NCBI GenBank assembly: GCA_977020255.1
Contig: CDROCS010001101.1
Span: 496,001-560,000, forward strand
Length of the DNA stretch: 64,000 bases
Source of the DNA: Obrimoposthia wandeli
Lineage: Eukaryota
Direction: 5' to 3'
Below the pieces are notes generated by a model. That model saw nothing but the letters and a program-made list of their open reading frames with translations. It was not told where the DNA came from and ran no database searches. Within the stretch, counting starts at the first letter, position 1, and every line of letters begins with the position of its first letter. A program made the translations under genes and the position numbers. This document shows positions 1 to 64,000 of this stretch, one piece after another.

Positions 1-2
1 TT

Positions 3-896
3 GGTTTATTGGAATTGTGCGGTGCGTTATGTACTAAAATCATGCGCCCTATCTTCAACCTACCAGGTCGTTCAGCAGTAGACTGTATTGCCTCTTGGTT
101 AGGCGATGGCAGTGTGGGTATCTTATTAACGGATAAGCAATACCAAGAGAAGTTTTATACCCAGCGTGAAGCTGCCGTTGTTGGCACTACCTTCTCAGCC
201 GTATCAATTACGTTTAGCTTGGTGGTTATTGCTCAGGTTAATTTAGAGCAATACTTCTTGCCTTACTATATGGCGATCACGTTATCAGGTATCATCGCTG
301 CTATCATAGTGCCGAAGTTGCCGCCCTTGTGTTGGAAAAAAGACATCTATATTGATGGCTCTCCGAAAAAACACGATTTAGAAGCTATCCCAGCTGGTCA
401 CACTGTTTTCTCATGGGGTATTGATCAAGCAGTTGATCGCGCATCAAAAGTAACATCATACAAAACAGTATTTATCGAAGGCCTGAAAAACGCGACACAC
501 ATGGTATTCGGTATCTTACCTGTGGTAATGGCTATCGGTACTGTCGGCTTGCTTATCGCTGAGTACACATCGGTATTTTCCGTACTTGGTAAACCGTTTA
601 TGTATTACCTTGATTTCATGAACGTACCAGAAGCTGCACTGGCATCTGAATCGTTAGTGGTTGGTTTTGCCGATATGTTTGTACCAAGTATTCTTGCTAC
701 ATCGATGGAAAGTGATATGACGCGATTCATCATTGCTGGTGTATCAGTATCGCAACTTATCTATATGTCTGAAGTTGGCGCATTATTATTGGGCAGTAAA
801 ATTCCGGTAAACATCGTCGATTTATTTATTATTTTCGTACTGCGTACCATCATCACATTACCTATCATCACAGGTGTGGCACATCTTATCTTTTAA
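3..896 (+). CDS. yjiH: YjiH-family (nucleoside-recognition/GATE domain) membrane transporter, 5'-truncated by window edge
   Basis: Frame open from position 3; multi-TM protein with PGRSAVDCIASWLGDGSVG, YTQREAAVVGTTFSAVS and GFADMFVPS motifs typical of YjiH. Confidence 0.8.
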   Translation, partial: GLLELCGALCTKIMRPIFNLPGRSAVDCIASWLGDGSVGILLTDKQYQEKFYTQREAAVVGTTFSAVSITFSLVVIAQVNLEQYFLPYYMAITLSGIIAAIIVPKLPPLCWKKDIYIDGSPKKHDLEAIPAGHTVFSWGIDQAVDRASKVTSYKTVFIEGLKNATHMVFGILPVVMAIGTVGLLIAEYTSVFSVLGKPFMYYLDFMNVPEAALASESLVVGFADMFVPSILATSMESDMTRFIIAGVSVSQLIYMSEVGALLLGSKIPVNIVDLFIIFVLRTIITLPIITGVAHLIF

Positions 897-944
897 GTTG
901 AAATGTTGATGTACTAAACGTAAGAAATAGAAAGAAACGTAAGA

Positions 945-985
945 CAAAAAAATGCCCATCACTATCACAGTGATGGGCATTTTTG
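945..985. terminator. Bidirectional intrinsic terminator between convergent yjiH and dcd
   Basis: AAAAAATGCCCATCACT-atcac-AGTGATGGGCATTTTT hairpin with A/T tails on both sides. Confidence 0.85.
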
Positions 986-1015
986 TATTTGGATTAACAC
1001 TATATCAAGCATTGA

Positions 1016-1054
1016 TTAAAGACAATACTTAGAGACAATGCTTAGAGACAACTA
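1016..1054. repeat. 13-bp degenerate tandem repeat x3 ending at the dcd stop codon
   Basis: ttaaagacaatac / ttagagacaatgc / ttagagacaacta. Confidence 0.8.
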
Positions 1055-1654
1055 AGCGTTTTGATTGTCGTTATCGTCTTGGTTAATACGACTTGAATCA
1101 GCACCATGTTGGTTTTTATACTTAGCGTCTTTACGTTGATTGTAAGGACGTGCAGCAGGTGCAGTCAGTGTTTCAAAGTTTAACGCGGCAATCGTCATTT
1201 TCGGACGTAATGCCAACGGTAATTTACCACTGTTATAAAATTCAAGTACGATACGGCCAGACCAGCCTGGATCAATACGATGTGCAGTAACATGCACCAT
1301 CAGACCCAAACGCGCTAATGACGAACGTCCATCTAACCAACCAACGATGTCTGCTGGTAGGGTTACTTTTTCAAATGTCACAGATAAAGCAAATTCACCT
1401 GGGTGCAAAATAAATGCTTCGCCGTCAGGTATAACAATTTCATCACTCATGACTTTATCAAGTTGGATAGCCACTTCTTCTTTGGGGCCACTCAAATCAA
1501 TATAAGGCGCATTGTGTGCTTGAAATACTCGGAATTCATGACCTAAAGTAACATCAACACTTACACCGCTAATTTTACTTTGGTCAGGTTTTGGTTCAAT
1601 CGTAATTCGACCATCATCTAAGTATTTTTCAATATCTGTATCGCACAGGCGCAT
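1052..1654 (-). CDS. dcd: dCTP deaminase
   Basis: MRLCDTDIE start; [35 protein letters not shown] signature. Confidence 0.97.
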
Positions 1655-1683
1655 TTTATCTCTCTTTAATAGATGCTGTGTTA

Positions 1684-2328
1684 TTAGTCATTTAATAACT
1701 GACAAATTTTTGCTTTTAATGTATCAATCGCAAAACGGTTCTTCCCACCACGTGGCACAATAAGATCTGCATATTGTTTTGATGGTTCAATGAACTGTAG
1801 GAACATTGGACGTACCGTATCATTATATTGTTCAATAACCGATTCCATTGTTCTGCCACGTTCTGCAACATCACGTTGTAAACGTCGAACAAAACAAATA
1901 TCTAACGGTGTATCCATAAATACACTTGCGTGAATAATGTTACGGATAGTTGGATCTGTCAGTAATAAAATACCTTCTAAAATGATCACTTTCTTCGGTG
2001 TCAATTTTATCGTTTCAGCCATACGAGTATGCTCGGTATAGCTGTACGTTGGAATTTCTACTGCTTGGCCGTCACTCAAACCCTGTAAATGACTGCACAA
2101 TAATTTATGATCCATCGCTTGTGGATGATCATAATTTGTTTTAACTCGGTCTTCCATCTCGAGGTGACTTTGATCACGGTAATAACAATCTTCAGTAATG
2201 ACTGCAATTTGTGATTCGCCAAACTCAGCAACAAGCTCGTTATAGATTGTTGAAGAAAGTAGGCTTTTGCCAGATGCAGAAGCACCTGCGATTGCGATGA
2301 TCACACAAGAGTTAGATGTATTATTCAT
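1684..2328 (-). CDS. udk: Uridine kinase
   Basis: [11 protein letters not shown]-loop, [36 protein letters not shown]. Confidence 0.97.
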
Positions 2329-2499
2329 TTATTAAATGATCCGTTAGGGCTTAAGACACCGTTATTATAGAAATTTATAGTCCGTCATTCTAGAGTAAAC
2401 GTAAAAATACCTATATTAACTTATAAAATAACGCGATTAAGTTGAAAAATACCTACAATAAGCTAGTAAATTACGCAGCGCGCTATAAAATCAGCAAGA

Positions 2500-3576
2500 T
2501 TACGCAAGCTTAATTGGTATCTCTGTTGATATTGTGTGCGTTTGAAAAAACATTTTACTGACAATGTCATTCGCAAGTTGCGCATATGTAGCTGAAAATG
2601 CCGAGTCTGGTCGAGCGACAACCGTTGGAGTTCCCGCATCAATATCCGCACGTAAATCGATATGTAATGGTAATTGCGCTACACATTCGGTATCAAAACG
2701 CGCGGCCATTTTAGTTACACCACCAGTACCAAAAATAGCTTCTTCATGGCCACAATTATTACAGATATGGGTACTCATGTTTTCGACGACACCCAATACC
2801 GGTACTTTTACTTGTCTGAACATGCTGATGCCTTTTGCTGCATCGGCAAGCGCTACATCTTGCGGCGTTGATACAATTAATGCGCCTGTCACTGGAATGT
2901 TCTGACTTAATGTTAATTGGATATCACCTGTACCCGGTGGCATATCAATAAACAGGTAATCAAGTTCACCCCAATGGGTTTCGCCAAGTAACTGCATTAA
3001 TGCTTTACTCGCCATTGGTCCACGCCAAATCATCGCCTGATCATTTAAGGCAATAAAACCAATACTATTTACCGCTAAGCCGTGCGCGTTAATCGCTCGC
3101 ATGGTATTACCGTCGTATGCTTCAGGACGAGATTCACTTACACCCAGCATCAGGGGAATTGATGGCCCGTAAATATCGGCATCCATAATACCCACTTTGG
3201 CTCCCATTTTCGCTAATGCGAGCGCAGTATTAACCGTAGTAGTTGACTTACCTACCCCACCTTTACCCGATGCAATGGCAATAACATTCTTAACGCCTTT
3301 AATAGCAGGGGCATCATTACAGCGTGCAAGCGTGGCAACGTCTAACTTAATGATCCAGTTGACGCGCTCAACCCCTTTCATTAACAATACCTTCGCTTCT
3401 AATTTAGTCTTTACTTCTTCTTCAAAATCTAATGATGGAAACGGTAAACGTATCTGAATTTCAACACAACCATCCTTGTTGCTAATTGTCTCTAATACAT
3501 TAGTGTCGGCAATATTTTGTAACCAGTTTTTTGGTTGAAAAATGCCAACAAGCTGAGTGATCTTTGTAATATCCAT
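2500..3576 (-). CDS. apbC: Fe-S cluster carrier ATPase ApbC/Mrp
   Basis: ASGKGGVGKST deviant Walker A, DADIYGPS, WRGPM, DMPPGTGD, CNNC motif. Confidence 0.95.
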   Translation of the reverse strand: MDITKITQLVGIFQPKNWLQNIADTNVLETISNKDGCVEIQIRLPFPSLDFEEEVKTKLEAKVLLMKGVERVNWIIKLDVATLARCNDAPAIKGVKNVIAIASGKGGVGKSTTTVNTALALAKMGAKVGIMDADIYGPSIPLMLGVSESRPEAYDGNTMRAINAHGLAVNSIGFIALNDQAMIWRGPMASKALMQLLGETHWGELDYLFIDMPPGTGDIQLTLSQNIPVTGALIVSTPQDVALADAAKGISMFRQVKVPVLGVVENMSTHICNNCGHEEAIFGTGGVTKMAARFDTECVAQLPLHIDLRADIDAGTPTVVARPDSAFSATYAQLANDIVSKMFFQTHTISTEIPIKLA

Positions 3577-3764
3577 AACCGCCTCTCAAATTAAGTACGT
3601 AAGTGTTTAGCTTTTAAGCATTTATACTTTATATATCTACTATATCAATCATAAAGTAAAGATTCACAAATAAATACGCTAAAAATAGCAGGGTTTTTAG
3701 CGTAACATCTATGCTTTAAAGGCCGTATCAGGTAACATCGGACAACTTTATTTTTAACCACAAG

Positions 3765-5846
3765 ATGAGTCAGAATTTTATGACATCAGAACGCAAGATT
3801 TTAGTAACAAGCGCATTACCTTATGCCAATGGCCCTATTCACCTAGGTCATATGCTTGAGTACATCCAGACAGATATCTGGGTTCGTTTCCAAAAGCAAC
3901 GTGGTCACACATGTACTTATGTATGTGCTGATGATGCCCACGGCACACCTATCATGCTTAAAGCGCAAGAGCGTGGCATTACGCCGGAAGCAATGATCGC
4001 GCAAACTAAAATTGAGCATATGGCAGATTTTGCTGATTTCAATGTTGGTTTTGATAACTATCATTCAACACACAGTGATGAAAACCGTGAACTAGCAAGC
4101 ATGATCTACACGCGTCTACGCGATAACGGTCATATCAAAACACGTGTTATCTCACAGCTGTTTGATCCAGAAAAACAAATGTTCCTACCAGATCGTTTTG
4201 TTAAAGGTATCTGCCCTGAATGTAAGAGCGAAGATCAAAATGGCGATAACTGCGACAACTGTGGCGCAACGTATTCTCCAACCGATCTAATCGAACCACG
4301 TTCTGTTGTATCAGGTGCTGAACCTGTACTTAAAGATTCAGAGCATTACTTCTTCGATCTACCTGCTTTTGGCGACATGCTAAAAGAATGGACACGTTCT
4401 GGTTCATTGCAAGAAGAAATCGCGAATAAACTAGCTGAATGGTTTGAAGCCGGTCTACAACAGTGGGACATCAGCCGTGATGCACCTTACTTTGGTTTTG
4501 AAATCCCAGATGCACCAGGCAAATTCTTCTACGTTTGGTTAGACGCGCCAATCGGTTACATGGGTAGCTTCAAAAACCTTTGTGATCGTAGCGACGACCT
4601 AGACTTTGATGAATACTTCAAAAAGGATTCAACGACTGAACTTTATCACTTCATTGGTAAAGACATCGTTAACTTCCACAGCCTATTCTGGCCTGCAATG
4701 CTTGAAGGTACGGGCTTCCGTAAACCGACTGGCGTATTTGCACACGGTTTTGTTACTGTAAACGGTAAGAAAATGTCTAAGTCACGCGGTACATTTATTA
4801 TGGCGCGTACTTATTTAGACAACCTAAACCCAGAATACCTACGTTATTACTACGCAGCAAAACTAAGCAACAAGATTGTTGATTTAGATTTAAATCTAGA
4901 AGATTTTGCCCAGCGCGTAAACTCTGACGTTGTTGGTAAAGTAGTTAACCTTGCAAGTCGTACTGCTGGTTTCATCTACAAACGTTTTGATGCAAAACTA
5001 GCAAGCGAAATTTCAGAACCAGCACTACTGGCTGAATTTGTTGCTGCTGGCGATACCATTGCGCAATATTACGAAACGCGTGATTTCAGCAAAGCGATTA
5101 AAGAAATTATGGCACTGGCTGATAAAGCCAATGCATATATTGCCGACAAAGCACCGTGGCAATTAATCAAACAAGAAGGCTGTGAAGCAGAAGCACATCT
5201 TGTTTGTACTATGGGTATTAACTTATTCCGTATTTTATCGGTTTACTTGAAACCTGTATTACCAGAGATGGTTGCTGAAGTTGAAAAATTCTTAAACGAT
5301 GAATTCAACTGGGAAAGCTACAAAACAGTATTAACAGACCACGAAATCAACAAGTTCAAACCGTTAATGCAACGTGTTGAAATGGACAAAGTTGAAACTA
5401 TGGTTGAAGCATCTAAGCAAAACTTAGTGGTTGCTGAAGAAGAAGTGGCTGAAGTTGTTGAAGAAGAAGCAGCTATCGACCTTGCTTCTGACAAGCACCT
5501 TAAAGAAGAGCCAATTGGTGAAATGATCGCATTTGATGATTTTGCAAAAGTTGACTTACGTATTGCTAAAATTGTAAAAGCTGAACATGTTGAAGGCGCT
5601 AAGAAACTACTTAAGCTAACCTTAGATGTAGGCGGCGAAACGCGTCAAGTATTTGCTGGTATCAAATCAGCTTACGAACCAGAGCAACTGCAAGGTCGCT
5701 TAACGGTTATGGTTGCTAACTTAGCACCGCGTAAGATGAAGTTTGGTATGTCAGAAGGTATGGTACTTGCTGCAGGCCCTGGCGGCAGCGATATCTTTGT
5801 ACTAAACCCGGATGAAGGTTCTGAACCTGGCATGCGCGTAATGTAA
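3765..5846 (+). CDS. metG: Methionyl-tRNA synthetase (start may be ATG at 3780)
   Basis: [13 protein letters not shown] (HIGH), Zn-knuckle CPEC/CDNC, KMSKS, C-terminal tRNA-binding domain. Confidence 0.98.
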
Positions 5847-5900
5847 TATAAGTTCAGTTATCTGAAGCGTTAATTAAAACGATTCTAATACTGATTTTTT

Positions 5901-5926
5901 AAAGGGACTCAAGCTTGAGTCCCTTT
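5901..5926 (+). terminator. Hairpin after metG (perfect 26-bp palindrome)
   Basis: AAAGGGACTCAAGCTTGAGTCCCTTT. Confidence 0.7.
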
Positions 5927-5971
5927 GCTATTTATGATGTATCACTACATTTATCACGATAAGAGATTGAA

Positions 5972-7162
5972 ATGACAGCTCAAATTATCCTTGCTAAAGG
6001 CAAAGAAAAAGCACTTAAACGTAGACACCCGTGGATCTTCTCTGGCGCAGTTCAGAAAGTAAAAGGCGAAGTAGAAGTTGGCGGTACGGTTGATATCATG
6101 AGTGCGGGCGGCGAATGGCTAGCAACTGGTAGCTACTCTCCTGAATCTCAAATCCGTGTACGTGTATGGCATTACGACCGTGGCGTAGCAATCGACCAAG
6201 CATTCTTTGAAAAACGCATCAAACAAGCACAATCGCTACGTGATGAGTTAATCGCAGAAAAAGGTCTTACTGGCTACCGTTTAATCGCAGCTGAATCTGA
6301 TAGCCTTCCAGGTATCACGATTGACCGTTACAACGATTTCTTAGTATGTCAGCTATTATCAGCTGGTGCAGATTTCCACCGTGAGACATTAGTAGCAGCA
6401 CTAAGCGTTCTTTACCCTGAATGCAGCATCTACGAACGTTCAGACGTAGCAGTACGTAAAAAAGAAGGCCTAGAATTAGTTAAAGGTGTTCTTAAAGGTG
6501 AAGAGCCACCTGAATCAGTTATCATCGAAGAAAACGGTGTTAAAATTGAAGTTGATATTAAAGGTGGCCACAAAACTGGTTTCTATCTTGATCAACGTGA
6601 CAACCGTAAAGCTGCTGCAAAATATGCTAAAGGCAAAGACGTACTTAACTGCTTCAGCTACACAGGTGGTTTTGGTGTTTACGCAATGCAAGCTGGCGCT
6701 AAATCAATCACTAACGTTGATTTATCACAACCTGCATTAGACATTGCTAAACGTAATGCTGAGCACAATGGTTTAGATCTATCAAACGCATCTTTCGAAC
6801 GTGCTGACGTATTCAAGATTTTACGCCAATACCGTGAAGAAGGTCGTACATTTGATACAATCATTCTTGATCCGCCTAAATTTGCTGAAAGCAAAGCACA
6901 AATGAAAGGCGCTTGCCGTGGTTACAAAGATATTAACTTCGTAGCAATGCAAGTACTTAAGCCTGGCGGCACGCTATTAACATTCTCATGTTCTGGCTTA
7001 ATGGAAGATGGTTTATTCCAAAAAATCGTTGCTGATGCAGCACTTGATGCAGGCCGTGACGCTTACATCGTAGAGCGTTTATCACAAGCAGGTGATCACC
7101 CAACGGCTAGCTTCTATCCAGAAGGTTATTATCTAAACGGTTTAGTACTAAAAGTTCTATAA
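5972..7162 (+). CDS. rlmI: 23S rRNA m5C1962 methyltransferase
   Basis: PUA start [46 protein letters not shown]. Confidence 0.95.
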
Positions 7163-7201
7163 TTGAGAGCTTTACCCTTGTAATAAATTAGTTTTAGTTG
7201 C

Positions 7202-7247
7202 AAAGTGGCACCCAGATAGAATTTTATTCTCTATTCAGTGCCACTTT
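7202..7247 (+). terminator. Long imperfect hairpin between rlmI and cdd
   Basis: AAAGTGGCAC...GTGCCACTTT stem followed by T-run. Confidence 0.55.
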
Positions 7248-7265
7248 TTAACAAGGCCAATTTTT

Positions 7266-8189
7266 ATGAAAAAAAACCTCCTTACTGCTCTTGCTAGCTT
7301 ACCAGAATCACTTCAACGTCATGTGCTACCTATAATCTCTAAACCTGATTTTAAAGGTGTTATTCATGCTGACGATGTTGACTTATTACAACTGCATTCT
7401 GCACTAGAAACCCCTGAATTATTATTTAGTTTATTACCGTTAGCCGCGGCCTACTCTGTTGCCCCTATTTCTGATTTTAATGTCGGTGCAATTGCACGAG
7501 CTGGATCGGGTAATCTGTATTTTGGCGCCAATTACGAATTTACCAATCAAGCGTTATTCAATAGTGTCCATGCTGAACAAGCCGCGATTAATAACGTATT
7601 TAGCCACCATGAAAGCACCATTTTAGATATTACAATCACCGCAAGTCCGTGTGGTCATTGTCGCCAGTTTATGAACGAATTAAGCTGCGCGAATGAATTA
7701 ATTGTTAATCTGAAAGCCAGTGGCAGTAAACCGTTATCAGCGCTATTACCTGACTCATTTGGTCCGATTGATCTTGGTGTAACAGCTCCCCTACTTGCTG
7801 CACAGCCGGCTCAATTAACATTAGCTAATGCAATCGATACAAATACTGATATTGATGAAGATCCAGCGTCAACGCTTGCACAAACCGCCTTGCAGGCTGC
7901 TAACACAAGTTATGCCCCATACAGTCATTGTCATGCAGGTATTGCGTTAAAGACAGCTTGTGGCAACGTCATTACTGGCCGTTATATTGAAAATGCGGCG
8001 TTTAACCCATCATTATCACCACTACAATCAGTACTGATTAACCTCAATTTAGCCGGTTTTGAATTGACCGATATAGTGGCAATGATCTTGGTTGAAAAGG
8101 CAGATACAAAAATGAGTCATGCGCAAGCGACACAGGTATTAGTATCTGAAATGAAGATTGAGACTTATCAGCATTTATATGCCAACTAA
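7266..8189 (+). CDS. cdd: Cytidine deaminase (homodimeric type)
   Basis: HAEQ and PCGHCRQFMNE Zn ligands; second domain SYAPYS / GRYIENAAFNPSLSPLQ. Confidence 0.95.
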   Translation: MKKNLLTALASLPESLQRHVLPIISKPDFKGVIHADDVDLLQLHSALETPELLFSLLPLAAAYSVAPISDFNVGAIARAGSGNLYFGANYEFTNQALFNSVHAEQAAINNVFSHHESTILDITITASPCGHCRQFMNELSCANELIVNLKASGSKPLSALLPDSFGPIDLGVTAPLLAAQPAQLTLANAIDTNTDIDEDPASTLAQTALQAANTSYAPYSHCHAGIALKTACGNVITGRYIENAAFNPSLSPLQSVLINLNLAGFELTDIVAMILVEKADTKMSHAQATQVLVSEMKIETYQHLYAN

Positions 8190-8202
8190 ATGATAAAGCA
8201 TA

Positions 8203-9192
8203 TTATTTAAACAGTTCGTGCTCAGTGACATAATCAATATTGTGCAAGTGTGCAATTTCTTTAAAGTTTGTCACCGAGTTTCGTCCTGACTCTTTCGAGT
8301 GGTAAAGGGCTAAATCGGCTTGCTGAACAAGCTTCGGTATTAAAGTACAACTCTTTAATTCTGTAAAACCGATACTCATCGTCATACTTTTCGCTTGTGG
8401 AAAGTCATAGCCTGCAATAATCTCTCTTAAGCGCTCTAATATATGTTCAGCGGTGTCTTCATCCGCGCATTTAAACAGTACGCTAAACTCTTCACCTCCA
8501 TAACGAAAAACATAATCCTCGCTGCGAAAGTTATGCTTCATTAAACCCGCCATTAATATCAATACTTCATCACCAATAACATGACCAAATCGATCATTCA
8601 CCAGTTTGAAGTTATCAATATCTAACATGGCGAGATACCAAGCACAATGTTCATCAATCTGATCGCGACGCTCATTATGATCATGACCAGTGATGACTTC
8701 CATCAATTTATTCTCGAACGTTTGTCGATTAAGTAATTCAGTTAGCGGATCAAGTCTATTTTTAAACAGGATATGGTGTTGATTAGCATAGATGTGTAAT
8801 ACATTTACCACCGTATTAAGTTGCTTACTACTCGAAATATCAGTCAGTGCATGCGCGGAAACCACAAAACCAATGACCAAGTCACCATGACAGATTGGGA
8901 TGTAACTAACCCTTTCTTCAACAGACTCATAAATATGGATCTTATTATCCTGTAACTTCTGGTAGAGGTCGCTGATCGTTTTTGAAGAAAAATCTAATCC
9001 AGTTAAGTTGTCACAGATTAATGTTGCGCCCTGCTCTATCAGCGCTTTCTTTACTGCAAATACGGCAATACGTTTCGTGTCTAAAATAGCCTGTACAGAG
9101 GCGATCAATGTGGCGTCTAGCTGTGCCTCATCTTCCGAGTCTGTTAATGCAATAAACCATTCATGTGCACAACTATTAAACGAACTCGACAT
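8203..9192 (-). CDS. Diguanylate cyclase (N-terminal sensor + GGDEF)
   Basis: DPLTELLNR, DIDNFKLVND, RSED I-site five residues before GGEEF. Confidence 0.9.
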   Translation of the reverse strand: MSSSFNSCAHEWFIALTDSEDEAQLDATLIASVQAILDTKRIAVFAVKKALIEQGATLICDNLTGLDFSSKTISDLYQKLQDNKIHIYESVEERVSYIPICHGDLVIGFVVSAHALTDISSSKQLNTVVNVLHIYANQHHILFKNRLDPLTELLNRQTFENKLMEVITGHDHNERRDQIDEHCAWYLAMLDIDNFKLVNDRFGHVIGDEVLILMAGLMKHNFRSEDYVFRYGGEEFSVLFKCADEDTAEHILERLREIIAGYDFPQAKSMTMSIGFTELKSCTLIPKLVQQADLALYHSKESGRNSVTNFKEIAHLHNIDYVTEHELFK

Positions 9193-9257
9193 TTACCACT
9201 ACCTTTCAAGGCCATCAATAGAGTGAGTTTAGTTAACAAAACATAAAATTGAGAACA

Positions 9258-9281
9258 AAAAAAGCGCATAAATGCGCTTCA
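9258..9281 (-). terminator. Orphan minus-strand intrinsic terminator upstream of the DGC gene
   Basis: Minus strand AAGCGCA-ttta-TGCGCTT followed by TTTTT; no annotated minus-strand gene upstream. Confidence 0.65.
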
Positions 9282-9498
9282 AACAGTATGTATATTTATA
9301 ACAAGAGGTTATTAGTGTTATTTATGGCATGTAACTGTCACTCATCCGACCCCTTAGTATAATAATTTGATTTAATCGATTTAACACTAAGTATCATACC
9401 TACCCTTAATTAGTTATAAAATATACATGGTTACGCTAAATTTCTAATCATATAAACATAATAATGAGTCTACGCCTGCTACTTTCGCCTCATTTTAT

Positions 9499-9514
9499 TG
9501 TGACCTTTATCACA
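9499..9514. promoter_or_regulatory. CRP site upstream of lipase gene
   Basis: Perfect TGTGA-N6-TCACA (TGTGAcctttaTCACA). Confidence 0.7.
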
Positions 9515-9655
9515 TAAAAATCAAAGTTCATTGTATTTTACGCAAGGTGGTTAACATAAACAAAACAACCTGTTCACTTTACGTATACACGACCGCATTA
9601 CTATTTCTATAATGTTATTTCTTTATATTGATTATAAAAAATAAGGTTGGACAGG

Positions 9656-12121
9656 ATGCCAAGAAAAACAATACTTGCCTCATTAATAATCTCAAGCTTA
9701 GCCCTCACAGCTTGCGATTCGGATACTGAAGTATTAGACGTTAAGGAAAACAAACTTTATACCAGTAGTCGCATACAATTTGATCCGTCAAATGGCGTTG
9801 TGTCTTTACCCAACGACTTATTATTTAGCGGCACTACCGACGGTACTCTACAGCTACCAGATGAATTAAAAGCGATCGCTTCAGCTTCAGCTGCTGGTAC
9901 GACAATGACTTATGATGACAATACCTATGCTATTGGTGCATTAGATGGTTGGTCAACAACTCAGCCTATCTCCATTGGTGTTGATTTATACGAAAATCGT
10001 ACGTTAGATGCAGCAAGCATCGAGCAAGCTGGTGCTGTACGTATTATTCCTGTAATGCTTGGTGGTCCGATATCACTGTCTAGTGATGCGAACTGTAAAG
10101 GCGCTCCCTCATTATCCGTTTGTGGCGTAACTGGTGCTGAATTAACCTACAACGTTGATTTTATTACTGTAGCCAATGATAAATCTATTGTTGTCGTGCC
10201 ACTAAAACCGTTTGCCGAAAATGCCAGTTACATGTATCTGACAACTAATTTGATTAAAGATAGTGAAGACGAATCTATTAACGGTAGTGTCACTTATCAA
10301 CTACTGAAGAGAGACTACGCAGAAAATCCGATCGGAGATCCTTCAGATCCTGCCGATGCCAGCGCCATAGGTTTGCAAAAACTAATCAATCATTACGATA
10401 GTGATATTATTACTGCTGTTGGTATTGATGCAAGTACTGTTACTCACACCGGTGTATTTACGACCCAGTCAATAACCGATGTGATTAATACAGCAAAGGT
10501 GATGATGTATAAAGCTGATCAAAGCGGTCCAGAAGCTGATTATATTAATACCAAATATCCTAACTTGCTGCCTATAGCGTCTTCTGCTAGTGCCACTTTT
10601 ATAGCGCCTGTTTATAATGCAGTTCCTGCCCTTCAAGCAATACCAATTATCGCTTCTCAAGCACAAGGTACTTATTTATATAAATCAAGTATCACTGTGC
10701 CGTATTACCTTGAAGAAGATGCTAATAACAGCTACTGGAAAGCCGCTGGTGATAGTCCTGTAACAATCTTAGGAGCAGTACAAAAAGGCCTTATTGATAA
10801 TGATACGTTAATCGGGGTTTGTGGAATGAGCATTGCCTCTGCTGCAGCAGATACAAGTGGTTTAGTAGGCTGTAACCTAGGTATTGACCCAACCAAGTTA
10901 CTTACTCGTTTCAATCCGTTAGCTAATCCAATTAACCAACAAACGCTTGACGTGCAGATCACAACACCAAATGCACCATTATGGCCTGCGGTTAAACCCC
11001 TAGCAGGTTGGCCGGTCAACATTGCCGTGCATGGATTAGGAACGCACAAAGGAACGACACTCATGAATGCAGGAGCCTTTGCTGAACAAGGTATTGCAAC
11101 GATTGCGATTGATATGCCACTGCATGGTAGTCGTGGTTATGATGACGGGAGCGGTGGTGATTATGAAATCAGTGCAACTGACTCTTCATTTGGTGCTCCT
11201 TATACTAATGGCTCCGTCACGAACTTTGTGAACATCGCCAGTGGTTTAACGGTACGTGACAACTTCCGCCAAGCAATCTCTGATTTACTAGCACTTCGTA
11301 TGCAAATTTCAGATTTCAAAGACACTGATGGATCTACGCTATTTGATGCGACGCAGGTGTCCGTACACGGTTTAAGTCTAGGTGCGATCACAGCAAGTAT
11401 GTTTACTGCCGTTGCCAATGATAGCGCTTTAGCTGCTGTATTTGGTGTCAATAGCGTATCTCTAGTTGCACCAGCTGGTGGTTTGACTGGTGTATTCCTT
11501 GATAGTCCAACCTTTGCTCCAGTGCTCATGGATGGACTTGTCGCTCAAATTGCCGCATCACAAGGGTATACCGCTGATCAAATTAAGGGAATAATATCAG
11601 ATCGCACATCAGCAGCATATTTAGGTTTTGCAGCTCACGCAGAAACTCTTATACCTAGTTTATTGTTCTCTGTCCAAACTCAAATAGAAGCATCAGATCC
11701 GATCAACTACGCTGGAAAACTCGCTGGTAATACTGACAACATTCACTTAATTGAAATTATTGGTGATATTAAAACTGGAGGAACAAACCCTTCCGACCAA
11801 ACATTACCTAATCAAGGTACTTCTGGTTCTCTTGTGGGTACAGAACCCTTAATTAAAGCGTTAAAACTTGATTGTATCGACGACAATGATACAACAGCGG
11901 TGAATGCAGGCGTGGTCCGTTTCATGAAAGGCCATCACAGCTCTTTAATCAACCCAACATCTTCAGGTATAGCGACAATTAGCGCAACTGCAGCGCTTGA
12001 TGCAACATTAGAGATGCAAAAACAAGTTGCCACACATGCTAAAACAATAGCCAATTCAATTGAATTGTCCAATGTAGGTGCTGCCGTGGGTACTAATCCG
12101 TTATTTGCTACTTGCGAATAA
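9656..12121 (+). CDS. VolA/Pla-1 family outer-membrane lipoprotein (lyso)phospholipase/lipase
   Basis: Lipobox LTAC after MPRKTILASLIISSL; FDPSNG..LPNDLLF N-terminal motif; HGLSLG nucleophile elbow; GHHSSL His; ATG at 9656 preferred over TTG at 9647. Confidence 0.85.
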   Translation: MPRKTILASLIISSLALTACDSDTEVLDVKENKLYTSSRIQFDPSNGVVSLPNDLLFSGTTDGTLQLPDELKAIASASAAGTTMTYDDNTYAIGALDGWSTTQPISIGVDLYENRTLDAASIEQAGAVRIIPVMLGGPISLSSDANCKGAPSLSVCGVTGAELTYNVDFITVANDKSIVVVPLKPFAENASYMYLTTNLIKDSEDESINGSVTYQLLKRDYAENPIGDPSDPADASAIGLQKLINHYDSDIITAVGIDASTVTHTGVFTTQSITDVINTAKVMMYKADQSGPEADYINTKYPNLLPIASSASATFIAPVYNAVPALQAIPIIASQAQGTYLYKSSITVPYYLEEDANNSYWKAAGDSPVTILGAVQKGLIDNDTLIGVCGMSIASAAADTSGLVGCNLGIDPTKLLTRFNPLANPINQQTLDVQITTPNAPLWPAVKPLAGWPVNIAVHGLGTHKGTTLMNAGAFAEQGIATIAIDMPLHGSRGYDDGSGGDYEISATDSSFGAPYTNGSVTNFVNIASGLTVRDNFRQAISDLLALRMQISDFKDTDGSTLFDATQVSVHGLSLGAITASMFTAVANDSALAAVFGVNSVSLVAPAGGLTGVFLDSPTFAPVLMDGLVAQIAASQGYTADQIKGIISDRTSAAYLGFAAHAETLIPSLLFSVQTQIEASDPINYAGKLAGNTDNIHLIEIIGDIKTGGTNPSDQTLPNQGTSGSLVGTEPLIKALKLDCIDDNDTTAVNAGVVRFMKGHHSSLINPTSSGIATISATAALDATLEMQKQVATHAKTIANSIELSNVGAAVGTNPLFATCE

Positions 12122-12151
12122 ATATTCCATAAATTTAAATTAGCGTCATAC

Positions 12152-12180
12152 AAACCAGCACTCCGGTGCTGGTTTTTTTT
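12152..12180 (+). terminator. Lipase gene terminator
   Basis: AAACCAGCAC-tccg-GTGCTGGTTT then T-run. Confidence 0.85.
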
Positions 12181-12212
12181 GAACTTAAAACTTAACCTCG
12201 ATTTACACGCAT

Positions 12213-12240
12213 AAAAAAACCAACTCAATGGAGTTGGTTT
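12213..12240 (-). terminator. Terminator for 2OG-Fe(II) oxygenase gene
   Basis: AAACCAACTC-aatg-GAGTTGGTTT with T-run on minus strand. Confidence 0.8.
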
Positions 12241-12267
12241 ATAATTTCTGCATTAAGTATTAACGAA

Positions 12268-13107
12268 TTAAAGCACGCCTAACTCACGTAATCGTTCCAT
12301 CAAATACTCATCAGCTGTATAACGCTCTGATAATACAACCTCTGCTTTAGGGTGTAAAAATAGCGGTAATGATACGCGCGCTTTTGTCACGTCTGCACCT
12401 TCAGGATTGATTACACGATGTGTTGTAGATGGGAAATAACCACCAGATGCTTCTTGTAGCATGTCACCGATATTAATAATGATGTTACCAAAATCACTTG
12501 GTACATCTAACCAAGAACCGTCTTGTTTAAGAACTTGTAAGCCAGGTTCATTAGCCGCAGGAAGTACAGTTAACATATTAATATCTTCATGAGCAGCTGC
12601 GCGGATCGCACCAACTTCTTCATTACCTGTCATTGGCGGATAATGTAACACACGTAATAATGTACGCGTACTCGCTTCAACCATTTTCGATAAAGGCATG
12701 CTGTAGTTTGCTGATACGTCCGCAGGAGAGAATTCTTCAACCCAATCAAGTAACTCAGCTGCAAGTGCATTCGCTTGTTCGTAATACGCAAGAATATTTT
12801 CTTTTAGTGACTCAGGAATACGGCCCCAAGTATATACATGGAAATACTCTTTAATATCTTTAACGCTATGACCTTTTGCTGTTTCAGAAATCGTCGCAGG
12901 AAAGAAACCATCTTGTGTTTCTGGTTTGAACAAAAAATCGTGTTTTTCTTCAGTTTCAAAGAATGCTTGCCATTCAGTGTAAATAGTTTGAACTAGCTCT
13001 GGGTTAATCGGGTGATTAGTTAATACACCAAAGCCCGTTTCACGAAGTGATTTTACGAACGCTTCAGCACTGTTTTCAGCGCGGTAATCAATTGCTGCTA
13101 ATGTCAT
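12268..13107 (-). CDS. 2-oxoglutarate/Fe(II)-dependent oxygenase, isopenicillin N synthase family
   Basis: LRVLHYPP, AAHED (HxD), STTHRV, RVSLP (RxS) motifs. Confidence 0.9.
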   Translation of the reverse strand: MTLAAIDYRAENSAEAFVKSLRETGFGVLTNHPINPELVQTIYTEWQAFFETEEKHDFLFKPETQDGFFPATISETAKGHSVKDIKEYFHVYTWGRIPESLKENILAYYEQANALAAELLDWVEEFSPADVSANYSMPLSKMVEASTRTLLRVLHYPPMTGNEEVGAIRAAAHEDINMLTVLPAANEPGLQVLKQDGSWLDVPSDFGNIIINIGDMLQEASGGYFPSTTHRVINPEGADVTKARVSLPLFLHPKAEVVLSERYTADEYLMERLRELGVL

Positions 13108-13270
13108 TTTGTATACTTTATTATCGAAATTTCACGAATGATAAATTTCATTAACTATTATGTCTACTCTTAAAATCAATTTTTACCCTATATTTTGTCA
13201 TGAAATCTATACATTTCCTTATTTATGTTCACAATCGATACAATGAACCTTTGAATGAAAGCAGATATAA

Positions 13271-13296
13271 AAAAGGATGGCATAGCAGCCATCCTT
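13271..13296 (-). terminator. Terminator for DsbA-like gene
   Basis: AAGGATGG-catagcag-CCATCCTT with A-run on the + side. Confidence 0.7.
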
Positions 13297-13325
13297 CAAA
13301 TTCAAATTAATCTAACAATCGCACA

Positions 13326-14003
13326 TTATTTATCTAAGTTATTCAGATAAGTAATTGTTGCAGCTAGATCTTCTAATGTTTTATGTGCAGCAGAGTTTAC
13401 CAAGTATTTACCTTGAACCAAGAAAGCCGGTACAGAGGCAATGTTAGCATTCGTCACGATTGTTTCAGCTTTAACCATTTCTTGATACACAGCTTCGTGT
13501 TGAGCTTCACTTAAATCGATAGGACTTTTCATATCGTATTTATTGAAAATGCCAATCATTTCAGCTTTTTTCTCTGCTGGCGTCATTGCTACTTCAGCTT
13601 CTTCTTCTACCTGACCTTCACCGTGATCATGATTATCAGCACCTGCACCACCTTGCGTATAAGTAAATAAATCAACCATCATTTCATGGCTTGGTTTACC
13701 GTTATTTTGAATTGCCGCAGCATAATAAACATAAGCTGAACGTTGCGCGCTTTCATTAAACGTTACGTGGGTTTTAGCAATGTCAATTTTCGTCATCTCT
13801 TCAATAGCAGGGATCATTGTTTCCATATTTTTACAGTTGCCACACGCCAACGAGAAAATCTCTACTACACCTGGTAAATCAGTCATTGGTGTCGGAATGA
13901 TGGCATACTCGGTGCCTTCTTTTGGATTATTGTCTTCGCTGCAGCCAGTAAGAGCAAGTAACGATACAAACACGAATAACAACGGTTTAAAGATAGATTT
14001 CAT
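13326..14003 (-). CDS. DsbA-family thiol:disulfide oxidoreductase lipoprotein
   Basis: Lipobox LTGC; FSLACGNC CxxC; cis-Pro SVPAFLV. Confidence 0.8.
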   Translation of the reverse strand: MKSIFKPLLFVFVSLLALTGCSEDNNPKEGTEYAIIPTPMTDLPGVVEIFSLACGNCKNMETMIPAIEEMTKIDIAKTHVTFNESAQRSAYVYYAAAIQNNGKPSHEMMVDLFTYTQGGAGADNHDHGEGQVEEEAEVAMTPAEKKAEMIGIFNKYDMKSPIDLSEAQHEAVYQEMVKAETIVTNANIASVPAFLVQGKYLVNSAAHKTLEDLAATITYLNNLDK

Positions 14004-14237
14004 AATAATATAGGGCCATTAATTTAAGATGGAAATTGAAAAAGATCGAGAGGTTATAATGAATAATTACCACTGTCGAATAATATTACCTAGCTTTACT
14101 TTCATGATGATTTAGATCAATTTTTCAGTAGCAGTAGTAACACACGCAATCAGACGAACAGCAGCTCTAAATTGTATAATCATTTATCCTATTCTTTATC
14201 AGGACTTATTACTTAATGGTTAAATTTGTTATTTTTT

Positions 14238-14253
14238 CGTGACGGAGATCACT
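14238..14253. promoter_or_regulatory. Possible CRP site upstream of MCP1
   Basis: CGTGA-cggaga-TCACT (8/10 to consensus). Confidence 0.45.
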
Positions 14254-14288
14254 CATTAGTAACTTTAAATGCGATATTGAAATTACCG

Positions 14289-14296
14289 GCCGATAA
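14289..14296 (+). promoter_or_regulatory. Sigma-28 (FliA) -10 element upstream of MCP1
   Basis: Perfect GCCGATAA about 90 bp before a chemoreceptor start; -35 match is poor. Confidence 0.5.
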
Positions 14297-14383
14297 GCTA
14301 ATAACAATGTAATTGCGATAGTGTTATCGCTGTTTAATGCGAGTCTACACTCTCGATTTTATTTATTTTAAGGATGTGCCCAC

Positions 14384-16297
14384 GTGAATTTTTTATCAAG
14401 TTTTAAAGGCCGGATAATTACAGTAATTATGTTACTGCTCATTACGACGCTAGCAATATCTAATTTTCTTTCTTATCGTCAGCTATCAACTATGATGAAA
14501 AGCGATATCGATAACTATTCAATTCTTAAAGTCAGTAGTACATCCGATAAAGTTAACGCATGGTTCCAAACGATCAAAGATGGTTTAGTGGGTACAGCGC
14601 CAGATTTTGCAGAAACCCGCGGTGATGATCAGATTAACCTTATGGTGCAACAAATCAATGCATCCACCAAAGCCACCGATATTCTTGTTGGCTTTGAAGA
14701 CGGTGGTTCTTACAGCGCACTCTCCGGTAAACGTGTTGTAAGCGAATACGACCCACGTGGGCGTGGTTGGTATATAGAAGCAAAACGCCAAGGTAAAACC
14801 ATCATTACTCCTATGTATAAAGATGCCTTTACCAATAACTTATTAGTCAGTATTGCCGAACCTTTCTACAAGAATGGTCAATTACAAGGTGTGCTACTTG
14901 CTGATATCGAATTGAACATCCTAGAAGACATAGTCAAAGCATCCGCGTTTGCACATGCAACCACGAGTTTATTTGACGAACTTGGCACAACAATCGCTTC
15001 AACAGATAAGATCGAAAATCCAGGTGAATCAAAGCTTGCTGACGATGCTGCATTTAGCCAATTACAACGTCAAATGTTAGCAGAAGACAGCGGTAAACAG
15101 ACTCTAACTGCGAACGGTAAAGAGAAAATAAACTATTTTGAATCAGTGAAGCTTGATGACCAATTAAGCTGGCACATATTAGTGACGCTAGATAAAGAAG
15201 CTCATCATGCCGTTATTGCAGATAGCTTAGAAGATTCATTAATCACCGCTATTATTTTGATTCTGATCGTATCACTACTGATATATGTTGCCCTTAATAA
15301 GCTTTACCAACCCATTATTGCATTAAAATCGACCATTCAAGATCTGGCACAAGGCAACGGCGATTTAACCCAACGATTGGAGGTCACAAGTAAAGATGAT
15401 TTAGGCTTGATAGCCGAAGGCGTAAATACCTTTATTGCTAACTTACAAACAATCATGATCGATATATCGCAATCAACAACGCATATTTCGACCGGTATTG
15501 AACAGTTACGCTCGCAAACAGAACATAACAATACCGTGTTAATCGATCACGCGAGTGAAACAGACCAGGTTGTTGTGGCCGTGACAGAAATGAGTTCAAC
15601 TGCTGATAGCGTTGCTCAAAGTGCAGCGCAAAGCGCAACCTATACGCAGAAATCAACGGATGAAGCACATCAATCTAAAAACGTTGTAGAAGGTGCTGTC
15701 AGAGGTGTTGCCGACTTGGTAAATGAAGTTGAGGCTATGGCTCTCAACATTCAAACCATGAATGAAGACACCCATAAAATCAGTTCTGTATTAAGTGTCA
15801 TTGGTGAGATTGCCGATCAAACTAACTTACTTGCACTAAACGCAGCGATTGAAGCAGCACGTGCGGGTGAGCAAGGTCGAGGTTTCGCTGTTGTCGCAGA
15901 TGAAGTGCGTACGCTTGCGGCAAGAACGCAACAAAGTACCTCTGAAATTAATGAGATGCTAACGCGCTTACGTGGTGGTGCTGATACCGTTGTTCGAGCA
16001 ATGGATATCACCAAAGCAAGTTGCCAACAAACAGCGGATACGACAGCCAGTGTCAACGATAGCCTTGATTCGATGACCAATTCAGTGATGCAGATTAATG
16101 ACCTTGGTATTCAAATTGCCACTGCTGCTGAAGAACAAAGTTCAGTGACCGAAGAAATTAATCGTAACATGACAATGATTCAGAATATGGTATCGCAATT
16201 AACTGAAAATGGTGAAAAAACGATGGACAGTACACATACACTTGCGAGTTCAAACGAGCAGCTCGTCGCTATCGTGGCACAATTCAAGTTACGCTAA
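14384..16297 (+). CDS. Methyl-accepting chemotaxis protein 1 (TM-dCache_1-TM-HAMP-MA), amino-acid-sensor motif intact
   Basis: GTG start; YDPRGRGWY..Y-K-D..LLADI; [34 protein letters not shown]. Confidence 0.95.
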   Translation: MNFLSSFKGRIITVIMLLLITTLAISNFLSYRQLSTMMKSDIDNYSILKVSSTSDKVNAWFQTIKDGLVGTAPDFAETRGDDQINLMVQQINASTKATDILVGFEDGGSYSALSGKRVVSEYDPRGRGWYIEAKRQGKTIITPMYKDAFTNNLLVSIAEPFYKNGQLQGVLLADIELNILEDIVKASAFAHATTSLFDELGTTIASTDKIENPGESKLADDAAFSQLQRQMLAEDSGKQTLTANGKEKINYFESVKLDDQLSWHILVTLDKEAHHAVIADSLEDSLITAIILILIVSLLIYVALNKLYQPIIALKSTIQDLAQGNGDLTQRLEVTSKDDLGLIAEGVNTFIANLQTIMIDISQSTTHISTGIEQLRSQTEHNNTVLIDHASETDQVVVAVTEMSSTADSVAQSAAQSATYTQKSTDEAHQSKNVVEGAVRGVADLVNEVEAMALNIQTMNEDTHKISSVLSVIGEIADQTNLLALNAAIEAARAGEQGRGFAVVADEVRTLAARTQQSTSEINEMLTRLRGGADTVVRAMDITKASCQQTADTTASVNDSLDSMTNSVMQINDLGIQIATAAEEQSSVTEEINRNMTMIQNMVSQLTENGEKTMDSTHTLASSNEQLVAIVAQFKLR

Positions 16298-16318
16298 ACT
16301 ATTCTCTTCATTATCACC

Positions 16319-16351
16319 TTAAATCGCCCTATTATTACGGGGCGATTTTAA
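16319..16351 (+). terminator. Hairpin after MCP1
   Basis: AAATCGCCC-tattattacg-GGGCGATTT. Confidence 0.7.
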
Positions 16352-16593
16352 GTCTTATCTTTGGTATTAAGTTAATGCCAAAGACAATTAAAACCACCTC
16401 ATTAATACCTGCTCAATAGCACAATTAGTAACATAAATAACAACACAATTTAACCTGAATATCCCCACCCTGTTATACCTCACACTTAGTATATTCTAAA
16501 ACACTAAGTACATAGTGATTTGAACCTTTATTTTATACCTAAAAATAATTAAAATTAAACAAATCCTTTATTATCAATAACTTTAAAATATAA

Positions 16594-16629
16594 AATTAAT
16601 TTAACAATTAATTTAACAATTAAATTAAG
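16594..16629. repeat. 12-bp AT-rich tandem repeat x3
   Basis: aattaatttaac / aattaatttaac / aattaaattaag. Confidence 0.7.
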
Positions 16630-16710
16630 TTTATATTTTAGGTTATCAAACAGCTTGTCCTATATAATATCAGCATTATAATCTGTGCTAATAATTAAGG
16701 AATATTTGTT

Positions 16711-18615
16711 GTGAATTCACTGTTAAGTTTTAAAGGTAAAATTATTGCAAGCGTAATACTTTTACTCACCATCTCGCTCGCCATTTCTGCTGTTATTTCC
16801 AATAACCAAATGTCCGCGTCAATGGTATCGAGTATTGATAAATACTCTAAACTAAACGTATCGACGACAACCGATAGAATTACAACTTGGTTTAGCACAA
16901 TGAAAACTGGCCTTAAAAAAAGTGCGCCAGATTTTGCCATTCGCCATGACGATAATGAAACATTGCGCATGGTCAAACAGATTGAATTTGCCACGCAAGC
17001 TAACGATGTGGTAGCAAGCTATGAAGATGGCAGTTTATACAGCGCTTTACATGGTAAAGTCGATATCGACGCTCGTGAACTCGCTTGGTATAAAGATGCC
17101 AAAATACAGCGAAAAACTGTTGTTACCAATATTTATAAACATTCAACGACAGGTGAATTGTTGATCAGTATTGCTGAACCATTTTTCAGCGACGGTCAAT
17201 TTAGCGGTGTATTACTTGCCGATATTAAATTAGACGTGCTACAAGGAATGGTAGAACTCTCTGTACTTGAAGATTCAGTTACGACACTCTATAACGAAGA
17301 CACAATGGCAATAGCCACCACAGACCCACTGGAAATCGTTGGCCAGAGAGCACCAAATCGTAATAAAGAATACACCCAATTAAAAACACATATTGAAAAT
17401 AATGATCAAGGGATGATCGAGCTAGATGATTATGGTTTTGCGAAAATCGTCTATTTCTCAACATTGGTATTAGATGATAATACCGTATGGAAAATCATTA
17501 TCACGTTAGATAAAAAATCTCATTTAGCGGCCATCAATGAAAGTTCACAAATTCTATTGCTCTCGAGTATTGTGCTGGTATTACTTTCATCGCTTGTGAT
17601 TTATGTAAGCTTGTCACGTCTGTACGCCCCTATCCTTGCATTAAAAGATATGATTAACGACCTTGCTCGAGGTGATGGTGATTTAACGCAACGCCTCGCT
17701 GTAACACGTAATGATGATTTGGGTGAAATAGCCGAAGCTGTAAACCGTTTCATTATTAACTTACAAGAAATGATGCTCAAGATTGCGAATTCAACAGTAC
17801 ATATCTCGACAGGTATCAGTGAGCTACGAAACCAAACAGAACAGAATAACCAAGTATTAACTGAACACGCAAACGAAACAGAACAAGTCGTTGTGGCTAT
17901 CACTGAAATGAGTTCAACCGCTGACAGTGTTGCGCAAAGTGCAGCGAAATCAGCAAGCTTTACTCAGCAAACGACCGAGCAAGCTAATCAATCAAAAGTG
18001 GTCGTCGATACCGCGGTGTCAGGTGTTGCAGACTTAGTCAATGAAGTTGAGAGCATGGCAACAAACATTCAAACTATGAATAACGACACAAAAAAAATCA
18101 GTGCAGTGTTGGGCATCATCGGCGGAATTGCAGATCAAACCAACCTACTTGCATTGAATGCCGCGATTGAAGCAGCACGCGCAGGTGAACAAGGCCGTGG
18201 ATTTGCAGTTGTTGCAGATGAAGTACGCACATTGGCAGCACGCACGCAACAAAGCACCTCTGAAATTAACGAGATGCTTACTAATCTAAACCGTGGTACT
18301 GACAGCGTAGTTAGTGCGATGGATGCGACACGCACAAGTTGTGAACAGACGGCAAATACCACAGCAAGTGTGAATGAAAGTCTTGATTGTATGACGAACT
18401 CCATTGTTCAAATCAATGACCTTGGTATTCAGATCGCAACCGCGGCGGAGGAGCAAAGTTCTGTGACTGAAGAAATTAATCGCAATATGACAGCAATCCG
18501 AACCATGGTCACGCAACTGACTCAAAACGGAAACAAGACGATGGATAGCACGCATGACCTATCGAATTGTAATGATGAACTGACGCAAATAATTAGCCAA
18601 TTTAAACTCGAATAA
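16711..18615 (+). CDS. Methyl-accepting chemotaxis protein 2 (dCache_1), ligand motif altered
   Basis: GTG start; paralog of MCP1/3; IDARELAWY replaces YDPRxRxWY; canonical MA domain. Confidence 0.95.
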
Positions 18616-18882
18616 TCAATTCAACATCAATAAGACATCAATAAAACATTAAATTAAAACACCAGTCTTTATGTTACTTTATATTAATTAATAGATATAA
18701 AGTCTGGTCGTTTCATCGCAAGCCCAAATTACTCGCCAAGTTTTACGTTACAAACACTTACAAAACCCTACACCCGCTTTCATATGAATGATACGATATG
18801 AAAAAAATCGCCTAAAGCTGAACATATAACCAGAAATTAGCTTTATTGCAACATTAGTAACCATTAAAGGGTATTTGTTAAC

Positions 18883-20796
18883 GTGAATTTTCTATCAAGT
18901 TTTAAAGGGCGAATAATCTCTGTCATTATTTTGCTTTTAATAACGACTTTAACTATTTCTAACTTCTTTTCTTATCGCCAACTATCTACTTCAATGTCGA
19001 GTAATATCAATGATTACTCTATGCTAAAAGTGGATACCACGTCGGCAAAGATCAATGTTTGGTTTCAAACAATTAAAGAAGGTTTAATCGCGACTGCACC
19101 TGATTTTTCGCAAGCGCGTGATGATGAACAGTTACATTTAATGGTTCGACAAATCACAGCAGCAACAAAAGCGAGCGATATTGTTGTCGGTTTTGCTGAT
19201 GGCCGCTCTTATGGCGCGGCAAGTGGTAAACGCGACCTCGCGAGTTATGATCCCCGTACACGTGATTGGTATACACTCGCACAACAAAAACGTGGCACAA
19301 TCGTAACTGCCATGTATAAAGACGCTCTGACTAAGCAACTACTGATTAGTATCGCTGAACCTTTTTATAAAAATGGTCGTCTGGAAGGTGTATTACTTGC
19401 TGATATCGAGCTAGGTGTATTGAATGATATGGTGCGTGATTCTGCATTTGCCAATGCGGTAACAAGCCTACATGATAATCAAGGTACAACCATCGCATCG
19501 ACAGTACAAATTAGTAATCCAGGTCAAAGCAAATTAGCTGACGACATGGGTTATGCGCAACTACAGCAACAAATGCTAAATAATGATGAAGGTGTCTCTG
19601 AATTCAGCGTCAATGGCGCAGATAAAGTCAGCTACTTTGAAAACATCAAACTTGATGATTCAATGAACTGGCATTTAGTTATTACCGTAGATCAATCAGC
19701 GCACTACGCGACAGTAAAAGAACTATTAGAAGATACACTGCTTGGCGCCCTACTGCTTATTATTATCGCGTCTGCAATTGTATATGCCGCACTTAACCAG
19801 CTTTACCGCCCTATTCTCGCGCTGAAATCGACAGTAGTTGATCTTGCCCATGGTAATGCCGATTTAACGCAACGCCTTGCAGTAACGAGTAATGATGATT
19901 TAGGTCAGATAGCCGAAGCAGTTAACCGCTTCGTGATCAACTTGCAAGACATGATGTTAGAGATTTCTCAATCTACCGATCATATTTCATCAGGTATCGA
20001 GCAATTAAGATCGCAAACTGAACACAACAATACCGTATTAGTCGATCACGCAAGTGAGACTGACCAAGTTGTTGTTGCTGTTACTGAAATGAGCTCAACA
20101 GCAGACAGTGTTGCGCAAAATGCCGCGCAATCAGCAACCTTTACCCAACAATCTGCTGATGAGGCACATAAATCAAAAGCGGTTGTTGAAGGCGCTGTAC
20201 ATGGTGTTGCCGACTTAGTAAACGAAGTTGAAGCGATGGCTCTGAACATTCAAACAATGAATGAAGATACGCACAAAATCAGCACTGTATTAAGCGTGAT
20301 TGGTGATATTGCCGACCAAACTAACCTACTTGCACTAAACGCAGCAATCGAAGCGGCGCGTGCTGGTGAGCAAGGTCGTGGTTTTGCCGTTGTAGCAGAT
20401 GAAGTTCGTACCCTTGCCGCTCGTACCCAACAGAGTACCTCTGAGATTAATGAGATGCTTTCACGTTTACGTAATGGCGCTGATATGGTTGTTCGTGCAA
20501 TGGATATCACCAAAGCCAGTTGCCAACAAACAGCAATAACAACTGCAAGCGTGAATGATAACCTTGATTCAATGACAACCTCTGTCATGCAGATTAACGA
20601 TCTTGGTATTCAAATTGCGACTGCGGCAGAGGAACAAAGTTCTGTAACGGAAGAAATCAACCGTAACATGACGATGATCCAAAGCATGGTTAATCAGCTT
20701 ACTGATAACGGTAATAAAACCATGGACAGTACTCGTGAACTTGCTAGCTCAAACGAGCAGTTAGTCGCGATTGTTGGTCAGTTTAAATTAAGATAA
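18883..20796 (+). CDS. Methyl-accepting chemotaxis protein 3 (dCache_1), amino-acid-sensor motif intact
   Basis: GTG start; [17 protein letters not shown]; canonical MA domain; closest to MCP1. Confidence 0.95.
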
Positions 20797-20833
20797 TGCC
20801 GTATATTTAAAGACTTTATGTATACAGCTTGCT

Positions 20834-20858
20834 CGGCTCTTGACTACTTCAAGAGCCG
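20834..20858. terminator. Hairpin between convergent MCP3 and EAL gene
   Basis: CGGCTCTTGA-ctact-TCAAGAGCCG overlapping the EAL stop. Confidence 0.7.
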
Positions 20859-21667
20859 ACACTACGCATAGAGATAAACTGCGGTTTAAATAGAAAGCCT
20901 TGGGCATAATCAATATTTAAAGCTTTTGCAAACACTAAGTCATCATTTGTTTCGACCCCCTCCAAAATCGTTTGTTTACCTGCAGCTTTAGCATAAGCAA
21001 CCAAGGCTCTAATCAATAATAAAAATTTTGCGTTATGCTTATTCAATACAACAAAACGATCAAATTTAATAAAATTAACTTGCTCTAATACTGCAGTTGA
21101 AAGCATCGACTGTTCGTTACAGACATCATCAATTGCAGTTCTTATATTGTATGACGCCATTAACTTGATCATGTTAAGACTCATTTTAGCATCGATTATC
21201 TCGGAGTTTTCAATCAGCTCTACAACTACCTCATTGTTTTTATGATCTAAAAACAACTGAATGAAAGGATTCAATTCTTTCGCTGTTAGCGACTGATCTG
21301 CAAGATCATCACCATAAGCAAAATAAGAATCTTGATCTAAGTTAACGAATAATTTGAAGTTTTTCGGGGCATGTTGAAGCTGTAATCTTTTCTGTGCGAA
21401 TTCAACTTGAAATAATGACAACGGGTTGTCATGTAAAGCCTTATATACTTGGTCTGGGGGAATGGCATTATTTTTACTATCATAAAAACGTGATAATGCT
21501 TCATAGGCAAATATTTCAAGAGTATCAAGCGCTATGATAGGTTGGTATTCAACACCATAATTCTCTGATTTTAAAATATATAATAGTAATTTAGGTGGTA
21601 GAACTGGCGCTATACTAGTCAAATCCGTTAACTCTAGCTTAAAGACAATCAAGTATACTAACACCAT
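20849..21667 (-). CDS. Stand-alone EAL-domain protein (exact start uncertain)
   Basis: EYQPI, YEALSRF, LFVNL, ELIE, AIDD, IKFD, LEGVE, QGF motifs; loop 6 DDVCNEQS is degenerate. Confidence 0.85.
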   Translation of the reverse strand: MVLVYLIVFKLELTDLTSIAPVLPPKLLLYILKSENYGVEYQPIIALDTLEIFAYEALSRFYDSKNNAIPPDQVYKALHDNPLSLFQVEFAQKRLQLQHAPKNFKLFVNLDQDSYFAYGDDLADQSLTAKELNPFIQLFLDHKNNEVVVELIENSEIIDAKMSLNMIKLMASYNIRTAIDDVCNEQSMLSTAVLEQVNFIKFDRFVVLNKHNAKFLLLIRALVAYAKAAGKQTILEGVETNDDLVFAKALNIDYAQGFLFKPQFISMRSVGS

Positions 21668-21669
21668 AT

Positions 21670-21688
21670 ACTAATGATTCTCAATATC
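21670..21688 (-). promoter_or_regulatory. Fur box immediately upstream of EAL gene
   Basis: Minus strand GATATTGAGAATCATTAGT, 15/19 to GATAATGATAATCATTATC. Confidence 0.7.
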
Positions 21689-21730
21689 ATCTTTAAGCTC
21701 GAAATTTGTAAAAGAGTGATGACGGCCACA

Positions 21731-21775
21731 AAAAAGGCCTTCAGCATTGTTTTATACAATACTGAAGGCCTTTTT
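21731..21775 (-). terminator. Terminator of the norspermidine operon
   Basis: AAAAAGGCCTTCAGCATTGT-tttat-ACAATACTGAAGGCCTTTTT. Confidence 0.9.
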
Positions 21776-21834
21776 ATTAAACGCTGAATTATTAAACTCT
21801 GAATTATTAACAGTTAAGCTATTTAGTCATTAAC

Positions 21835-23349
21835 CTAAGCAACTGAATTAATTGCATCCGTTAAGATAGCCACAACCACATCGATCTCTTCCGGTTGAAT
21901 AATCAGTGGTGGTAACATACGGATAGTCGAACCAAAACGCCCGCCTAATTCGATAATCAAACCACGACGTAATGCCGCTTGTTGAATCGCTTTTGCGCGC
22001 ACGCCATCTTGTGGCAAGTTACCTAGCACATCACGTGTACCATTAGGATCAACAATCTCGATACCTAACATCAAACCACGACCACGAATATCACCAATAA
22101 CAGTTGAGTCAATCGCTTCTAAATCATGCTTTAACTTCGCGCCCATTGCACCAGCATGCAGATGTAATTGGTTTTCAGCAAGGTGGCGCATAACCACCAT
22201 GCCTGATGCCATTGCCAGTTGGTTACCACGGAATGTTCCCGCGTGTGCACCTGGCTGCCATTTATCAAAATCACTGTGATACACAATCGCAGCTAACGGT
22301 TGACCGCCGCCTAACGCTTTAGATACCACGATAACATCTGGTTCAATGTCTGCATGTTCAAATGCAAATACTTTACCCGTTCGACCCATTCCCGCTTGAA
22401 TTTCATCAATAATAAGTACGATGCCGTGACGTTTAGTGATATCACGTAAACCGCGTAACCAAGTTGGATCTGCCGGTAATGAACCCGCTTCACCCTGCAC
22501 TGCTTCAACGATAATTGCCGCAGGTTTAGCAACGCCAGATTCCGGATCTGTTAGCATAGTTTCTAACTGGTAAAGACTGGCTTTAATACCTGTCTCACCT
22601 AAGCCATAAGGACAGCGAGGTGCATACGGGAATGGCATGATTTGCACATCCGCGCCCGTCATGCTTAATGCAGATTTAGGCCCTAAGTTACCCATCATCG
22701 CTAATGCGCCATGCGTCATGCCGTGATAAGCACCCGAGAATGCTAAAATAGAACGACGACCAGTGGCAATTTTAGCCAGCTTTAACGCCGCTTCAACTGC
22801 ATCTGAACCACAAGGGCTACACATTTGAATACGTGCATTAGCAGCCATGTTACCCGGCAGCAGATCCAATAACTGCGTCATAAACTGATCTTTGACTGGC
22901 GTCATCAGATCTAACGTTTGCATTGGCACTTCTGACTGTACAGCTTCTATCAAGGCCGCTGTTACATCGGGGTGGCTATGACCCAAGGCTAACGTGCCTG
23001 CAGCAGCTAAACAATCAATAAAGATCTGTTGCTGAGTATCTTCAACAAAGATACCTTGGCCGCGTTTTAACGCAAATGGCAAACGACGCGGATAGCTGCG
23101 AGCATTTGACTCACGCTGTTCTTGGCGTTGTAAATAGCTATTAGTCGCTAGCACACGTGCTGGCTGACTAAGAAACGAATCCAAGTTTAACGCGGTAGGC
23201 ATTGCTGCGCGCGTCACTGGTTTATCGTTATTCATTTCAGTCACATAATTTAAAACTTCGCTCACGTCGTTTTCAACCTTCTTTGAACTTTTATTCATAA
23301 TTGCCACCCTGTGAAAGGTATCATTCATATTGTTGCTGACACTCGGCAA
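21835..23349 (-). CDS. dat: L-2,4-diaminobutyrate:2-oxoglutarate aminotransferase (real start possibly ATG at 23298)
   Basis: ESNARSYPRRLP, DCLAAAGTLALGH, IDEIQAGMGRTG, SKALGGG, GAHAGTFRGNQLAM (class III aminotransferase). Confidence 0.88.
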   Translation of the reverse strand: MPSVSNNMNDTFHRVAIMNKSSKKVENDVSEVLNYVTEMNNDKPVTRAAMPTALNLDSFLSQPARVLATNSYLQRQEQRESNARSYPRRLPFALKRGQGIFVEDTQQQIFIDCLAAAGTLALGHSHPDVTAALIEAVQSEVPMQTLDLMTPVKDQFMTQLLDLLPGNMAANARIQMCSPCGSDAVEAALKLAKIATGRRSILAFSGAYHGMTHGALAMMGNLGPKSALSMTGADVQIMPFPYAPRCPYGLGETGIKASLYQLETMLTDPESGVAKPAAIIVEAVQGEAGSLPADPTWLRGLRDITKRHGIVLIIDEIQAGMGRTGKVFAFEHADIEPDVIVVSKALGGGQPLAAIVYHSDFDKWQPGAHAGTFRGNQLAMASGMVVMRHLAENQLHLHAGAMGAKLKHDLEAIDSTVIGDIRGRGLMLGIEIVDPNGTRDVLGNLPQDGVRAKAIQQAALRRGLIIELGGRFGSTIRMLPPLIIQPEEIDVVVAILTDAINSVA

Positions 23350-23351
23350 GA

Positions 23352-24503
23352 TTAAGCTTTGCCCAAGGTCGCCTTGAAATCCTGATAATCAAACTGATTC
23401 AGGGTTTCTATTTTACCTTCAACACGTTTACCGTTAGCGTCGTCAATCGCCGCTCGTTGAAAATAAATGCTTGGCATTTTTAGGCCATTGAACCAGTTCA
23501 GTTTCACCATGGTGTAACCGGCTGAATCTTTAATGGTTAAACGATCGCCGACTTGTAATGGCTGTGGGAAATTGGCTTCACCAAATATATCCCCCGCCAA
23601 ACATGAACAGCTGCCAATGATATAAGGGTATTCACCCTCTGCCGTTGCTTCCACAAAACTCGCAGGTTCGTTATAGATAAGCGTATCTAAACGATGTGCT
23701 TCAGTTGCACTGTCTACGATTGCGGTTTTCTTATCATTTTCAACAACGTCTAATACCGATACTACTAGGTCAGTGGTATCCGTGATAACCGCTTCACCCG
23801 GTTCAAGATACAACTGCACTTGGTGTTTTTCAGCAAAAGCTTTCAGTGCTAATGCTAATTCAGCCACTGGATAACCAGGGTAAGTAAAGAACAACCCACC
23901 ACCCAAACTAACCCAAGATACTTGATCTAAGTGCGCCGAAAACTGTTCTGAAATTGTGTTAAGGATGCTGTTATAAGCAACAAAATCCTTGTTTTCACAA
24001 TTCATGTGGAACATCAAACCATCAAGTTTAGCCACAGTTTCAGTTGTTAGACCCGCTTTTTTAACACCTAAGCGTGAATAAGCACGTGCAGGATCAGCAA
24101 GATCCTGCCCTGCATAACTCACTTCAGGATTAATGCGTAAGCCCACACTGCTTGAAACAGGTAACAAAGGCTGCATACGTTCCAGTTGTGATACCGAATT
24201 AAAAATAATCTTGTCGGCAATATCACGTACCGCAATCACGTCATCTTCGCTGTAACCCACGCTATAAGCATGTGTTTCACCGGGAAACGTCTCGTGGCCT
24301 AACTGTACTTCATACGGGCCACTGCTGGTTGTACCGTCTAAATATTTACTGATGGTCTCGAATGTTCCCCATGTAGAGAAACACTTCAACGCTAACACCA
24401 ATTTTACATTCGATAGATCTTTTAACTGCTTGCAGATCTCAAGATTACGTAGCAATTTATCTTCATGGATCATGAAGTACGGCGTTTTAAGCGGCGCCGA
24501 CAT
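23352..24503 (-). CDS. nspC: Carboxynorspermidine decarboxylase
   Basis: [48 protein letters not shown]; ATG overlaps the upstream TAA (TAATG at 24501-24505). Confidence 0.93.
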
Positions 24504-25723
24504 TACTCGCAGTCCAGCTCTTGAACTTCCCATGTTAGACCGATGCGTGGCATCAATTCTAAGAAGTCATCTGGGTTAAGCTGTTCTACGTTGAACAAAC
24601 CAACATCGCTCCACTTACCTTGGAAGTAAAGTAGTGCTGCAGTGATTGCAGGAACGCCAGTTGTGTAAGAAATCGCTTGATGCTCAACTTCTTTGTATGC
24701 TTCTTCGTGGTCACAGATGTTGTATACGAATACGCTACGTGGTTTGCCAGCTTTAGTACCACGAACCCATGTACCGATACATGTTTTGCCCGTGTAACCA
24801 GCTGCTAATGAAGTTGGATCTGGTAAGATCGCTTTTAATACTTTCAGTGGTTCAACCGTAATACCGTCAGTAGTAGTAACAGGCACTTGGCTTAATAAAC
24901 CAATGTCGCGCATTACGTTGAAGTATTTAAGGTAGTTATCCGAGAAACCCATCCAGAATTCAATACGTTTTGCAGGAATGAATTCTGCTAATGAACGTAC
25001 TTCATCGTGCGCCATTGAGTAAACTTTTTGCTGACCAACAACTGGGAAATCAAATTCCATTACGCGGCTGTGGCAAGGCACTTGATGCCATTCTTTGTTC
25101 TCAAAGTAGAACGAGTCACCTAAGATCTCTAACATGTTCGTTTCTGGATCAAAGTTCGTTGCAAAGCGTTGACCGTGATCACCCGCGTTTACATCCATTA
25201 CGTCGATGCTGTCGATTTCATCGAATAAATGCTTGTATGCATATGTTGCGAATACGCTTACTACGCCTGGATCAAAACCAGCACCCAGAATACCTGTGAT
25301 ACCCGCTTTTACGAAGTCTTCACGGAATGCCCATTGTGGGTCGTAAGCTTCAGGTACTTGCTGACCTTCGCTGCATAAATCAGTTGCAACAGATGTGTCT
25401 AGGTAAGCAGTTTTAGTCGCTACACATGCAGCCATGATCGCTACGTTAACCCACGGAGGACCGGCATTGATTACTAGGTCTGGATTAATTTCTTCGATAA
25501 GTGCAATCAGTTCATCTTTGTTATCTACGTTGATTTGACGTGATATCAAGCTGCGAGTCTTGTCTTTTAAGTTGTCGCGGTGATGAACACTAGTGATGAT
25601 CTTGTCACATTTAGCGATTGTGCGTGATGCGATTGTAATGTCACCAAACACGTCATTGTTTTGAGCACATTTATGCGCAATAACCCAACCAACACCACCA
25701 GCACCAATTTGTAATACAGACAT
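24503..25723 (-). CDS. Carboxynorspermidine dehydrogenase/synthase (CANSDH, saccharopine dehydrogenase family)
   Basis: [54 protein letters not shown]. Confidence 0.92.
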
Positions 25724-25860
25724 ATCTATTCCTTAAACTTATTCTTTAATTGTTATTTTATAAATGGCTGATCTATTCGAAACACATCAACCACTGTTCT
25801 ATTTATTTCTAAACCTATTTATTTCTAAATGACTTTAAGCTGCTTTCTATAAACTTTAAG

Positions 25861-27405
25861 CTATTTGATATAATCTTGCTCTGTAGCAAAGTCAGCTATC
25901 TTGCTAAACAAACTTTCAAAATCACTGAGCTGTAAACACGGATTCAGAATCGTCAGTTTTAGACAGGTATAACCATTAATTTTTGTTTCGCCTAATACCG
26001 CCTGCCCTGCTGTTAACAGATCTAAACGTAAACGCTGATTGATCATGCTGATCTGTTCTTCACGCTCAGTGCTTACATCGCTGCTTGTTATTAGATTGTT
26101 ATATCTGAACAACACAGTACTTAGTTGTGGCTGAGCCAATAATTCAAACTTGTCTGTTGCAATCACTAACGCGCCGACATCTTGAGTCAGGCTAATGAGG
26201 TGGTCGTACATCGCACCAAATTTATCGGTACCCAAAGCTTGCATAGACATAAGCAGCTTCAACGCATCAAAACGTTTAGTCGTGGCAATTGATTTGTCTA
26301 CCAAGTTTGGTAATTCATCAGTTTCACGATTTAAGTAATCAGCGTGATGTAATAAGTATTTAAAGTTGTGGTTATCACGGATCAACAATGCACCACAGCT
26401 AATCGGTTGGAAGAACAACTTGTGGAAATCAGTACTGATCGAATCCGCCAGTTCTACTCCCGCCAAACGGTCTTTGTGTGAGCTTAGGATCAATGCACCG
26501 CCATATGCCCCATCAACGTGGAACCACATATTATGTTGCTCACTAATCGCCGCAATCGCTTGTAAGTCATCAATCGCGCCAAGGTCAGTGGTCCCGGCAG
26601 TACCAACAACACAGAATGGCATCAAGTCTTGTGACTGTAAGTCAGCAATCGTTGCATTCAGTGCGTTAATGTCTAAACAACCAAACTCGTCAGTCGCGAC
26701 AGTAACCACGGCTCGTTCACCCAATCCCATTAACGAGGCTGATTTTTGCACGGTAAAATGGCTGGTGTGTGAACATAGAATACGTAATTTTTTCGCGTAA
26801 CTTGGTAAACCATCTTTCTGAACGCTTTCACCTGAGATTTGCTCGACAGCGCGATCGCGTGCCAACAACAAACCCATTAAGTTACTTTGCGTGCCACCAC
26901 TGGTGAATACACCATCAGCGCCGTTATTTGTCGCTGATTGCACAAGGTCATAACCAAACAATTCACATAACCAATCTGTCATTTTCTGTTCTACGTAAGT
27001 AGCAGAAGACGCTTGGTCCCATGAATCCATTGATTGATTTAGTGCCGATATAATTGTTTCAGCAGCCAATGCCGGAATTAACGGTGGCGTGTGTAGATGG
27101 GCAATACAATGCGGATGCTGAACAATAATCGAGTTTTTGCCGATAACGTTAACATTGTTAGTGATGATTTCAGCAAGCGGTGCAATCGGCGCTTTACCAA
27201 TTGGCATTGCCATAATTTGCTCATTCAACGTTGCAGGTTCTAGCCCTGAATACGGCGCATCAACAGCGGTAAACATCGCTGATAATTCGCGGGCAGAATG
27301 CTCGATAGCGTTAAGGTAATGTGGTTGTGCTTTAGGATCTAACTGTACGAATACATCAGACCAATCACTGTTGTTATTTGAGTTGTTATTTGGATTTTTC
27401 ATCAT
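25861..27405 (-). CDS. ddc: L-2,4-diaminobutyrate decarboxylase (group II PLP enzyme)
   Basis: HPHCIAHLHTPP, SWDQ, GVFTSGGTQSNLMG, HVDGAYGG, DFHKLFFQPISCG, TTKRFDALK. Confidence 0.88.
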   Translation of the reverse strand: MMKNPNNNSNNNSDWSDVFVQLDPKAQPHYLNAIEHSARELSAMFTAVDAPYSGLEPATLNEQIMAMPIGKAPIAPLAEIITNNVNVIGKNSIIVQHPHCIAHLHTPPLIPALAAETIISALNQSMDSWDQASSATYVEQKMTDWLCELFGYDLVQSATNNGADGVFTSGGTQSNLMGLLLARDRAVEQISGESVQKDGLPSYAKKLRILCSHTSHFTVQKSASLMGLGERAVVTVATDEFGCLDINALNATIADLQSQDLMPFCVVGTAGTTDLGAIDDLQAIAAISEQHNMWFHVDGAYGGALILSSHKDRLAGVELADSISTDFHKLFFQPISCGALLIRDNHNFKYLLHHADYLNRETDELPNLVDKSIATTKRFDALKLLMSMQALGTDKFGAMYDHLISLTQDVGALVIATDKFELLAQPQLSTVLFRYNNLITSSDVSTEREEQISMINQRLRLDLLTAGQAVLGETKINGYTCLKLTILNPCLQLSDFESLFSKIADFATEQDYIK

Positions 27406-27665
27406 TCTTCAAATTTTAAATAAAAAAATGCATATTCGAGAGCTTAATCGCGAGTCACACGCAAAATTAAATAAACGAACAGGTAAGCTGCGCAGGGCAA
27501 CAAATAGAAATGCTAAATTTTAGGCGAAGCTGTAAAGCGCTCGCGCTAATCAGAGATCAGAAGTACGGTAGGGAAATACGAAATGTGTGATTAATGATTT
27601 GTATCACTGTATTTTAAAGTCCATATAAAAAACAAAATAATCGAGTAGCTCGATTTAATGACGGC

Positions 27666-27694
27666 AATTTAATTTAAATGTTATCAAGATGCAA
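27666..27694 (-). promoter_or_regulatory. Sigma-70 promoter candidate for the ddc-cansdh-nspC-dat operon
   Basis: Minus strand TTGCAT-17 bp-TAAATT, about 260 nt upstream of the ddc ATG. Confidence 0.55.
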
Positions 27695-27879
27695 GTTTTT
27701 TATGTCACTTGTATTATAAATTAATCTGTAAATACAAGCTTGTTTGGTTATAACGACTATTCAACTAACAAACCATAAACATATTTAATGTTTCCAGCTA
27801 TTAAATAGCACCTAATTAGTGATACTAAATTTAAATGTAAAATTGGAATCGTTATCATGCTGATGCTTGTGTTAACTCA

Positions 27880-29004
27880 TTAACCCATTAACTCAAAACA
27901 ATACATTCCATCATGTTCTGCGTTAATACGGCTTTCTTGACCGTTAATAATAATGGCCAGTTTATGTGTCCCTAAATGAAAAACACGGGTACTAATCACT
28001 TTAAAACTTTGATGACGCGTTATCTGTTCTTGTGCATCCCCGGCAATAACACGTTCAGTGATTTTAAATACTTTTCGCGCCAAAGTTCCATTCTTCTTAA
28101 GATAATAAAGACCATATTCCAAACGTAACTTTTGTGGCATGTTACTGGTATTATTAATCGTGAAGTTAAACGTCAGCTTTTCCCCTACCTTTACAACCGG
28201 TGTCGTAATCGCCATCTCAGTTAGCGTGATCAAGTCTTGCTGAAAACCAAACAGCGCCATAATCTCTGGCTGGGCTTGCTTAAGTAATGTACGGCACGCA
28301 TGTTTAACTAATTTATCGGTGTGTTCGTTATCACCTAGCCATTGCGTTGCAATCTGTACCACAACCTCGCTGTTATCTTTAGCAATGTCATTAAGGTTAT
28401 TGGCTACACTGCGTCTCACCACTTCGCACTCGTCTTTTTTCAACGCGGTTAAAATAGGCAGTAAAGGAGTGGGATCATGTTTAAATTCCGGTAACGCCAT
28501 TGCCCACGGTAGTCGAGGCCGAGATCCTTCGCTAGCTAAGCGACGCACATGACGACTTTCGTGTTGCGTCCATGCCTGCAGTTGCACTAACATTTTCGTG
28601 GGATAACGTATAATGAATGGTCTAACGGCAAATTCACAACTGGTATATTGCGTTACATACTCAAAGGCATCTACCGCACAATCATAATCTTCAAGTCCAT
28701 ACATTTCGATATAAGCAGGCAGAAACATGTATTCAATACTTTGCTCTTTAATACCTTGAGCCCGTAACTCATCAATGATGCACTTTAGGGTAATGACTGC
28801 ACAATTAAAATCTAAAGGCATAAAATGATGTAGCACTTCAGCAGTATGATGCATACGCTGTTTAAGCTCATATCCGACAAAATGCTCGCTAAAGATCATC
28901 TGGTTAAATTTAACGGCATTAAACTCAGGTAGAACCTTACTCAACACGCCTGAAAATTGGTTATAAAATACAGGGCAATATATGTCTTTAAATAACTCAG
29001 CCAT
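27880..29004 (-). CDS. DNA alkylation repair family HEAT-repeat protein
   Basis: YELKQRM, TSCEFAVRPF, HVRRLASEGSRPRLPWA, VRRSVANNLNDIAKD motifs. Confidence 0.85.
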   Translation of the reverse strand: MAELFKDIYCPVFYNQFSGVLSKVLPEFNAVKFNQMIFSEHFVGYELKQRMHHTAEVLHHFMPLDFNCAVITLKCIIDELRAQGIKEQSIEYMFLPAYIEMYGLEDYDCAVDAFEYVTQYTSCEFAVRPFIIRYPTKMLVQLQAWTQHESRHVRRLASEGSRPRLPWAMALPEFKHDPTPLLPILTALKKDECEVVRRSVANNLNDIAKDNSEVVVQIATQWLGDNEHTDKLVKHACRTLLKQAQPEIMALFGFQQDLITLTEMAITTPVVKVGEKLTFNFTINNTSNMPQKLRLEYGLYYLKKNGTLARKVFKITERVIAGDAQEQITRHQSFKVISTRVFHLGTHKLAIIINGQESRINAEHDGMYCFELMG

Positions 29005-29164
29005 AAGTAAACTTCATCCTAATGTAATCAATAAATAATTGAATCGTGCGGTTATCCTGTGTATCTTGTTTTCATTATAAAATTAGAATGATTTCATCGT
29101 CAATAGTGATAACTATTTATGAGTAATTGGTGAGACATCAGTGAGTAAGCTTGGAGTATTTAAA

Positions 29165-29614
29165 ATGAACAGCATTGATACATTTGTAAAAAACTGGGGC
29201 AGTAAAAATGCCATGGTCCCAATAAATAGCCAAGATATTACAGAGCTTGAATCAAAATTAAATGGTATTTTACCCGACTCATACAAGTACTTAATATCTA
29301 CCTATGGTTTGGTGCACACACCAAATGTATTAACTAAGATTTGTGATTTAAATTCCGATGTTTCTGAAGTACAAGATTTCTTAAGCCTAGACGACGTCGC
29401 GTCATTATCACAGTTATATGAAATGAGCGGTATGCCCAAGGGCCATATCCTGTTTGCCTCTGATTGTAAGGGCAATATGTTCTGTTTCAAACTCAGCGAT
29501 TGCGCAACTCAACAAGCAGATGCCTCGGTATGGTTTTTTAATTATGCAGCAGGTACTGTTACCCTAGTATCAAACTCCTTCACCGAATGGCTAGAACAAT
29601 TTAATGAACTCTAG
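29165..29614 (+). CDS. SMI1/KNR4 (SUKH) family protein
   Basis: ELESKLNGILPDSYKYLISTYG, FASDCKGNMFCF, SFTEWLE; GGAG SD precedes ATG at 29165. Confidence 0.85.
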   Translation: MNSIDTFVKNWGSKNAMVPINSQDITELESKLNGILPDSYKYLISTYGLVHTPNVLTKICDLNSDVSEVQDFLSLDDVASLSQLYEMSGMPKGHILFASDCKGNMFCFKLSDCATQQADASVWFFNYAAGTVTLVSNSFTEWLEQFNEL

Positions 29615-29770
29615 CTATTAAGAGTCATCCACTTTAGCAGTTTTAATGGCAAGGCTGCTTTAAGTTACATAAACTTAACGAAGTAGAACGCTTAATATAA
29701 TGCACATATTGGTGATGCACCAACACAGCCGGGTCTTGATACTATTTAGCCCGCAAAAGGATCTCGAACA

Positions 29771-32700
29771 ATGGAAAAGAGCCTTTTTCAGTTTATCTGG
29801 AAATATTCAAAACGAAATCAGTTGATCCTATCAGCGGTCACCCTCCTCACGTTCCCGATCCTCTATATATCGCTAGAGCTACCTAAACGCATAATTAATG
29901 ATGCGATTGGCGGCACTGGCGAAGATGTCACAGTGCTCAATGTGGTACTCAGTCAGACCGAATTTTTGATGGTGCTTTGTGTTGGTTTTCTATTTGCGGT
30001 ATTAGCCAATGGCTTATTGAAGATGAAGCTAAACACCATGAAAGGTGTCTTAGCTGAACGCTTATTAAGGCGCTTTCGTTTTCAACTGGTTACCCGAATT
30101 TTAAGGTTTCCGCGCTCATATTTCCGCACCACAAGCCAAGGTGAACTCGTGTCGATGGTGACATCGGAAGCTGAACCTATGGGATCATTAATGGGGGATA
30201 TGTTGTCACGCCCTATCCTTCAAGCGGGGCAAATGTTAACTATTCTGGTCTTCTTATTTGCGCAAAGTTTCTGGTTTGGTCTCGCATCCATCACCCTGAT
30301 CCCGTTACAAGCATGGATAATTCCCAAATTACAACGTCAGATTAACTTGTTAAATAAAGCCAGAATTCAGGAAATTCGCAAGTTAGCCGCAGATATAGGT
30401 GAAACAGCTGCAGGCGTCAGTGATATTCGTACTAACGGTGGAATACGTCATCGACTGTCATTATTCTCTGACCGTTTGGGTAAATTGTTCGGTATCCGCT
30501 TCGAAATTTATCAAAAGAAATTCTTCATGAAGTTTTTAAACAACTTCATTAATCAATTAACCCCCTTCTTTTTCTATTCAGTAGGTGGCTATTTAGCAAT
30601 TCAAGGTGAGATCACTGTCGGCGCACTTGTTGCCGCGTTAGCTGCATACAAAGATCTATCATCACCTTGGAAAGAGTTACTGACTTATTACAATCAAACC
30701 CAAGATATGGCGCTACGCTGGGAAGTCGTCACCGAACGTTTCTCGTCAAAGACATTAGTTGACGATACTTTATTTGATGGCGAACCAGATACTGAAACCA
30801 GTCTTAATGGTGACATCGAACTTAAACATATCACCGTACGTGATGAAGATGGTCATGCCATTTTAGAAGACATTAACCTGATTATTCCCAAAGGTGCTCG
30901 TGTTGCGATTAAGACTAATAATGAGTCTAGCGCCCTCGCATTTGCCGATTTGCTAACACGTGAGGTGATTCCATATCACGGTTCACTAACGATAGCCGGA
31001 CATGATATGAACGGTTTACACCAAACAGTGGTGGCCAATCGTATCGGTTATGCCAACTCCAAACCGTATATTTTTAAAGGCACACTGGGTCAAAACCTGC
31101 TGATGCCGTTTAACTATCAGCCAATTCTAGATGCGGATATTTCCGTTGATATCACTGATTGGCAACTCGAATCAGCCCGTGCAGGTAATAGTGTCGACCC
31201 ATTTAAACCGAATTGGGTTGTCCCTGAAACAGCAGGGTTTCAATCATATGATGAGATCAAAGATTGGTGGTTCCAATTAGTTGAAGCCATGGGTACCGAC
31301 GACCTCATTGTGCGCCGAGGGTTACGCTCACGACTTGCTCCAGATACGCAAAGCGAACTAGTTGAAGCGATTGTACGGTTACGACCTGAAATCGCTAAAC
31401 GCTTGGCAAAAGCGGGACTTGATGACATTGTACATACCTTTGACCCAGAAAAATTCAACCCAGTCTCGCCACTGGGCAGTAATTTGCTCTATGCTGTACC
31501 CACCAAGATGCTCACGCAGCTAAGCTTGTCACAAGAAGATAATTTTGTGCAGATGCTACAAGATGAAGGCATTGCGGACTACTTAGCACACATGTCCGCC
31601 AACCTCATCGAAGGCCTAACTGAAACGTTTGGCACTGATGGCACGGATCACCCGCTGTTTCGCCGTTTGAATATGGACGAAGATCTTTATCATCAACTTA
31701 GAGTCATCGTAGCAAAACGCCGCTTAGTCGGTCAAAGTGGTTTATCCGCTGAAGATTTTGCACTCATGTTGACCGTACCCTTTGCGTTTTCTGCCGAGCA
31801 GATTGGACCATCGTTCACCGATTTATTCAAAGAACGGATCTTACAAATTCGCATGAAGAGTGCCCACGAAATGGTGGGAAAATTAGATGGCCTATTCAAA
31901 CCCATAGACCCACAGGAATACTTCCCTGTTATGTCCGTGCTTGGTAATGCCATTTTTGGCCGTATTTCAAGTACAGCTGGTGCGCGAGAAAAGTTAATTG
32001 AAGATATTATTGTTGATGTCCTAAAAGAACACGGTTTAAGAAGATTAGTTGCGCAATCTTTATATGATGTGGCGACTACACAAGGCGGAGAAAACTTGCC
32101 CGCAATCTTCAGGGAACGTTTAGCATTTAGCCGAGCTGGCATCAAAAAACCCGATATTCTGATCCTAAGAAATGCACTCGCTAGCCACGAAGGTGACGCA
32201 CGCGCATTAACGCGACGACGCATTAGTGAATTAATGCCAGATAGCACGCAGATTTTTATCGAAAATCACTTCCTTAGCCCAGAAAGCTACGACTTATTTG
32301 TCGAAATTGTCGATGGCCGTATTGATGGTATCGCCCGTCAAGATCAGCCAGCAGATGATGATGCGCGCCTGGATTTGAAACGGAAATTACGCGTGATTGG
32401 AGAGACGGATTTATTTGGTCAGTTGGATCTAAAACAACAGCGCCTACTGGCATTTAGTGCCCAATGGTACAAAGCAAAACCAGGGCAAGCCATTTTTAGT
32501 GCAGGAGAAGAAGCAGATGCAGCTTACCTCTGTGTAAAGGGTTCTGCGGGTCTATATTGGCCAGCAACAGCCGTCGAACAGCGCTTAGTCACTGAAATTT
32601 TACCTGGGCGATTAATCGGTGATTTAGCCGTTATTCATGAGGCGCCACGCCTGTTAGATTTAATCGCCATAGAAGACTGTGTATTTTTACGCATCGGCGC

Positions 32701-32878
32701 GAGTGAGTTAATCGCCGTGATCGAGAATGATGCGATGGTGGCAGCAAGTCTATTACGCTCTGTTGCAGCGCATCTATCAGCAAATGCGACGAACCTGCGT
32801 GCAATGCGTGCATTTGCAATTAAACGTGGTATCGATTTCAGTGAATTAGATGAAGAAGAAATTGGCCACGACCGATAA
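29771..32878 (+). CDS. ABC exporter-type TMD + degenerate split NBD + C-terminal cNMP-binding domain
   Basis: TMD with LELPKRIINDAIG; NBD-like fold lacking Walker A, signature and Walker B; cNMP domain AIFSAGEEADAAY...GRLIGDLAVI..PRLLDLIAIEDC. Confidence 0.8.
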   Translation: MEKSLFQFIWKYSKRNQLILSAVTLLTFPILYISLELPKRIINDAIGGTGEDVTVLNVVLSQTEFLMVLCVGFLFAVLANGLLKMKLNTMKGVLAERLLRRFRFQLVTRILRFPRSYFRTTSQGELVSMVTSEAEPMGSLMGDMLSRPILQAGQMLTILVFLFAQSFWFGLASITLIPLQAWIIPKLQRQINLLNKARIQEIRKLAADIGETAAGVSDIRTNGGIRHRLSLFSDRLGKLFGIRFEIYQKKFFMKFLNNFINQLTPFFFYSVGGYLAIQGEITVGALVAALAAYKDLSSPWKELLTYYNQTQDMALRWEVVTERFSSKTLVDDTLFDGEPDTETSLNGDIELKHITVRDEDGHAILEDINLIIPKGARVAIKTNNESSALAFADLLTREVIPYHGSLTIAGHDMNGLHQTVVANRIGYANSKPYIFKGTLGQNLLMPFNYQPILDADISVDITDWQLESARAGNSVDPFKPNWVVPETAGFQSYDEIKDWWFQLVEAMGTDDLIVRRGLRSRLAPDTQSELVEAIVRLRPEIAKRLAKAGLDDIVHTFDPEKFNPVSPLGSNLLYAVPTKMLTQLSLSQEDNFVQMLQDEGIADYLAHMSANLIEGLTETFGTDGTDHPLFRRLNMDEDLYHQLRVIVAKRRLVGQSGLSAEDFALMLTVPFAFSAEQIGPSFTDLFKERILQIRMKSAHEMVGKLDGLFKPIDPQEYFPVMSVLGNAIFGRISSTAGAREKLIEDIIVDVLKEHGLRRLVAQSLYDVATTQGGENLPAIFRERLAFSRAGIKKPDILILRNALASHEGDARALTRRRISELMPDSTQIFIENHFLSPESYDLFVEIVDGRIDGIARQDQPADDDARLDLKRKLRVIGETDLFGQLDLKQQRLLAFSAQWYKAKPGQAIFSAGEEADAAYLCVKGSAGLYWPATAVEQRLVTEILPGRLIGDLAVIHEAPRLLDLIAIEDCVFLRIGASELIAVIENDAMVAASLLRSVAAHLSANATNLRAMRAFAIKRGIDFSELDEEEIGHDR

Positions 32879-32894
32879 TTAAGTAGCCTAACCC

Positions 32895-32934
32895 AATAGA
32901 GCCAATAATGGTTGAAATCATTATTGGCTCTATT
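32895..32934. terminator. Bidirectional terminator
   Basis: 16-bp stem AATAGAGCCAATAATG / CATTATTGGCTCTATT. Confidence 0.85.
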
Positions 32935-32967
32935 TCAGCGTAATCAAGATTTACTTCAACATGCAAT

Positions 32968-33942
32968 TTAAGAACGAAAGAAAGCTAACCGGTAGTTGTA
33001 TAGCTGCTCTGCTCTATAAGCCTGCCATTGTTCATCATTTAGCATTTTTTGAGTAGTGGTTCGTTCATCTGCAAGCGTCAGTTCTAATTCACTCAAGCCC
33101 TGCTGATAGCTCATCACTTCTTGTTGCTGCTGTTCAACTTGATTCGCCCTACTCGCTATATCTTGCTGACCCTCAGGCGTTAAATACTGCGTAGCAAGTT
33201 TAGCCTTAATACGTTCAGCTTCGTGAGCAGGCAGCGATGTCGGAATTAATTTTACGGCTTCTTCATACTTAGCCCCTTCAGATTCAAGACCAAACGATAG
33301 CAAGTCGTCACCCAACGCTTCTAACATCGTATTATATTCTTGTATAAACTCATCGGCGTCTTGAGCCTGGCTGAGCAAATTGTTCGATTCAACTAACGAT
33401 AATCTGTAATTATAATAAGCAGCTTGTTCTTCAAACAGTAAACTGGCATCAACGCCCCATACCTGCTCTCGTATCGCTTTAACATTGGCTACTTTGTCTG
33501 CCAACGAGGCATCCTGACTGATTAATGATTCCCCCATCAAGCGCTGCTCTTTTTGTTGGTTCACGGGAAAATCACGTAATAATTGATAGCGACGTTCAGT
33601 CAGTACTAACTGTTTTTGAGCAAGCATATCATCACAGTTATTTTGTTGACTGCACCGTTTCCAAAACGTGGTTAACGCGGTCATTAACGTTTGCCCTCTT
33701 GCCTCTTGTAATAAAGTATCTTCCTCAGGGAGCGTATTATTAATGGCAACTTCTTTCTGAGCCTTCGTTGGCATTGCTACTGCCGCTGGTATTGACGCAT
33801 TAGTGGGCACAGATTCAGATTTATGGTTCACTGAATCGAATACATCCGCCGCTCTTTCCGCATTAAGTTCATTTTCACTTGAGATGAAAAAATAAACGCT
33901 GCCAACAAAGGCAACGCTTACCAAAAATAATCGAACCCGCAT
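32968..33942 (-). CDS. Membrane-anchored helical protein, lipase-foldase-like; putative sphingomyelinase chaperone
   Basis: N-terminal TM, Pro/Ala-rich linker, Gln/Glu-rich helical body with CxxxxxC; ATG overlaps the sphingomyelinase stop (TAATG). Confidence 0.6.
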   Translation of the reverse strand: MRVRLFLVSVAFVGSVYFFISSENELNAERAADVFDSVNHKSESVPTNASIPAAVAMPTKAQKEVAINNTLPEEDTLLQEARGQTLMTALTTFWKRCSQQNNCDDMLAQKQLVLTERRYQLLRDFPVNQQKEQRLMGESLISQDASLADKVANVKAIREQVWGVDASLLFEEQAAYYNYRLSLVESNNLLSQAQDADEFIQEYNTMLEALGDDLLSFGLESEGAKYEEAVKLIPTSLPAHEAERIKAKLATQYLTPEGQQDIASRANQVEQQQQEVMSYQQGLSELELTLADERTTTQKMLNDEQWQAYRAEQLYNYRLAFFRS

Positions 33943-35279
33943 TAACGGATCTCCGCTTTAACCGGGAAATGATCAGACAAATTCCAATGTTTCCATAAAC
34001 TAGCTACCGTAGTACGAGGTACTTTCACTGTGTTTACGTTTTCACTGCGTTGCGCAAATTCATTACTTGCCACGATATAATCAAGGTATTCGATATTTTC
34101 ACCACCCGATAAAGCATTGCCAGCAAAAGAATTGATACGAGGGTCAAATGTTGACTCTGTATATCCCGCATATTCCGGTTCGTCCGCACTCAGATTAACA
34201 AACATCTGTTGATAATCCGTTGGGAATTTACGTTTATTCACATTAAAATCTCCACCATAAACAACAGTATCTGTGGCTGGAATATTTTGAGCATGAGCAA
34301 ATTCACGGATCTGACGGAATTGGCGTTGACGGTAGTCACGTGCGGTATCTGTGTCAAAGGACGCGGTATGCGTAGCAAATACGTGATAAGCCTTACCATT
34401 TTTAATCACTTCGGCATAATTAACGCCTTTATCAGCAAAGCAATCGGTACCAGAACAGTCAGGGTAAACATATTGCCCTTCGTTAACAATCGGATAGCGA
34501 CTTACAATAGTGACACCGCCATCGTAAACGTTCACCCCGGATTTATCTAACATCTTGGTTTGATATGGATACTCTTTGGCAAGATCACGTAAGAAGGCAC
34601 CTCGACCAGAAGCAAACACTTCCTGCAACATAAGCACATCATAACCTTTCAAGTGTTTTGGTATTTCCTGAAAACGATCTCCGATGTGCGACGCTATAAC
34701 AGGCAGAGCCCATACGTTATATGACATCACTTTTAACACGTTACCGTCATGTTCAGGTTGCTCATCAATTCTTTGCGGCGTGATAGTGTAATGTATATCA
34801 TCATAACGCCCGGTGGCACTGGCTTTAAACGCAATTTCAGTGCTTGTGCTATTACTATTATATTGGGATTGATAGCGGTAAGTATCGCGATCATCCACCC
34901 AATTCAATGCAACATCATTGGCACGAGTTCCTTGTTCGAGTGATGATTTGTACCAATAACCTTTAACTTGTTGCAATAAAGACAGCGTCTCGCCATTTTC
35001 ATTGGTTACTAACGTTTCAAACTGGTAGTTATCGCCTGAATTTATGCCTTCCCATCGATTAAAACTTAACACCATCTTAGTTTCCCACGGCTTGAGTGTC
35101 TGTGCATGTTGTTGCCACTCAACACCTTCTTGCAGCAAATCAGAACCGGTATGATTGACTTCAAGCGCCATCGTTTGATTGGAATTATTGGTCAGGTAGA
35201 TATCACTATCAGCAAGAGCTGTAGCGCTCATCACACAAGTGAGGCAAGTAGTTGTTATTACATTTTTTAGTATATTCAC
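33942..35279 (-). CDS. Secreted sphingomyelinase C / EEP-family phosphodiesterase
   Basis: Signal peptide ...SATALA; VMSYNVW, LQEVF, IVSRYPI, GGDFN, LDYI, SDHFPV. Confidence 0.88.
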   Translation of the reverse strand: MNILKNVITTTCLTCVMSATALADSDIYLTNNSNQTMALEVNHTGSDLLQEGVEWQQHAQTLKPWETKMVLSFNRWEGINSGDNYQFETLVTNENGETLSLLQQVKGYWYKSSLEQGTRANDVALNWVDDRDTYRYQSQYNSNSTSTEIAFKASATGRYDDIHYTITPQRIDEQPEHDGNVLKVMSYNVWALPVIASHIGDRFQEIPKHLKGYDVLMLQEVFASGRGAFLRDLAKEYPYQTKMLDKSGVNVYDGGVTIVSRYPIVNEGQYVYPDCSGTDCFADKGVNYAEVIKNGKAYHVFATHTASFDTDTARDYRQRQFRQIREFAHAQNIPATDTVVYGGDFNVNKRKFPTDYQQMFVNLSADEPEYAGYTESTFDPRINSFAGNALSGGENIEYLDYIVASNEFAQRSENVNTVKVPRTTVASLWKHWNLSDHFPVKAEIR

Positions 35280-35609
35280 ATCAAATCCTTTGATTATTGA
35301 TATAGCGGATTTGAGGTTAAATCAAGAATATTACATTTAATATACAATATTATTAAATATTTAATTGAAATCACAGTTGAGTGAAAATAACGATAATAAG
35401 TGTGATGTTTGATGGTAAACGCTACATTATTGATGAAAGTTGGCACTCAAGGTCTCGTTAAGCATTTCTTTATTGCGCTGTTATTTAACGAGACGACGAT
35501 TCTTTTCATTAAATACAGAAAAGTATCTACTGTTATGACATTTTTTTCACTCAAACAGTTTATAATGTTGTCAAATTTATCCTTTAATCAATAAAGTAGA
35601 TGGAAAATC

Positions 35610-36533
35610 ATGAGTAAAGTTTCTACCTTTCTAAAAGGCATGGCGATGGGTGCTGCAGATGTTGTACCTGGTGTGTCAGGCGGTACTATCGCTTTCATTA
35701 CCGGCATTTACGATACACTGCTTGGTAGCATTAGTCGCATTACCCCCCGTCTTATCGGTATGATCCGCAAGGATGGTCTGAAAGCCGCATTTGATTACGT
35801 GAATGGCACATTTTTGCTGGTATTATTTGCTGGTATTTTGACGAGTATATTTTCACTCGCCCGTGTTATTACATGGATGCTCGATACCCACCCTATTCCA
35901 CTGTGGTCTTTCTTCTTCGGTTTAATCATCATCTCTGTAAACCACATGTTCAAACAAGTAGAATTCTGGAAAGTAAGTCGCTTTGTCGCTGTACTTGCTG
36001 GTATTGGCTTTGCTTATAGTATTACCGTACTACAGCCGCTCCACCTTGAACCAACATCGTTGAATATCTTACTGGCAGGTTCCATTGCCATTTGTGCAAT
36101 GATCTTACCGGGGATCTCAGGTAGCTTTATCCTGCTTATGTTAGGCATGTATACGCCAGTTCTTGCCGCTGCTAAGTCTTTCGACATAATAACGTTAGCA
36201 ACATTTGCCTCTGGTTGTGCAATTGGTATCCTCACCTTCTCGCACGTACTAACTTGGGTACTAAAACACTACCGTGATATCGCACTGACGTTTTTAACAG
36301 GACTCATGATCGGGACTCTGGGTAAAGTATGGCCGTGGAAAGAAACACTAACGTGGCGTACAAACTCAAGTGGTCTTGAAGTGCCATTGCTAGAACGTAA
36401 TCTTTCACCTTTTAGCTTTGAACAAGTGACAGGACAACCAGCATTATTAGCGTATGCGATCATTGCGATGCTTGCTGCAATTGTACTTATCATTGTACTA
36501 GAAAAGACCGCGAGTAAATCAGTATCTAACTAG
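35610..36533 (+). CDS. DUF368 membrane protein (undecaprenyl-phosphate translocase family)
   Basis: GMAMGAADVVPGVSGGTIAFITGIY; CAMILPGISGSFILL; GKVWPWK. Confidence 0.92.
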   Translation: MSKVSTFLKGMAMGAADVVPGVSGGTIAFITGIYDTLLGSISRITPRLIGMIRKDGLKAAFDYVNGTFLLVLFAGILTSIFSLARVITWMLDTHPIPLWSFFFGLIIISVNHMFKQVEFWKVSRFVAVLAGIGFAYSITVLQPLHLEPTSLNILLAGSIAICAMILPGISGSFILLMLGMYTPVLAAAKSFDIITLATFASGCAIGILTFSHVLTWVLKHYRDIALTFLTGLMIGTLGKVWPWKETLTWRTNSSGLEVPLLERNLSPFSFEQVTGQPALLAYAIIAMLAAIVLIIVLEKTASKSVSN

Positions 36534-36552
36534 TCGTTACTCATTAAAATAA

Positions 36553-36595
36553 TAACTAACAACCGAATATTCATATCATTTGGTTGTTAGTTAAA
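36553..36595. terminator. Bidirectional hairpin between DUF368 and nrfF
   Basis: TAACTAACAACC...GGTTGTTAGTTA. Confidence 0.7.
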
Positions 36596-36615
36596 AATAT
36601 ACACGAAGACCCAGA

Positions 36616-37050
36616 TCAATCCACAAGCGACACTTTTACTTTACGATAACCAAGCCAGCCAAACAAACCAATCAAGAACACAGGTCCAAGCCAGAGAACA
36701 TACGTCCTTGGTTCGAACTTAGGTTTATACAACACCATATCGCCAAAACGACTCGTCATATAATCAATTACTTGTGTATCCGTATCGCCTTTATCCACCA
36801 TTAAATAAACGGTTAAACGTAAATCCTTAGCAATGGGTGAATTAGACTCCATCAAGTTTTGATTCTGACATTGAGGACAGCGTAACTGACGCGCCAAATT
36901 AATAGCTCGGTTTTGTGTATCCACAGAATTAAACGTAAATACCTCGACCGATTGCGTTGGTTCAGTACTCGGCGATGCCGATAAAGGTAAGGCAACAAAC
37001 AACATATTAAACAAGGTAACAAAACAAAAATACAAGGATGATAACTTCAT
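36616..37050 (-). CDS. nrfF: Heme lyase subunit NrfF (CcmH-like)
   Basis: LRCPQCQNQNL, SRFGDMVLYKP. Confidence 0.9.
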   Translation of the reverse strand: MKLSSLYFCFVTLFNMLFVALPLSASPSTEPTQSVEVFTFNSVDTQNRAINLARQLRCPQCQNQNLMESNSPIAKDLRLTVYLMVDKGDTDTQVIDYMTSRFGDMVLYKPKFEPRTYVLWLGPVFLIGLFGWLGYRKVKVSLVD

Positions 37051-37069
37051 TTAATCCCTCCGAACATAC

Positions 37070-37651
37070 TTAATGATTTAACAACAATTGAATAAATGGC
37101 TTGAAGTAATGCTGCCATACCTTTTCATCCAATGCGCCTGAATAACGAAATAATACAACACCTTGGCTATCTAACAGATACGTCTCAGGTGTAGCAATAA
37201 CCCCCATATCCAATGCAAGCCTACCGTCTGGATCAAAGATATTCGCGACATAAGGATTTCCCAGTGCACTTAATACCTTGCGGGCATCATCCATATCATC
37301 ACGATAATTTAACCCGACAATACGCATATTATCTTGCACTGCCAGTTTCATTAAAAAGTCATGTTCGCTTTTACACACCGCGCACCAAGAAGCCCAGACA
37401 TTTAATAGCGTGAATTGCTTGTTAGCTTGCGATAGGTCATTATCCGTTTGCAATACACGACTATCGAGCAGATCGGTATTTAAACCACTTGCTGTAAAGT
37501 TGGGAATTGGCTTTCCCACCAAGGCTGACGGTGTTATTTGTCCTTCTTGAGTCGTTAATGCAAACATCATTGCTACAACAAACACCAGCCCCAGTAAACT
37601 GGGTAGTATTAATTTAAAATTAGAGGGAAGTGTCTTATTCTTATTTTGCAT
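37070..37651 (-). CDS. dsbE: DsbE/CcmG thiol:disulfide interchange protein of the nrf locus
   Basis: LNVWASWCAVC, GLNYRD, ATPETYL. Confidence 0.9.
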   Translation of the reverse strand: MQNKNKTLPSNFKLILPSLLGLVFVVAMMFALTTQEGQITPSALVGKPIPNFTASGLNTDLLDSRVLQTDNDLSQANKQFTLLNVWASWCAVCKSEHDFLMKLAVQDNMRIVGLNYRDDMDDARKVLSALGNPYVANIFDPDGRLALDMGVIATPETYLLDSQGVVLFRYSGALDEKVWQHYFKPFIQLLLNH

Positions 37652-39515
37652 AACGCTGCCCTATCGCTAATATACCGCCAAGCATCATCATCATACTGCC
37701 CGCCCATAACCAATTAATAAAAGCCTTGTTTTGAATGCGAATAGCATAAGCATCACGGTCAATTTTTTCACCCATAGTAATGTAAATATCCCGTAGCCAA
37801 GTTGAATGGATAGCAGGTTCACTCATATTCATGACTCGTACTGGATAATGCCGTCTTTGTGGTTTTAATTGCACAACATAACCTTCATTATCAACAACCT
37901 CTAATAACGCCTGCTCTGCGGTATAGTTAGCAGCAACTAACCATTCGGTATCTATATAATTAATGGTTAAATCACCCAGTTCAACCGAACTACCAGGACT
38001 CATTTTCGCACTAACTTCTGTCGAATTGTAACTGACAATGAGTATGCCAACAGCAGTCACCGCAACACCGATATGCGCAATGGTCATGCCTAAATGGCGC
38101 ATACTCACACCAGCAAACAACGTCGACATGACTATAGCGGCGCACAATATTAATACCAATAAGACATACAAAGACAAGGTTTCATTAAACAAGTAACTGG
38201 CGACAGAACCGATCACAACAGAAGAAACCCAAACTAATATCACCTTTGTACTGATGCCACTAAAGTTAGTTTTCTGCCAGCGTATGAAAGGCGCAACAAC
38301 CATCAATACAAAACACAGTAATGCCAAGGGTACGAATACTGCATTAAAGAAAGGTGCGCCCACCGAAATACTCGCCAGATTAAAGACTTGGAATATCATC
38401 GGATAAAATGTACCAAGTAGCACTGATAATGTGGTCACGACAAGTACACCATTGAGTATTAAAAACAACACTTCACGACTGGCAATACTGCGTAATCGTA
38501 ATGGTTTAATCTTGCCACTTTGTAACATAAATAAGGTTAATGGCACTACCACACAAATGGCTAAGATCACCAACAGCACAAGTCCGCGCGTCGGGTCGAC
38601 CGCAAATGCGTGTACTGAGGTTAAGATCCCTGAACGCACCACAAATGTACCCAATAAGCTTAAGCTAAAGGTGAAAATAGACAGTAATAAGCTCCAATTA
38701 ATCAACGCTTGACGTTTCTCACTGGCGATCAGTGAATGCAGCAATGCAGTACCCGTTAGCCAAGGCAGTAAAGAAGCATTTTCAACCGGATCCCAGAACC
38801 ACCAGCCCCCCCAACCGAGTTCATAATAAGCCCACCAAGAACCCAACGCGACACCACCGGTTAACATAACCCATGCAGCAAGCGTCCAAGCTCGGCTCCA
38901 CTGCGGCCACGGGATATTAATGTCAGGCATAGTTAACGCTGCAACGGCAAACGCAAACGCACCTGAAAATCCAACATAGCCTAAATACAGCAACGGCGGA
39001 TGAAAAATAAGACCTACATCTTGTAACATAGGGTGCAAGTCTCGTCCTTGCATTGGTACAGGAAACAAGCGAGAAAAAGGATTCGAACCTAACAGTGTAA
39101 ATAAACCAAACGCAGCGGTTAAGAGACTTAATACAATTAATACCCGGCTGATAAAAGCTTGGTTATGATTGCGATTCACAAACGCTATCGCCGCCGACCA
39201 TAATGACAGCGAGAATACCCAAAATAACAACGAACCTTCATGCCCGCCCCATACCGCAGCGATCTTAAAGAATATCGGTAACTGGGAATTTGAATGTTGG
39301 GCAATATAATTAACGGAAAAATCGTCAGCCGTGAAGCTATAAGCAAGCAGGCAGATAGACGTAGTCACTGCGATAAATGCAGTATAACTAAATAGCCATG
39401 AATAGCGGCTTAGCTGTGGTTGTTTCGTCACAATACCAAACAGCGGAATAGCAGCACCGAGAATAGCGCTCAGTGTACCTAGAATAAGTGAAAACAATGC
39501 AATTTCTGGGATCAT
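37641..39515 (-). CDS. nrfE: Heme lyase NrfE (CcmF-like)
   Basis: MIPEIAL start; WGGHEGSLL, FHPPLLYLGY, WWD domain WAYYELGWGGWWFWDPVENASL. Confidence 0.93.
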   Translation of the reverse strand: MIPEIALFSLILGTLSAILGAAIPLFGIVTKQPQLSRYSWLFSYTAFIAVTTSICLLAYSFTADDFSVNYIAQHSNSQLPIFFKIAAVWGGHEGSLLFWVFSLSLWSAAIAFVNRNHNQAFISRVLIVLSLLTAAFGLFTLLGSNPFSRLFPVPMQGRDLHPMLQDVGLIFHPPLLYLGYVGFSGAFAFAVAALTMPDINIPWPQWSRAWTLAAWVMLTGGVALGSWWAYYELGWGGWWFWDPVENASLLPWLTGTALLHSLIASEKRQALINWSLLLSIFTFSLSLLGTFVVRSGILTSVHAFAVDPTRGLVLLVILAICVVVPLTLFMLQSGKIKPLRLRSIASREVLFLILNGVLVVTTLSVLLGTFYPMIFQVFNLASISVGAPFFNAVFVPLALLCFVLMVVAPFIRWQKTNFSGISTKVILVWVSSVVIGSVASYLFNETLSLYVLLVLILCAAIVMSTLFAGVSMRHLGMTIAHIGVAVTAVGILIVSYNSTEVSAKMSPGSSVELGDLTINYIDTEWLVAANYTAEQALLEVVDNEGYVVQLKPQRRHYPVRVMNMSEPAIHSTWLRDIYITMGEKIDRDAYAIRIQNKAFINWLWAGSMMMMLGGILAIGQRYAK

Positions 39516-39605
39516 AAAAGGACCCATTGGTCATAATAAAAAACAAAGAGAGCCCAAACGAACTCTCTTAACATACAGCTAGTTATATTGTTAGCTAAGC
39601 GTCAA

Positions 39606-40574
39606 CTAAACAACTGTCATCTGGCCTGCGTACAAGATAAATGTACGCAGCATTAACACACCGATAAGACTTAATGAGGTGACAAGCAATACAAAGGCTT
39701 TGTTATGTTGTGCCTGAGTGGGGACAAAAAAGTTAAGCCCCAATGGCACTAACATACCCGCGCCAACGACGCCGTACCAGAACCAGGTTGCCCAGAATCC
39801 ACCACCAATAGCCGCCATCGCTGCCACTTCGTTCTGACCGCCACCAAAGATAAGGCCAGTAAAAAATGTTAGCAGTACAAACAACTCGAACACCACAACA
39901 GGACGTTCAATACTGTGGATCCATTGCACACTCTTGCTGTGGAATGACTCTTTAAAGCCAATAATACCCACCAACAAACAGGCCGCAGCCCCCGAAGACA
40001 CACTCGAGAAGATAAACAACACAGGTAACACAGGGTTATTTAACATCGGATACGTTTTCAGTGCTGATAATAAAAACCCAGTATAAGCAGCTAACATCAC
40101 AGCAAGCAGTGCTAAAAATAGCTCTAACGCATTCTCAAATTTAGCTATTTTGTCTACAATCGGGTTAACGAAAGCTAGGCGACCTTTAAACAGTTTCTGC
40201 AGTAATGTCGCTAACTCGTCTTTAAACATCACAGCAATCCAAGTAAATAGAATAATCATATAAACTTGGAACAAGATCACACCCATCGACATCACTGAGG
40301 TTGGGTTAAAGTAAACGAGGATCTTCCAAAATGCTAAAGGCTTGGTTAAGTGAAAAATCAAAATCGTTAAGCCTGATATAATCCCTAACGGCGCTAAGAT
40401 TGCCGTTGCTTTGATAATACCGTTAGCAGACGCTTTGCCTTCAATAACCTTACGCTTCAAATGAATAGCAATGAGTACCATGCCTGCTGACATACCGGTT
40501 AAAAACAGGTATATCGCAATGATCCAGTCCCACACCAATGAATCAAACGTAAACGCACTTACAAATGTATTCAT
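39606..40574 (-). CDS. nrfD: Nitrite reductase membrane subunit NrfD
   Basis: WDWIIAIYLFLTGMSAG, SVMSMGV, LAAYTGFLLS, LRTFILYAGQ. Confidence 0.95.
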   Translation of the reverse strand: MNTFVSAFTFDSLVWDWIIAIYLFLTGMSAGMVLIAIHLKRKVIEGKASANGIIKATAILAPLGIISGLTILIFHLTKPLAFWKILVYFNPTSVMSMGVILFQVYMIILFTWIAVMFKDELATLLQKLFKGRLAFVNPIVDKIAKFENALELFLALLAVMLAAYTGFLLSALKTYPMLNNPVLPVLFIFSSVSSGAAACLLVGIIGFKESFHSKSVQWIHSIERPVVVFELFVLLTFFTGLIFGGGQNEVAAMAAIGGGFWATWFWYGVVGAGMLVPLGLNFFVPTQAQHNKAFVLLVTSLSLIGVLMLRTFILYAGQMTVV

Positions 40575-41257
40575 CGTTTTATCTCCCCTTTTGTATCCGC
40601 CACTTTATACAGTTTTGGCTCGGTCCCTAACTCTACTTTCGAGCGGTAAACAGCATTGCTAGCAATCACTTTGTTTATCTCACTCGTCGGATCGTTAAGA
40701 TCACCAAAGGTCAGTGCTTTCGTCGGACATGATTCGACACAAGCAGGTAATTTACCGGCTTTCAAATTGGTATCACGACAGAAGTTACACTTATCTGCAG
40801 ATTTTGTTTCTGGGTGGAAGAATCGGACTTTATACGGGCAAGCCGCTAAGCAGTAACCACAACCGACACACTTATCGCCATGCACATCGACAATGCCAGT
40901 TTTAAGATCAACATACGATGCACCCGTCGGACAAACCGTGACACAAGGGGCGTTATCACAATGCTGACAAGATACACGTGTAAATGTGTAATCAACGTCA
41001 GGGTACTCTCCCATAGGTGCACTACGTTCTATTTTTAAGCGAGAAACACCTTCTGGTACGTTATTGGTTTCACGACATGCATCTGTACATGCAGTACAAC
41101 CAATACACGCTGTTTCGTCAAAAACCATACCGTAACGTTTATCACCGTCAACTTGTGTGGCTACTAATGATTTTTGACCGAAAGCAACTTTAGAAACACC
41201 AGTAGTAAAAATTACCGCGCCAGCACCAAGTAATAAATTTCGTCTAGAACAGGCCAT
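40571..41257 (-). CDS. nrfC: Fe-S protein NrfC
   Basis: Tat SRRNLL; CIGCTAC, CQHCDNAPC, CVGCGYC..CPY, KCNFC. Confidence 0.95.
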   Translation of the reverse strand: MACSRRNLLLGAGAVIFTTGVSKVAFGQKSLVATQVDGDKRYGMVFDETACIGCTACTDACRETNNVPEGVSRLKIERSAPMGEYPDVDYTFTRVSCQHCDNAPCVTVCPTGASYVDLKTGIVDVHGDKCVGCGYCLAACPYKVRFFHPETKSADKCNFCRDTNLKAGKLPACVESCPTKALTFGDLNDPTSEINKVIASNAVYRSKVELGTEPKLYKVADTKGEIKR

Positions 41258-41258
41258 G

Positions 41259-41864
41259 TCAGTCTCCCTTACCTTCTTTATTCAAGTTAAAGTCTTTATG
41301 ACAATCGACGCATTCTGCTATCTGAGCCTTACGTTCTAGCGCTTGCATGCCTTCTTTTTCACCATCGGCATGGATCACATGACAAGATGAACAAGTGGCT
41401 TTTTTCGCATGAACATCATGTACCCACGTTTTCTCTTGTAGCCGTTCTGATGTATGACATTCAGTACAATTACCAGTTGCTTTCAAGATGGCGTCAAAAT
41501 CAAGCAAGGTTTTATCCGTGCCGATTTGAGATTGAGCTGCAGAGAACTTAGTTACTTGAGAGGGGTTTTCGCGATGATCTGGACCAATCGAGTTATGGCA
41601 TTCAACACATTTAAGGTCTCTGCCAAGTTCTGCGACGACTTTTTCACCGTGCGTACCTTGTCGTGTTTCTTTCGAGTCTTTGTGGCATTGCGTACACGCA
41701 TTATCACTGTCACGAATAAACGTTACTTCATGTCGGCCATCAGTATTCACACCAATATTTTGGCTATCTGAAGACTCTGCAGTAACACTGAAATTAAAAC
41801 CATAGATACATATGAAGAGCAGAAAGCTAATCGTTGTACGTATGGCTAATTTTACATTACCCAT
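41259..41864 (-). CDS. nrfB: Pentaheme cytochrome c NrfB
   Basis: Five CxxCH motifs (CTQCH, CVECH, CTECH, CSSCH, CVDCH). Confidence 0.93.
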   Translation of the reverse strand: MGNVKLAIRTTISFLLFICIYGFNFSVTAESSDSQNIGVNTDGRHEVTFIRDSDNACTQCHKDSKETRQGTHGEKVVAELGRDLKCVECHNSIGPDHRENPSQVTKFSAAQSQIGTDKTLLDFDAILKATGNCTECHTSERLQEKTWVHDVHAKKATCSSCHVIHADGEKEGMQALERKAQIAECVDCHKDFNLNKEGKGD

Positions 41865-42109
41865 TTTGCATCCTTCTATGAGAATTATAAAAATGTGTCT
41901 TAATTAAAAGCACATTTTAATTTTCGTTAGTTTAATTATTCAGAGCAAACCTATAATTAAATTACAGTTTAATTAACGTTTAATTAATTTAAACTTATCT
42001 ATTATTTGTTTTCCTGAGTAATACTAATTCTAATTAAGAATAATTCTTATTTATAATGCCAGCCACAACGCTTAACGAGATCACTATATTTTAAAACGTC
42101 AAAATATGA

Positions 42110-42139
42110 CACCCCAAAATGAGTACCCATCATGGGTTA
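42110..42139. promoter_or_regulatory. NarP/NarL-type heptamers in the nrfB-nrfA intergenic region
   Basis: CACCCCA-aa-ATGAGTA (7-2-7) overlapping TACCCAT-c-ATGGGTT. Confidence 0.5.
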
Positions 42140-42323
42140 ATTAAATATTTGAGATACACGTCAACAAACGCATAAGGTTATGTTTTAAAAAGATTAACGC
42201 ATGTCATTGAAATGTAAATAAATGTCAACCTGTGTCATTTACTGTATAGCTCACTCTTTAACCATCTTTTTTTCATACTTATTTAAAGATAATAAAAACA
42301 CGTTATTTGTTATTTTAACAATC

Positions 42324-42337
42324 TTGATCGAAAACAA
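42324..42337. promoter_or_regulatory. FNR site
   Basis: TTGAT-cgaa-AACAA (9/10 to TTGAT-N4-ATCAA). Confidence 0.6.
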
Positions 42338-42534
42338 TAAACAAGAGAGTAAACAACGGTTTTCATTTATATGTAGGTAGATTTGAGATATTTTAAATAA
42401 CGTAATTATATGTTTTAAAATAACCCTTCAGATATGAAAGGTTAAATTAAAATGTATAAATACATTTCCAATTCTTATTTATTGCCACTCTCACAACGCT
42501 TGGTCAATCTAAATAATTAATAATTGGAGATAAC

Positions 42535-43974
42535 ATGGCTAGTGTATATAAAACGCTAAAACCAGCCTCAGGCGTTGCAGTTTTACTCGCAACGTTATTG
42601 CTTGGTGCTAGCAGTAGTACTGTATTTGCTGCTGATCAAGTATCAGAAAAATTAGAACCACGTAATGAAAAATTTGAACAAGCACACCCAGATCAGTACA
42701 AAACGTGGAAAGCGACAAGTGAAAGTGAAGAAATAGAAGATGCACTGAAAGGTGATCCAAATATGGTCATCATGTGGGCTGGTTATGGTTTTTCTAAAGA
42801 CTATAACAAAGCACGTGGACATTTCTACGCGATTGATGACATCCGTAATACCTTGCGTACAGGTGGACCAACAAATGCGAATAATGGCCCAATGGTCATG
42901 TCTTGCTGGAGCTGTAAAAGCCCTGACGTAGCACGTTTTATTGAACAAAACGGTGAAGATGCTTACTTCTCAGGTAAGTGGGCGAAAGGTGGTGCTGAAG
43001 TAGTTAATGCCATTGGTTGTGCCGATTGTCATGATACCCGCAGTGACGCATTTAAAAATGGCGAACCAGCGCTTAAATTGACTCGTCCACACGTTGAACG
43101 CGCAATGGAAACTATTGGTAAACCATTTGCAGAACAAGGTCGCCTTGATCAACAAGCTCAAGTCTGTGCTCAATGCCATGTTGAATATTATTTCACCGGA
43201 CCAACTAAAGCCGTTAAATTCCCTTGGGATAAAGGCACTACAGTTGATCAGATGGAAGAATACTATGACGAGATCGGCTTTAAAGATTGGACGCATGCGG
43301 TATCTAAAACACCAATGCTAAAAGCACAGCACCCTGGTTATGAAACATGGCGCGAAGGTATTCACGGTAAAAACAACGTAACGTGTGTTGATTGCCATAT
43401 GCCTAAAGTTAAAAATGCAGACGGTACAGTGTTCACGGATCATAAAGTGGGTAACCCATTTGATCGTTTCCAAGATACCTGTGCAAACTGTCATACGCAA
43501 AGTAAAGAAATGCTCCAAGATGTTGTTAAAACACGTAAACAGCAAGTAAATGAGATGAAATTACTGGCTGAAAAACAAATTATTGCAGCACATTTCGAAG
43601 CTAAAGCGGCATGGGATGCTGGCGCAGTACAAGCAGAAATGGATGATATCCAACTTAATATCCGACATGCACAATGGCGTTGGGATTATGCAATCGCCTC
43701 TCATGGCGTGCATATGCATGCACCTGAAGTTGCACTACGTGTACTCGGTACAGCATTAGACCGTGCAACAGATGCACGTGCTCAGCTAATCCGTCTACTT
43801 GCTAAGAAAGGCATCACAGATCCAATCGAGATCCCTGATATCTCAACCAAAGAACTTGCACAACAAGCGCTTGGTATGGATATGGAAAAAATGAAAAAAG
43901 AGAAAGCTGAATTCTTGAAAACACTGGTACCAAAGTGGGAAGCCGAAGCAGAAAAACGCGAAGCAACTTACTAA
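42535..43974 (+). CDS. nrfA: Ammonia-forming cytochrome c nitrite reductase NrfA
   Basis: CWSCK active-site heme plus four CxxCH; [17 protein letters not shown]. Confidence 0.97.
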
Positions 43975-44000
43975 TCACTGGTTAGTATTACCATAGCAAT

Positions 44001-44038
44001 AAAAGCGGCTATTCATTCATTTGAATAGCCGCTTTTTT
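44001..44038. terminator. Terminator between convergent nrfA and nrfG
   Basis: AAAAGCGGCTATTCA-ttcatt-TGAATAGCCGCTTTT. Confidence 0.9.
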
Positions 44039-44102
44039 ATTTGCTTGAAATACTGGAAATAAAGAAGAGAATAAGTAGCAGCAATGAGTAATTGCTAAAG
44101 GT

Positions 44103-44726
44103 TTATTTAATAAACTGTTTCGCTTGGTTTATTGAATTAATAATCGATACTCTATCTAAGCCCTGCTGATCAGAATCGAGTAACTGCACCCAAAGATCGA
44201 TGGCTTGCTGGTATCGTACATTCATGAACTCATTTGCCGCAAGCATCATTAGAGCCGTCTGATTATTCGGTTCTAGTGCTAACGCTTGATCAAGTAACGC
44301 CTGCACATCAACAGTTAAATGCTGACCGTTTGCGTAATACAATGCTGATGCCTTTGCTGAGTAATGCATTGCCATAGGCTTTGCTGTTAAGCGGATTGCA
44401 TAATCAAATACTAATACTGCATCATCATATTCTCCGTTATACATATAAGCATTACCGAGTTGATACCAGAGTTTAGCATTCTGCTTATCGTCATAAAGTT
44501 TGTCTTGCAGCGTTAAAATGCGCTTATCACTCATTTGCGATAGCGAAAGTTGCTCAAAAGGCGCAGCGGCGATCACAGCTTGCTTTGTTTCTAAAGCTTT
44601 ATAATCGCTTAATAAATAATAACCCGCCGCACTAGACCCGATAAGTACAGAAGCGATAACTGGAGTCCACAAAGATTTACGCATAGCCAATGTCTCTGTT
44701 GATAATGATTGTGAACAGTTTAACAC
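44103..44726 (-). CDS. nrfG: NrfG-like TPR heme lyase subunit (start possibly ATG at 44684)
   Basis: N-terminal TM; TPRs WYQLGNAY, ALYYANGQ, ALMMLAANEF..RYQQAIDLW. Confidence 0.8.
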   Translation of the reverse strand: MLNCSQSLSTETLAMRKSLWTPVIASVLIGSSAAGYYLLSDYKALETKQAVIAAAPFEQLSLSQMSDKRILTLQDKLYDDKQNAKLWYQLGNAYMYNGEYDDAVLVFDYAIRLTAKPMAMHYSAKASALYYANGQHLTVDVQALLDQALALEPNNQTALMMLAANEFMNVRYQQAIDLWVQLLDSDQQGLDRVSIINSINQAKQFIK

Positions 44727-44838
44727 TTCTACCTATTATTACTTAGTTATTAAGATTAATAGTGATGCAGACATTGCGACTTACACAACAAACTGCTTAA
44801 ATACACCTACAAAGTAGTAATAAAAACAAAGAGAGCCT

Positions 44839-45846
44839 ATGAACACGATCAAACAACAGCACTGTAATACCAGAATGATCCGTACTCATGCCCTACTACA
44901 TATGGCTAAATCAATTCACAGTATTCAAGGTGCAACTGCTCAAGGCATTGAATATCCAGCACCTAAAATTAATCTTACAGACATTCAGCAAACGTTAGAT
45001 ACGCTTGAAACCCAATACTACGTGGCAAACACCACCAGCGACGCAGAATCAATAGGTCAACTCAGTACTTCACACGCTACACCGACAACAGGTATCTCTG
45101 CCAACAAGTATGTCTGGCATTATAACGAGGCGATCTCACTGCCTTTTATCCCAGCTAAACTAGCGGTTGTCGGTGCCGGTATTGCAGCAATTGAGATCGC
45201 AACTATTTACCAAGCACTTGGTGCCAATGTGGATATATTAATTACCGGTGATGAGGTTTTTCCTGAACTGGATAAAGATATCAACAAGACCTTTCAGCGT
45301 TATGTCAAACGCCTTTTCAAAATAAAGCCGCAAGCAGAAATTAGCGCTTTTAACTTCATTGATAACCAAGTTCAGTTATCCGTCACCAGTAAAAACAAAG
45401 CATTACCAGATTGCATTTATGATGCGGTATTTATTGCCGACGACACCGACTCACAACGTGATTTATTAACTCAACCTTTCATGGCCACCAGCTTCCCGAC
45501 AGTGACATGGTTAGGCTGGACAGAGAAACAATTAGCAAGCAGTGAGTTAAATTACAAAGTCATCAACCTGCCTTGGCGCGCACTCGGTCGTGCCAATACA
45601 GATGTAAACACCAACGGTCTAACCAAGCTTATTTTTAATACTGATGATCACACCTTAATTGGTGGTGGCATGATAGGTAATAACGCCGATGAGATATTTG
45701 GTGAGGTATGCTTAGCGATACACAACAAGTTTACCGCAGATAATATTGCTCATACAGTGCATGCACACCCGACTTTACATGAGTCAATATTGTTGGCAGC
45801 AGAAGTGTACCTCGGTACAGCAACAGATGTAGTGAACGAAGTATAA
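44839..45846 (+). CDS. Degenerate dihydrolipoamide dehydrogenase (LpdA/E3)-like protein lacking the FAD domain and redox disulfide
   Basis: ALLHMAK, KLAVVGAGIAAIEIATIYQALG, DKDINKTF, TKLIF, HAHPTLHES align with LpdA; N-terminal GxGxxG and CxxxxC absent; GAGAG SD present. Confidence 0.75.
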   Translation: MNTIKQQHCNTRMIRTHALLHMAKSIHSIQGATAQGIEYPAPKINLTDIQQTLDTLETQYYVANTTSDAESIGQLSTSHATPTTGISANKYVWHYNEAISLPFIPAKLAVVGAGIAAIEIATIYQALGANVDILITGDEVFPELDKDINKTFQRYVKRLFKIKPQAEISAFNFIDNQVQLSVTSKNKALPDCIYDAVFIADDTDSQRDLLTQPFMATSFPTVTWLGWTEKQLASSELNYKVINLPWRALGRANTDVNTNGLTKLIFNTDDHTLIGGGMIGNNADEIFGEVCLAIHNKFTADNIAHTVHAHPTLHESILLAAEVYLGTATDVVNEV

Positions 45847-45852
45847 GTACGA

Positions 45853-45894
45853 TTAGCGATGAACTGTTAGCGCTTAACTATTAGCGCTTAACTA
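45853..45894. repeat. 14-bp tandem repeat x3 between two stop codons
   Basis: ttagcgatgaactg / ttagcgcttaacta / ttagcgcttaacta. Confidence 0.8.
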
Positions 45895-46158
45895 TCAATC
45901 AGCATTAACGATAATTAATGCTGACTCGAGCTCAAGGTCACTGGCAGTTTTCACGTCTCCGCAATAACCGCTGTTACATTGCTGCGTACAAGGTTTAGAA
46001 CAATGCACACGCTTGTTGCAGCTCCACAAACACAATTGCCAAACTTGCTGCTTAGATTCAGCATCTAAGCAGTTCAAATCAGCGACACACAGATGACCCG
46101 CTTGAATCAACTCTGCCAGTTTATGTGTTGATATACTTAAATTAACCTTGGTCGCCAT
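45895..46158 (-). CDS. Small Cys-rich hypothetical protein (87 aa, 8 Cys), likely Fur-regulated
   Basis: AGGGA SD; LCVADLNCLD..VWQLCLWSC..HCSKPCTQQC..YC; Fur box upstream. Confidence 0.7.
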   Translation of the reverse strand: MATKVNLSISTHKLAELIQAGHLCVADLNCLDAESKQQVWQLCLWSCNKRVHCSKPCTQQCNSGYCGDVKTASDLELESALIIVNAD

Positions 46159-46204
46159 GCTGCTATCCCTATAAACGCTTATAAACTATATCCTAATAAT
46201 AATC

Positions 46205-46223
46205 ACAAATGAGAACTATTATC
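46205..46223. promoter_or_regulatory. Fur box overlapping a minus-strand promoter candidate (TTGATA-18-TATTAT)
   Basis: ACAAATGAGAACTATTATC, 13/19 to consensus. Confidence 0.65.
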
Positions 46224-46334
46224 AATAGGGTTTATCAATTTCCTTTACATTAAATTACAAAGCGTTCGAATAACAGCCTGAGATCAAGCTTTTGCAAGAT
46301 GTACTATGACTAACAGTACGATTTATTAACAGTG

Positions 46335-46880
46335 CTATTGACCATAAAGGTCAGGATATAAAAATGGCGCCATTGCTAATGTAAGCGCTTGGGTATAGTT
46401 ACTCTCGCGTGTGGCATGGCCATTAGTCAATAAGCCAATCGCGCCGCCTTTATGCTTAATATTAACGGTTTTAAATAGTTTATCCATGACAGGACCTAAT
46501 TCTTCCCCATCAAGCAACGACTGATAAATAGGTGCTGGTAAAGGCAATGCAGCACTGCGACCAACAGATTGCTGCGCTTTAGACGCAATCACCACATATG
46601 CAAATGTAGCAGGGCCATCGTCAAGTAGATCAACCCCACCTTCAATAGCAATATAAAAATCCGCGTCAGCATGCTGCTGGCAATACTTAACACGGTTAAT
46701 AGCACCGTCACGGGTTTCTGCGGCATTCATTGGTTGATCCGGTACATTGGAAGGTGCGTTTAGCCCTTCACATTCAACGATACAGTCAGGATATAATTGC
46801 GCAATCACGCTACGTGACGCATTCACTTTTACTGGGTTTTTTGACCCAACCACAACTTTAATTAATTTCTGTTCCATCAT
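46335..46880 (-). CDS. yjjX: Inosine/xanthosine triphosphatase
   Basis: VVGSKNPVKV, VPDQPM..ETRDGAINR, AIEGG, ELGPVMD, KGGAIGLLT. Confidence 0.93.
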   Translation of the reverse strand: MMEQKLIKVVVGSKNPVKVNASRSVIAQLYPDCIVECEGLNAPSNVPDQPMNAAETRDGAINRVKYCQQHADADFYIAIEGGVDLLDDGPATFAYVVIASKAQQSVGRSAALPLPAPIYQSLLDGEELGPVMDKLFKTVNIKHKGGAIGLLTNGHATRESNYTQALTLAMAPFLYPDLYGQ

Positions 46881-47372
46881 TTATAAATTAACTCTTCTTG
46901 ATTGCCAGTAGTGGCTATGCCAATAAGGATTATCCAAACGAGATATGATCACGCCACGACTACTCGACGCATGAAAGAATTGGAATTCATCAACCATGAT
47001 CCCGACGTGACGAACATTCACACCCGTTTTAAAAAACACTAAATCACCTGTCCGTAATTGCTGACGCTTAATCGAGCGACCTACTTTTACTTGCTCTGCG
47101 GTTGTCCGCGGTAGCGATAATGCGAATTGCTGCTCAAAAGTAAGTTTAACCAAAGCTGAACAATCAACACCGCGCTTACTCATCCCGCCCCATTTATGCG
47201 GCGTGCCACGCCAGTCTTTATATTGTGATAACAACAACCTCTGCACATAAACAAGTTCGGCAGTTGGTGCATTAATTTTTGTAGCGCCCTGAGGTTGTTT
47301 TCTTGCACTATTCTGGCTACACCCAGACATGAACAACAACAGTAAAGCACAACAAAACAATTTAACTAGCAT
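46881..47372 (-). CDS. NlpC/P60 peptidoglycan endopeptidase lipoprotein
   Basis: Lipobox MSGC; GVDCSAL, GDLVFF, HVGI, FFHAS. Confidence 0.9.
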   Translation of the reverse strand: MLVKLFCCALLLLFMSGCSQNSARKQPQGATKINAPTAELVYVQRLLLSQYKDWRGTPHKWGGMSKRGVDCSALVKLTFEQQFALSLPRTTAEQVKVGRSIKRQQLRTGDLVFFKTGVNVRHVGIMVDEFQFFHASSSRGVIISRLDNPYWHSHYWQSRRVNL

Positions 47373-47608
47373 TCTATATATCCGTTAGTGTTTAACACTC
47401 TCTATTTAATTCTTGATATTCTACCTTTACGCTATAGCCCAAAACAACCCGTTTATGGCCTTCCACCTAAAATCTCAGTGAGAATACTCAAAATCTACGC
47501 CAAATAGGCACGATTCAATGAATAAAAAATTAAAAAACAAATAAAAATTAAATAATAATGCCTCGATATGACCGTTTATTTGGGGCTAAACACTGTTACA
47601 AGCAACAC

Positions 47609-47625
47609 TAAAGTTACCGCTAACA
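47609..47625. promoter_or_regulatory. 17-bp box shared by both WS/DGAT upstream regions (copy 1)
   Basis: TAAAGTTACCGCTAACA; 16/17 identical to 57375-57391. Confidence 0.6.
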
Positions 47626-47646
47626 TGACACACTGTAACCATCCTT

Positions 47647-47663
47647 AACAGGTCAGACCTCCT
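47647..47663. promoter_or_regulatory. FadR-like site upstream of WS/DGAT-1
   Basis: AACAGGTCAGACCTCCT vs AACTGGTCnGACCAGTT; GGTCnGACC core intact. Confidence 0.6.
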
Positions 47664-47913
47664 TGTTTGTAAAGCTTTTCCTGTATCTCGCTAAATTTAA
47701 CAAAAAACGCAATGAAATAGTTAAGTAACAAGATCTATAATATATTTAATACTATTTTCATACTCTTAAAAGTACATTTAACACCCTGTCACTATTTACA
47801 AATACAAAACAACAAACTAACATATACCCATATAGATATAGAAAAACTACAAAGTAGAGCTTAGTATCTAAACACTTTATTTTATGGATTTATTGCATAG
47901 GGAATTAGATAGC

Positions 47914-49518
47914 ATGCAAGCACTAACGCTAGTTGATATGGGTTTTTTGTACACAGAAACAGTTGCCAGTCCTAAACATGTAGCCGGATTACAAATTTTC
48001 ACGGCTCCTGAGAATTACGAAGGTAACTTTACCCGTGATCTGTTTGACGCATTAATGTCACAGGATGAAATTAAACAACCCTTTAATTTAAAGCTCAAGA
48101 AACAACTTACTGGGCAGTATCACTGGCAAGAAGATAACAACATAGACCTATCTTACCATGTAAGATTTGCGATGTTACCGCAACCAGGCAATGAAAGTCA
48201 GCTACTCCACTTTGTTGAACATCAACATGAAACACTGCTAGATAGAAACCGACCGCTGTGGGAAATGATATTGATTGATGGCTTAGAAGATAACAAGTTC
48301 GCCATTTACTTAAAAGCACACCACGCCTTCACTGACGGTGCCAAAGCTAATCAGCTATTGATGTCTTATTTAAGTAAGAATACTGACGCGCCGATGACTG
48401 CATTTTGGAATATTGAACGCGAAGAAAAAGAAAAAGAACTTGATACCATGCTAACCTCGATTAGCAAGACATCGAAAAAGCTATCAGATCAGGTTAAGTC
48501 AATTCCATCTTTGACTAAACTGACAACTAAGTTGTTGTTCCAAGCTGCAAATGTATATAAAGCAGATATGCCAACCCCGTTTATGGCGCCAAAAACCCCC
48601 TTCTCAGTAAGCCCTAAGCGTGCACGTCGTGCTGCAGTTTCTGCATTGCCGTTATCACGTGTAAAACGTATTGGTAAGATGACTGGCGCAACGATCAATG
48701 ATGTCGTTGTCACTATTTGCGACATGGCTATTCATAACTACCTTGCAAGCAAGAACTTTAACCTTAAAAAGCCCCTTGTTGCGCAAATGCCAATGAGCTT
48801 ACGTGACGCTGGCGATACAGTAACCAACAACCAAGTTGCAATCAGCTTAGTTGAACTGGCTTACCGTGGAGAGTCTCCGCTTGAACGCTTAATGACGATT
48901 AAAGATTCGTGTATCAAACTCAAAAATGAAACACGCCTGCTGACTAAAGAAGCACTCACTAGCTATACCATGGCGAGCCAAGGCCTTGCTGTTGTAAGTG
49001 AGTTTTTAAGCTTAGACACTATATTACCGCCAATGGGTAATGTACTGATTTCAAATGTACCGGGTCCACGTGAACCGCTATATATGATGGGTGCGAAAAT
49101 GGATCAATGTTTTCCTATCTCAGTATTGCCACCAGGTATGTCTCTGAACATTACGCTATACAGCTATAACGGTTTAATTAATGTTGGTTTAGTATCATGT
49201 CGCTCTGCCCTACCCGATTTAACCGATTTGGCTGAATTCGTAAATAGTGCGTTTGCAGAGCTTGAAAATGAAGTACTAACAAGTGCAGCAACATCTGTAA
49301 CAGAACAAATCGCACTACTCGCGATGCCTAAGGGCAATTCGGACATCAAACAAGAAAGTTTAGCGATTATCGAACAAATATTAGCGGATGCAGGCAAGTC
49401 TAAAGCAGTTAAAAATCCAACATTAGATAGCAAAGCAACTCAGCCTGTAAAGCAAGCCGCAGCAGAAAACACAATCACCACTGATACAGCGAATAAAGCT
49501 GTACCGGCATCAGTATAG
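47914..49518 (+). CDS. Wax ester synthase/diacylglycerol acyltransferase 1 (WS/DGAT)
   Basis: LTLVDMGFL..ET..SPKHVAGL, LDRNRPLWE, HHAFTDG catalytic motif, NVLISNVPGP, LNITLYSYNG; ATG at 47914 aligns with the paralog start. Confidence 0.93.
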   Translation: MQALTLVDMGFLYTETVASPKHVAGLQIFTAPENYEGNFTRDLFDALMSQDEIKQPFNLKLKKQLTGQYHWQEDNNIDLSYHVRFAMLPQPGNESQLLHFVEHQHETLLDRNRPLWEMILIDGLEDNKFAIYLKAHHAFTDGAKANQLLMSYLSKNTDAPMTAFWNIEREEKEKELDTMLTSISKTSKKLSDQVKSIPSLTKLTTKLLFQAANVYKADMPTPFMAPKTPFSVSPKRARRAAVSALPLSRVKRIGKMTGATINDVVVTICDMAIHNYLASKNFNLKKPLVAQMPMSLRDAGDTVTNNQVAISLVELAYRGESPLERLMTIKDSCIKLKNETRLLTKEALTSYTMASQGLAVVSEFLSLDTILPPMGNVLISNVPGPREPLYMMGAKMDQCFPISVLPPGMSLNITLYSYNGLINVGLVSCRSALPDLTDLAEFVNSAFAELENEVLTSAATSVTEQIALLAMPKGNSDIKQESLAIIEQILADAGKSKAVKNPTLDSKATQPVKQAAAENTITTDTANKAVPASV

Positions 49519-49526
49519 GGATAACG

Positions 49527-50168
49527 ATGAAAACACGTGACAGGATTTTACAGTGTAGTTTAGAGATGTTTAGCCAATACGGACACGTAAAAGTATCTAC
49601 GGTTGAAATTGCTAACGCGCTAGAAATAAGCCCAGGTAATTTGTATTACCATTTTAATGGTAAAGACCAATTATTAACTGAGCTGTTTTATGAATATGAA
49701 GCCGCTATTAATAAGCTAATGTCATTCTATGAAGATGACGTGCAAGCATTTGAAGATTACTGGGCATACCTGAATATATATGTTGGCCTAATTCAACAAT
49801 ACTCATTCTTCTATCGTGATATGAAAGTTATATTCGATGAGAATAAGCTGTTGAAACGTCGCTTTATGCGTCTCGTTAATAACCATCATAGCTTTTTCTT
49901 AAAAATGCTAACGTCGTTAAACACCAGCAGTGAAATTAAGATGAGTGAAGCGCAGCAAAGTTCGATGGCTGATACAATCTGCTTGATCGCAACTAACTCA
50001 CTCGATACTCAATTGGCTGAAGAAGATTACGATCTTCAAGCGATTACTCAACGCATTGTCTTACGTATTATCATGCTAGTTGAACCTTATTTTTCTAGCG
50101 AAGCAAAAGTGAAATACTTACATGAAGTTGAACAAAACCCGGTTGAAGCAACCAGTTTGTTTAGCTAA
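49527..50168 (+). CDS. TetR-family regulator resembling Pseudomonas PhaD
   Basis: MKTRDRILQCSLEMF..G..VSTVEIANALEISPGNLYYHFNGK, EDYW, IMLVEP; starts 8 bp after the WS/DGAT-1 stop. Confidence 0.85.
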   Translation: MKTRDRILQCSLEMFSQYGHVKVSTVEIANALEISPGNLYYHFNGKDQLLTELFYEYEAAINKLMSFYEDDVQAFEDYWAYLNIYVGLIQQYSFFYRDMKVIFDENKLLKRRFMRLVNNHHSFFLKMLTSLNTSSEIKMSEAQQSSMADTICLIATNSLDTQLAEEDYDLQAITQRIVLRIIMLVEPYFSSEAKVKYLHEVEQNPVEATSLFS

Positions 50169-50187
50169 ATATCGTTAGACTGTAAAT

Positions 50188-50230
50188 AAAAATAGAGTGA
50201 ACAGCCCTTATAATGATTCACTCTATTTTT
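50188..50230 (+). terminator. Terminator after WS1-TetR operon
   Basis: AAAAATAGAGTGAA...TTCACTCTATTTTT. Confidence 0.75.
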
Positions 50231-50444
50231 AATTCCTATTTTTAAATTCTGTTTTTAAACTCGACTTCTCTTACAGTGTAAAACCCCAAAAAATATCTTC
50301 AGTCTGCCCATGGACCCTCCCCCGAAAGTCCGAAATTAAATTCTGCGTTATTAACGTACTTTATATAAAAACTATTTACCTATAATCGTTTAAGGTTGAT
50401 AATCCTATCTTGATAACCATACCATCGATATATAAGGTCGGACG

Positions 50445-51791
50445 ATGCCAGAAAATGACGTTCAAAATGCAGTTGAAGAACTACTAACAAATAATCTTGA
50501 TACATCAGCGCAGCAAGCTTTTATTGAAAAGCTTGAGCATGAAACGTCGCCTGTCGATATGGCCTTATTGTTAGAATCTCTGCCCTTTTTAGAACGTTTA
50601 GAAACCTGGGCACAAATATCTGCCGATATAAAACTGCCGATACTAGTCGAGATGCGTGCAGATGCAGGTGAGTCTATTGTTGATTCGTTAACACATGCAG
50701 AATTACTGACACTTTTTACTGATATTGATGCCAACACATTAGTTGAATTACAAGATATCATTCCCGATCACCATCTTGAAACCGTACTGGCTAAGATGGA
50801 TGAAACTCAGCTATCGCACTACTCGGCTGCGCAACAGTTTAATGATGACGAAGTGGGACATTGGTGTGATCATCAGCCACTTGTTGTTCCGGCTAAAACC
50901 AAAATAAAAGTAGTTTTAAGATTAATTCGCCGTAGTAGTTCATCGCACTGTAACGTGGTGTTTCTCGTTGATAACCGCGGTAATTGGCAGGGTGTTGTTC
51001 GTATCAATCAATTGTTTGGTGCAGATCCGTTATTACGCGTAGCAGAGTTAATTGAAGAGGATTACCTCACCTTAAACGCCAATGAAGATGTCTACATTGC
51101 CGCAGATAAAGTGGCGCAAAGCAATGAGTCCGCGTTACCCGTTATTACGACAGGCGGTTTACTCATCGGGCGTTTAGATATTGGCGCTGCTTATAAACTG
51201 CAAGCTGAACATGCTGAATCACAAATAATGGCAACAGCGGGTCTCGATGAAAACGAAGATCTATTTTCACCCGTTCGTAAAAGTGCTAAGAATCGTGCTA
51301 TTTGGCTGGGCATAAACTTGCTAACCGCATTTTTAGCATCTTGGTTCATCGGTATGTTTGAAGCGACGATCCAACAAGTTGTTGCGCTGGCAGTATTAAT
51401 GCCCGTGGTTGCATCTATGGGCGGCATTGCAGGAAGCCAGACTTTAACCTTGATTGTCCGTGGTTTAGCATTAGGGCATATCTCGATGGCGAACATGAAG
51501 CCTTTGTTATTCAAGGAACTCAAAGTCGCAATCCTCAATGGTATTCTGTGGTCATTAGTGATTGGTTTGGTGACAGGTTACTGGTTTGACGATGTCATGC
51601 TCGGTATCGTTATTGGCTTAGCAATTGTAGCCAATATCATTACAGCGGCACTCGCAGGTGTTTTAGTACCTGTTGCGTTAGATAAAATGAAGATTGACCC
51701 TGCATTATCCGGTTCTGTTATTTTGACAACAGTGACTGACATCATGGGCTTTGTGGTGTTCTTAGGATTGGGTACTATCTTATTACTATAG
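50445..51791 (+). CDS. mgtE: Magnesium transporter MgtE
   Basis: N-terminal domain, CBS pair, RAIWLGINL, LAVLMPVVASMGGIAGSQT, KIDPALSGSVILTTVTD. Confidence 0.95.
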   Translation: MPENDVQNAVEELLTNNLDTSAQQAFIEKLEHETSPVDMALLLESLPFLERLETWAQISADIKLPILVEMRADAGESIVDSLTHAELLTLFTDIDANTLVELQDIIPDHHLETVLAKMDETQLSHYSAAQQFNDDEVGHWCDHQPLVVPAKTKIKVVLRLIRRSSSSHCNVVFLVDNRGNWQGVVRINQLFGADPLLRVAELIEEDYLTLNANEDVYIAADKVAQSNESALPVITTGGLLIGRLDIGAAYKLQAEHAESQIMATAGLDENEDLFSPVRKSAKNRAIWLGINLLTAFLASWFIGMFEATIQQVVALAVLMPVVASMGGIAGSQTLTLIVRGLALGHISMANMKPLLFKELKVAILNGILWSLVIGLVTGYWFDDVMLGIVIGLAIVANIITAALAGVLVPVALDKMKIDPALSGSVILTTVTDIMGFVVFLGLGTILLL

Positions 51792-51857
51792 GTCGTGACT
51801 AATGGATCGTAGCTAATAGATTACGACTATCAGTTACCATTCAAGATCAGACTAAAC

Positions 51858-51897
51858 GCGCCATACCGATAACTGTAAATAAGTATCGGTATGGCGC
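51858..51897. terminator. Hairpin between convergent mgtE and oxidoreductase
   Basis: GCGCCATACCGATA...TATCGGTATGGCGC. Confidence 0.75.
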
Positions 51898-51920
51898 CGT
51901 CAACATCAAAATAATTAAGA

Positions 51921-52961
51921 CTATCTCGGCACAGTTAAAGTCTGACCTAAACGACTGCTTTCCATCGCCAACTCAATCAACTTAATACTCCACAACGCAT
52001 CTTCAGCATTCACTGGCGCTTGGCCTTCGCTATTTATAGAGGCTGCCATTGCTTGGAAGTAATGCTGATAACCACCACGTTCGGTCTGCACAGTTGCAAC
52101 TGTATCTAAAGTATATAAATGACCATATTGCTCTGGTGCTTCATCTGCCCAGCTTGCATCCACCGGCACAACGCCTGCTTTTAAGCGATCTTCTTGTGGA
52201 TCTAAGCCGTATTTTTCATAACTCGCTTTATTGCCTTTGACACTAAAACGCTTATTGGGTCCAGCACTAAACAGATCACAATGTAACGTGGCAATGTGGT
52301 CTGGGTAATGTAATACAAGATTAAAGTAATCGATGTTTGTAGAGCCTTCTCTCATGATTAAGCATTGCGCCGTGATCGCATTGGGTAATCCGAACAACTG
52401 CAATGTTTGATCTATTAGATGCGGGCCTAAATCAAATAGTATACCGCCACCAGTGGTCGATTGTTCACGCCAGCGCTGACGCACTTCCGGTCTAAAGCGG
52501 TCGAAATGAGATTCAAAACATTTAACCTCACCTAAACTGCCGTCTTCAATGAGCTTTTTAACAGTAAGAAAGTCCCCATCCCAACGACGATTATTATAGA
52601 CACTTAAAACAAGCCCTTTTTCTGCTGCTAATGCGATCAGTGCTTCACCATCTGCAACATTAATAACAAAGGGCTTTTCGATAATAACGTGTTTGTTCTG
52701 TTCCAACGCCGCTTTAGCTAATGAGAAATGCACATCGTTAGGCGCAGTGATAATCACCAATTCCGCATCAGATTGTTGTAATAACGATTCTGCTGTTAAG
52801 AAGTGTTCTACCTGAGGAAAATCAGTTGTCACAGCTTCACGTTGGCTACTACTGATTGAAGTTAGCTCAAATTCAGCCAAGTGACTAATGAAAGGAATAT
52901 GAAATGTTTTTGCAGAAAATCCGTAACCGATAACGGCCGTTTTGATTGGTTTTAAGTTCAT
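51921..52961 (-). CDS. Gfo/Idh/MocA oxidoreductase (YdgJ-like)
   Basis: IGYGFSAKTFH, EKPF, NRRWDGDF, GGGILFDLGPHLIDQ, KYGLDPQE. Confidence 0.9.
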   Translation of the reverse strand: MNLKPIKTAVIGYGFSAKTFHIPFISHLAEFELTSISSSQREAVTTDFPQVEHFLTAESLLQQSDAELVIITAPNDVHFSLAKAALEQNKHVIIEKPFVINVADGEALIALAAEKGLVLSVYNNRRWDGDFLTVKKLIEDGSLGEVKCFESHFDRFRPEVRQRWREQSTTGGGILFDLGPHLIDQTLQLFGLPNAITAQCLIMREGSTNIDYFNLVLHYPDHIATLHCDLFSAGPNKRFSVKGNKASYEKYGLDPQEDRLKAGVVPVDASWADEAPEQYGHLYTLDTVATVQTERGGYQHYFQAMAASINSEGQAPVNAEDALWSIKLIELAMESSRLGQTLTVPR

Positions 52962-53201
52962 GCTTACTCTCTTAACAGATCCAGCTACAGCAGTTGAATA
53001 TCATAGGCTTCAATCATAACCCCCTTATTGTCATTATTAAATAACCAATGTTTAGACGGTATTATTGCCGTATAACTAAACAGCATCGAAGATTAAGTAC
53101 CTATAAAGACTAAACCGACTCAAGTTTATTTCCTTAATAACCTGTATTCCGCTATAATTCGCACCTTTAATTTTTCGTATTAATTTACCCCAAGGCTTAT
53201 T

Positions 53202-53750
53202 ATGAATCTTTCAGCTAAAACCGTTGTTGTGATTGCAATTGGTGCTGCTTTATATGGCATCGGCGGACTACCAATGTTTGGTATTCCAGTGTTTGCAAAC
53301 ACGACACTTAAACCCGCGATGGCAGTGCTTGCACTCTTCTCGGTCTTATTTGGTCCATTAGTTGGTTTCTTAGTAGGCTTTATCGGTCATTGGGTAACAG
53401 ATTTATTCTCTGGCTGGGGTGTTTGGTTAACGTGGGTATTAGGCTCTGGTATCGTTGGTCTTATTATCGGTTTGTTCCCTAAGTTGACACAAGGTCGCTT
53501 AGAGAAAGGCGAGTTCTCGATGAAAGACATGGCGCTCTTTGTTGTACTTGCTTTAGTCGGTAACACTGTCGGTTACGGTGTATCAGCGCTACTCGATACA
53601 CTGCTTTATGCAGAACCATTTACCAAAGTAATGACGCAACTAACCATCATTGCAGCAGGTAACACGATGTTAATCGCTGTCGTAGGCTACATATTGCTAA
53701 CCGCTTTTGCCAAACGTAAAAAACAAAGCCGCAATTTGACCGAGGGTTAA
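53202..53750 (+). CDS. ECF transporter S component (UPF0397 family)
   Basis: [46 protein letters not shown]. Confidence 0.88.
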
Positions 53751-53756
53751 CCCACA

Positions 53757-55451
53757 ATGACCATCGAATTTTCTGACTTCTCTTTTAAATATGCTTCGCA
53801 AGATAAAGCGACACTCAAAGGCATAAATCTAAGGATAGAGAAAGGAGAGAAAATTGTCATTATTGGTCCAAGTGGGAGTGGTAAATCTACCCTTGGACAA
53901 TGCTTAAACGGCCTGATTCCGCATGCCATAAAAGGCGAGATGTCTGGCAGCTTAACCATTAATGATACGCCTGTATCTGGGTTATGCATGCAAGACTATA
54001 GCGAATCGGTAGGCACTGTGTTGCAAGACACAGACAGCCAATTCGTTGGTTTAAGTATTGGTGAAGATATTGCATTTGCGCTTGAGAATAACATGATTTC
54101 TCAAGCCGAAATGCTACCTATCGTACAGAAAACTGCCGCGATGGTTGATCTTGATGATTTACTCGATCATTCACCTTATGCATTATCTGGTGGTCAAAAG
54201 CAGCGCGTATCACTCGCTGGTATTCTGGTTGACGATACTGACATCTTGCTATTTGATGAACCATTGGCCAGCCTAGATCCAAAAACAGGTAAAGCAACCA
54301 TCGAGATTATCGACCAGTTGCATAAAGACACAGGCAAAACGGTTATCATTATCGAACATCGTCTCGAAGATGTACTCCACTGTCATATCGACCGCGTGAT
54401 CTTAATGGAACGTGGCCAAATCATTGCCGATATGTCGCCTAATGAATTAATCGTATCACCCTTACTACAAGTTCATGGTATCCGCGAACCACTCTATATT
54501 TCGGCATTAAAAGCGGCGAACTGCCCTATTGCTGTTACAGATAATCCAGCTTATATCGACAAAATGGATCTACAGCAATACCAAACACCATTAACCAATT
54601 GGTTTAATGCACAAGCACCGATCGTGCAGCCACAAGCAACAGAAACATTACTTGAGATTAATGACTTAACGTATTCTTACACTGGCGAAAAGAACGCCCT
54701 TGAAGATATTTCATTTAGTATTAATCGTGGTGAATTTGTTTCTATCTTGGGAAAAAATGGTTCGGGTAAATCAACGATCACTAAGCTAATCATGGGCGTT
54801 ATAGCACCTGATGCGGGTCAAATTAAGCTGAATGGTGAAGATATCGCAGATCTCTCTATCTTTGAGCGTGCTCAAAAGGTCGGTGTGGTGATGCAAAACC
54901 CAAATCACATGATCTCTAATCATATGATTTTTGATGAAATCGCCTTTGGTCTACGTAACCGTGGCCACGATGAAGCGTTTGTAGAAGAGAAAGTACTGCA
55001 CGTACTGGGTTTATGCGGTCTGATGAAATATCGTCATTGGCCAATTGAAGCACTTAGCTACGGTCAGAAAAAACGTGTCACGATTGCATCTATCCTAGCA
55101 CTCGAGCCAGAATTGCTGATTTTAGATGAGCCAACAGCAGGACAAGATCATCGTAACTATACCTCGATGCTGTCGTTCATTAAAACGCTGAACAAAACGC
55201 TGGGCATTACAGTGCTGATTATCTCTCACGATATGCACCTCGTATTAGAATACACCACGCGTTCAATTGTCATCGCTGAAAGTAAATTGATTGCCAATGC
55301 GCCAGTTTCACAAGTGTTCAGTGATCCTGTACTACTTGACCGTGCGAATTTAAAAATAACCAGTCTGTATACACTTGCCAATGCCGTGGGTATAAACAAT
55401 ACCGATGGTTTCATGCAGCAATTTATTAAATCTGAAGTGGCACCGTCATAA
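53757..55451 (+). CDS. ECF transporter tandem ATPase (A-A')
   Basis: Two NBDs: GPSGSGKST/LSGGQ and GKNGSGKST/LSYGQ. Confidence 0.93.
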   Translation: MTIEFSDFSFKYASQDKATLKGINLRIEKGEKIVIIGPSGSGKSTLGQCLNGLIPHAIKGEMSGSLTINDTPVSGLCMQDYSESVGTVLQDTDSQFVGLSIGEDIAFALENNMISQAEMLPIVQKTAAMVDLDDLLDHSPYALSGGQKQRVSLAGILVDDTDILLFDEPLASLDPKTGKATIEIIDQLHKDTGKTVIIIEHRLEDVLHCHIDRVILMERGQIIADMSPNELIVSPLLQVHGIREPLYISALKAANCPIAVTDNPAYIDKMDLQQYQTPLTNWFNAQAPIVQPQATETLLEINDLTYSYTGEKNALEDISFSINRGEFVSILGKNGSGKSTITKLIMGVIAPDAGQIKLNGEDIADLSIFERAQKVGVVMQNPNHMISNHMIFDEIAFGLRNRGHDEAFVEEKVLHVLGLCGLMKYRHWPIEALSYGQKKRVTIASILALEPELLILDEPTAGQDHRNYTSMLSFIKTLNKTLGITVLIISHDMHLVLEYTTRSIVIAESKLIANAPVSQVFSDPVLLDRANLKITSLYTLANAVGINNTDGFMQQFIKSEVAPS

Positions 55452-56389
55452 TGCAGAACAACACTAATAGCGAAAGCACACTTAATAAAAGCAATATGAA
55501 TAAAAATACAGTTAATAACGACATGAAGAAAAAGCATAAAAGTAGCATCAATAAAACCAAGAAAATTGATTTTGGTATTAACTATGTCAATACCAACTCA
55601 GCCCTACATAAGCTTAATGGCGTCACTAAGTTTGTGTTGTTTTTAGCTTGGGTTACCGTGGTTTTAACGACGTTTGATTTACGCCTTATTCTCGCGCTTA
55701 TTATTACCGGCGGTACCTTACTTAAATTAACTAAAGTACCGTTTTCAGTTTATAAACCGCTATTAATTGCCACAGCCAGTGTGCTTAGTATTAATGCCTT
55801 ATTCATGTTCTTGTTAGCACCACAGCAAGGCGAAGAATATATTGGCTCAAGCACAGTGTTATTGCCGTTATGGGGTGATTACTCCCTAACACAAGAGACG
55901 TTATATTACTTACTGACGGTCACATTGAAATACTTCAGCATGTTTCCGATTGCATTAGTCTTTGTGTTTACCACGCATCCGACTGAGTTTGCGGCAAGTT
56001 TAAATCGTCTCGGTGTACCCTACAAAATTGCCTATGCGGTTAGTTTAACATTGCGCTATTTACCAGATGTTAAAAATGATTTCGTCAACATCATGCACGC
56101 ACAACAAGCACGTGGCGTCGATTTATCTAAGAATGTCTCGGTACTATCGCGTATTAAAAATGTCGCGAAGATCTTAGGTCCATTGATTTTCTCAAGCCTA
56201 GATCGCGCCGACGAGATCTCAAATGCAATGACGCTACGTGGCTTTGGCCATAACAAAATGCGTACTTGGTACAGCTTAAAAGCAATGACTAAACAGGACT
56301 ATACTGTGATGGGGTTAATCGGTTTAGTGGTTATATTAGCGGTAATTAAACGTGCGATGGCAACCGAATTATTCTGGTATCCATTCTAG
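55451..56389 (+). CDS. ECF transporter T component with low-complexity N-terminal extension
   Basis: HKLNGVTKF, LTLRYLP, AQQARG, AMTLRGFG. Confidence 0.9.
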   Translation: MQNNTNSESTLNKSNMNKNTVNNDMKKKHKSSINKTKKIDFGINYVNTNSALHKLNGVTKFVLFLAWVTVVLTTFDLRLILALIITGGTLLKLTKVPFSVYKPLLIATASVLSINALFMFLLAPQQGEEYIGSSTVLLPLWGDYSLTQETLYYLLTVTLKYFSMFPIALVFVFTTHPTEFAASLNRLGVPYKIAYAVSLTLRYLPDVKNDFVNIMHAQQARGVDLSKNVSVLSRIKNVAKILGPLIFSSLDRADEISNAMTLRGFGHNKMRTWYSLKAMTKQDYTVMGLIGLVVILAVIKRAMATELFWYPF

Positions 56390-56391
56390 TG

Positions 56392-57306
56392 ATGTTTTCT
56401 AGCGACATAGCTTGTACTGATATATCTTGCACCGACATACATGACGGAGTTAACGACAAGCTTACCTTAGCTAGCAATGAAATCCATTTATGGTCTGTTG
56501 TTCCGAAAAATATCCAACAGCCTGCATTATTACAAGCTTATAGTCAGCTTTTATCACCTGACGAAATCACAAAACAGCAACGTTTTCGGTTTGAAAAAGA
56601 TCGCCACAATGCATTAATCACCCGTGCTTTCATCCGTGATTTGTTATCTTATTATGCAGATGTATCGCCTGCAGATTGGCAGTTTGTAAAAGGGAGCAAA
56701 GATAAACCTGAGATTGTTAAGCCCCCGCTACCACTGCGCTTTAATATTAGTCATACCGATAACTTGATCATTTGTGCCGTTATGCTTCATGACGATATCG
56801 GTTGTGATGTTGAAAATACTCAGCGCAGCAGCGATGTTTTGAGCATTGCTAAATATTCGTTCGCGGATATTGAAGTCGATGATTTACTTGCTCAGCCCAC
56901 AGCGCAACAAACCAGTCGTTTCTTTGATTACTGGACGTTAAAAGAGTCTTATATCAAAGCATGGGGTTTAGGGTTATCAATTCCGTTGAAAGACTTCAGC
57001 TTCACATTACCCGCTAACCACCAGCCTGATCATCTGCAAGAACATTTAAAAGAACATTTAAAAGAACATCAACAAGAGCATCTGCATTGTATTGATGATA
57101 TTAAATTAAGCTTTGCAGCTCATCGCATTGATGATGCCAATGTTTGGCGTAATTGGTTGTTTTACCCCAATACCACCCATCGTGTGGCGATATCTGTACG
57201 TGCGACAAGTAATAATCAGCATACTGAATATAAAATGCGCTTTTTTAACTCGACTCCTCTAGTTAATATCACTGAAACACTTATTTTTAAACCGGACACT
57301 AAATAG
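56392..57306 (+). CDS. pfaE: Sfp-type 4'-phosphopantetheinyl transferase, PUFA-synthase activator PfaE type
   Basis: EIHLW, KDRHNALITRAF, LRFNISHT, IGCDVE, FFDYWTLKESYIKAWGLGLSIPL; resembles Moritella/Colwellia PfaE from recall; GTG at 56389 is an alternative start. Confidence 0.85.
   Translation: MFSSDIACTDISCTDIHDGVNDKLTLASNEIHLWSVVPKNIQQPALLQAYSQLLSPDEITKQQRFRFEKDRHNALITRAFIRDLLSYYADVSPADWQFVKGSKDKPEIVKPPLPLRFNISHTDNLIICAVMLHDDIGCDVENTQRSSDVLSIAKYSFADIEVDDLLAQPTAQQTSRFFDYWTLKESYIKAWGLGLSIPLKDFSFTLPANHQPDHLQEHLKEHLKEHQQEHLHCIDDIKLSFAAHRIDDANVWRNWLFYPNTTHRVAISVRATSNNQHTEYKMRFFNSTPLVNITETLIFKPDTK
57031..57087 (+). repeat. In-frame 12-bp tandem repeat in pfaE (HLQE-HLKE-HLKE-HQQE-HLH)
   Basis: catctgcaagaa / catttaaaagaa / catttaaaagaa / catcaacaagag. 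Confidence 0.85.
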
Positions 57307-57374
57307 TATTCACTTTCACTCGAAATAGCCTACCAGCGTTATAGCGACAAACAGCATTAAAAACTAACCACTAA

Positions 57375-57391
57375 TAAAGTTACCGTTAACA
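57375..57391. promoter_or_regulatory. 17-bp box shared by both WS/DGAT upstream regions (copy 2)
   Basis: TAAAGTTACCGTTAACA. Confidence 0.6.
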
Positions 57392-57586
57392 ACCTCGTCA
57401 ATAACAAATCCTTCTAGTTTAATATCTCATTTTCAACGCCAAAACACATGCTACTAACCTCTCAATATTAAATGTACATTTCAAATATTCAATTTAAACC
57501 TTTAAATTCAGGCATTTAAAATCACGTCAGTAAGTCACATATTATGTCGTTTAGGTAAATTAATGTCAAAATGATATATTCCTTTG

Positions 57587-57604
57587 GGAGTACACGTGTA
57601 TCAT
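57587..57604. promoter_or_regulatory. FabR-like site upstream of WS/DGAT-2
   Basis: GGAGTACACGTGTATCAT, 13/18 to AGCGTACACGTGTACGCT; GTACACGTGTA core intact. Confidence 0.55.
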
Positions 57605-57716
57605 GTACATAACTTTAACATCCGTGACAGTAAGTCATAACATCAAATGCGGTGATATGCGCGGTACGACTCAATCGGACGCAAACTATCAATCTCATTA
57701 AAAATAGGAAATGACT

Positions 57717-59258
57717 ATGGAAGCACTCACGTTAGTTGATATGGGTTTTTTATACACTGAAACAGTAACAAGCCCAAAACATGTCGCAGGATTACAAATA
57801 TTCTCAACACCAGAAAACTATCAAGGCAACTTTAGTCGAGACCTATTTGATAATTTAATGTCACAACAAGATGTTAAAAAACCATTCAACCAAAAACTCA
57901 AGAAACAAATTACCGGCCAATACTTCTGGCAAGAAGATGACAATATTGATTTGTCATACCATGTACGTTTCGCGATGCTGCCACAGCCAGGTAATGACAA
58001 TCAATTACTCAGCTTTGTTGAACATCAACATGAAACCTTACTTGATCGTAACCGCCCGTTATGGGAAATGATCCTTATTGATGGTTTAGCAGACAACAAG
58101 TTTGCTATCTACGTTAAAGTGCATCACGCATTTACAGATGGTGCTAAAGCCAATCAATTATTAATGGCTTACCTCAGTAAAAATGCCGAATCACCAATGA
58201 CAGCATTTTGGTCAGTTGATCGCCCGCAAAAAGAACGCGTAGCGAAAAGCGCATTAACACTGCTCACTGATACATCGAAATTGGTATCAGGACACGTTAA
58301 GTCAATTCCATCATTAACTAAGTTAACAACAAAACTACTGTTCCAAGCAACGAACATGTATAAAGCCGATATGCCAACTCCCTTCATGGCACCTAAAACC
58401 CCGTTTTCAGTCAGTCCAAAACGCGCACGTCGCGCAGCAATGACATCACTGCCATTGGCACGAGTGAAAACATTAGGCCGTGTTACAGGCGCAACGATTA
58501 ACGATGTAGTCGTTACTGTTTGCGATATGGCGATCCATAACTACCTAGAAACACGTAATGTTGTACTTAAAAAGCCGCTTGTTGCACAAATGCCAATGAG
58601 TTTACGTGATGCATCAGATACAGAATCAAACAACCAAGTTGCGATTAGTTTAGTTGAATTAGCCTATGCAGGTGAGCGTCCATTAGAACGATTAATGACG
58701 GTTAAAGAGTCATGTCGAAAACTAAAAAGCGAAACGAAACTGTTAACCAAAGAAGCATTAACGAGTTATACATTAGCCAGCCAAGGTTTAGCCGCAGCCA
58801 GTGAATTACTTAACCTAGATACCATCTTGCCACCGATGGGCAATGTATTAATCTCTAACGTCCCGGGGCCAAGTAAAGCCTTGTACATGATGGGTGCGAA
58901 AATGGATAAGTGCTACCCAATATCAGTATTACCACCGGGCATGTCTTTAAACATTACCTTGTATAGCTACAACGGTTCAATCCACGTCGGTCTTGTTGCT
59001 TGTCGTTCTGCCCTGCCTGATTTAACCGAATTAGCAGATTACATTGATGATGCTTTCGCAGCACTTGAAAATGAAGTATTGGATTGCGCAATCGAAAGTG
59101 TAACAGATCATATTCAATTATTATCATCGTCGCAAAGTAATCAAAATATCAAGCAGGAAAGTATTAATACAGTTGCTAATATGGCTAGCAGTGCGAAAAA
59201 AATAAGCTCTCGATCTAAGGTTGATCATGAAGATTCACGATTATGTGAAACAGCTTAA
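57717..59258 (+). CDS. Wax ester synthase/diacylglycerol acyltransferase 2 (WS/DGAT)
   Basis: Close paralog of WS1; HHAFTDG intact; AGGA SD spacing favours ATG at 57717 over 57711. Confidence 0.93.
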   Translation: MEALTLVDMGFLYTETVTSPKHVAGLQIFSTPENYQGNFSRDLFDNLMSQQDVKKPFNQKLKKQITGQYFWQEDDNIDLSYHVRFAMLPQPGNDNQLLSFVEHQHETLLDRNRPLWEMILIDGLADNKFAIYVKVHHAFTDGAKANQLLMAYLSKNAESPMTAFWSVDRPQKERVAKSALTLLTDTSKLVSGHVKSIPSLTKLTTKLLFQATNMYKADMPTPFMAPKTPFSVSPKRARRAAMTSLPLARVKTLGRVTGATINDVVVTVCDMAIHNYLETRNVVLKKPLVAQMPMSLRDASDTESNNQVAISLVELAYAGERPLERLMTVKESCRKLKSETKLLTKEALTSYTLASQGLAAASELLNLDTILPPMGNVLISNVPGPSKALYMMGAKMDKCYPISVLPPGMSLNITLYSYNGSIHVGLVACRSALPDLTELADYIDDAFAALENEVLDCAIESVTDHIQLLSSSQSNQNIKQESINTVANMASSAKKISSRSKVDHEDSRLCETA

Positions 59259-59356
59259 ATAAGTAAAGTCAGCGCAGCAGTAAGGAATAGATAACTAGGG
59301 TAATAGAATAAGCAATAAGTAATAAAAAAAAGAAGAAGTAGAAGTAGAAAAATAAA

Positions 59357-59400
59357 GCTCAAGGAGTTGGTCGACATATACAGCGACTAACTGCTTGAGC
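59357..59400. terminator. Hairpin between WS2 and convergent small gene
   Basis: GCTCAAG-G-AGTTGGTCG...CGACTAACT-G-CTTGAGC. Confidence 0.65.
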
Positions 59401-59417
59401 TAATCGCCTTATTTATT

Positions 59418-59651
59418 TTAGCTTAATGGTGCTAAAACACGGTGTAGGTGGTCTGCAATTTCAATACCACTATCAGTTAAATAACCGCCATCGTCTCGTG
59501 TAATAAGACCTTTATCAAAAAGTGATTTAGCAGCACTGACTATTGAAGGGCCGGCTTCATTGTGAACCTTAATGCCTTCTAAGTGAGATTTTGTTGGGAA
59601 TTTAGCCAGTAATTTCATTTCTTCAAACAGTGTATCAGAATAGTTATTCAT
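59418..59651 (-). CDS. TIGR02647-family small winged-helix-like protein
   Basis: LLAKFP..HLEGIKVH....AAKSLFDKGLIT..DGGYLTDSGIE. Confidence 0.8.
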   Translation of the reverse strand: MNNYSDTLFEEMKLLAKFPTKSHLEGIKVHNEAGPSIVSAAKSLFDKGLITRDDGGYLTDSGIEIADHLHRVLAPLS

Positions 59652-59860
59652 AATTGCTCGCTTTTCTTAAATAGGAGAAGTTTCATCATAGAGCCTTCAA
59701 AGAAGATTGCAAAATTAATAATTGCGTAAGTAGGTATAGATCAAAAAAAACCTCAATAAAACGTACACTTGAGATTAGTGTAGGTTACAATTCAAGCAAT
59801 TACCTTCATTCCACAACACTTACTGTTTATTTAATGCCAATTAATGCTGAAATAGTCCAG

Positions 59861-60478
59861 TTATGATAATAAAGACGACGCAATGACTTCATATAATAAC
59901 GCGTGACCCGCACTGTTTGGGTGTAAACCATCAGCCGTTAAGTACGCTTCTTTATCCGTATTAAATGGCGTGTAAACATCAATTAATGCCACATCGTACT
60001 TCACAGACAAGTCTAATAAGGCCTTATTATAACGATTGATTGTTGCATCATCGCGAATACGCTTATTGATATTGGGAATGCCATCTAGGTGAGCAGCGAT
60101 TGGTGTCACATTGATTAATACCACAGCGGCGCCTTTCGCAAGCGCAAATTCAATGCAGTGGCTTAAATTATGAATATAAGATCCGATAACGACAAGGTGC
60201 TCACCGTCTTGGCAGGCGAGATCATTGGCACCATAACCAAATAACACAGTATTGTTATTATCAGCACTGAGCCGAGTAATACATTCAGGTTGAAAACGTT
60301 GCATCAGACCATCAGTGGTTTCGCCGCTAATGCCCATATTAAAAACACTAACTCTGTCTTGATTTGTTTCCAAAAACTGTTTAATCAGACGCGTTTTAAT
60401 ACGGTCAGCCCAGCCGCCATAAACAGCGTCACTTTCACCGCGTGTAATGCTATCACCAAAACAAATTATGCTCGCCAT
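59861..60478 (-). CDS. SGNH/GDSL hydrolase
   Basis: CFGDSIT, NMGISGETT, GANDL, DGLHPN blocks. Confidence 0.9.
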   Translation of the reverse strand: MASIICFGDSITRGESDAVYGGWADRIKTRLIKQFLETNQDRVSVFNMGISGETTDGLMQRFQPECITRLSADNNNTVLFGYGANDLACQDGEHLVVIGSYIHNLSHCIEFALAKGAAVVLINVTPIAAHLDGIPNINKRIRDDATINRYNKALLDLSVKYDVALIDVYTPFNTDKEAYLTADGLHPNSAGHALLYEVIASSLLS

Positions 60479-60637
60479 GTACCCTAACTCCGAAAATATG
60501 ATGTAATTATCTGTGCAAGCAAAATACTACAAATCTATTTATAACACTATAGATAAAACGATGCTTAAAACTCTGCATAAAACCACACAGAAAACGGCAT
60601 ACATAGCCCAACACATAGTTAATGTATATGTCGGACT

Positions 60638-62653
60638 TTAATCTATTGCGATAATTTGATTACGGCCCGTGTGCTTGGCTTTGTATAACCGTTCATCTGC
60701 ACGTTTAAGTAATTCAGTGTGGCTAGCCATGAACTCTGCAGCTGGAATATCAGTGACAGCACCAATTGATAATGTGATATTAATGTCGCCTTCCGGTGTC
60801 GATACAGGCTCATCTGTTATTGCCGACCATACTTTTTCTAACGTCTGCAGGCTGGTTATATCGCCTTGATTTTCAATAACACAGATAAACTCTTCCCCAC
60901 CCCAACGAATAATTAAATCTGATGACGGTAAATTCAACAAGAAACGCTTTGCAACTTCAATTAAAACGATATCGCCAACATCATGACCATAATTATCGTT
61001 AACCGCTTTGAAATGATCAAGATCCATAATTGCGAGGGTAAAGCTTGAATCTCGAGAAGTAGAGCGACCTTGCCTTAAACGCTGTATGAAATAATCAAAA
61101 TAACGGCGGTTATATAAGCCTGTTAATGCATCCCGTGTTGATAGCTCGACTAAGTTGCTATTTGAATGCTGTAATAATTGGTTTTTATTCTTAATATCGA
61201 GGTTCTTTTTAAGAACATAACCAAGGGCTAGCAAGACACCAAATGTCACGCCCAAAATAACCCGAGTCACCAGCGTTTGCCTCCCTAACTCAAGATCTTG
61301 TATTTCATTCTTGGTTTTTAACAGCGCGAGTGCATTACGAGATGTTTCGGCATTAAACGATTCTTCAAGTAGATATAATTCGCTTTGGCGCTGATCAAAC
61401 AGCACTTCCTTATCTCCTAAGTAATATAGCTTAAAATACTTCAATGCCTGGCTAGTATTACCTAACTGCTCATATGCTTCGGATAACAGCTTCTGGTTAC
61501 TGGTAATATAAGCGGTGTGGGCTATTTTATTATTTTCTTTAATCGAGGCATTTAGATCTTCAATGGCTGCATCATAATTACCCAATGCCATATTACTGTG
61601 CGCTTTGCTTTTATAACAAAGGCCGCGTTGCAACGGTAAATCTTGTATTCCGGCTAAATGAAGGCAACGTTCAGATTCCGTAATTGCAGATTCATATTGC
61701 TGTTCTAAATAAAGTACATTCGATAGGCTATTCAACACGATAGCCTGCAATCTTGTACTTGAATCTTTTTCGAGTGTTTCTTTAGCATCAACATAAGCCT
61801 GACGCGCTTTTACGGCATCACCTAAACGGTAATAGACATTAGATTCATTCGTCAATAAGACCGACATAATCGCAGGCTCTAAGCGTTTATCTTGGCGATA
61901 TACTTCCTTTGCCTGATCGATATACGCAATGGCCTTATTCCACTCTTCCAAGTAAATATAAATAACGGCTAAGTTACCGATTATTTTACTATGATATAAA
62001 TGCTTTGGATTTGTCTCGACTAGCTTTAAGCCTTTATGGAAATAATCTTGCGCTTTGCCATACTCGCTGGCAAGAATACTAATCACACCCAATGAATTAT
62101 AAGATTTAATTAAGAGTTTTTCGTAATTAATCTCTTTTGCAATTTTTACTGATTCATTTAAATAGTCGACTGCAGTATCAAGATCACCACGTTTAGTTCG
62201 CTCTATTGCCAATTCAGATAAGGCGCTCGCTTTTACCCATGGCAAATTCTCTTGTTCAGCTAAGACAAGTAAATTTTTGGTATAAGTAGACGCATCATCA
62301 ATACGACCTAAACGTAGCATGATGTTGTTCATCGTCATTAAATAATAACTTTGATACAAAGGATTATCTTCAAATACGTCCTTTTTCTCAAAAGGGCCAA
62401 TTTTCAATAATGCTTGCTCGCTATCAAAACGAGAGAGGTCAAGTGCCGCCAGTAAATCATGGCCATAAGGTAGATCGGCGAGTAAATCATCAGGGGAAAA
62501 TATTACCTTGGCATTAATTGAAATTGGCGCATCCCGATCAAGTAACCCAAATGGACGTAGCATAAATAGCAGCAGGGTAATTCCGACGAAGAAAATAAGA
62601 CTAACAGATTTAATGATCTTCATAATGTTCATTATCGATGCCAAGCAATACAA
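60638..62653 (-). CDS. Membrane TPR-sensor diguanylate cyclase A (start possibly ATG at 62632 or 62623)
   Basis: TM, TPR repeats, TM, RDALTGLYNRR, DLDHFKAVND, RWGGEEF. Confidence 0.9.
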   Translation of the reverse strand: MYCLASIMNIMKIIKSVSLIFFVGITLLLFMLRPFGLLDRDAPISINAKVIFSPDDLLADLPYGHDLLAALDLSRFDSEQALLKIGPFEKKDVFEDNPLYQSYYLMTMNNIMLRLGRIDDASTYTKNLLVLAEQENLPWVKASALSELAIERTKRGDLDTAVDYLNESVKIAKEINYEKLLIKSYNSLGVISILASEYGKAQDYFHKGLKLVETNPKHLYHSKIIGNLAVIYIYLEEWNKAIAYIDQAKEVYRQDKRLEPAIMSVLLTNESNVYYRLGDAVKARQAYVDAKETLEKDSSTRLQAIVLNSLSNVLYLEQQYESAITESERCLHLAGIQDLPLQRGLCYKSKAHSNMALGNYDAAIEDLNASIKENNKIAHTAYITSNQKLLSEAYEQLGNTSQALKYFKLYYLGDKEVLFDQRQSELYLLEESFNAETSRNALALLKTKNEIQDLELGRQTLVTRVILGVTFGVLLALGYVLKKNLDIKNKNQLLQHSNSNLVELSTRDALTGLYNRRYFDYFIQRLRQGRSTSRDSSFTLAIMDLDHFKAVNDNYGHDVGDIVLIEVAKRFLLNLPSSDLIIRWGGEEFICVIENQGDITSLQTLEKVWSAITDEPVSTPEGDINITLSIGAVTDIPAAEFMASHTELLKRADERLYKAKHTGRNQIIAID

Positions 62654-62740
62654 GGCCCTTCATTCTATTGAATAAATAATACCCTGCCAACCCAATTGAA
62701 TAAAATACTATAAAAACAAACGCTAAACCTTAGTGTTACA

Positions 62741-64000
62741 TTAATCCATTGCAATAATTTGATTACGGCCACTTAGCTTGGCTTTATACAATCGTTCATC
62801 AGCTCGTTTGATTAATTTAACGTGTTTGGTCATAAGCTGCGTAACCGATATGTGGATCACGGCACCAATAGACAAAGTGATCTCGATATCACCTGCACTC
62901 GTGGTAAAAGGTACCTCTTTTATTGCCAGCCATACCTTTTCGAGTTGTTTTAGACTCGCGATATCATCTTGATGTTCAATCAGGCAAACAAACTCTTCCC
63001 CACCCCAACGCACAATTAGATCCGATGATGGCAAATGCTTAAGAAAACGTTTTGCGACTTCAACAAGCACTTCATCACCTACATCATGGCCGTAGGTATC
63101 GTTAATAATTTTGAAATGATCAAGATCCATAATTGCCAACGTGAAGTTTGAATCTCGATAAAAAGAACTATCCTGCTTTAAGCCCTGTATATAATGATCA
63201 AAGTGGCGGCGGTTATATAAGCCAGTCAATGCATCCCGTGTTGATAACTCAACTAAGTCAGTATTTGAACACCGTAATAATTCATTTTTTTTGGCAATCG
63301 TCGCATTTTTTCTGACGACATAACCTAGGCTAAGTAAGACACAAAATATCATCCCAAAAACAACACGAACACCCAATTTCTGCCTTTCTAATTCAAGGTC
63401 TTGTAAATCATTTTGGGTTTTTAATAATGCCAATGTATTACGTGATGTTTGCGCGTTGAAGGACTCTTCAAGCATATACAATTCGCTCTGGCGTTGGTCA
63501 AACAATGCTTTCTTATTCTCTTGGTAATACAGCTTAAAAAATGCCAACGCTTCAATATCATTACCCAGTTGCTCATGGACTTCAGATAATAATTTATGAT
63601 TAACAGATAGATATACAGTGTTTGATATTTTAATATTTTCTTCGATCGCGTCATTCAAGTTATCAAGCGCGGTAAAATAATGATCCAATTTCATTTCACT
63701 ACGGGCTTTACTGGTATAACACTGGCCACGCTGCAGCGGTAACGCTTTAATACCCGCTAAATCAAGGCAACGATTCGACTCCGCAATAGCAGATTGATAT
63801 TGCTGTTCTAGATAAAGTACATTAGATAGCTCATTTGATACGATGGCTTGTAGGCGTACACTCGAATCTTTAACCAGTGTTTTATGTGCTTCAGCATAAG
63901 CACGACGAGCCTGAACTGCATCGCCTAAACGGAAATAAACATGAGACTCGTTAGACAACAATATAGTCATGATTGATGGCTCTAACCATTTACCATTTTT
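62741..64000 (-). CDS. TPR-sensor diguanylate cyclase B, paralog of A, 5'-truncated by window edge
   Basis: Frame open to 64000 (KNGKWLEPSIM aligns with KRLEPAIM of paralog A); RWGGEEF. Confidence 0.9.
   Translation of the reverse strand, partial: KNGKWLEPSIMTILLSNESHVYFRLGDAVQARRAYAEAHKTLVKDSSVRLQAIVSNELSNVLYLEQQYQSAIAESNRCLDLAGIKALPLQRGQCYTSKARSEMKLDHYFTALDNLNDAIEENIKISNTVYLSVNHKLLSEVHEQLGNDIEALAFFKLYYQENKKALFDQRQSELYMLEESFNAQTSRNTLALLKTQNDLQDLELERQKLGVRVVFGMIFCVLLSLGYVVRKNATIAKKNELLRCSNTDLVELSTRDALTGLYNRRHFDHYIQGLKQDSSFYRDSNFTLAIMDLDHFKIINDTYGHDVGDEVLVEVAKRFLKHLPSSDLIVRWGGEEFVCLIEHQDDIASLKQLEKVWLAIKEVPFTTSAGDIEITLSIGAVIHISVTQLMTKHVKLIKRADERLYKAKLSGRNQIIAMD

Follow-up and report, generated by a model that had tools for sequence, protein, structure and literature searches.

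An open reading frame at 44839–45846 on the forward strand of the 64-kb stretch of DNA analysed here (the window) encodes a relative of LpdA, the E3 dihydrolipoyl dehydrogenase, from which whole segments are missing. The locus raises the question of whether this gene is a relic in decay or a protein kept by selection after its catalytic parts were gone and, if the latter, through which of its remaining surfaces it might act.

Segments of LpdA retained and lost

The reading frame is complete. As an initial annotation of the sequence had described it, the gene runs uninterrupted from an ATG through 335 codons to its stop and is preceded by a Shine–Dalgarno-like GAGAG at 44831–44835, 4–8 nt 5′ of the start; no overlapping frame of 60 aa or more was found on either strand of 44839–45846. 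Its reading as a truncated LpdA paralog draws on this frame together with Pfam matches, alignment to LpdA, orthologs and dN/dS. Among Pfam models, Pyr_redox_dim matched residues 218–318 (E = 4.8e-25) and Pyr_redox, the small NAD-binding domain, matched residues 107–175, with the large FAD/NAD model Pyr_redox_2 matched only in its middle third (profile columns 129–234 of 291). The best NCBIfam model was TIGR01350, the dihydrolipoyl dehydrogenase equivalog, at a score of 152.4 bits that falls below its cutoff of 408.8.

The best match of known structure was E. coli LpdA (4jdr), aligned in three collinear pieces: residues 7–50 with LpdA 44–87 (weak by sequence), 91–200 with 161–270, and 212–333 with 347–468. 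A multiple alignment with E. coli LpdA gave the corresponding blocks as 3–67 with 40–104, 78–200 with 148–270, and 214–335 with 349–470, leaving LpdA residues 1–39, ~105–147 and 271–348 without a counterpart in the 335-aa protein. The losses that the initial annotation had proposed from alignment by eye hold in these comparisons. The first, that of the N-terminal GxGxxG segment, corresponds to the FAD-binding β–α–β unit of LpdA 1–39, which is absent. The second concerns the redox motif CLNVGC: LpdA VCLNVGCI aligns with QHCNTRMI here and with KVETTIV, SENSI and similar sequences in orthologs, so that the single remaining cysteine is not conserved either, and a search of the truncated-family alignment for a CxxxxC cysteine pair found none in any member.

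What is left of the FAD domain is two long helices at residues 11–65 (44869–45033), recognized from the structural model described below and from alignment to LpdA 40–104. In LpdA, the equivalent helices come after the redox disulfide, whose cysteines are lost here. The FAD-domain β-meander that comes next in LpdA (~105–147) is replaced, again as annotated, by a shorter linker at residues 66–90 (45034–45108), which is predicted to be disordered (pLDDT <50 for residues 68–87) and varies in length among relatives, from almost nil in the metagenomic protein P0025 to a 27-aa insertion in a second copy from the same assembly. Residues 91–200 (45109–45438) keep the fold of the NAD domain with a degenerate dinucleotide site, an assignment based on the Pyr_redox match, motif comparison and dN/dS; GAGIAA occupies residues 112–117 (45172–45189), and Ile135 stands where LpdA has its ribose-binding Glu. 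A short acidic junction at residues 201–213 (45439–45477), located by the LpdA alignments, replaces the central segment that had been described as collapsed, some 78 LpdA residues (271–348) that include the GD motif having shrunk to about 13. The interface, or dimerisation, domain at residues 214–335 (45478–45843) is complete, as judged by the Pyr_redox_dim match, identity to LpdA and dN/dS, and is 49–50% identical to that of the host's own 476-aa LpdA. Within it lies the TVHAHPTL[HY]ES loop (residues 306–316; 45754–45786), in which His310 and Glu315 align with the catalytic His and Glu of LpdA. All of these features are on the forward strand.

An AlphaFold2 model built from a 54-sequence alignment had a mean pLDDT of 82.8 and a pTM of 0.82, with predicted disorder confined to residues 1–7 and the linker, and with pLDDT values of 85–90 for the two helices (residues 11–35 and 46–65). 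Foldseek comparison of this model with E. coli LpdA gave a TM score of 0.83–0.85, and VIA-align against 4jq9 gave a Z-score of 35.2 with an rmsd of 2.4 Å for 321 of the 335 residues, over a span of residues 3–335. In this predicted structure, the two helices, the NAD fold and the interface domain hold the arrangement seen in LpdA around the space vacated by the flavin fold, the NAD fold and interface superposing on those of LpdA/E3 (4jdr/4jq9).

When six defining features of LpdA and TIGR01350 were compared with the protein, five were absent and only the interface domain with its His–Glu pair (HAHPTLHE) was present. Relative to LpdA, the protein lacks the FAD Rossmann fold, the meander, the central domain, the CxxxxC pair and the ribose-binding Glu, and its NAD motif reads GxGxxA or worse, whereas the two proteins agree fully in the HAHPTLHES loop and in the C-terminal G..TD..N motif. 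By its sequence it is thus a catalytically dead LpdA (E3) derivative, with the FAD fold, CxxxxC and central domain gone and the NAD site degenerate. Annotation as a dihydrolipoyl dehydrogenase or as an FAD-dependent enzyme is unwarranted given the five absent features. Members of the family nevertheless carry the database labels 'dihydrolipoamide dehydrogenase', 'FAD-dependent oxidoreductase' and 'NAD-binding protein', which mislead metabolic reconstruction of Moritella; they are an uncharacterised 'dead enzyme' family of LpdA origin.

Distribution, selection and expression

The source assembly, 1.35 Gb long and split into 6912 contigs, carries numerous bacterial LpdA genes, indicating that it contains DNA of several organisms; the 64-kb window derives from Moritella. 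Among named proteins, the nearest is that of Moritella marina ATCC 15381 (85% identity), and the second copy in the same assembly (L002, on contig C4844; 86% identity over residues 76–334) belongs to a different Moritella near M. dasanensis. M. dasanensis, Moritella sp. PE36 and two metagenome-assembled genomes possess intact orthologs of 332–368 aa. In ten of the 13 species genomes of Moritellaceae the gene is intact and free of internal stops, and each Moritellaceae genome with the truncated gene has exactly one canonical LpdA of 476–477 aa. No copy was found in the ~388 further genomes of the same order (401 sampled), which restricts the gene among these genomes to Moritellaceae; the range of Moritella and Psychromonas suggested by the initial annotation was therefore too wide, although uncultured metagenomic relatives also occur.

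A word-indexed protein search recovered these deeper metagenomic relatives as two clades, B (P0020–23, 56–59% identity) and C (P0025–30, 43–50% identity). The three deletions have the same boundaries in the Moritella clade and in clades B and C, and frames of 310–368 aa are intact in the ten species-genome copies, the second copy and ~28 metagenomic members. When 1.84 billion cluster representatives were searched exhaustively with an HMM, only P0020 and P0030 matched end to end, followed by ordinary LpdAs, which indicates that the family is real but narrow. Shorter matches from the HMM search (~300–390 aa) were rejected as members: to judge from the offsets of the matched stretches, those examined (for example, P0167) are ordinary LpdAs cut at the N terminus, with the central domain still in place. 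In P0122 and P0257 the missing segments are internal, yet neither has the three-deletion architecture, and both were rejected as well. A feature search of the ESM Atlas for related proteins returned generic full-length families only.

Pairwise whole-gene dN/dS values (Nei–Gojobori, NG86) were 0.08–0.14 at dS of 0.9–2.5, which is near saturation. By part, values were 0.015–0.11 for the NAD-like domain, 0.014–0.08 for the interface domain and 0.2–0.4 for the N-terminal helices; the linker is barely alignable and of varying length in these comparisons. Between M. dasanensis and PE36, dN was 0.119 for the truncated protein and 0.018 for LpdA, and across the same species pairs the dN of the truncated protein is ~7–10 times that of LpdA. 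This difference points to a protein freed from catalysis, and the low dN/dS shows that it is nonetheless clearly constrained.

The region immediately upstream (44727–44838, forward strand) probably holds the promoter, operator and ribosome binding site of the gene. An alignment of 12 upstream regions revealed blocks conserved across Moritella, namely ATTGCGAC, ACAACAAAC, an inverted-repeat block with a TATAAA-like element and the GAGAG, and these are conserved between species whose synonymous sites are saturated. A scan for the sigma-70 consensus gave one weak candidate, at 44712–44739, no more than expected by chance. RNA contigs from two marine metatranscriptome runs of one study begin 19 nt upstream of the ATG, at 44820, and extend across the gene, and intergenic RNA depth just upstream is about one tenth of the depth over the gene. 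The contigs are assemblies from a ~97%-identical strain that span the convergent downstream genes, with DNA carry-over possible, and they are supportive of expression of the truncated gene without being conclusive.

These data bear on the possibility that the gene is an ordinary pseudogene in decay, or a neutral relic whose frame is open here by chance. Such a relic could well show three large internal deletions and the loss of every catalytic motif, and of two further species one has indeed lost the gene and the other retains a remnant of it. Decay at this locus takes a different form, however: in one Moritellaceae genome (G004) only codons 288–334 remain, a 47-codon remnant beside the TPR gene, and in a second (G012) nothing was found at the syntenic site. 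By contrast, every frame elsewhere is intact, the deletion boundaries are identical across members, dN/dS is ~0.1 with dS above 1, the promoter region is conserved and RNA contigs lie over the gene. The marks of a pseudogene that the initial annotation had named (stops or frameshifts, variable deletions, dN/dS near 1) were seen in none of the orthologs, and its suggestion that domain-specific loss took place under selection is borne out by the boundaries common to three clades, the intact orthologs, the low dN/dS and the RNA contigs. LpdA homology, motif loss and purifying selection are those of a pseudoenzyme, with expression partly supported by the metatranscriptome contigs and inactivity judged from the motifs. 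We therefore consider a decaying relic extremely improbable and are highly confident that the gene encodes a selectively maintained pseudoenzyme. Its absence from one Moritellaceae species and its remnant in another mark it as a dispensable, accessory gene, lost in at least two species of the family.

Conserved features and candidate modes of action

To see what selection has kept, we compared 28 members of the truncated family with 26–33 LpdAs. Columns invariant in LpdA are retained at 33 of 64 positions in the interface domain (52%), 14 of 41 in the NAD domain (34%) and 4 of 23 in the N-terminal helices (17%). The TVHAHPTL[HY]ES loop, H310 and E315 included, is invariant in 28 of 28 members, as are G326, T329 and D330 of the C-terminal tail within the truncated family; the interface domain and its His–Glu loop are the best-conserved parts of the protein. 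Conserved polar residues in loops comprise N253, T254, D255, N257, T258, N259, H308, H310, E315 and S316.

The initial annotation had taken both the NAD-binding strand and the interface domain to be kept. This stands for the interface, which is whole, and for the NAD fold; the dinucleotide motif has been reduced to GxGxxA and is worse in the deeper clades. Where LpdA has GGGIIG, Moritella members have GAGIAA and clade B has GTGAMA, and clade C has GYGKAA, GADNTA, GCDKTA or GTSKQG. The Glu at the end of the second β-strand (VVE in LpdA) has given way to I, L, F, Q or V, so that this position is acidic in no family member. The NAD domain is probably kept as a fold and not as a canonical NAD(H) binder.

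These substitutions weigh on the idea, also raised in the initial annotation, of a regulatory subunit that senses NAD(H) and reports the redox state to the 2-oxoacid dehydrogenase complexes. The NAD fold is retained, modelled with high confidence and constrained at the low dN/dS given above, and GxGxxA is still present in Moritella members, all of which would favour a sensor. The middle glycine is lost, however, in clade C (GADNTA, GCDKTA, GTSKQG) and in the metagenomic relative P0031 (GDDPTA), the residue that binds the adenosine ribose has been exchanged in every member, 24 of the 41 LpdA-invariant NAD-domain columns are relaxed, and the FAD ring on which nicotinamide would stack is absent. 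With neither GxGxxG nor the acidic ribose-binding residue conserved in the family, NAD(H) sensing is not supported as the function of this protein, and we regard it as improbable.

The interface domain offers a more plausible basis for function. In E3, the His–Glu loop works only in the active site of the opposite subunit. The C-terminal tail of E3 likewise serves the active site across the dimer only. Both loop and tail are invariant here although the truncated protein lacks any active site itself, which makes a flavin-bearing subunit the likeliest partner; the single LpdA of the cell is the obvious candidate, being both the ancestor of the truncated protein and the only E3 in these genomes. 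The protein may accordingly be pictured as working through its dimer interface as a dimerisation module. In a heterodimer with LpdA, one active site would be complete and the other dead, with the pseudo-subunit donating its His–Glu pair to the active site of LpdA, and such a heterodimer could adjust how active E3 is, how strongly NADH inhibits it, or how it docks to the complexes of pyruvate dehydrogenase, 2-oxoglutarate dehydrogenase and glycine cleavage. A selected LpdA-derived pseudoenzyme that acts as a dimerisation module, likely with LpdA, is the best explanation of the data as a whole, and we give it an even chance of being right. The heterodimer mechanism itself, which the conserved loop and tail suggest, is possible at somewhat less than even chances. 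That it would make the protein a regulatory pseudo-subunit, yielding a half-active E3 with altered NADH sensitivity or E2 docking, is a tentative proposal that we would call rather unlikely. As the gene is missing or decayed in two species, any role in central metabolism must be dispensable.

Across the family, seven residues of the interface domain differ consistently from those of LpdA (A>L232, A>T254, A>G277, L>F287, D>T299, G>L318 and I>A328). Two counterpoints to a heterodimer deserve mention: the His–Glu loop may be conserved for structure alone, and these seven positions could equally favour exclusive homodimers.

The protein could instead form a homodimer without catalytic activity that has taken on a new role and does not pair with LpdA, for example, as a decoy or adaptor on the peripheral-subunit-binding or lipoyl domain of E2, or as a scaffold. 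In favour of this reading, the protein keeps a complete interface domain and, in the predicted fold, the LpdA arrangement, and the seven altered positions could block cross-dimerisation with LpdA. Moreover, three segments, RANTDVNTNG (251–260), GNNADEIF and FQRYVKRLFKIK (152–163), are conserved more strongly in the truncated family than in LpdA, which suggests a newly constrained surface. In a homodimer lacking FAD domains, however, the invariant His–Glu loop and tail would face no active site. Docking to E2 is further called into question by residue 295, which we take to align with the acidic E3 residue that contacts the E2 binding domain in 1EBD and in the human E3–E3BP structures; in the truncated family this residue is H, R, S, T or A and not acidic. 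We consider a homodimer with an independent role possible and, on balance, unlikely.

Still less weight attaches to an enzyme with different chemistry, such as cryptic hydrolysis, housed in the NAD-like and interface domains. A cryptic hydrolytic activity has reportedly been described for destabilised human E3, and polar loop residues are strongly conserved here. The cofactor site is unrecognisable, however, only models of the flavoprotein disulfide reductase family match the protein, and there is no metabolic operon context, so that we hold a new enzymatic activity to be very improbable.

Genomic context offered little guidance to function. The only neighbours shared by all clades lie downstream in convergent orientation: a small Cys-rich ORF of 77–89 aa that matches no Pfam model and, beyond it, yjjX (NTPase_I-T). 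Both species that lack the truncated gene still have this small ORF, so the two do not co-occur, and the arrangement seems to reflect inherited synteny and not a functional pairing. On the upstream side, the window has nrfA and a CcmH-like TPR gene, most Moritella have a 748-aa gene with an acetyl-CoA hydrolase/transferase domain, and clades B and C have a lipase with its lipase chaperone. An operon or context clue was set aside because the upstream genes differ by lineage and none is conserved family-wide; a search of the gene context across lineages for a link to aceEF, sucAB or gcv found none.

Origin and relation to known proteins

In maximum-likelihood trees computed on shared columns (LG+G4), the truncated family was monophyletic (UFBoot 74–87) on a long stem of length 1.57 and was sister to gammaproteobacterial LpdAs, outside the LpdA group of Moritella. 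Its monophyly, long stem and placement outside the Moritella LpdAs led us to reject a recent duplication of Moritella LpdA. P0121, initially placed as the closest intact relative, proved to be an ordinary LpdA in a ribosomal-protein neighbourhood, its placement probably reflecting long-branch attraction.

The sister of the truncated family (UFBoot 100) is P0031, a 513-aa metagenomic protein on contig L031. It shares signatures with the family in the N-terminal helices and in the NAD and interface domains, and likewise lacks CxxxxC; its NAD motif has degenerated to GDDPTA, and GS replaces GD. Unlike the truncated family, it retains all four domains at full length and lies among sugar-nucleotide genes. 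This combination suggests that catalytic and cofactor death came first, in a P0031-like form, and deletion of the flavin fold later. The order of events is provisional, given that P0031 is one sequence on a single contig, a singleton for which a search recovered no close relatives. With that reservation, the truncated family may record the path from catalytic death to domain deletion.

Among the flavoprotein disulfide reductases, a textbook family, we know of no described member that lacks the flavin domain and is nonetheless under selection; our literature search for such a protein found no description. Should pairing with LpdA prove true, the family would represent regulators of a new type for the central 2-oxoacid dehydrogenase complexes, and thus a previously unrecognised means by which cold-water and deep-sea Moritella control pyruvate dehydrogenase, 2-oxoglutarate dehydrogenase and glycine cleavage, as well as a clean bacterial case of a pseudoenzyme evolving by stepwise domain loss. 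Its general importance is limited by the small size, narrow taxonomic range and dispensability of the family.

A parallel in principle is the E3-binding protein (protein X) of mammals and yeast, an E2 paralog without transacetylase activity in 2-oxoacid dehydrogenase complexes (PMC6270654). Like the truncated protein, it is a dead paralog of a complex component retained for its interaction surface. It differs in being E2-derived and eukaryotic, in keeping all of its domains and in tethering E3, whereas the truncated protein stems from E3 and lacks entire domains. Glutathione, mercuric and mycothione reductases and SthA belong to the same superfamily and share Pfam domains with the truncated protein; unlike it, they are full length and bind FAD, and against it they score far below LpdA.

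A full-length relative and a variable linker

The sister of the truncated family (UFBoot 100) is P0031, a full-length, 513-aa LpdA-like protein known from a single metagenomic sequence (L031, 5922-7463). P0031 lacks the CxxxxC motif and its nucleotide-binding motifs are degenerate, with GS in the FAD motif and GDDPTA in the NAD motif. It may represent an evolutionary intermediate, and its gene is surrounded by sugar-nucleotide genes.

Within Moritella, an ortholog of the LpdA-like gene is carried by a second Moritella of the same 1.35-Gb multi-organism assembly (G000 contig C4844; L002, 1183-2289). Its linker, the segment that replaces the β-meander of the FAD domain, contains a 27-aa insertion that is N/S/T-rich and partly repetitive. 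The linker of the LpdA-like protein is tolerant of large length changes.

Loss of the LpdA-like gene from a Moritella species

The species genome G004 retains no more of the LpdA-like gene than codons 288-334, at 85% identity (L039, 2893-3033), and this remnant immediately follows a CcmH-like TPR gene. The arrangement shows a clean deletion, by which the gene was lost in one Moritella species. No trace of the gene was found at the syntenic site of a second genome, G012.

Gene neighbourhood across clades

In most Moritella, the LpdA-like gene is divergent from a gene for a 748-aa protein whose C-terminal domain is of the acetyl-CoA hydrolase/transferase type (L007, 2231-4477, minus strand). The window lineage lacks this neighbour at the corresponding position, where a 112-bp intergenic region is left at 44727-44838, and the thematic link to acetyl-CoA that it offers is not kept in other clades. 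The non-Moritella members, from the deeper metagenomic clades B and C (L012, L015 and L032), have one arrangement in common: a lipase chaperone gene is followed by a divergently oriented lipase gene, the LpdA-like gene, the small Cys ORF, yjjX and the gene of a sigma-54 activator that carries a MimR_N domain. No member of either clade was found among 401 genomes sampled from the order.

The convergent Cys-rich ORF and intervening repeats

Between the LpdA-like gene and a convergent Cys-rich ORF, the window carries a tandem direct repeat (two copies of TTAGCGCTTAACTAT) followed by an AT-rich, 10-bp inverted repeat (TCAGCATTAA ... TTAATGCTGA), both within 45847-45935. These repeats may act as a bidirectional terminator; a consensus terminator scan made no call on them.

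The Cys-rich ORF itself (87 aa, 45895-46158, minus strand) lies upstream of yjjX and matches no Pfam family. Of the 13 Moritellaceae genomes, 12 carry it, including those without the LpdA-like gene, and it is 69% identical between clades, whereas the LpdA-like protein reaches only 44-50%. The ORF is a conserved small protein.

What the first reader, a model, noticed from the sequence alone, without database searches (positions are those of the whole stretch)
47400..59258. Candidate PUFA-linked neutral-lipid (wax ester/TAG) storage system: WS/DGAT x2 + PhaD-like regulator + pfaE
Seen: two intact WS/DGAT paralogs (both HHAFTDG) about 10 kb apart. WS1 is followed 8 bp later by a TetR; WS2 lies directly downstream of a PfaE-type PPTase. 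Their upstream regions share a 17-bp box and carry fatty-acid regulator-like sites. Established: PfaE activates the Pfa PUFA synthase ACPs, and WS/DGATs make wax esters or TAG in Acinetobacter, Marinobacter and Rhodococcus. Inference: this Moritella-like organism may route de novo PUFA (EPA/DHA) or imported fatty acids into storage lipids under a dedicated regulator. I do not know of such a coupled module being described.
Basis: partly seen in the sequence, partly recalled or inferred. Interest (0 to 1): 0.8.

Follow-up and report, generated by a model that had tools for sequence, protein, structure and literature searches.

The report
Wax-ester synthase genes with PhaD-like regulator
A Moritella chromosome segment carries two real wax-ester/triacylglycerol synthase genes, one paired with a regulator related to the PhaD bioplastic-storage regulator, but their position next to the PUFA-activating gene pfaE looks like a genus-specific accident of gene order, not a PUFA-storage module.

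Summary
There are two intact WS/DGAT paralogs (77% identical, both HHAFTDG), a TetR gene 8 bp after WS1, a PfaE-type PPTase 404 bp before WS2, and a shared 17-bp upstream box (16/17).

Supported: the TetR is a true PhaD homolog (36% identity to the TetR inside a Pseudomonas phaC1-phaZ-phaC2 cluster). WS/DGAT+TetR pairing is old and recurrent. 22 of 27 non-Moritella WS loci in the same order have it, and 11 of those also carry a two-domain fatty acyl-CoA reductase (Corallincola, Ferrimonas, Plesiomonas, Aeromonas, Alteromonas, Thalassotalea). All Moritella genomes searched carry four WS/DGAT paralogs, apart from two incomplete MAGs. All five tested also have an unlinked reductase, so wax ester synthesis is plausible.

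Not supported: the PUFA link. No PPTase lies near any of 55 other WS loci. Outside Moritellaceae only 1 of 26 WS-positive genomes has pfaD. pfaE is fused to an upstream ECF transporter operon. WS2 has its own conserved promoter region, and RNA-library contigs leave a hole between pfaE and WS2.

The shared box matches the gluconate repressor (GntR, LacI family) operator found at the Moritella gnt locus.

The scan had noted the PhaD-like TetR before on this same window (s1-250338).

The parts
47609..47625 (+). Upstream box 1 (TAAAGTTACCGCTAACA), a GntR/LacI-type operator-like palindrome about 300 bp before WS1
   Evidence: 16/17 match to box 2, with 0 of 200 shuffles reaching it. Conserved in WS1 orthologs. 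The same motif flanks gntK and the TRAP transporter gene next to gntR in 4-5 Moritella genomes.
47647..47659 (+). FadR-like site (AACAGGTCAGACC; palindromic core GGTCAGACC)
   Evidence: Conserved in 4 of 6 WS1 orthologs and degraded in the two deep-sea-clade loci. The consensus comparison is from memory, and binding is untested.
47914..49518 (+). WS1, a WS/DGAT acyltransferase (the ORF can be extended to 47884; HHAFTDG catalytic motif)
   Evidence: PF03007 2e-61, PF06974 1.5e-29, TIGR02946 383 bits against a cut-off of 310. Motif. Orthologs start at MQALTL.
49527..50168 (+). PhaD-family TetR regulator, 8 bp after WS1 and probably co-transcribed with it
   Evidence: PF00440 + PF13972. 36% identity, E 4e-43, to the TetR inside a Pseudomonas phaC1-phaZ-phaC2 cluster. 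Falls with WS-adjacent TetRs and with PhaD, apart from the kbl/tdh/waaA-linked paralog clade.
53202..56389 (+). ECF transporter genes (S component 53202-53750, fused A-A' ATPase 53757-55451, T component 55451-56389). This is the transcription unit that pfaE belongs to, not part of the lipid module.
   Evidence: PF07155/NF010182, TIGR04520/04521, PF02361. The T stop overlaps the PPTase start. RNA-library contigs bridge the junction.
56389..57306 (+). PfaE-type (Sfp-type) phosphopantetheinyl transferase
   Evidence: PF01648 + PF22624. P0-like IRDLLS, FNISHT, GCDVE and WTLKESYIK motifs (motif definitions in PMC2901515). It is one of only two ACPS-domain genes in M. dasanensis and JT01; the other is presumed to be AcpS. 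78% identical to the M. marina ATCC 15381 ortholog.
57375..57391 (+). Upstream box 2 (TAAAGTTACCGTTAACA), a GntR-type operator-like site 69 bp after the pfaE stop and about 330 bp before WS2
   Evidence: 13 of 14 positions identical to the gntK operator of M. marina read on the other strand.
57540..57710 (+). Conserved WS2 promoter/leader block, with an extended -10-like TGATATATT at 57572-57580
   Evidence: Nearly invariant across 7 Moritella WS2 loci while DNA further upstream is variable. Contigs from two RNA libraries begin at 57624 and 57630.
57711..59258 (+). WS2, a WS/DGAT acyltransferase and the genus-specific paralog of WS1
   Evidence: PF03007 1e-61, PF06974 5e-32, TIGR02946 402 bits. 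Full-length alignment to the Marinobacter WS/DGAT structure 6CHJ, E 2e-84. 97% identical to M. marina ATCC 15381.

Best explanation
The segment holds a wax-ester/TAG synthase system, not a PUFA-coupled module.

WS1 and the TetR form a two-gene unit that descends from an old WS/DGAT + PhaD-family TetR module, often with a two-domain fatty acyl-CoA reductase. That module is widespread in the Alteromonas/Aeromonas/Moritella order. In Moritella the reductase sits elsewhere in the genome and the synthase has multiplied to four paralogs. WS2 is the closest copy of WS1.

Inferred mechanism: the reductase makes fatty alcohols from acyl-CoA, and WS1/WS2 esterify alcohols (or diacylglycerol) with acyl-CoA. 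The TetR, like PhaD, senses a lipid/CoA metabolite and controls WS1 (autoregulated operon) and possibly WS2. Both WS promoters also carry a GntR-type operator, which would tie expression to gluconate/sugar-acid availability. WS1 may additionally answer to FadR.

pfaE belongs to the upstream ECF-transporter transcription unit and is WS2's neighbour only by gene order.

Shown here: gene identities, homologies, synteny statistics, motif conservation. Inferred: all regulation, the products, and co-transcription.
For: **Gene identities:**

**The TetR is a PhaD homolog.**
- 36% identity, E 4e-43, to the TetR located phaC1-phaZ-phaC2-[TetR]-phasin in Pseudomonas.
- A Hyphomonas homolog also lies beside phaC and a phasin gene.
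- PhaD sequences nest among WS-adjacent TetRs. They sit apart from a 100/100-supported clade of paralogs that lie beside kbl/tdh/waaA.

**WS-TetR linkage.**
- 22 of 27 non-Moritella WS loci in the order sample have this TetR within about 2.5 kb, and 11 also have the reductase.
- Three of the five negatives are on contigs of 5 kb or less.
- WS and TetR trees show matching clades.
- Closer relatives keep WS-TetR at 9-bp spacing.

**Reductase.** A 665-aa protein with NAD_binding_4 + adh_short is present in all 5 Moritella genomes tested and in the window's assembly.

**Paralogs.** Four WS paralogs occur in 11 of 13 Moritellaceae genomes. WS1 and WS2 lie 8-21 kb apart in the 10 genomes where both are on one contig.

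**Against operonic pfaE-WS2.**
- The spacer is 404 bp here and about 360-2090 bp in other species.
- WS2 has its own conserved promoter block.
- The ECF-T stop overlaps the pfaE start.
- Two RNA-library runs give contigs over ECF through the pfaE 5' part and over WS2 from 57624/57630, with nothing at 56977-57623.

**GntR box.** The only conserved intergenic instances in 5 genomes are WS1, WS2, gntK and the gluconate TRAP gene beside gntR. Published E. coli GntR sites are ATGTTACCGATAACAG and ATGTTACCCGTAACAT (PMC10450161).
Against: - No product chemistry, expression or binding data exist for Moritella. I found no paper on its neutral lipids.
- The TetR operator was not identified. No conserved 6-N8-6 dyad like PhaD's was found, and no motif is shared with the reductase promoter.
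- WS-TetR linkage is lineage-limited: only 1 of 28 WS loci in a class-wide sample has it.
- The GntR-like boxes lie about 250-300 bp upstream of the likely promoters, which is unusual for a LacI-type repressor. Genome-wide motif counts equal the control.
- The RNA evidence comes from assembled contigs of one study. A hole in such data is weak evidence, and DNA carry-over cannot be excluded.
- pfaE-WS2 adjacency is conserved in every Moritella genome examined, so a functional reason is not excluded.
Confidence: 0.7

Rival explanations
1. pfaE and WS2 (with WS1/TetR) form a functional unit that routes DHA/EPA made by the Pfa synthase into wax esters or TAG under a dedicated regulator.
For: - pfaE-WS2 adjacency and orientation are kept in all Moritella genomes examined.
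- Moritellaceae is essentially the only lineage in the order sample that has both pfa genes and WS/DGAT, so PUFA-CoA is at least an available substrate.
- Both genes appear in the same RNA libraries.
Against: - Adjacency is seen only within one genus, where the whole 20-kb neighbourhood is syntenic.
- No PPTase lies within about 7-9 kb of 27 + 28 other WS loci, nor beside the WS genes of closer relatives.
- 25 of 26 WS-positive genomes outside the family lack pfaD, and 72 of 73 pfaD-positive genomes lack WS.
- pfaE is coupled to the ECF operon, and WS2 has its own promoter region.
- pfaABCD lie about 456 kb away.
- A review states that bacterial PUFA end up in phospholipids (PMC4882568).
Confidence: 0.08
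2. The WS/DGAT paralogs are not storage enzymes. They would act as an acyl-CoA/fatty-alcohol sink or a membrane-homeostasis device (cold or pressure adaptation, detoxifying surplus imported fatty acids), with little lipid-body formation.
For: - Four paralogs in a psychrophilic/piezophilic genus with no reported lipid inclusions.
- A FadR-like site upstream of WS1.
- A report that pressure changes wax ester unsaturation in Marinobacter (PMC10384521).
Against: - The regulator is homologous to a storage-polymer regulator.
- In one relative the WS-TetR pair sits directly after the glycogen operon glgB-glgP-glgC-glgA, and a full reductase is present in Moritella. Both fit classical storage.
- No direct data exist either way.
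Confidence: 0.12
3. The shared 17-bp box is the operator of the adjacent PhaD-like TetR rather than of GntR. Its likeness to the gnt operators would then be coincidental.
For: - The box is shared by exactly the two WS promoters.
- TetR regulators commonly bind palindromes near their own operon.
Against: - The identical motif flanks gntK and the gluconate TRAP transporter beside a GntR gene (399.8 bits to the GntR equivalog) in 4-5 genomes.
- It matches published E. coli GntR sites (PMC10450161).
- Relatives that keep WS-TetR pairs lack the box, so it does not travel with the TetR.
- PhaD operators are 6-N8-6 dyads (PMC7590123), not this 12-14-bp contiguous palindrome.
Confidence: 0.2

Closest known systems
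Pseudomonas putida pha cluster regulator PhaD (phaC1-phaZ-phaC2-phaD, phaIF)
   Same: - Same protein family: PF00440 + PF13972, 36% identity over 194 residues to a Pseudomonas PhaD-position protein.
- Same placement directly after the last storage-synthase gene on the same strand.
- PhaD nests among WS-linked TetRs in the tree.
- PhaD is an activator thought to sense a CoA intermediate of beta-oxidation (PMC7590123), which would suit an acyl-CoA-consuming synthase.
   Different: - The partner enzyme is a WS/DGAT acyltransferase, not a PHA synthase.
- No phaC, phaZ or phasin genes are nearby.
- No 6-N8-6 operator was found.
- Activator or repressor role is unknown.
Marinobacter/Acinetobacter wax ester pathway (WS/DGAT such as Ma1/AtfA plus fatty acyl-CoA reductase of the Maqu_2507 type)
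   Same: - WS2 aligns end to end with the solved Marinobacter (6CHJ, E 2e-84) and Acinetobacter (7NXG, E 6e-77) enzymes, with the catalytic HHxxxDG intact.
- Moritella has a 665-aa NAD_binding_4 + SDR reductase.
- WS/DGAT next to Maqu_2507-like genes has been noted in sediment metagenomes (PMC10351704).
   Different: - In Moritella the reductase is unlinked.
- There are four synthase paralogs, with 50-80-residue C-terminal tails.
- The PhaD-type TetR partner is not mentioned in the papers I could search.
- The products in Moritella are unknown.
pfaEABCD PUFA synthase cluster (Shewanella type) and the separate pfaE of Moritella marina MP-1
   Same: - The PPTase has the Sfp-type domains and a P0-like motif typical of PfaE (PMC2901515).
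- As published for M. marina MP-1, pfaE lies at a locus distinct from pfaABCD (PMC4882568).
   Different: - Here pfaE is fused to an ECF transporter operon.
- Nothing ties it mechanistically to the WS/DGAT next door.
GntR (LacI family) gluconate regulon of E. coli/Pseudomonas
   Same: The box core GTTACCGnTAAC matches the E. coli gntT site ATGTTACCGATAACAG and the consensus ATGTTACCCGTAACAT (PMC10450161). It also matches the sites beside Moritella gntR-gntK-TRAP.
   Different: To my knowledge, storage-lipid synthase genes are not known GntR targets. The sites lie far upstream of the presumed promoters.

Membership tests
WS/DGAT (wax ester synthase/diacylglycerol acyltransferase) | Catalytic domain PF03007 plus C-terminal domain PF06974; TIGR02946 above its cut-off | tested here: met
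   WS1 scores 383 bits and WS2 402 bits against a cut-off of 310; both Pfam domains are full length.
WS/DGAT (wax ester synthase/diacylglycerol acyltransferase) | Active-site motif HHxxxDG | tested here: met
   HHAFTDG in both proteins, aligned to the motif of the solved Marinobacter enzyme 6CHJ.
WS/DGAT (wax ester synthase/diacylglycerol acyltransferase) | Acyl-CoA:alcohol or acyl-CoA:diacylglycerol acyltransferase activity | not testable with these tools
   Needs an enzyme assay or lipid analysis.
PfaE-type PPTase | Sfp-type PPTase domains | tested here: met
   PF01648 5e-17 and PF22624 5.5e-10. Best NCBIfam match is HetI, below its cut-off.
PfaE-type PPTase | P0 motif (L/V)Rx(L/V)LS upstream of a split P1 (PMC2901515) | tested here: inconclusive
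   IRDLLS is present, with Ile in place of Leu/Val. FNISHT, GCDVE and WTLKESYIK follow. I had no alignment to reference PfaE proteins.
PfaE-type PPTase | The Sfp-type PPTase available to serve pfaABCD in the genome | tested here: met
   M. dasanensis and JT01 have only two ACPS-domain genes: this ortholog and a second one presumed to be AcpS. pfaA and pfaD are present.
PhaD-family TetR regulator | TetR_N HTH plus PF13972 C-terminal domain, with sequence similarity to the TetR inside pha clusters | tested here: met
   36% identity, E 4e-43, to the Pseudomonas protein at the phaD position. A Hyphomonas homolog lies beside phaC and a phasin gene. Tree.
PhaD-family TetR regulator | Encoded in a PHA gene cluster and controlling pha promoters | tested here: not met
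   No phaC, phaZ or phasin gene in the region; the neighbour is a WS/DGAT. It is a homolog with a different partner, not a PhaD in the strict sense.
PhaD-family TetR regulator | Operator of two inverted 6-bp half sites 8 bp apart; activator function | tested here: inconclusive
   No conserved 6-N(6-10)-6 dyad upstream of WS1 or WS2. Function is not testable here.
pfaE-WS2 operon / coupled module | Co-transcription, or linkage conserved beyond close relatives | tested here: not met
   - Spacer is 404 bp here and 0.36-2.1 kb elsewhere.
- WS2 has its own conserved promoter block.
- RNA contigs leave a hole at 56977-57623.
- 0 of 55 other WS loci have a PPTase.
- Relatives lack the adjacency.
GntR (LacI-family) regulon member | Operator matching the organism's own gnt-locus operators | tested here: met
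   Box cores are AGTTACCGCTAACA (WS1) and AGTTACCGTTAACA (WS2). The sites beside gntK and the TRAP gene are TGTTACCGTTAACA and AGTTACCGGTAACA. The regulator is confirmed as GntR.
GntR (LacI-family) regulon member | Binding by GntR and a response to gluconate | not testable with these tools
   Needs gel-shift or reporter assays.

The most novel reading that the evidence does not exclude
Moritella, which is unusual in its order for combining a Pfa PUFA synthase with four WS/DGATs and a fatty acyl-CoA reductase, really does deposit DHA in wax esters or TAG. WS2 would be kept beside pfaE because the two are used together. That would be a bacterial PUFA-storage route not described so far.
Probability: 0.08. 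Interest if true: 0.75.

Novelty: new variant of a known kind. Interest (0 to 1): 0.42.

Why it matters
The enzymes and the PPTase are ordinary members of known families.

What may be new is the regulatory pairing. Relatives of PhaD, until now a PHA-cluster regulator, are the habitual neighbours of wax-ester synthase and acyl-CoA reductase genes in Moritella, Alteromonas, Thalassotalea, Corallincola, Ferrimonas, Aeromonas and Plesiomonas. That would make this TetR subfamily a general regulator of hydrophobic carbon stores. It would also give a handle on how wax ester/TAG synthesis is switched on in marine bacteria, which is poorly known.

It also predicts that the DHA model organism M. marina makes wax esters, possibly in response to gluconate. 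That is cheap to test. Whether DHA enters those lipids stays open but is unlikely on present evidence.

Tried and rejected
- **Box outside Moritella.** I looked for the 17-bp box in 27 non-Moritella WS loci and in closer relatives. It is absent.
- **Genome-wide enrichment of the box.** Counts equal the reversed-pattern control. Other recurrent hits lie inside coding genes.
- **Motif shared with the reductase promoter.** None found.
- **Other conserved words shared by the WS1 and WS2 upstream regions.** Only short AT-rich 7-mers.
- **PhaD-style 6-N8-6 dyads.** None conserved in Moritella, and none recognisable in the Pseudomonas pha promoters by my simple scan.
- **Rfam on 44000-64000.** No riboswitch or other RNA family.
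- **Phyletic profile of the TetR.** Uninformative at E 1e-12, because a second paralog beside kbl/tdh/waaA is widespread. This was resolved with trees instead.
- **Generality of WS-TetR linkage across Gammaproteobacteria.** Rejected: 1 of 28 loci.
- **Literature.** Nothing found on Moritella neutral lipids or on a TetR regulator of wax ester genes.
- **Promoter and terminator consensus scan.** No enrichment over shuffles.

Full report
**What is in the sequence.** ORF listing and family scans give this gene order on the + strand unless marked:
- NlpC/P60 peptidase (46881-47372, -)
- WS1 (47884/47914-49518)
- TetR (49527-50168)
- MgtE (50445-51791)
- GFO/IDH/MocA oxidoreductase (51921-52961, -)
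- ECF transporter S, fused A-A' and T components (53202-56389)
- Sfp-type PPTase (56389-57306)
- WS2 (57711-59258)
- GDSL hydrolase (59861-60478, -)
- TPR-GGDEF protein (60638-62653, -)

WS1 and WS2 are full-length WS/DGATs, 77% identical, each with HHAFTDG. WS2 aligns end to end with the solved Marinobacter and Acinetobacter enzymes. The TetR start lies 8 bp after the WS1 stop. The PPTase start codon overlaps the stop of the ECF T gene, and WS2 begins 404 bp after the PPTase stop.

**Whose genome.** WS2 is 97% identical to the Moritella marina ATCC 15381 protein. The window is contig C1101 of a 1.35-Gb mixed assembly that holds several bacterial genomes, including at least three Moritella strains. 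pfaA lies on the same contig about 456 kb from pfaE. That agrees with the published statement that M. marina MP-1 pfaE lies apart from pfaABCD (PMC4882568). In M. dasanensis and strain JT01 the ortholog of this PPTase is one of only two ACPS-domain genes, so it must serve the Pfa synthase. It has the P0-like motif IRDLLS described for PfaE proteins (PMC2901515).

**Synteny within the genus.**
- The whole stretch WS1-TetR ... ECF-PPTase-WS2-GDSL is syntenic in M. dasanensis, M. marina, PE36, JT01 and MAGs.
- Eleven of the 13 Moritellaceae genomes have four WS/DGAT paralogs: WS2 at 86-97% identity to the window's WS2, WS1 at about 76%, a third at about 56% and a fourth at about 40%. The two exceptions, with one and three, are incomplete MAGs.
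- WS1 and WS2 lie 8-21 kb apart wherever both are on one contig.
- The PPTase-WS2 spacer varies from about 360 bp to about 2.1 kb.

**Is pfaE-WS a module? No evidence beyond gene order in one genus.**
- I sampled 401 genomes of the same GTDB order. 39 have a WS/DGAT and 84 have pfaD.
- Outside Moritellaceae only one of the 26 WS-positive genomes has pfaD, where about five would be expected by chance.
- I fetched the 27 non-Moritella WS loci with about 9 kb on each side. None has a PPTase homolog even at E < 1.
- The same holds for 28 WS loci from a class-wide sample.
- Three metagenomic or assembly contigs from closer relatives (WS 66-74% identical) also lack a PPTase beside WS.
- Upstream of WS2, the proximal 170 bp are almost invariant across seven species and contain an extended -10-like element. 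DNA further upstream is variable.
- In two metatranscriptome runs of one study, contigs from a near-identical strain cover the ECF genes and run 345-361 nt into pfaE. Others begin at 57624 and 57630 and cover WS2. Nothing lies on 56977-57623, while a DNA-type run covers everything.
- Contigs cannot prove transcript ends. Still, the picture fits ECF-pfaE as one unit and WS2 as another.

**What the conserved module is.**
- In 22 of the 27 non-Moritella WS loci a homolog of this TetR (27-33% identity) lies within about 2.5 kb. Three of the five exceptions are contigs of 5 kb or less.
- In 11 loci a 665-aa-type fatty acyl-CoA reductase (NAD_binding_4 + short-chain dehydrogenase) is there too.
- Exact-sequence look-ups name the hosts: Corallincola, Ferrimonas lipolytica, Plesiomonas shigelloides and Aeromonas for reductase-TetR-WS; Alteromonas, Thalassotalea and others for TetR-WS.
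- The WS tree and the TetR tree show the same three clades, so the pairs have stayed together for a long time.
- A second, widespread paralog of the TetR sits beside kbl/tdh/waaA and forms its own 100/100 clade. The window's TetR is not in that clade.
- The linkage is lineage-limited. In the class-wide sample only 1 of 28 WS loci has such a TetR.
- All five Moritella genomes tested have the reductase at an unlinked locus. A 99%-identical copy is in the window's assembly.

Outside the Moritella group the best named relatives are 203-210-aa proteins of Pseudomonas and Hyphomonas. The Pseudomonas one lies in phaC1-phaZ-phaC2-[TetR]-phaF/phaI, exactly the phaD position. The Hyphomonas one lies between phaC and a phasin gene. 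The pairwise alignment gives 36% identity over 194 residues, E 4e-43. PhaD proteins nest among the WS-linked TetRs in the tree.

PhaD is a TetR-family activator of the pha operons. It is thought to bind a CoA intermediate of beta-oxidation, and its operators have two 6-bp inverted half sites 8 bp apart (PMC7590123). I could not find such a dyad here. The analogy is phaC2-phaD against WS1-TetR. It suggests a metabolite-sensing regulator of the storage synthase, but this is inference.

**The shared box.**
- Searching five Moritella genomes for the 14-bp core with one mismatch gave no excess over a control pattern.
- However, only four places are intergenic and conserved between genomes: upstream of WS1, upstream of WS2, and two sites 815 bp apart at another locus.
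- That locus is gnd - gntR (LacI family, 399.8 bits to the GntR equivalog) - gntK - TRAP transporter, with the sites in front of gntK and the transporter.
- The other recurrent hits are inside coding genes.
- The core GTTACCGnTAAC equals the published E. coli GntR sites (PMC10450161).
- Relatives with WS-TetR pairs lack the box, so it does not belong to the TetR.

I therefore read it as a GntR-type operator acquired by both WS promoters in Moritella. The caveat is that it sits about 250-300 bp upstream of the likely promoters.

A FadR-like core upstream of WS1 is kept in four of six orthologs. A FabR-like palindrome upstream of WS2 is unique to this strain. Both consensus comparisons rest on my memory of the E. 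coli sites.

**Verdict.** The interpretation splits in two. A neutral-lipid synthase system with a dedicated PhaD-type regulator is well supported by comparative evidence, and to my knowledge and searches it is undescribed. WS/DGAT next to Maqu_2507-like reductases has been noted before (PMC10351704). The PUFA coupling through pfaE is not supported. It remains possible only because Moritella happens to own both pathways. No paper in the searchable library reports neutral lipids in Moritella, and a review places bacterial PUFA in phospholipids (PMC4882568). The interest is moderate: ordinary enzymes, a possibly new regulatory pairing, and an easy experimental test.

Noticed in passing
window 53202-57306: pfaE is translationally coupled to a three-gene ECF transporter: an S component of the riboflavin type (NF010182, 243 bits), a fused A-A' ATPase and a T component. 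The T stop and PPTase start overlap in GTGATG. In M. dasanensis and M. marina the genes also abut, while in PE36, JT01 and MAGs the aligned parts are 240-470 bp apart. RNA-library contigs bridge the junction. No riboswitch was found upstream.
   Followed up: partly
window 56432-56444: The N-terminal region of PfaE has a short repeat (DI.CTDI...). A related strain in RNA libraries carries a 21-nt (7-codon) insertion there, so repeat number varies between strains.
   Followed up: no
window 57541-57569 (- strand): An 11/12 match to the sigma-70 consensus (TTGACA-17-CATAAT) points away from WS2 towards the pfaE 3' end, inside the block conserved in all WS2 orthologs. It could be an antisense or small-RNA promoter, or simply the reverse reading of the WS2 promoter region.
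   Followed up: no
G000 contigs C6776 and C321 (loci L005-L008): The assembly holds five pfaA loci. The one on C6776 is riddled with stop codons (TGA, TAG and TAA) and the one on C321 has two TGA. One bacterium in the mixture therefore seems to carry a decaying PUFA synthase gene.
   Followed up: no
G000:C5135:125474-129596 (L014, L035): Another bacterium in the same assembly has a WS/DGAT (36% identical to WS1, 38% to WS2) with a reductase gene (59% identical to the Moritella one) 1.3 kb away on the opposite strand. This is the clustered form of the pathway.
   Followed up: partly
L093:1880-12286: In a relative (WS 69% and TetR 69% identical) the WS-TetR pair lies directly downstream of glgB-glgP-glgC-glgA. 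Genes for carbohydrate and lipid stores sit side by side.
   Followed up: no
L040 (Plesiomonas shigelloides), L058-L062 (Aeromonas spp.): Reductase-TetR-WS/DGAT clusters occur in Plesiomonas and several Aeromonas species. I do not know these genera as wax ester producers.
   Followed up: partly
window 44839-45846: A 335-aa pyridine-nucleotide-disulfide-oxidoreductase-like protein matches only the middle and dimerisation parts of the family. It is conserved in Moritella at 74-85% identity. Another first-stage note (s1-250306) also flagged it.
   Followed up: no
window 59861-60478 (-): A 205-aa GDSL/SGNH hydrolase lies convergent to WS2 and is kept there in all Moritella genomes checked. It is absent from WS loci of other genera. 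It may be a lipase/esterase, but nothing links it to the WS genes beyond position.
   Followed up: partly
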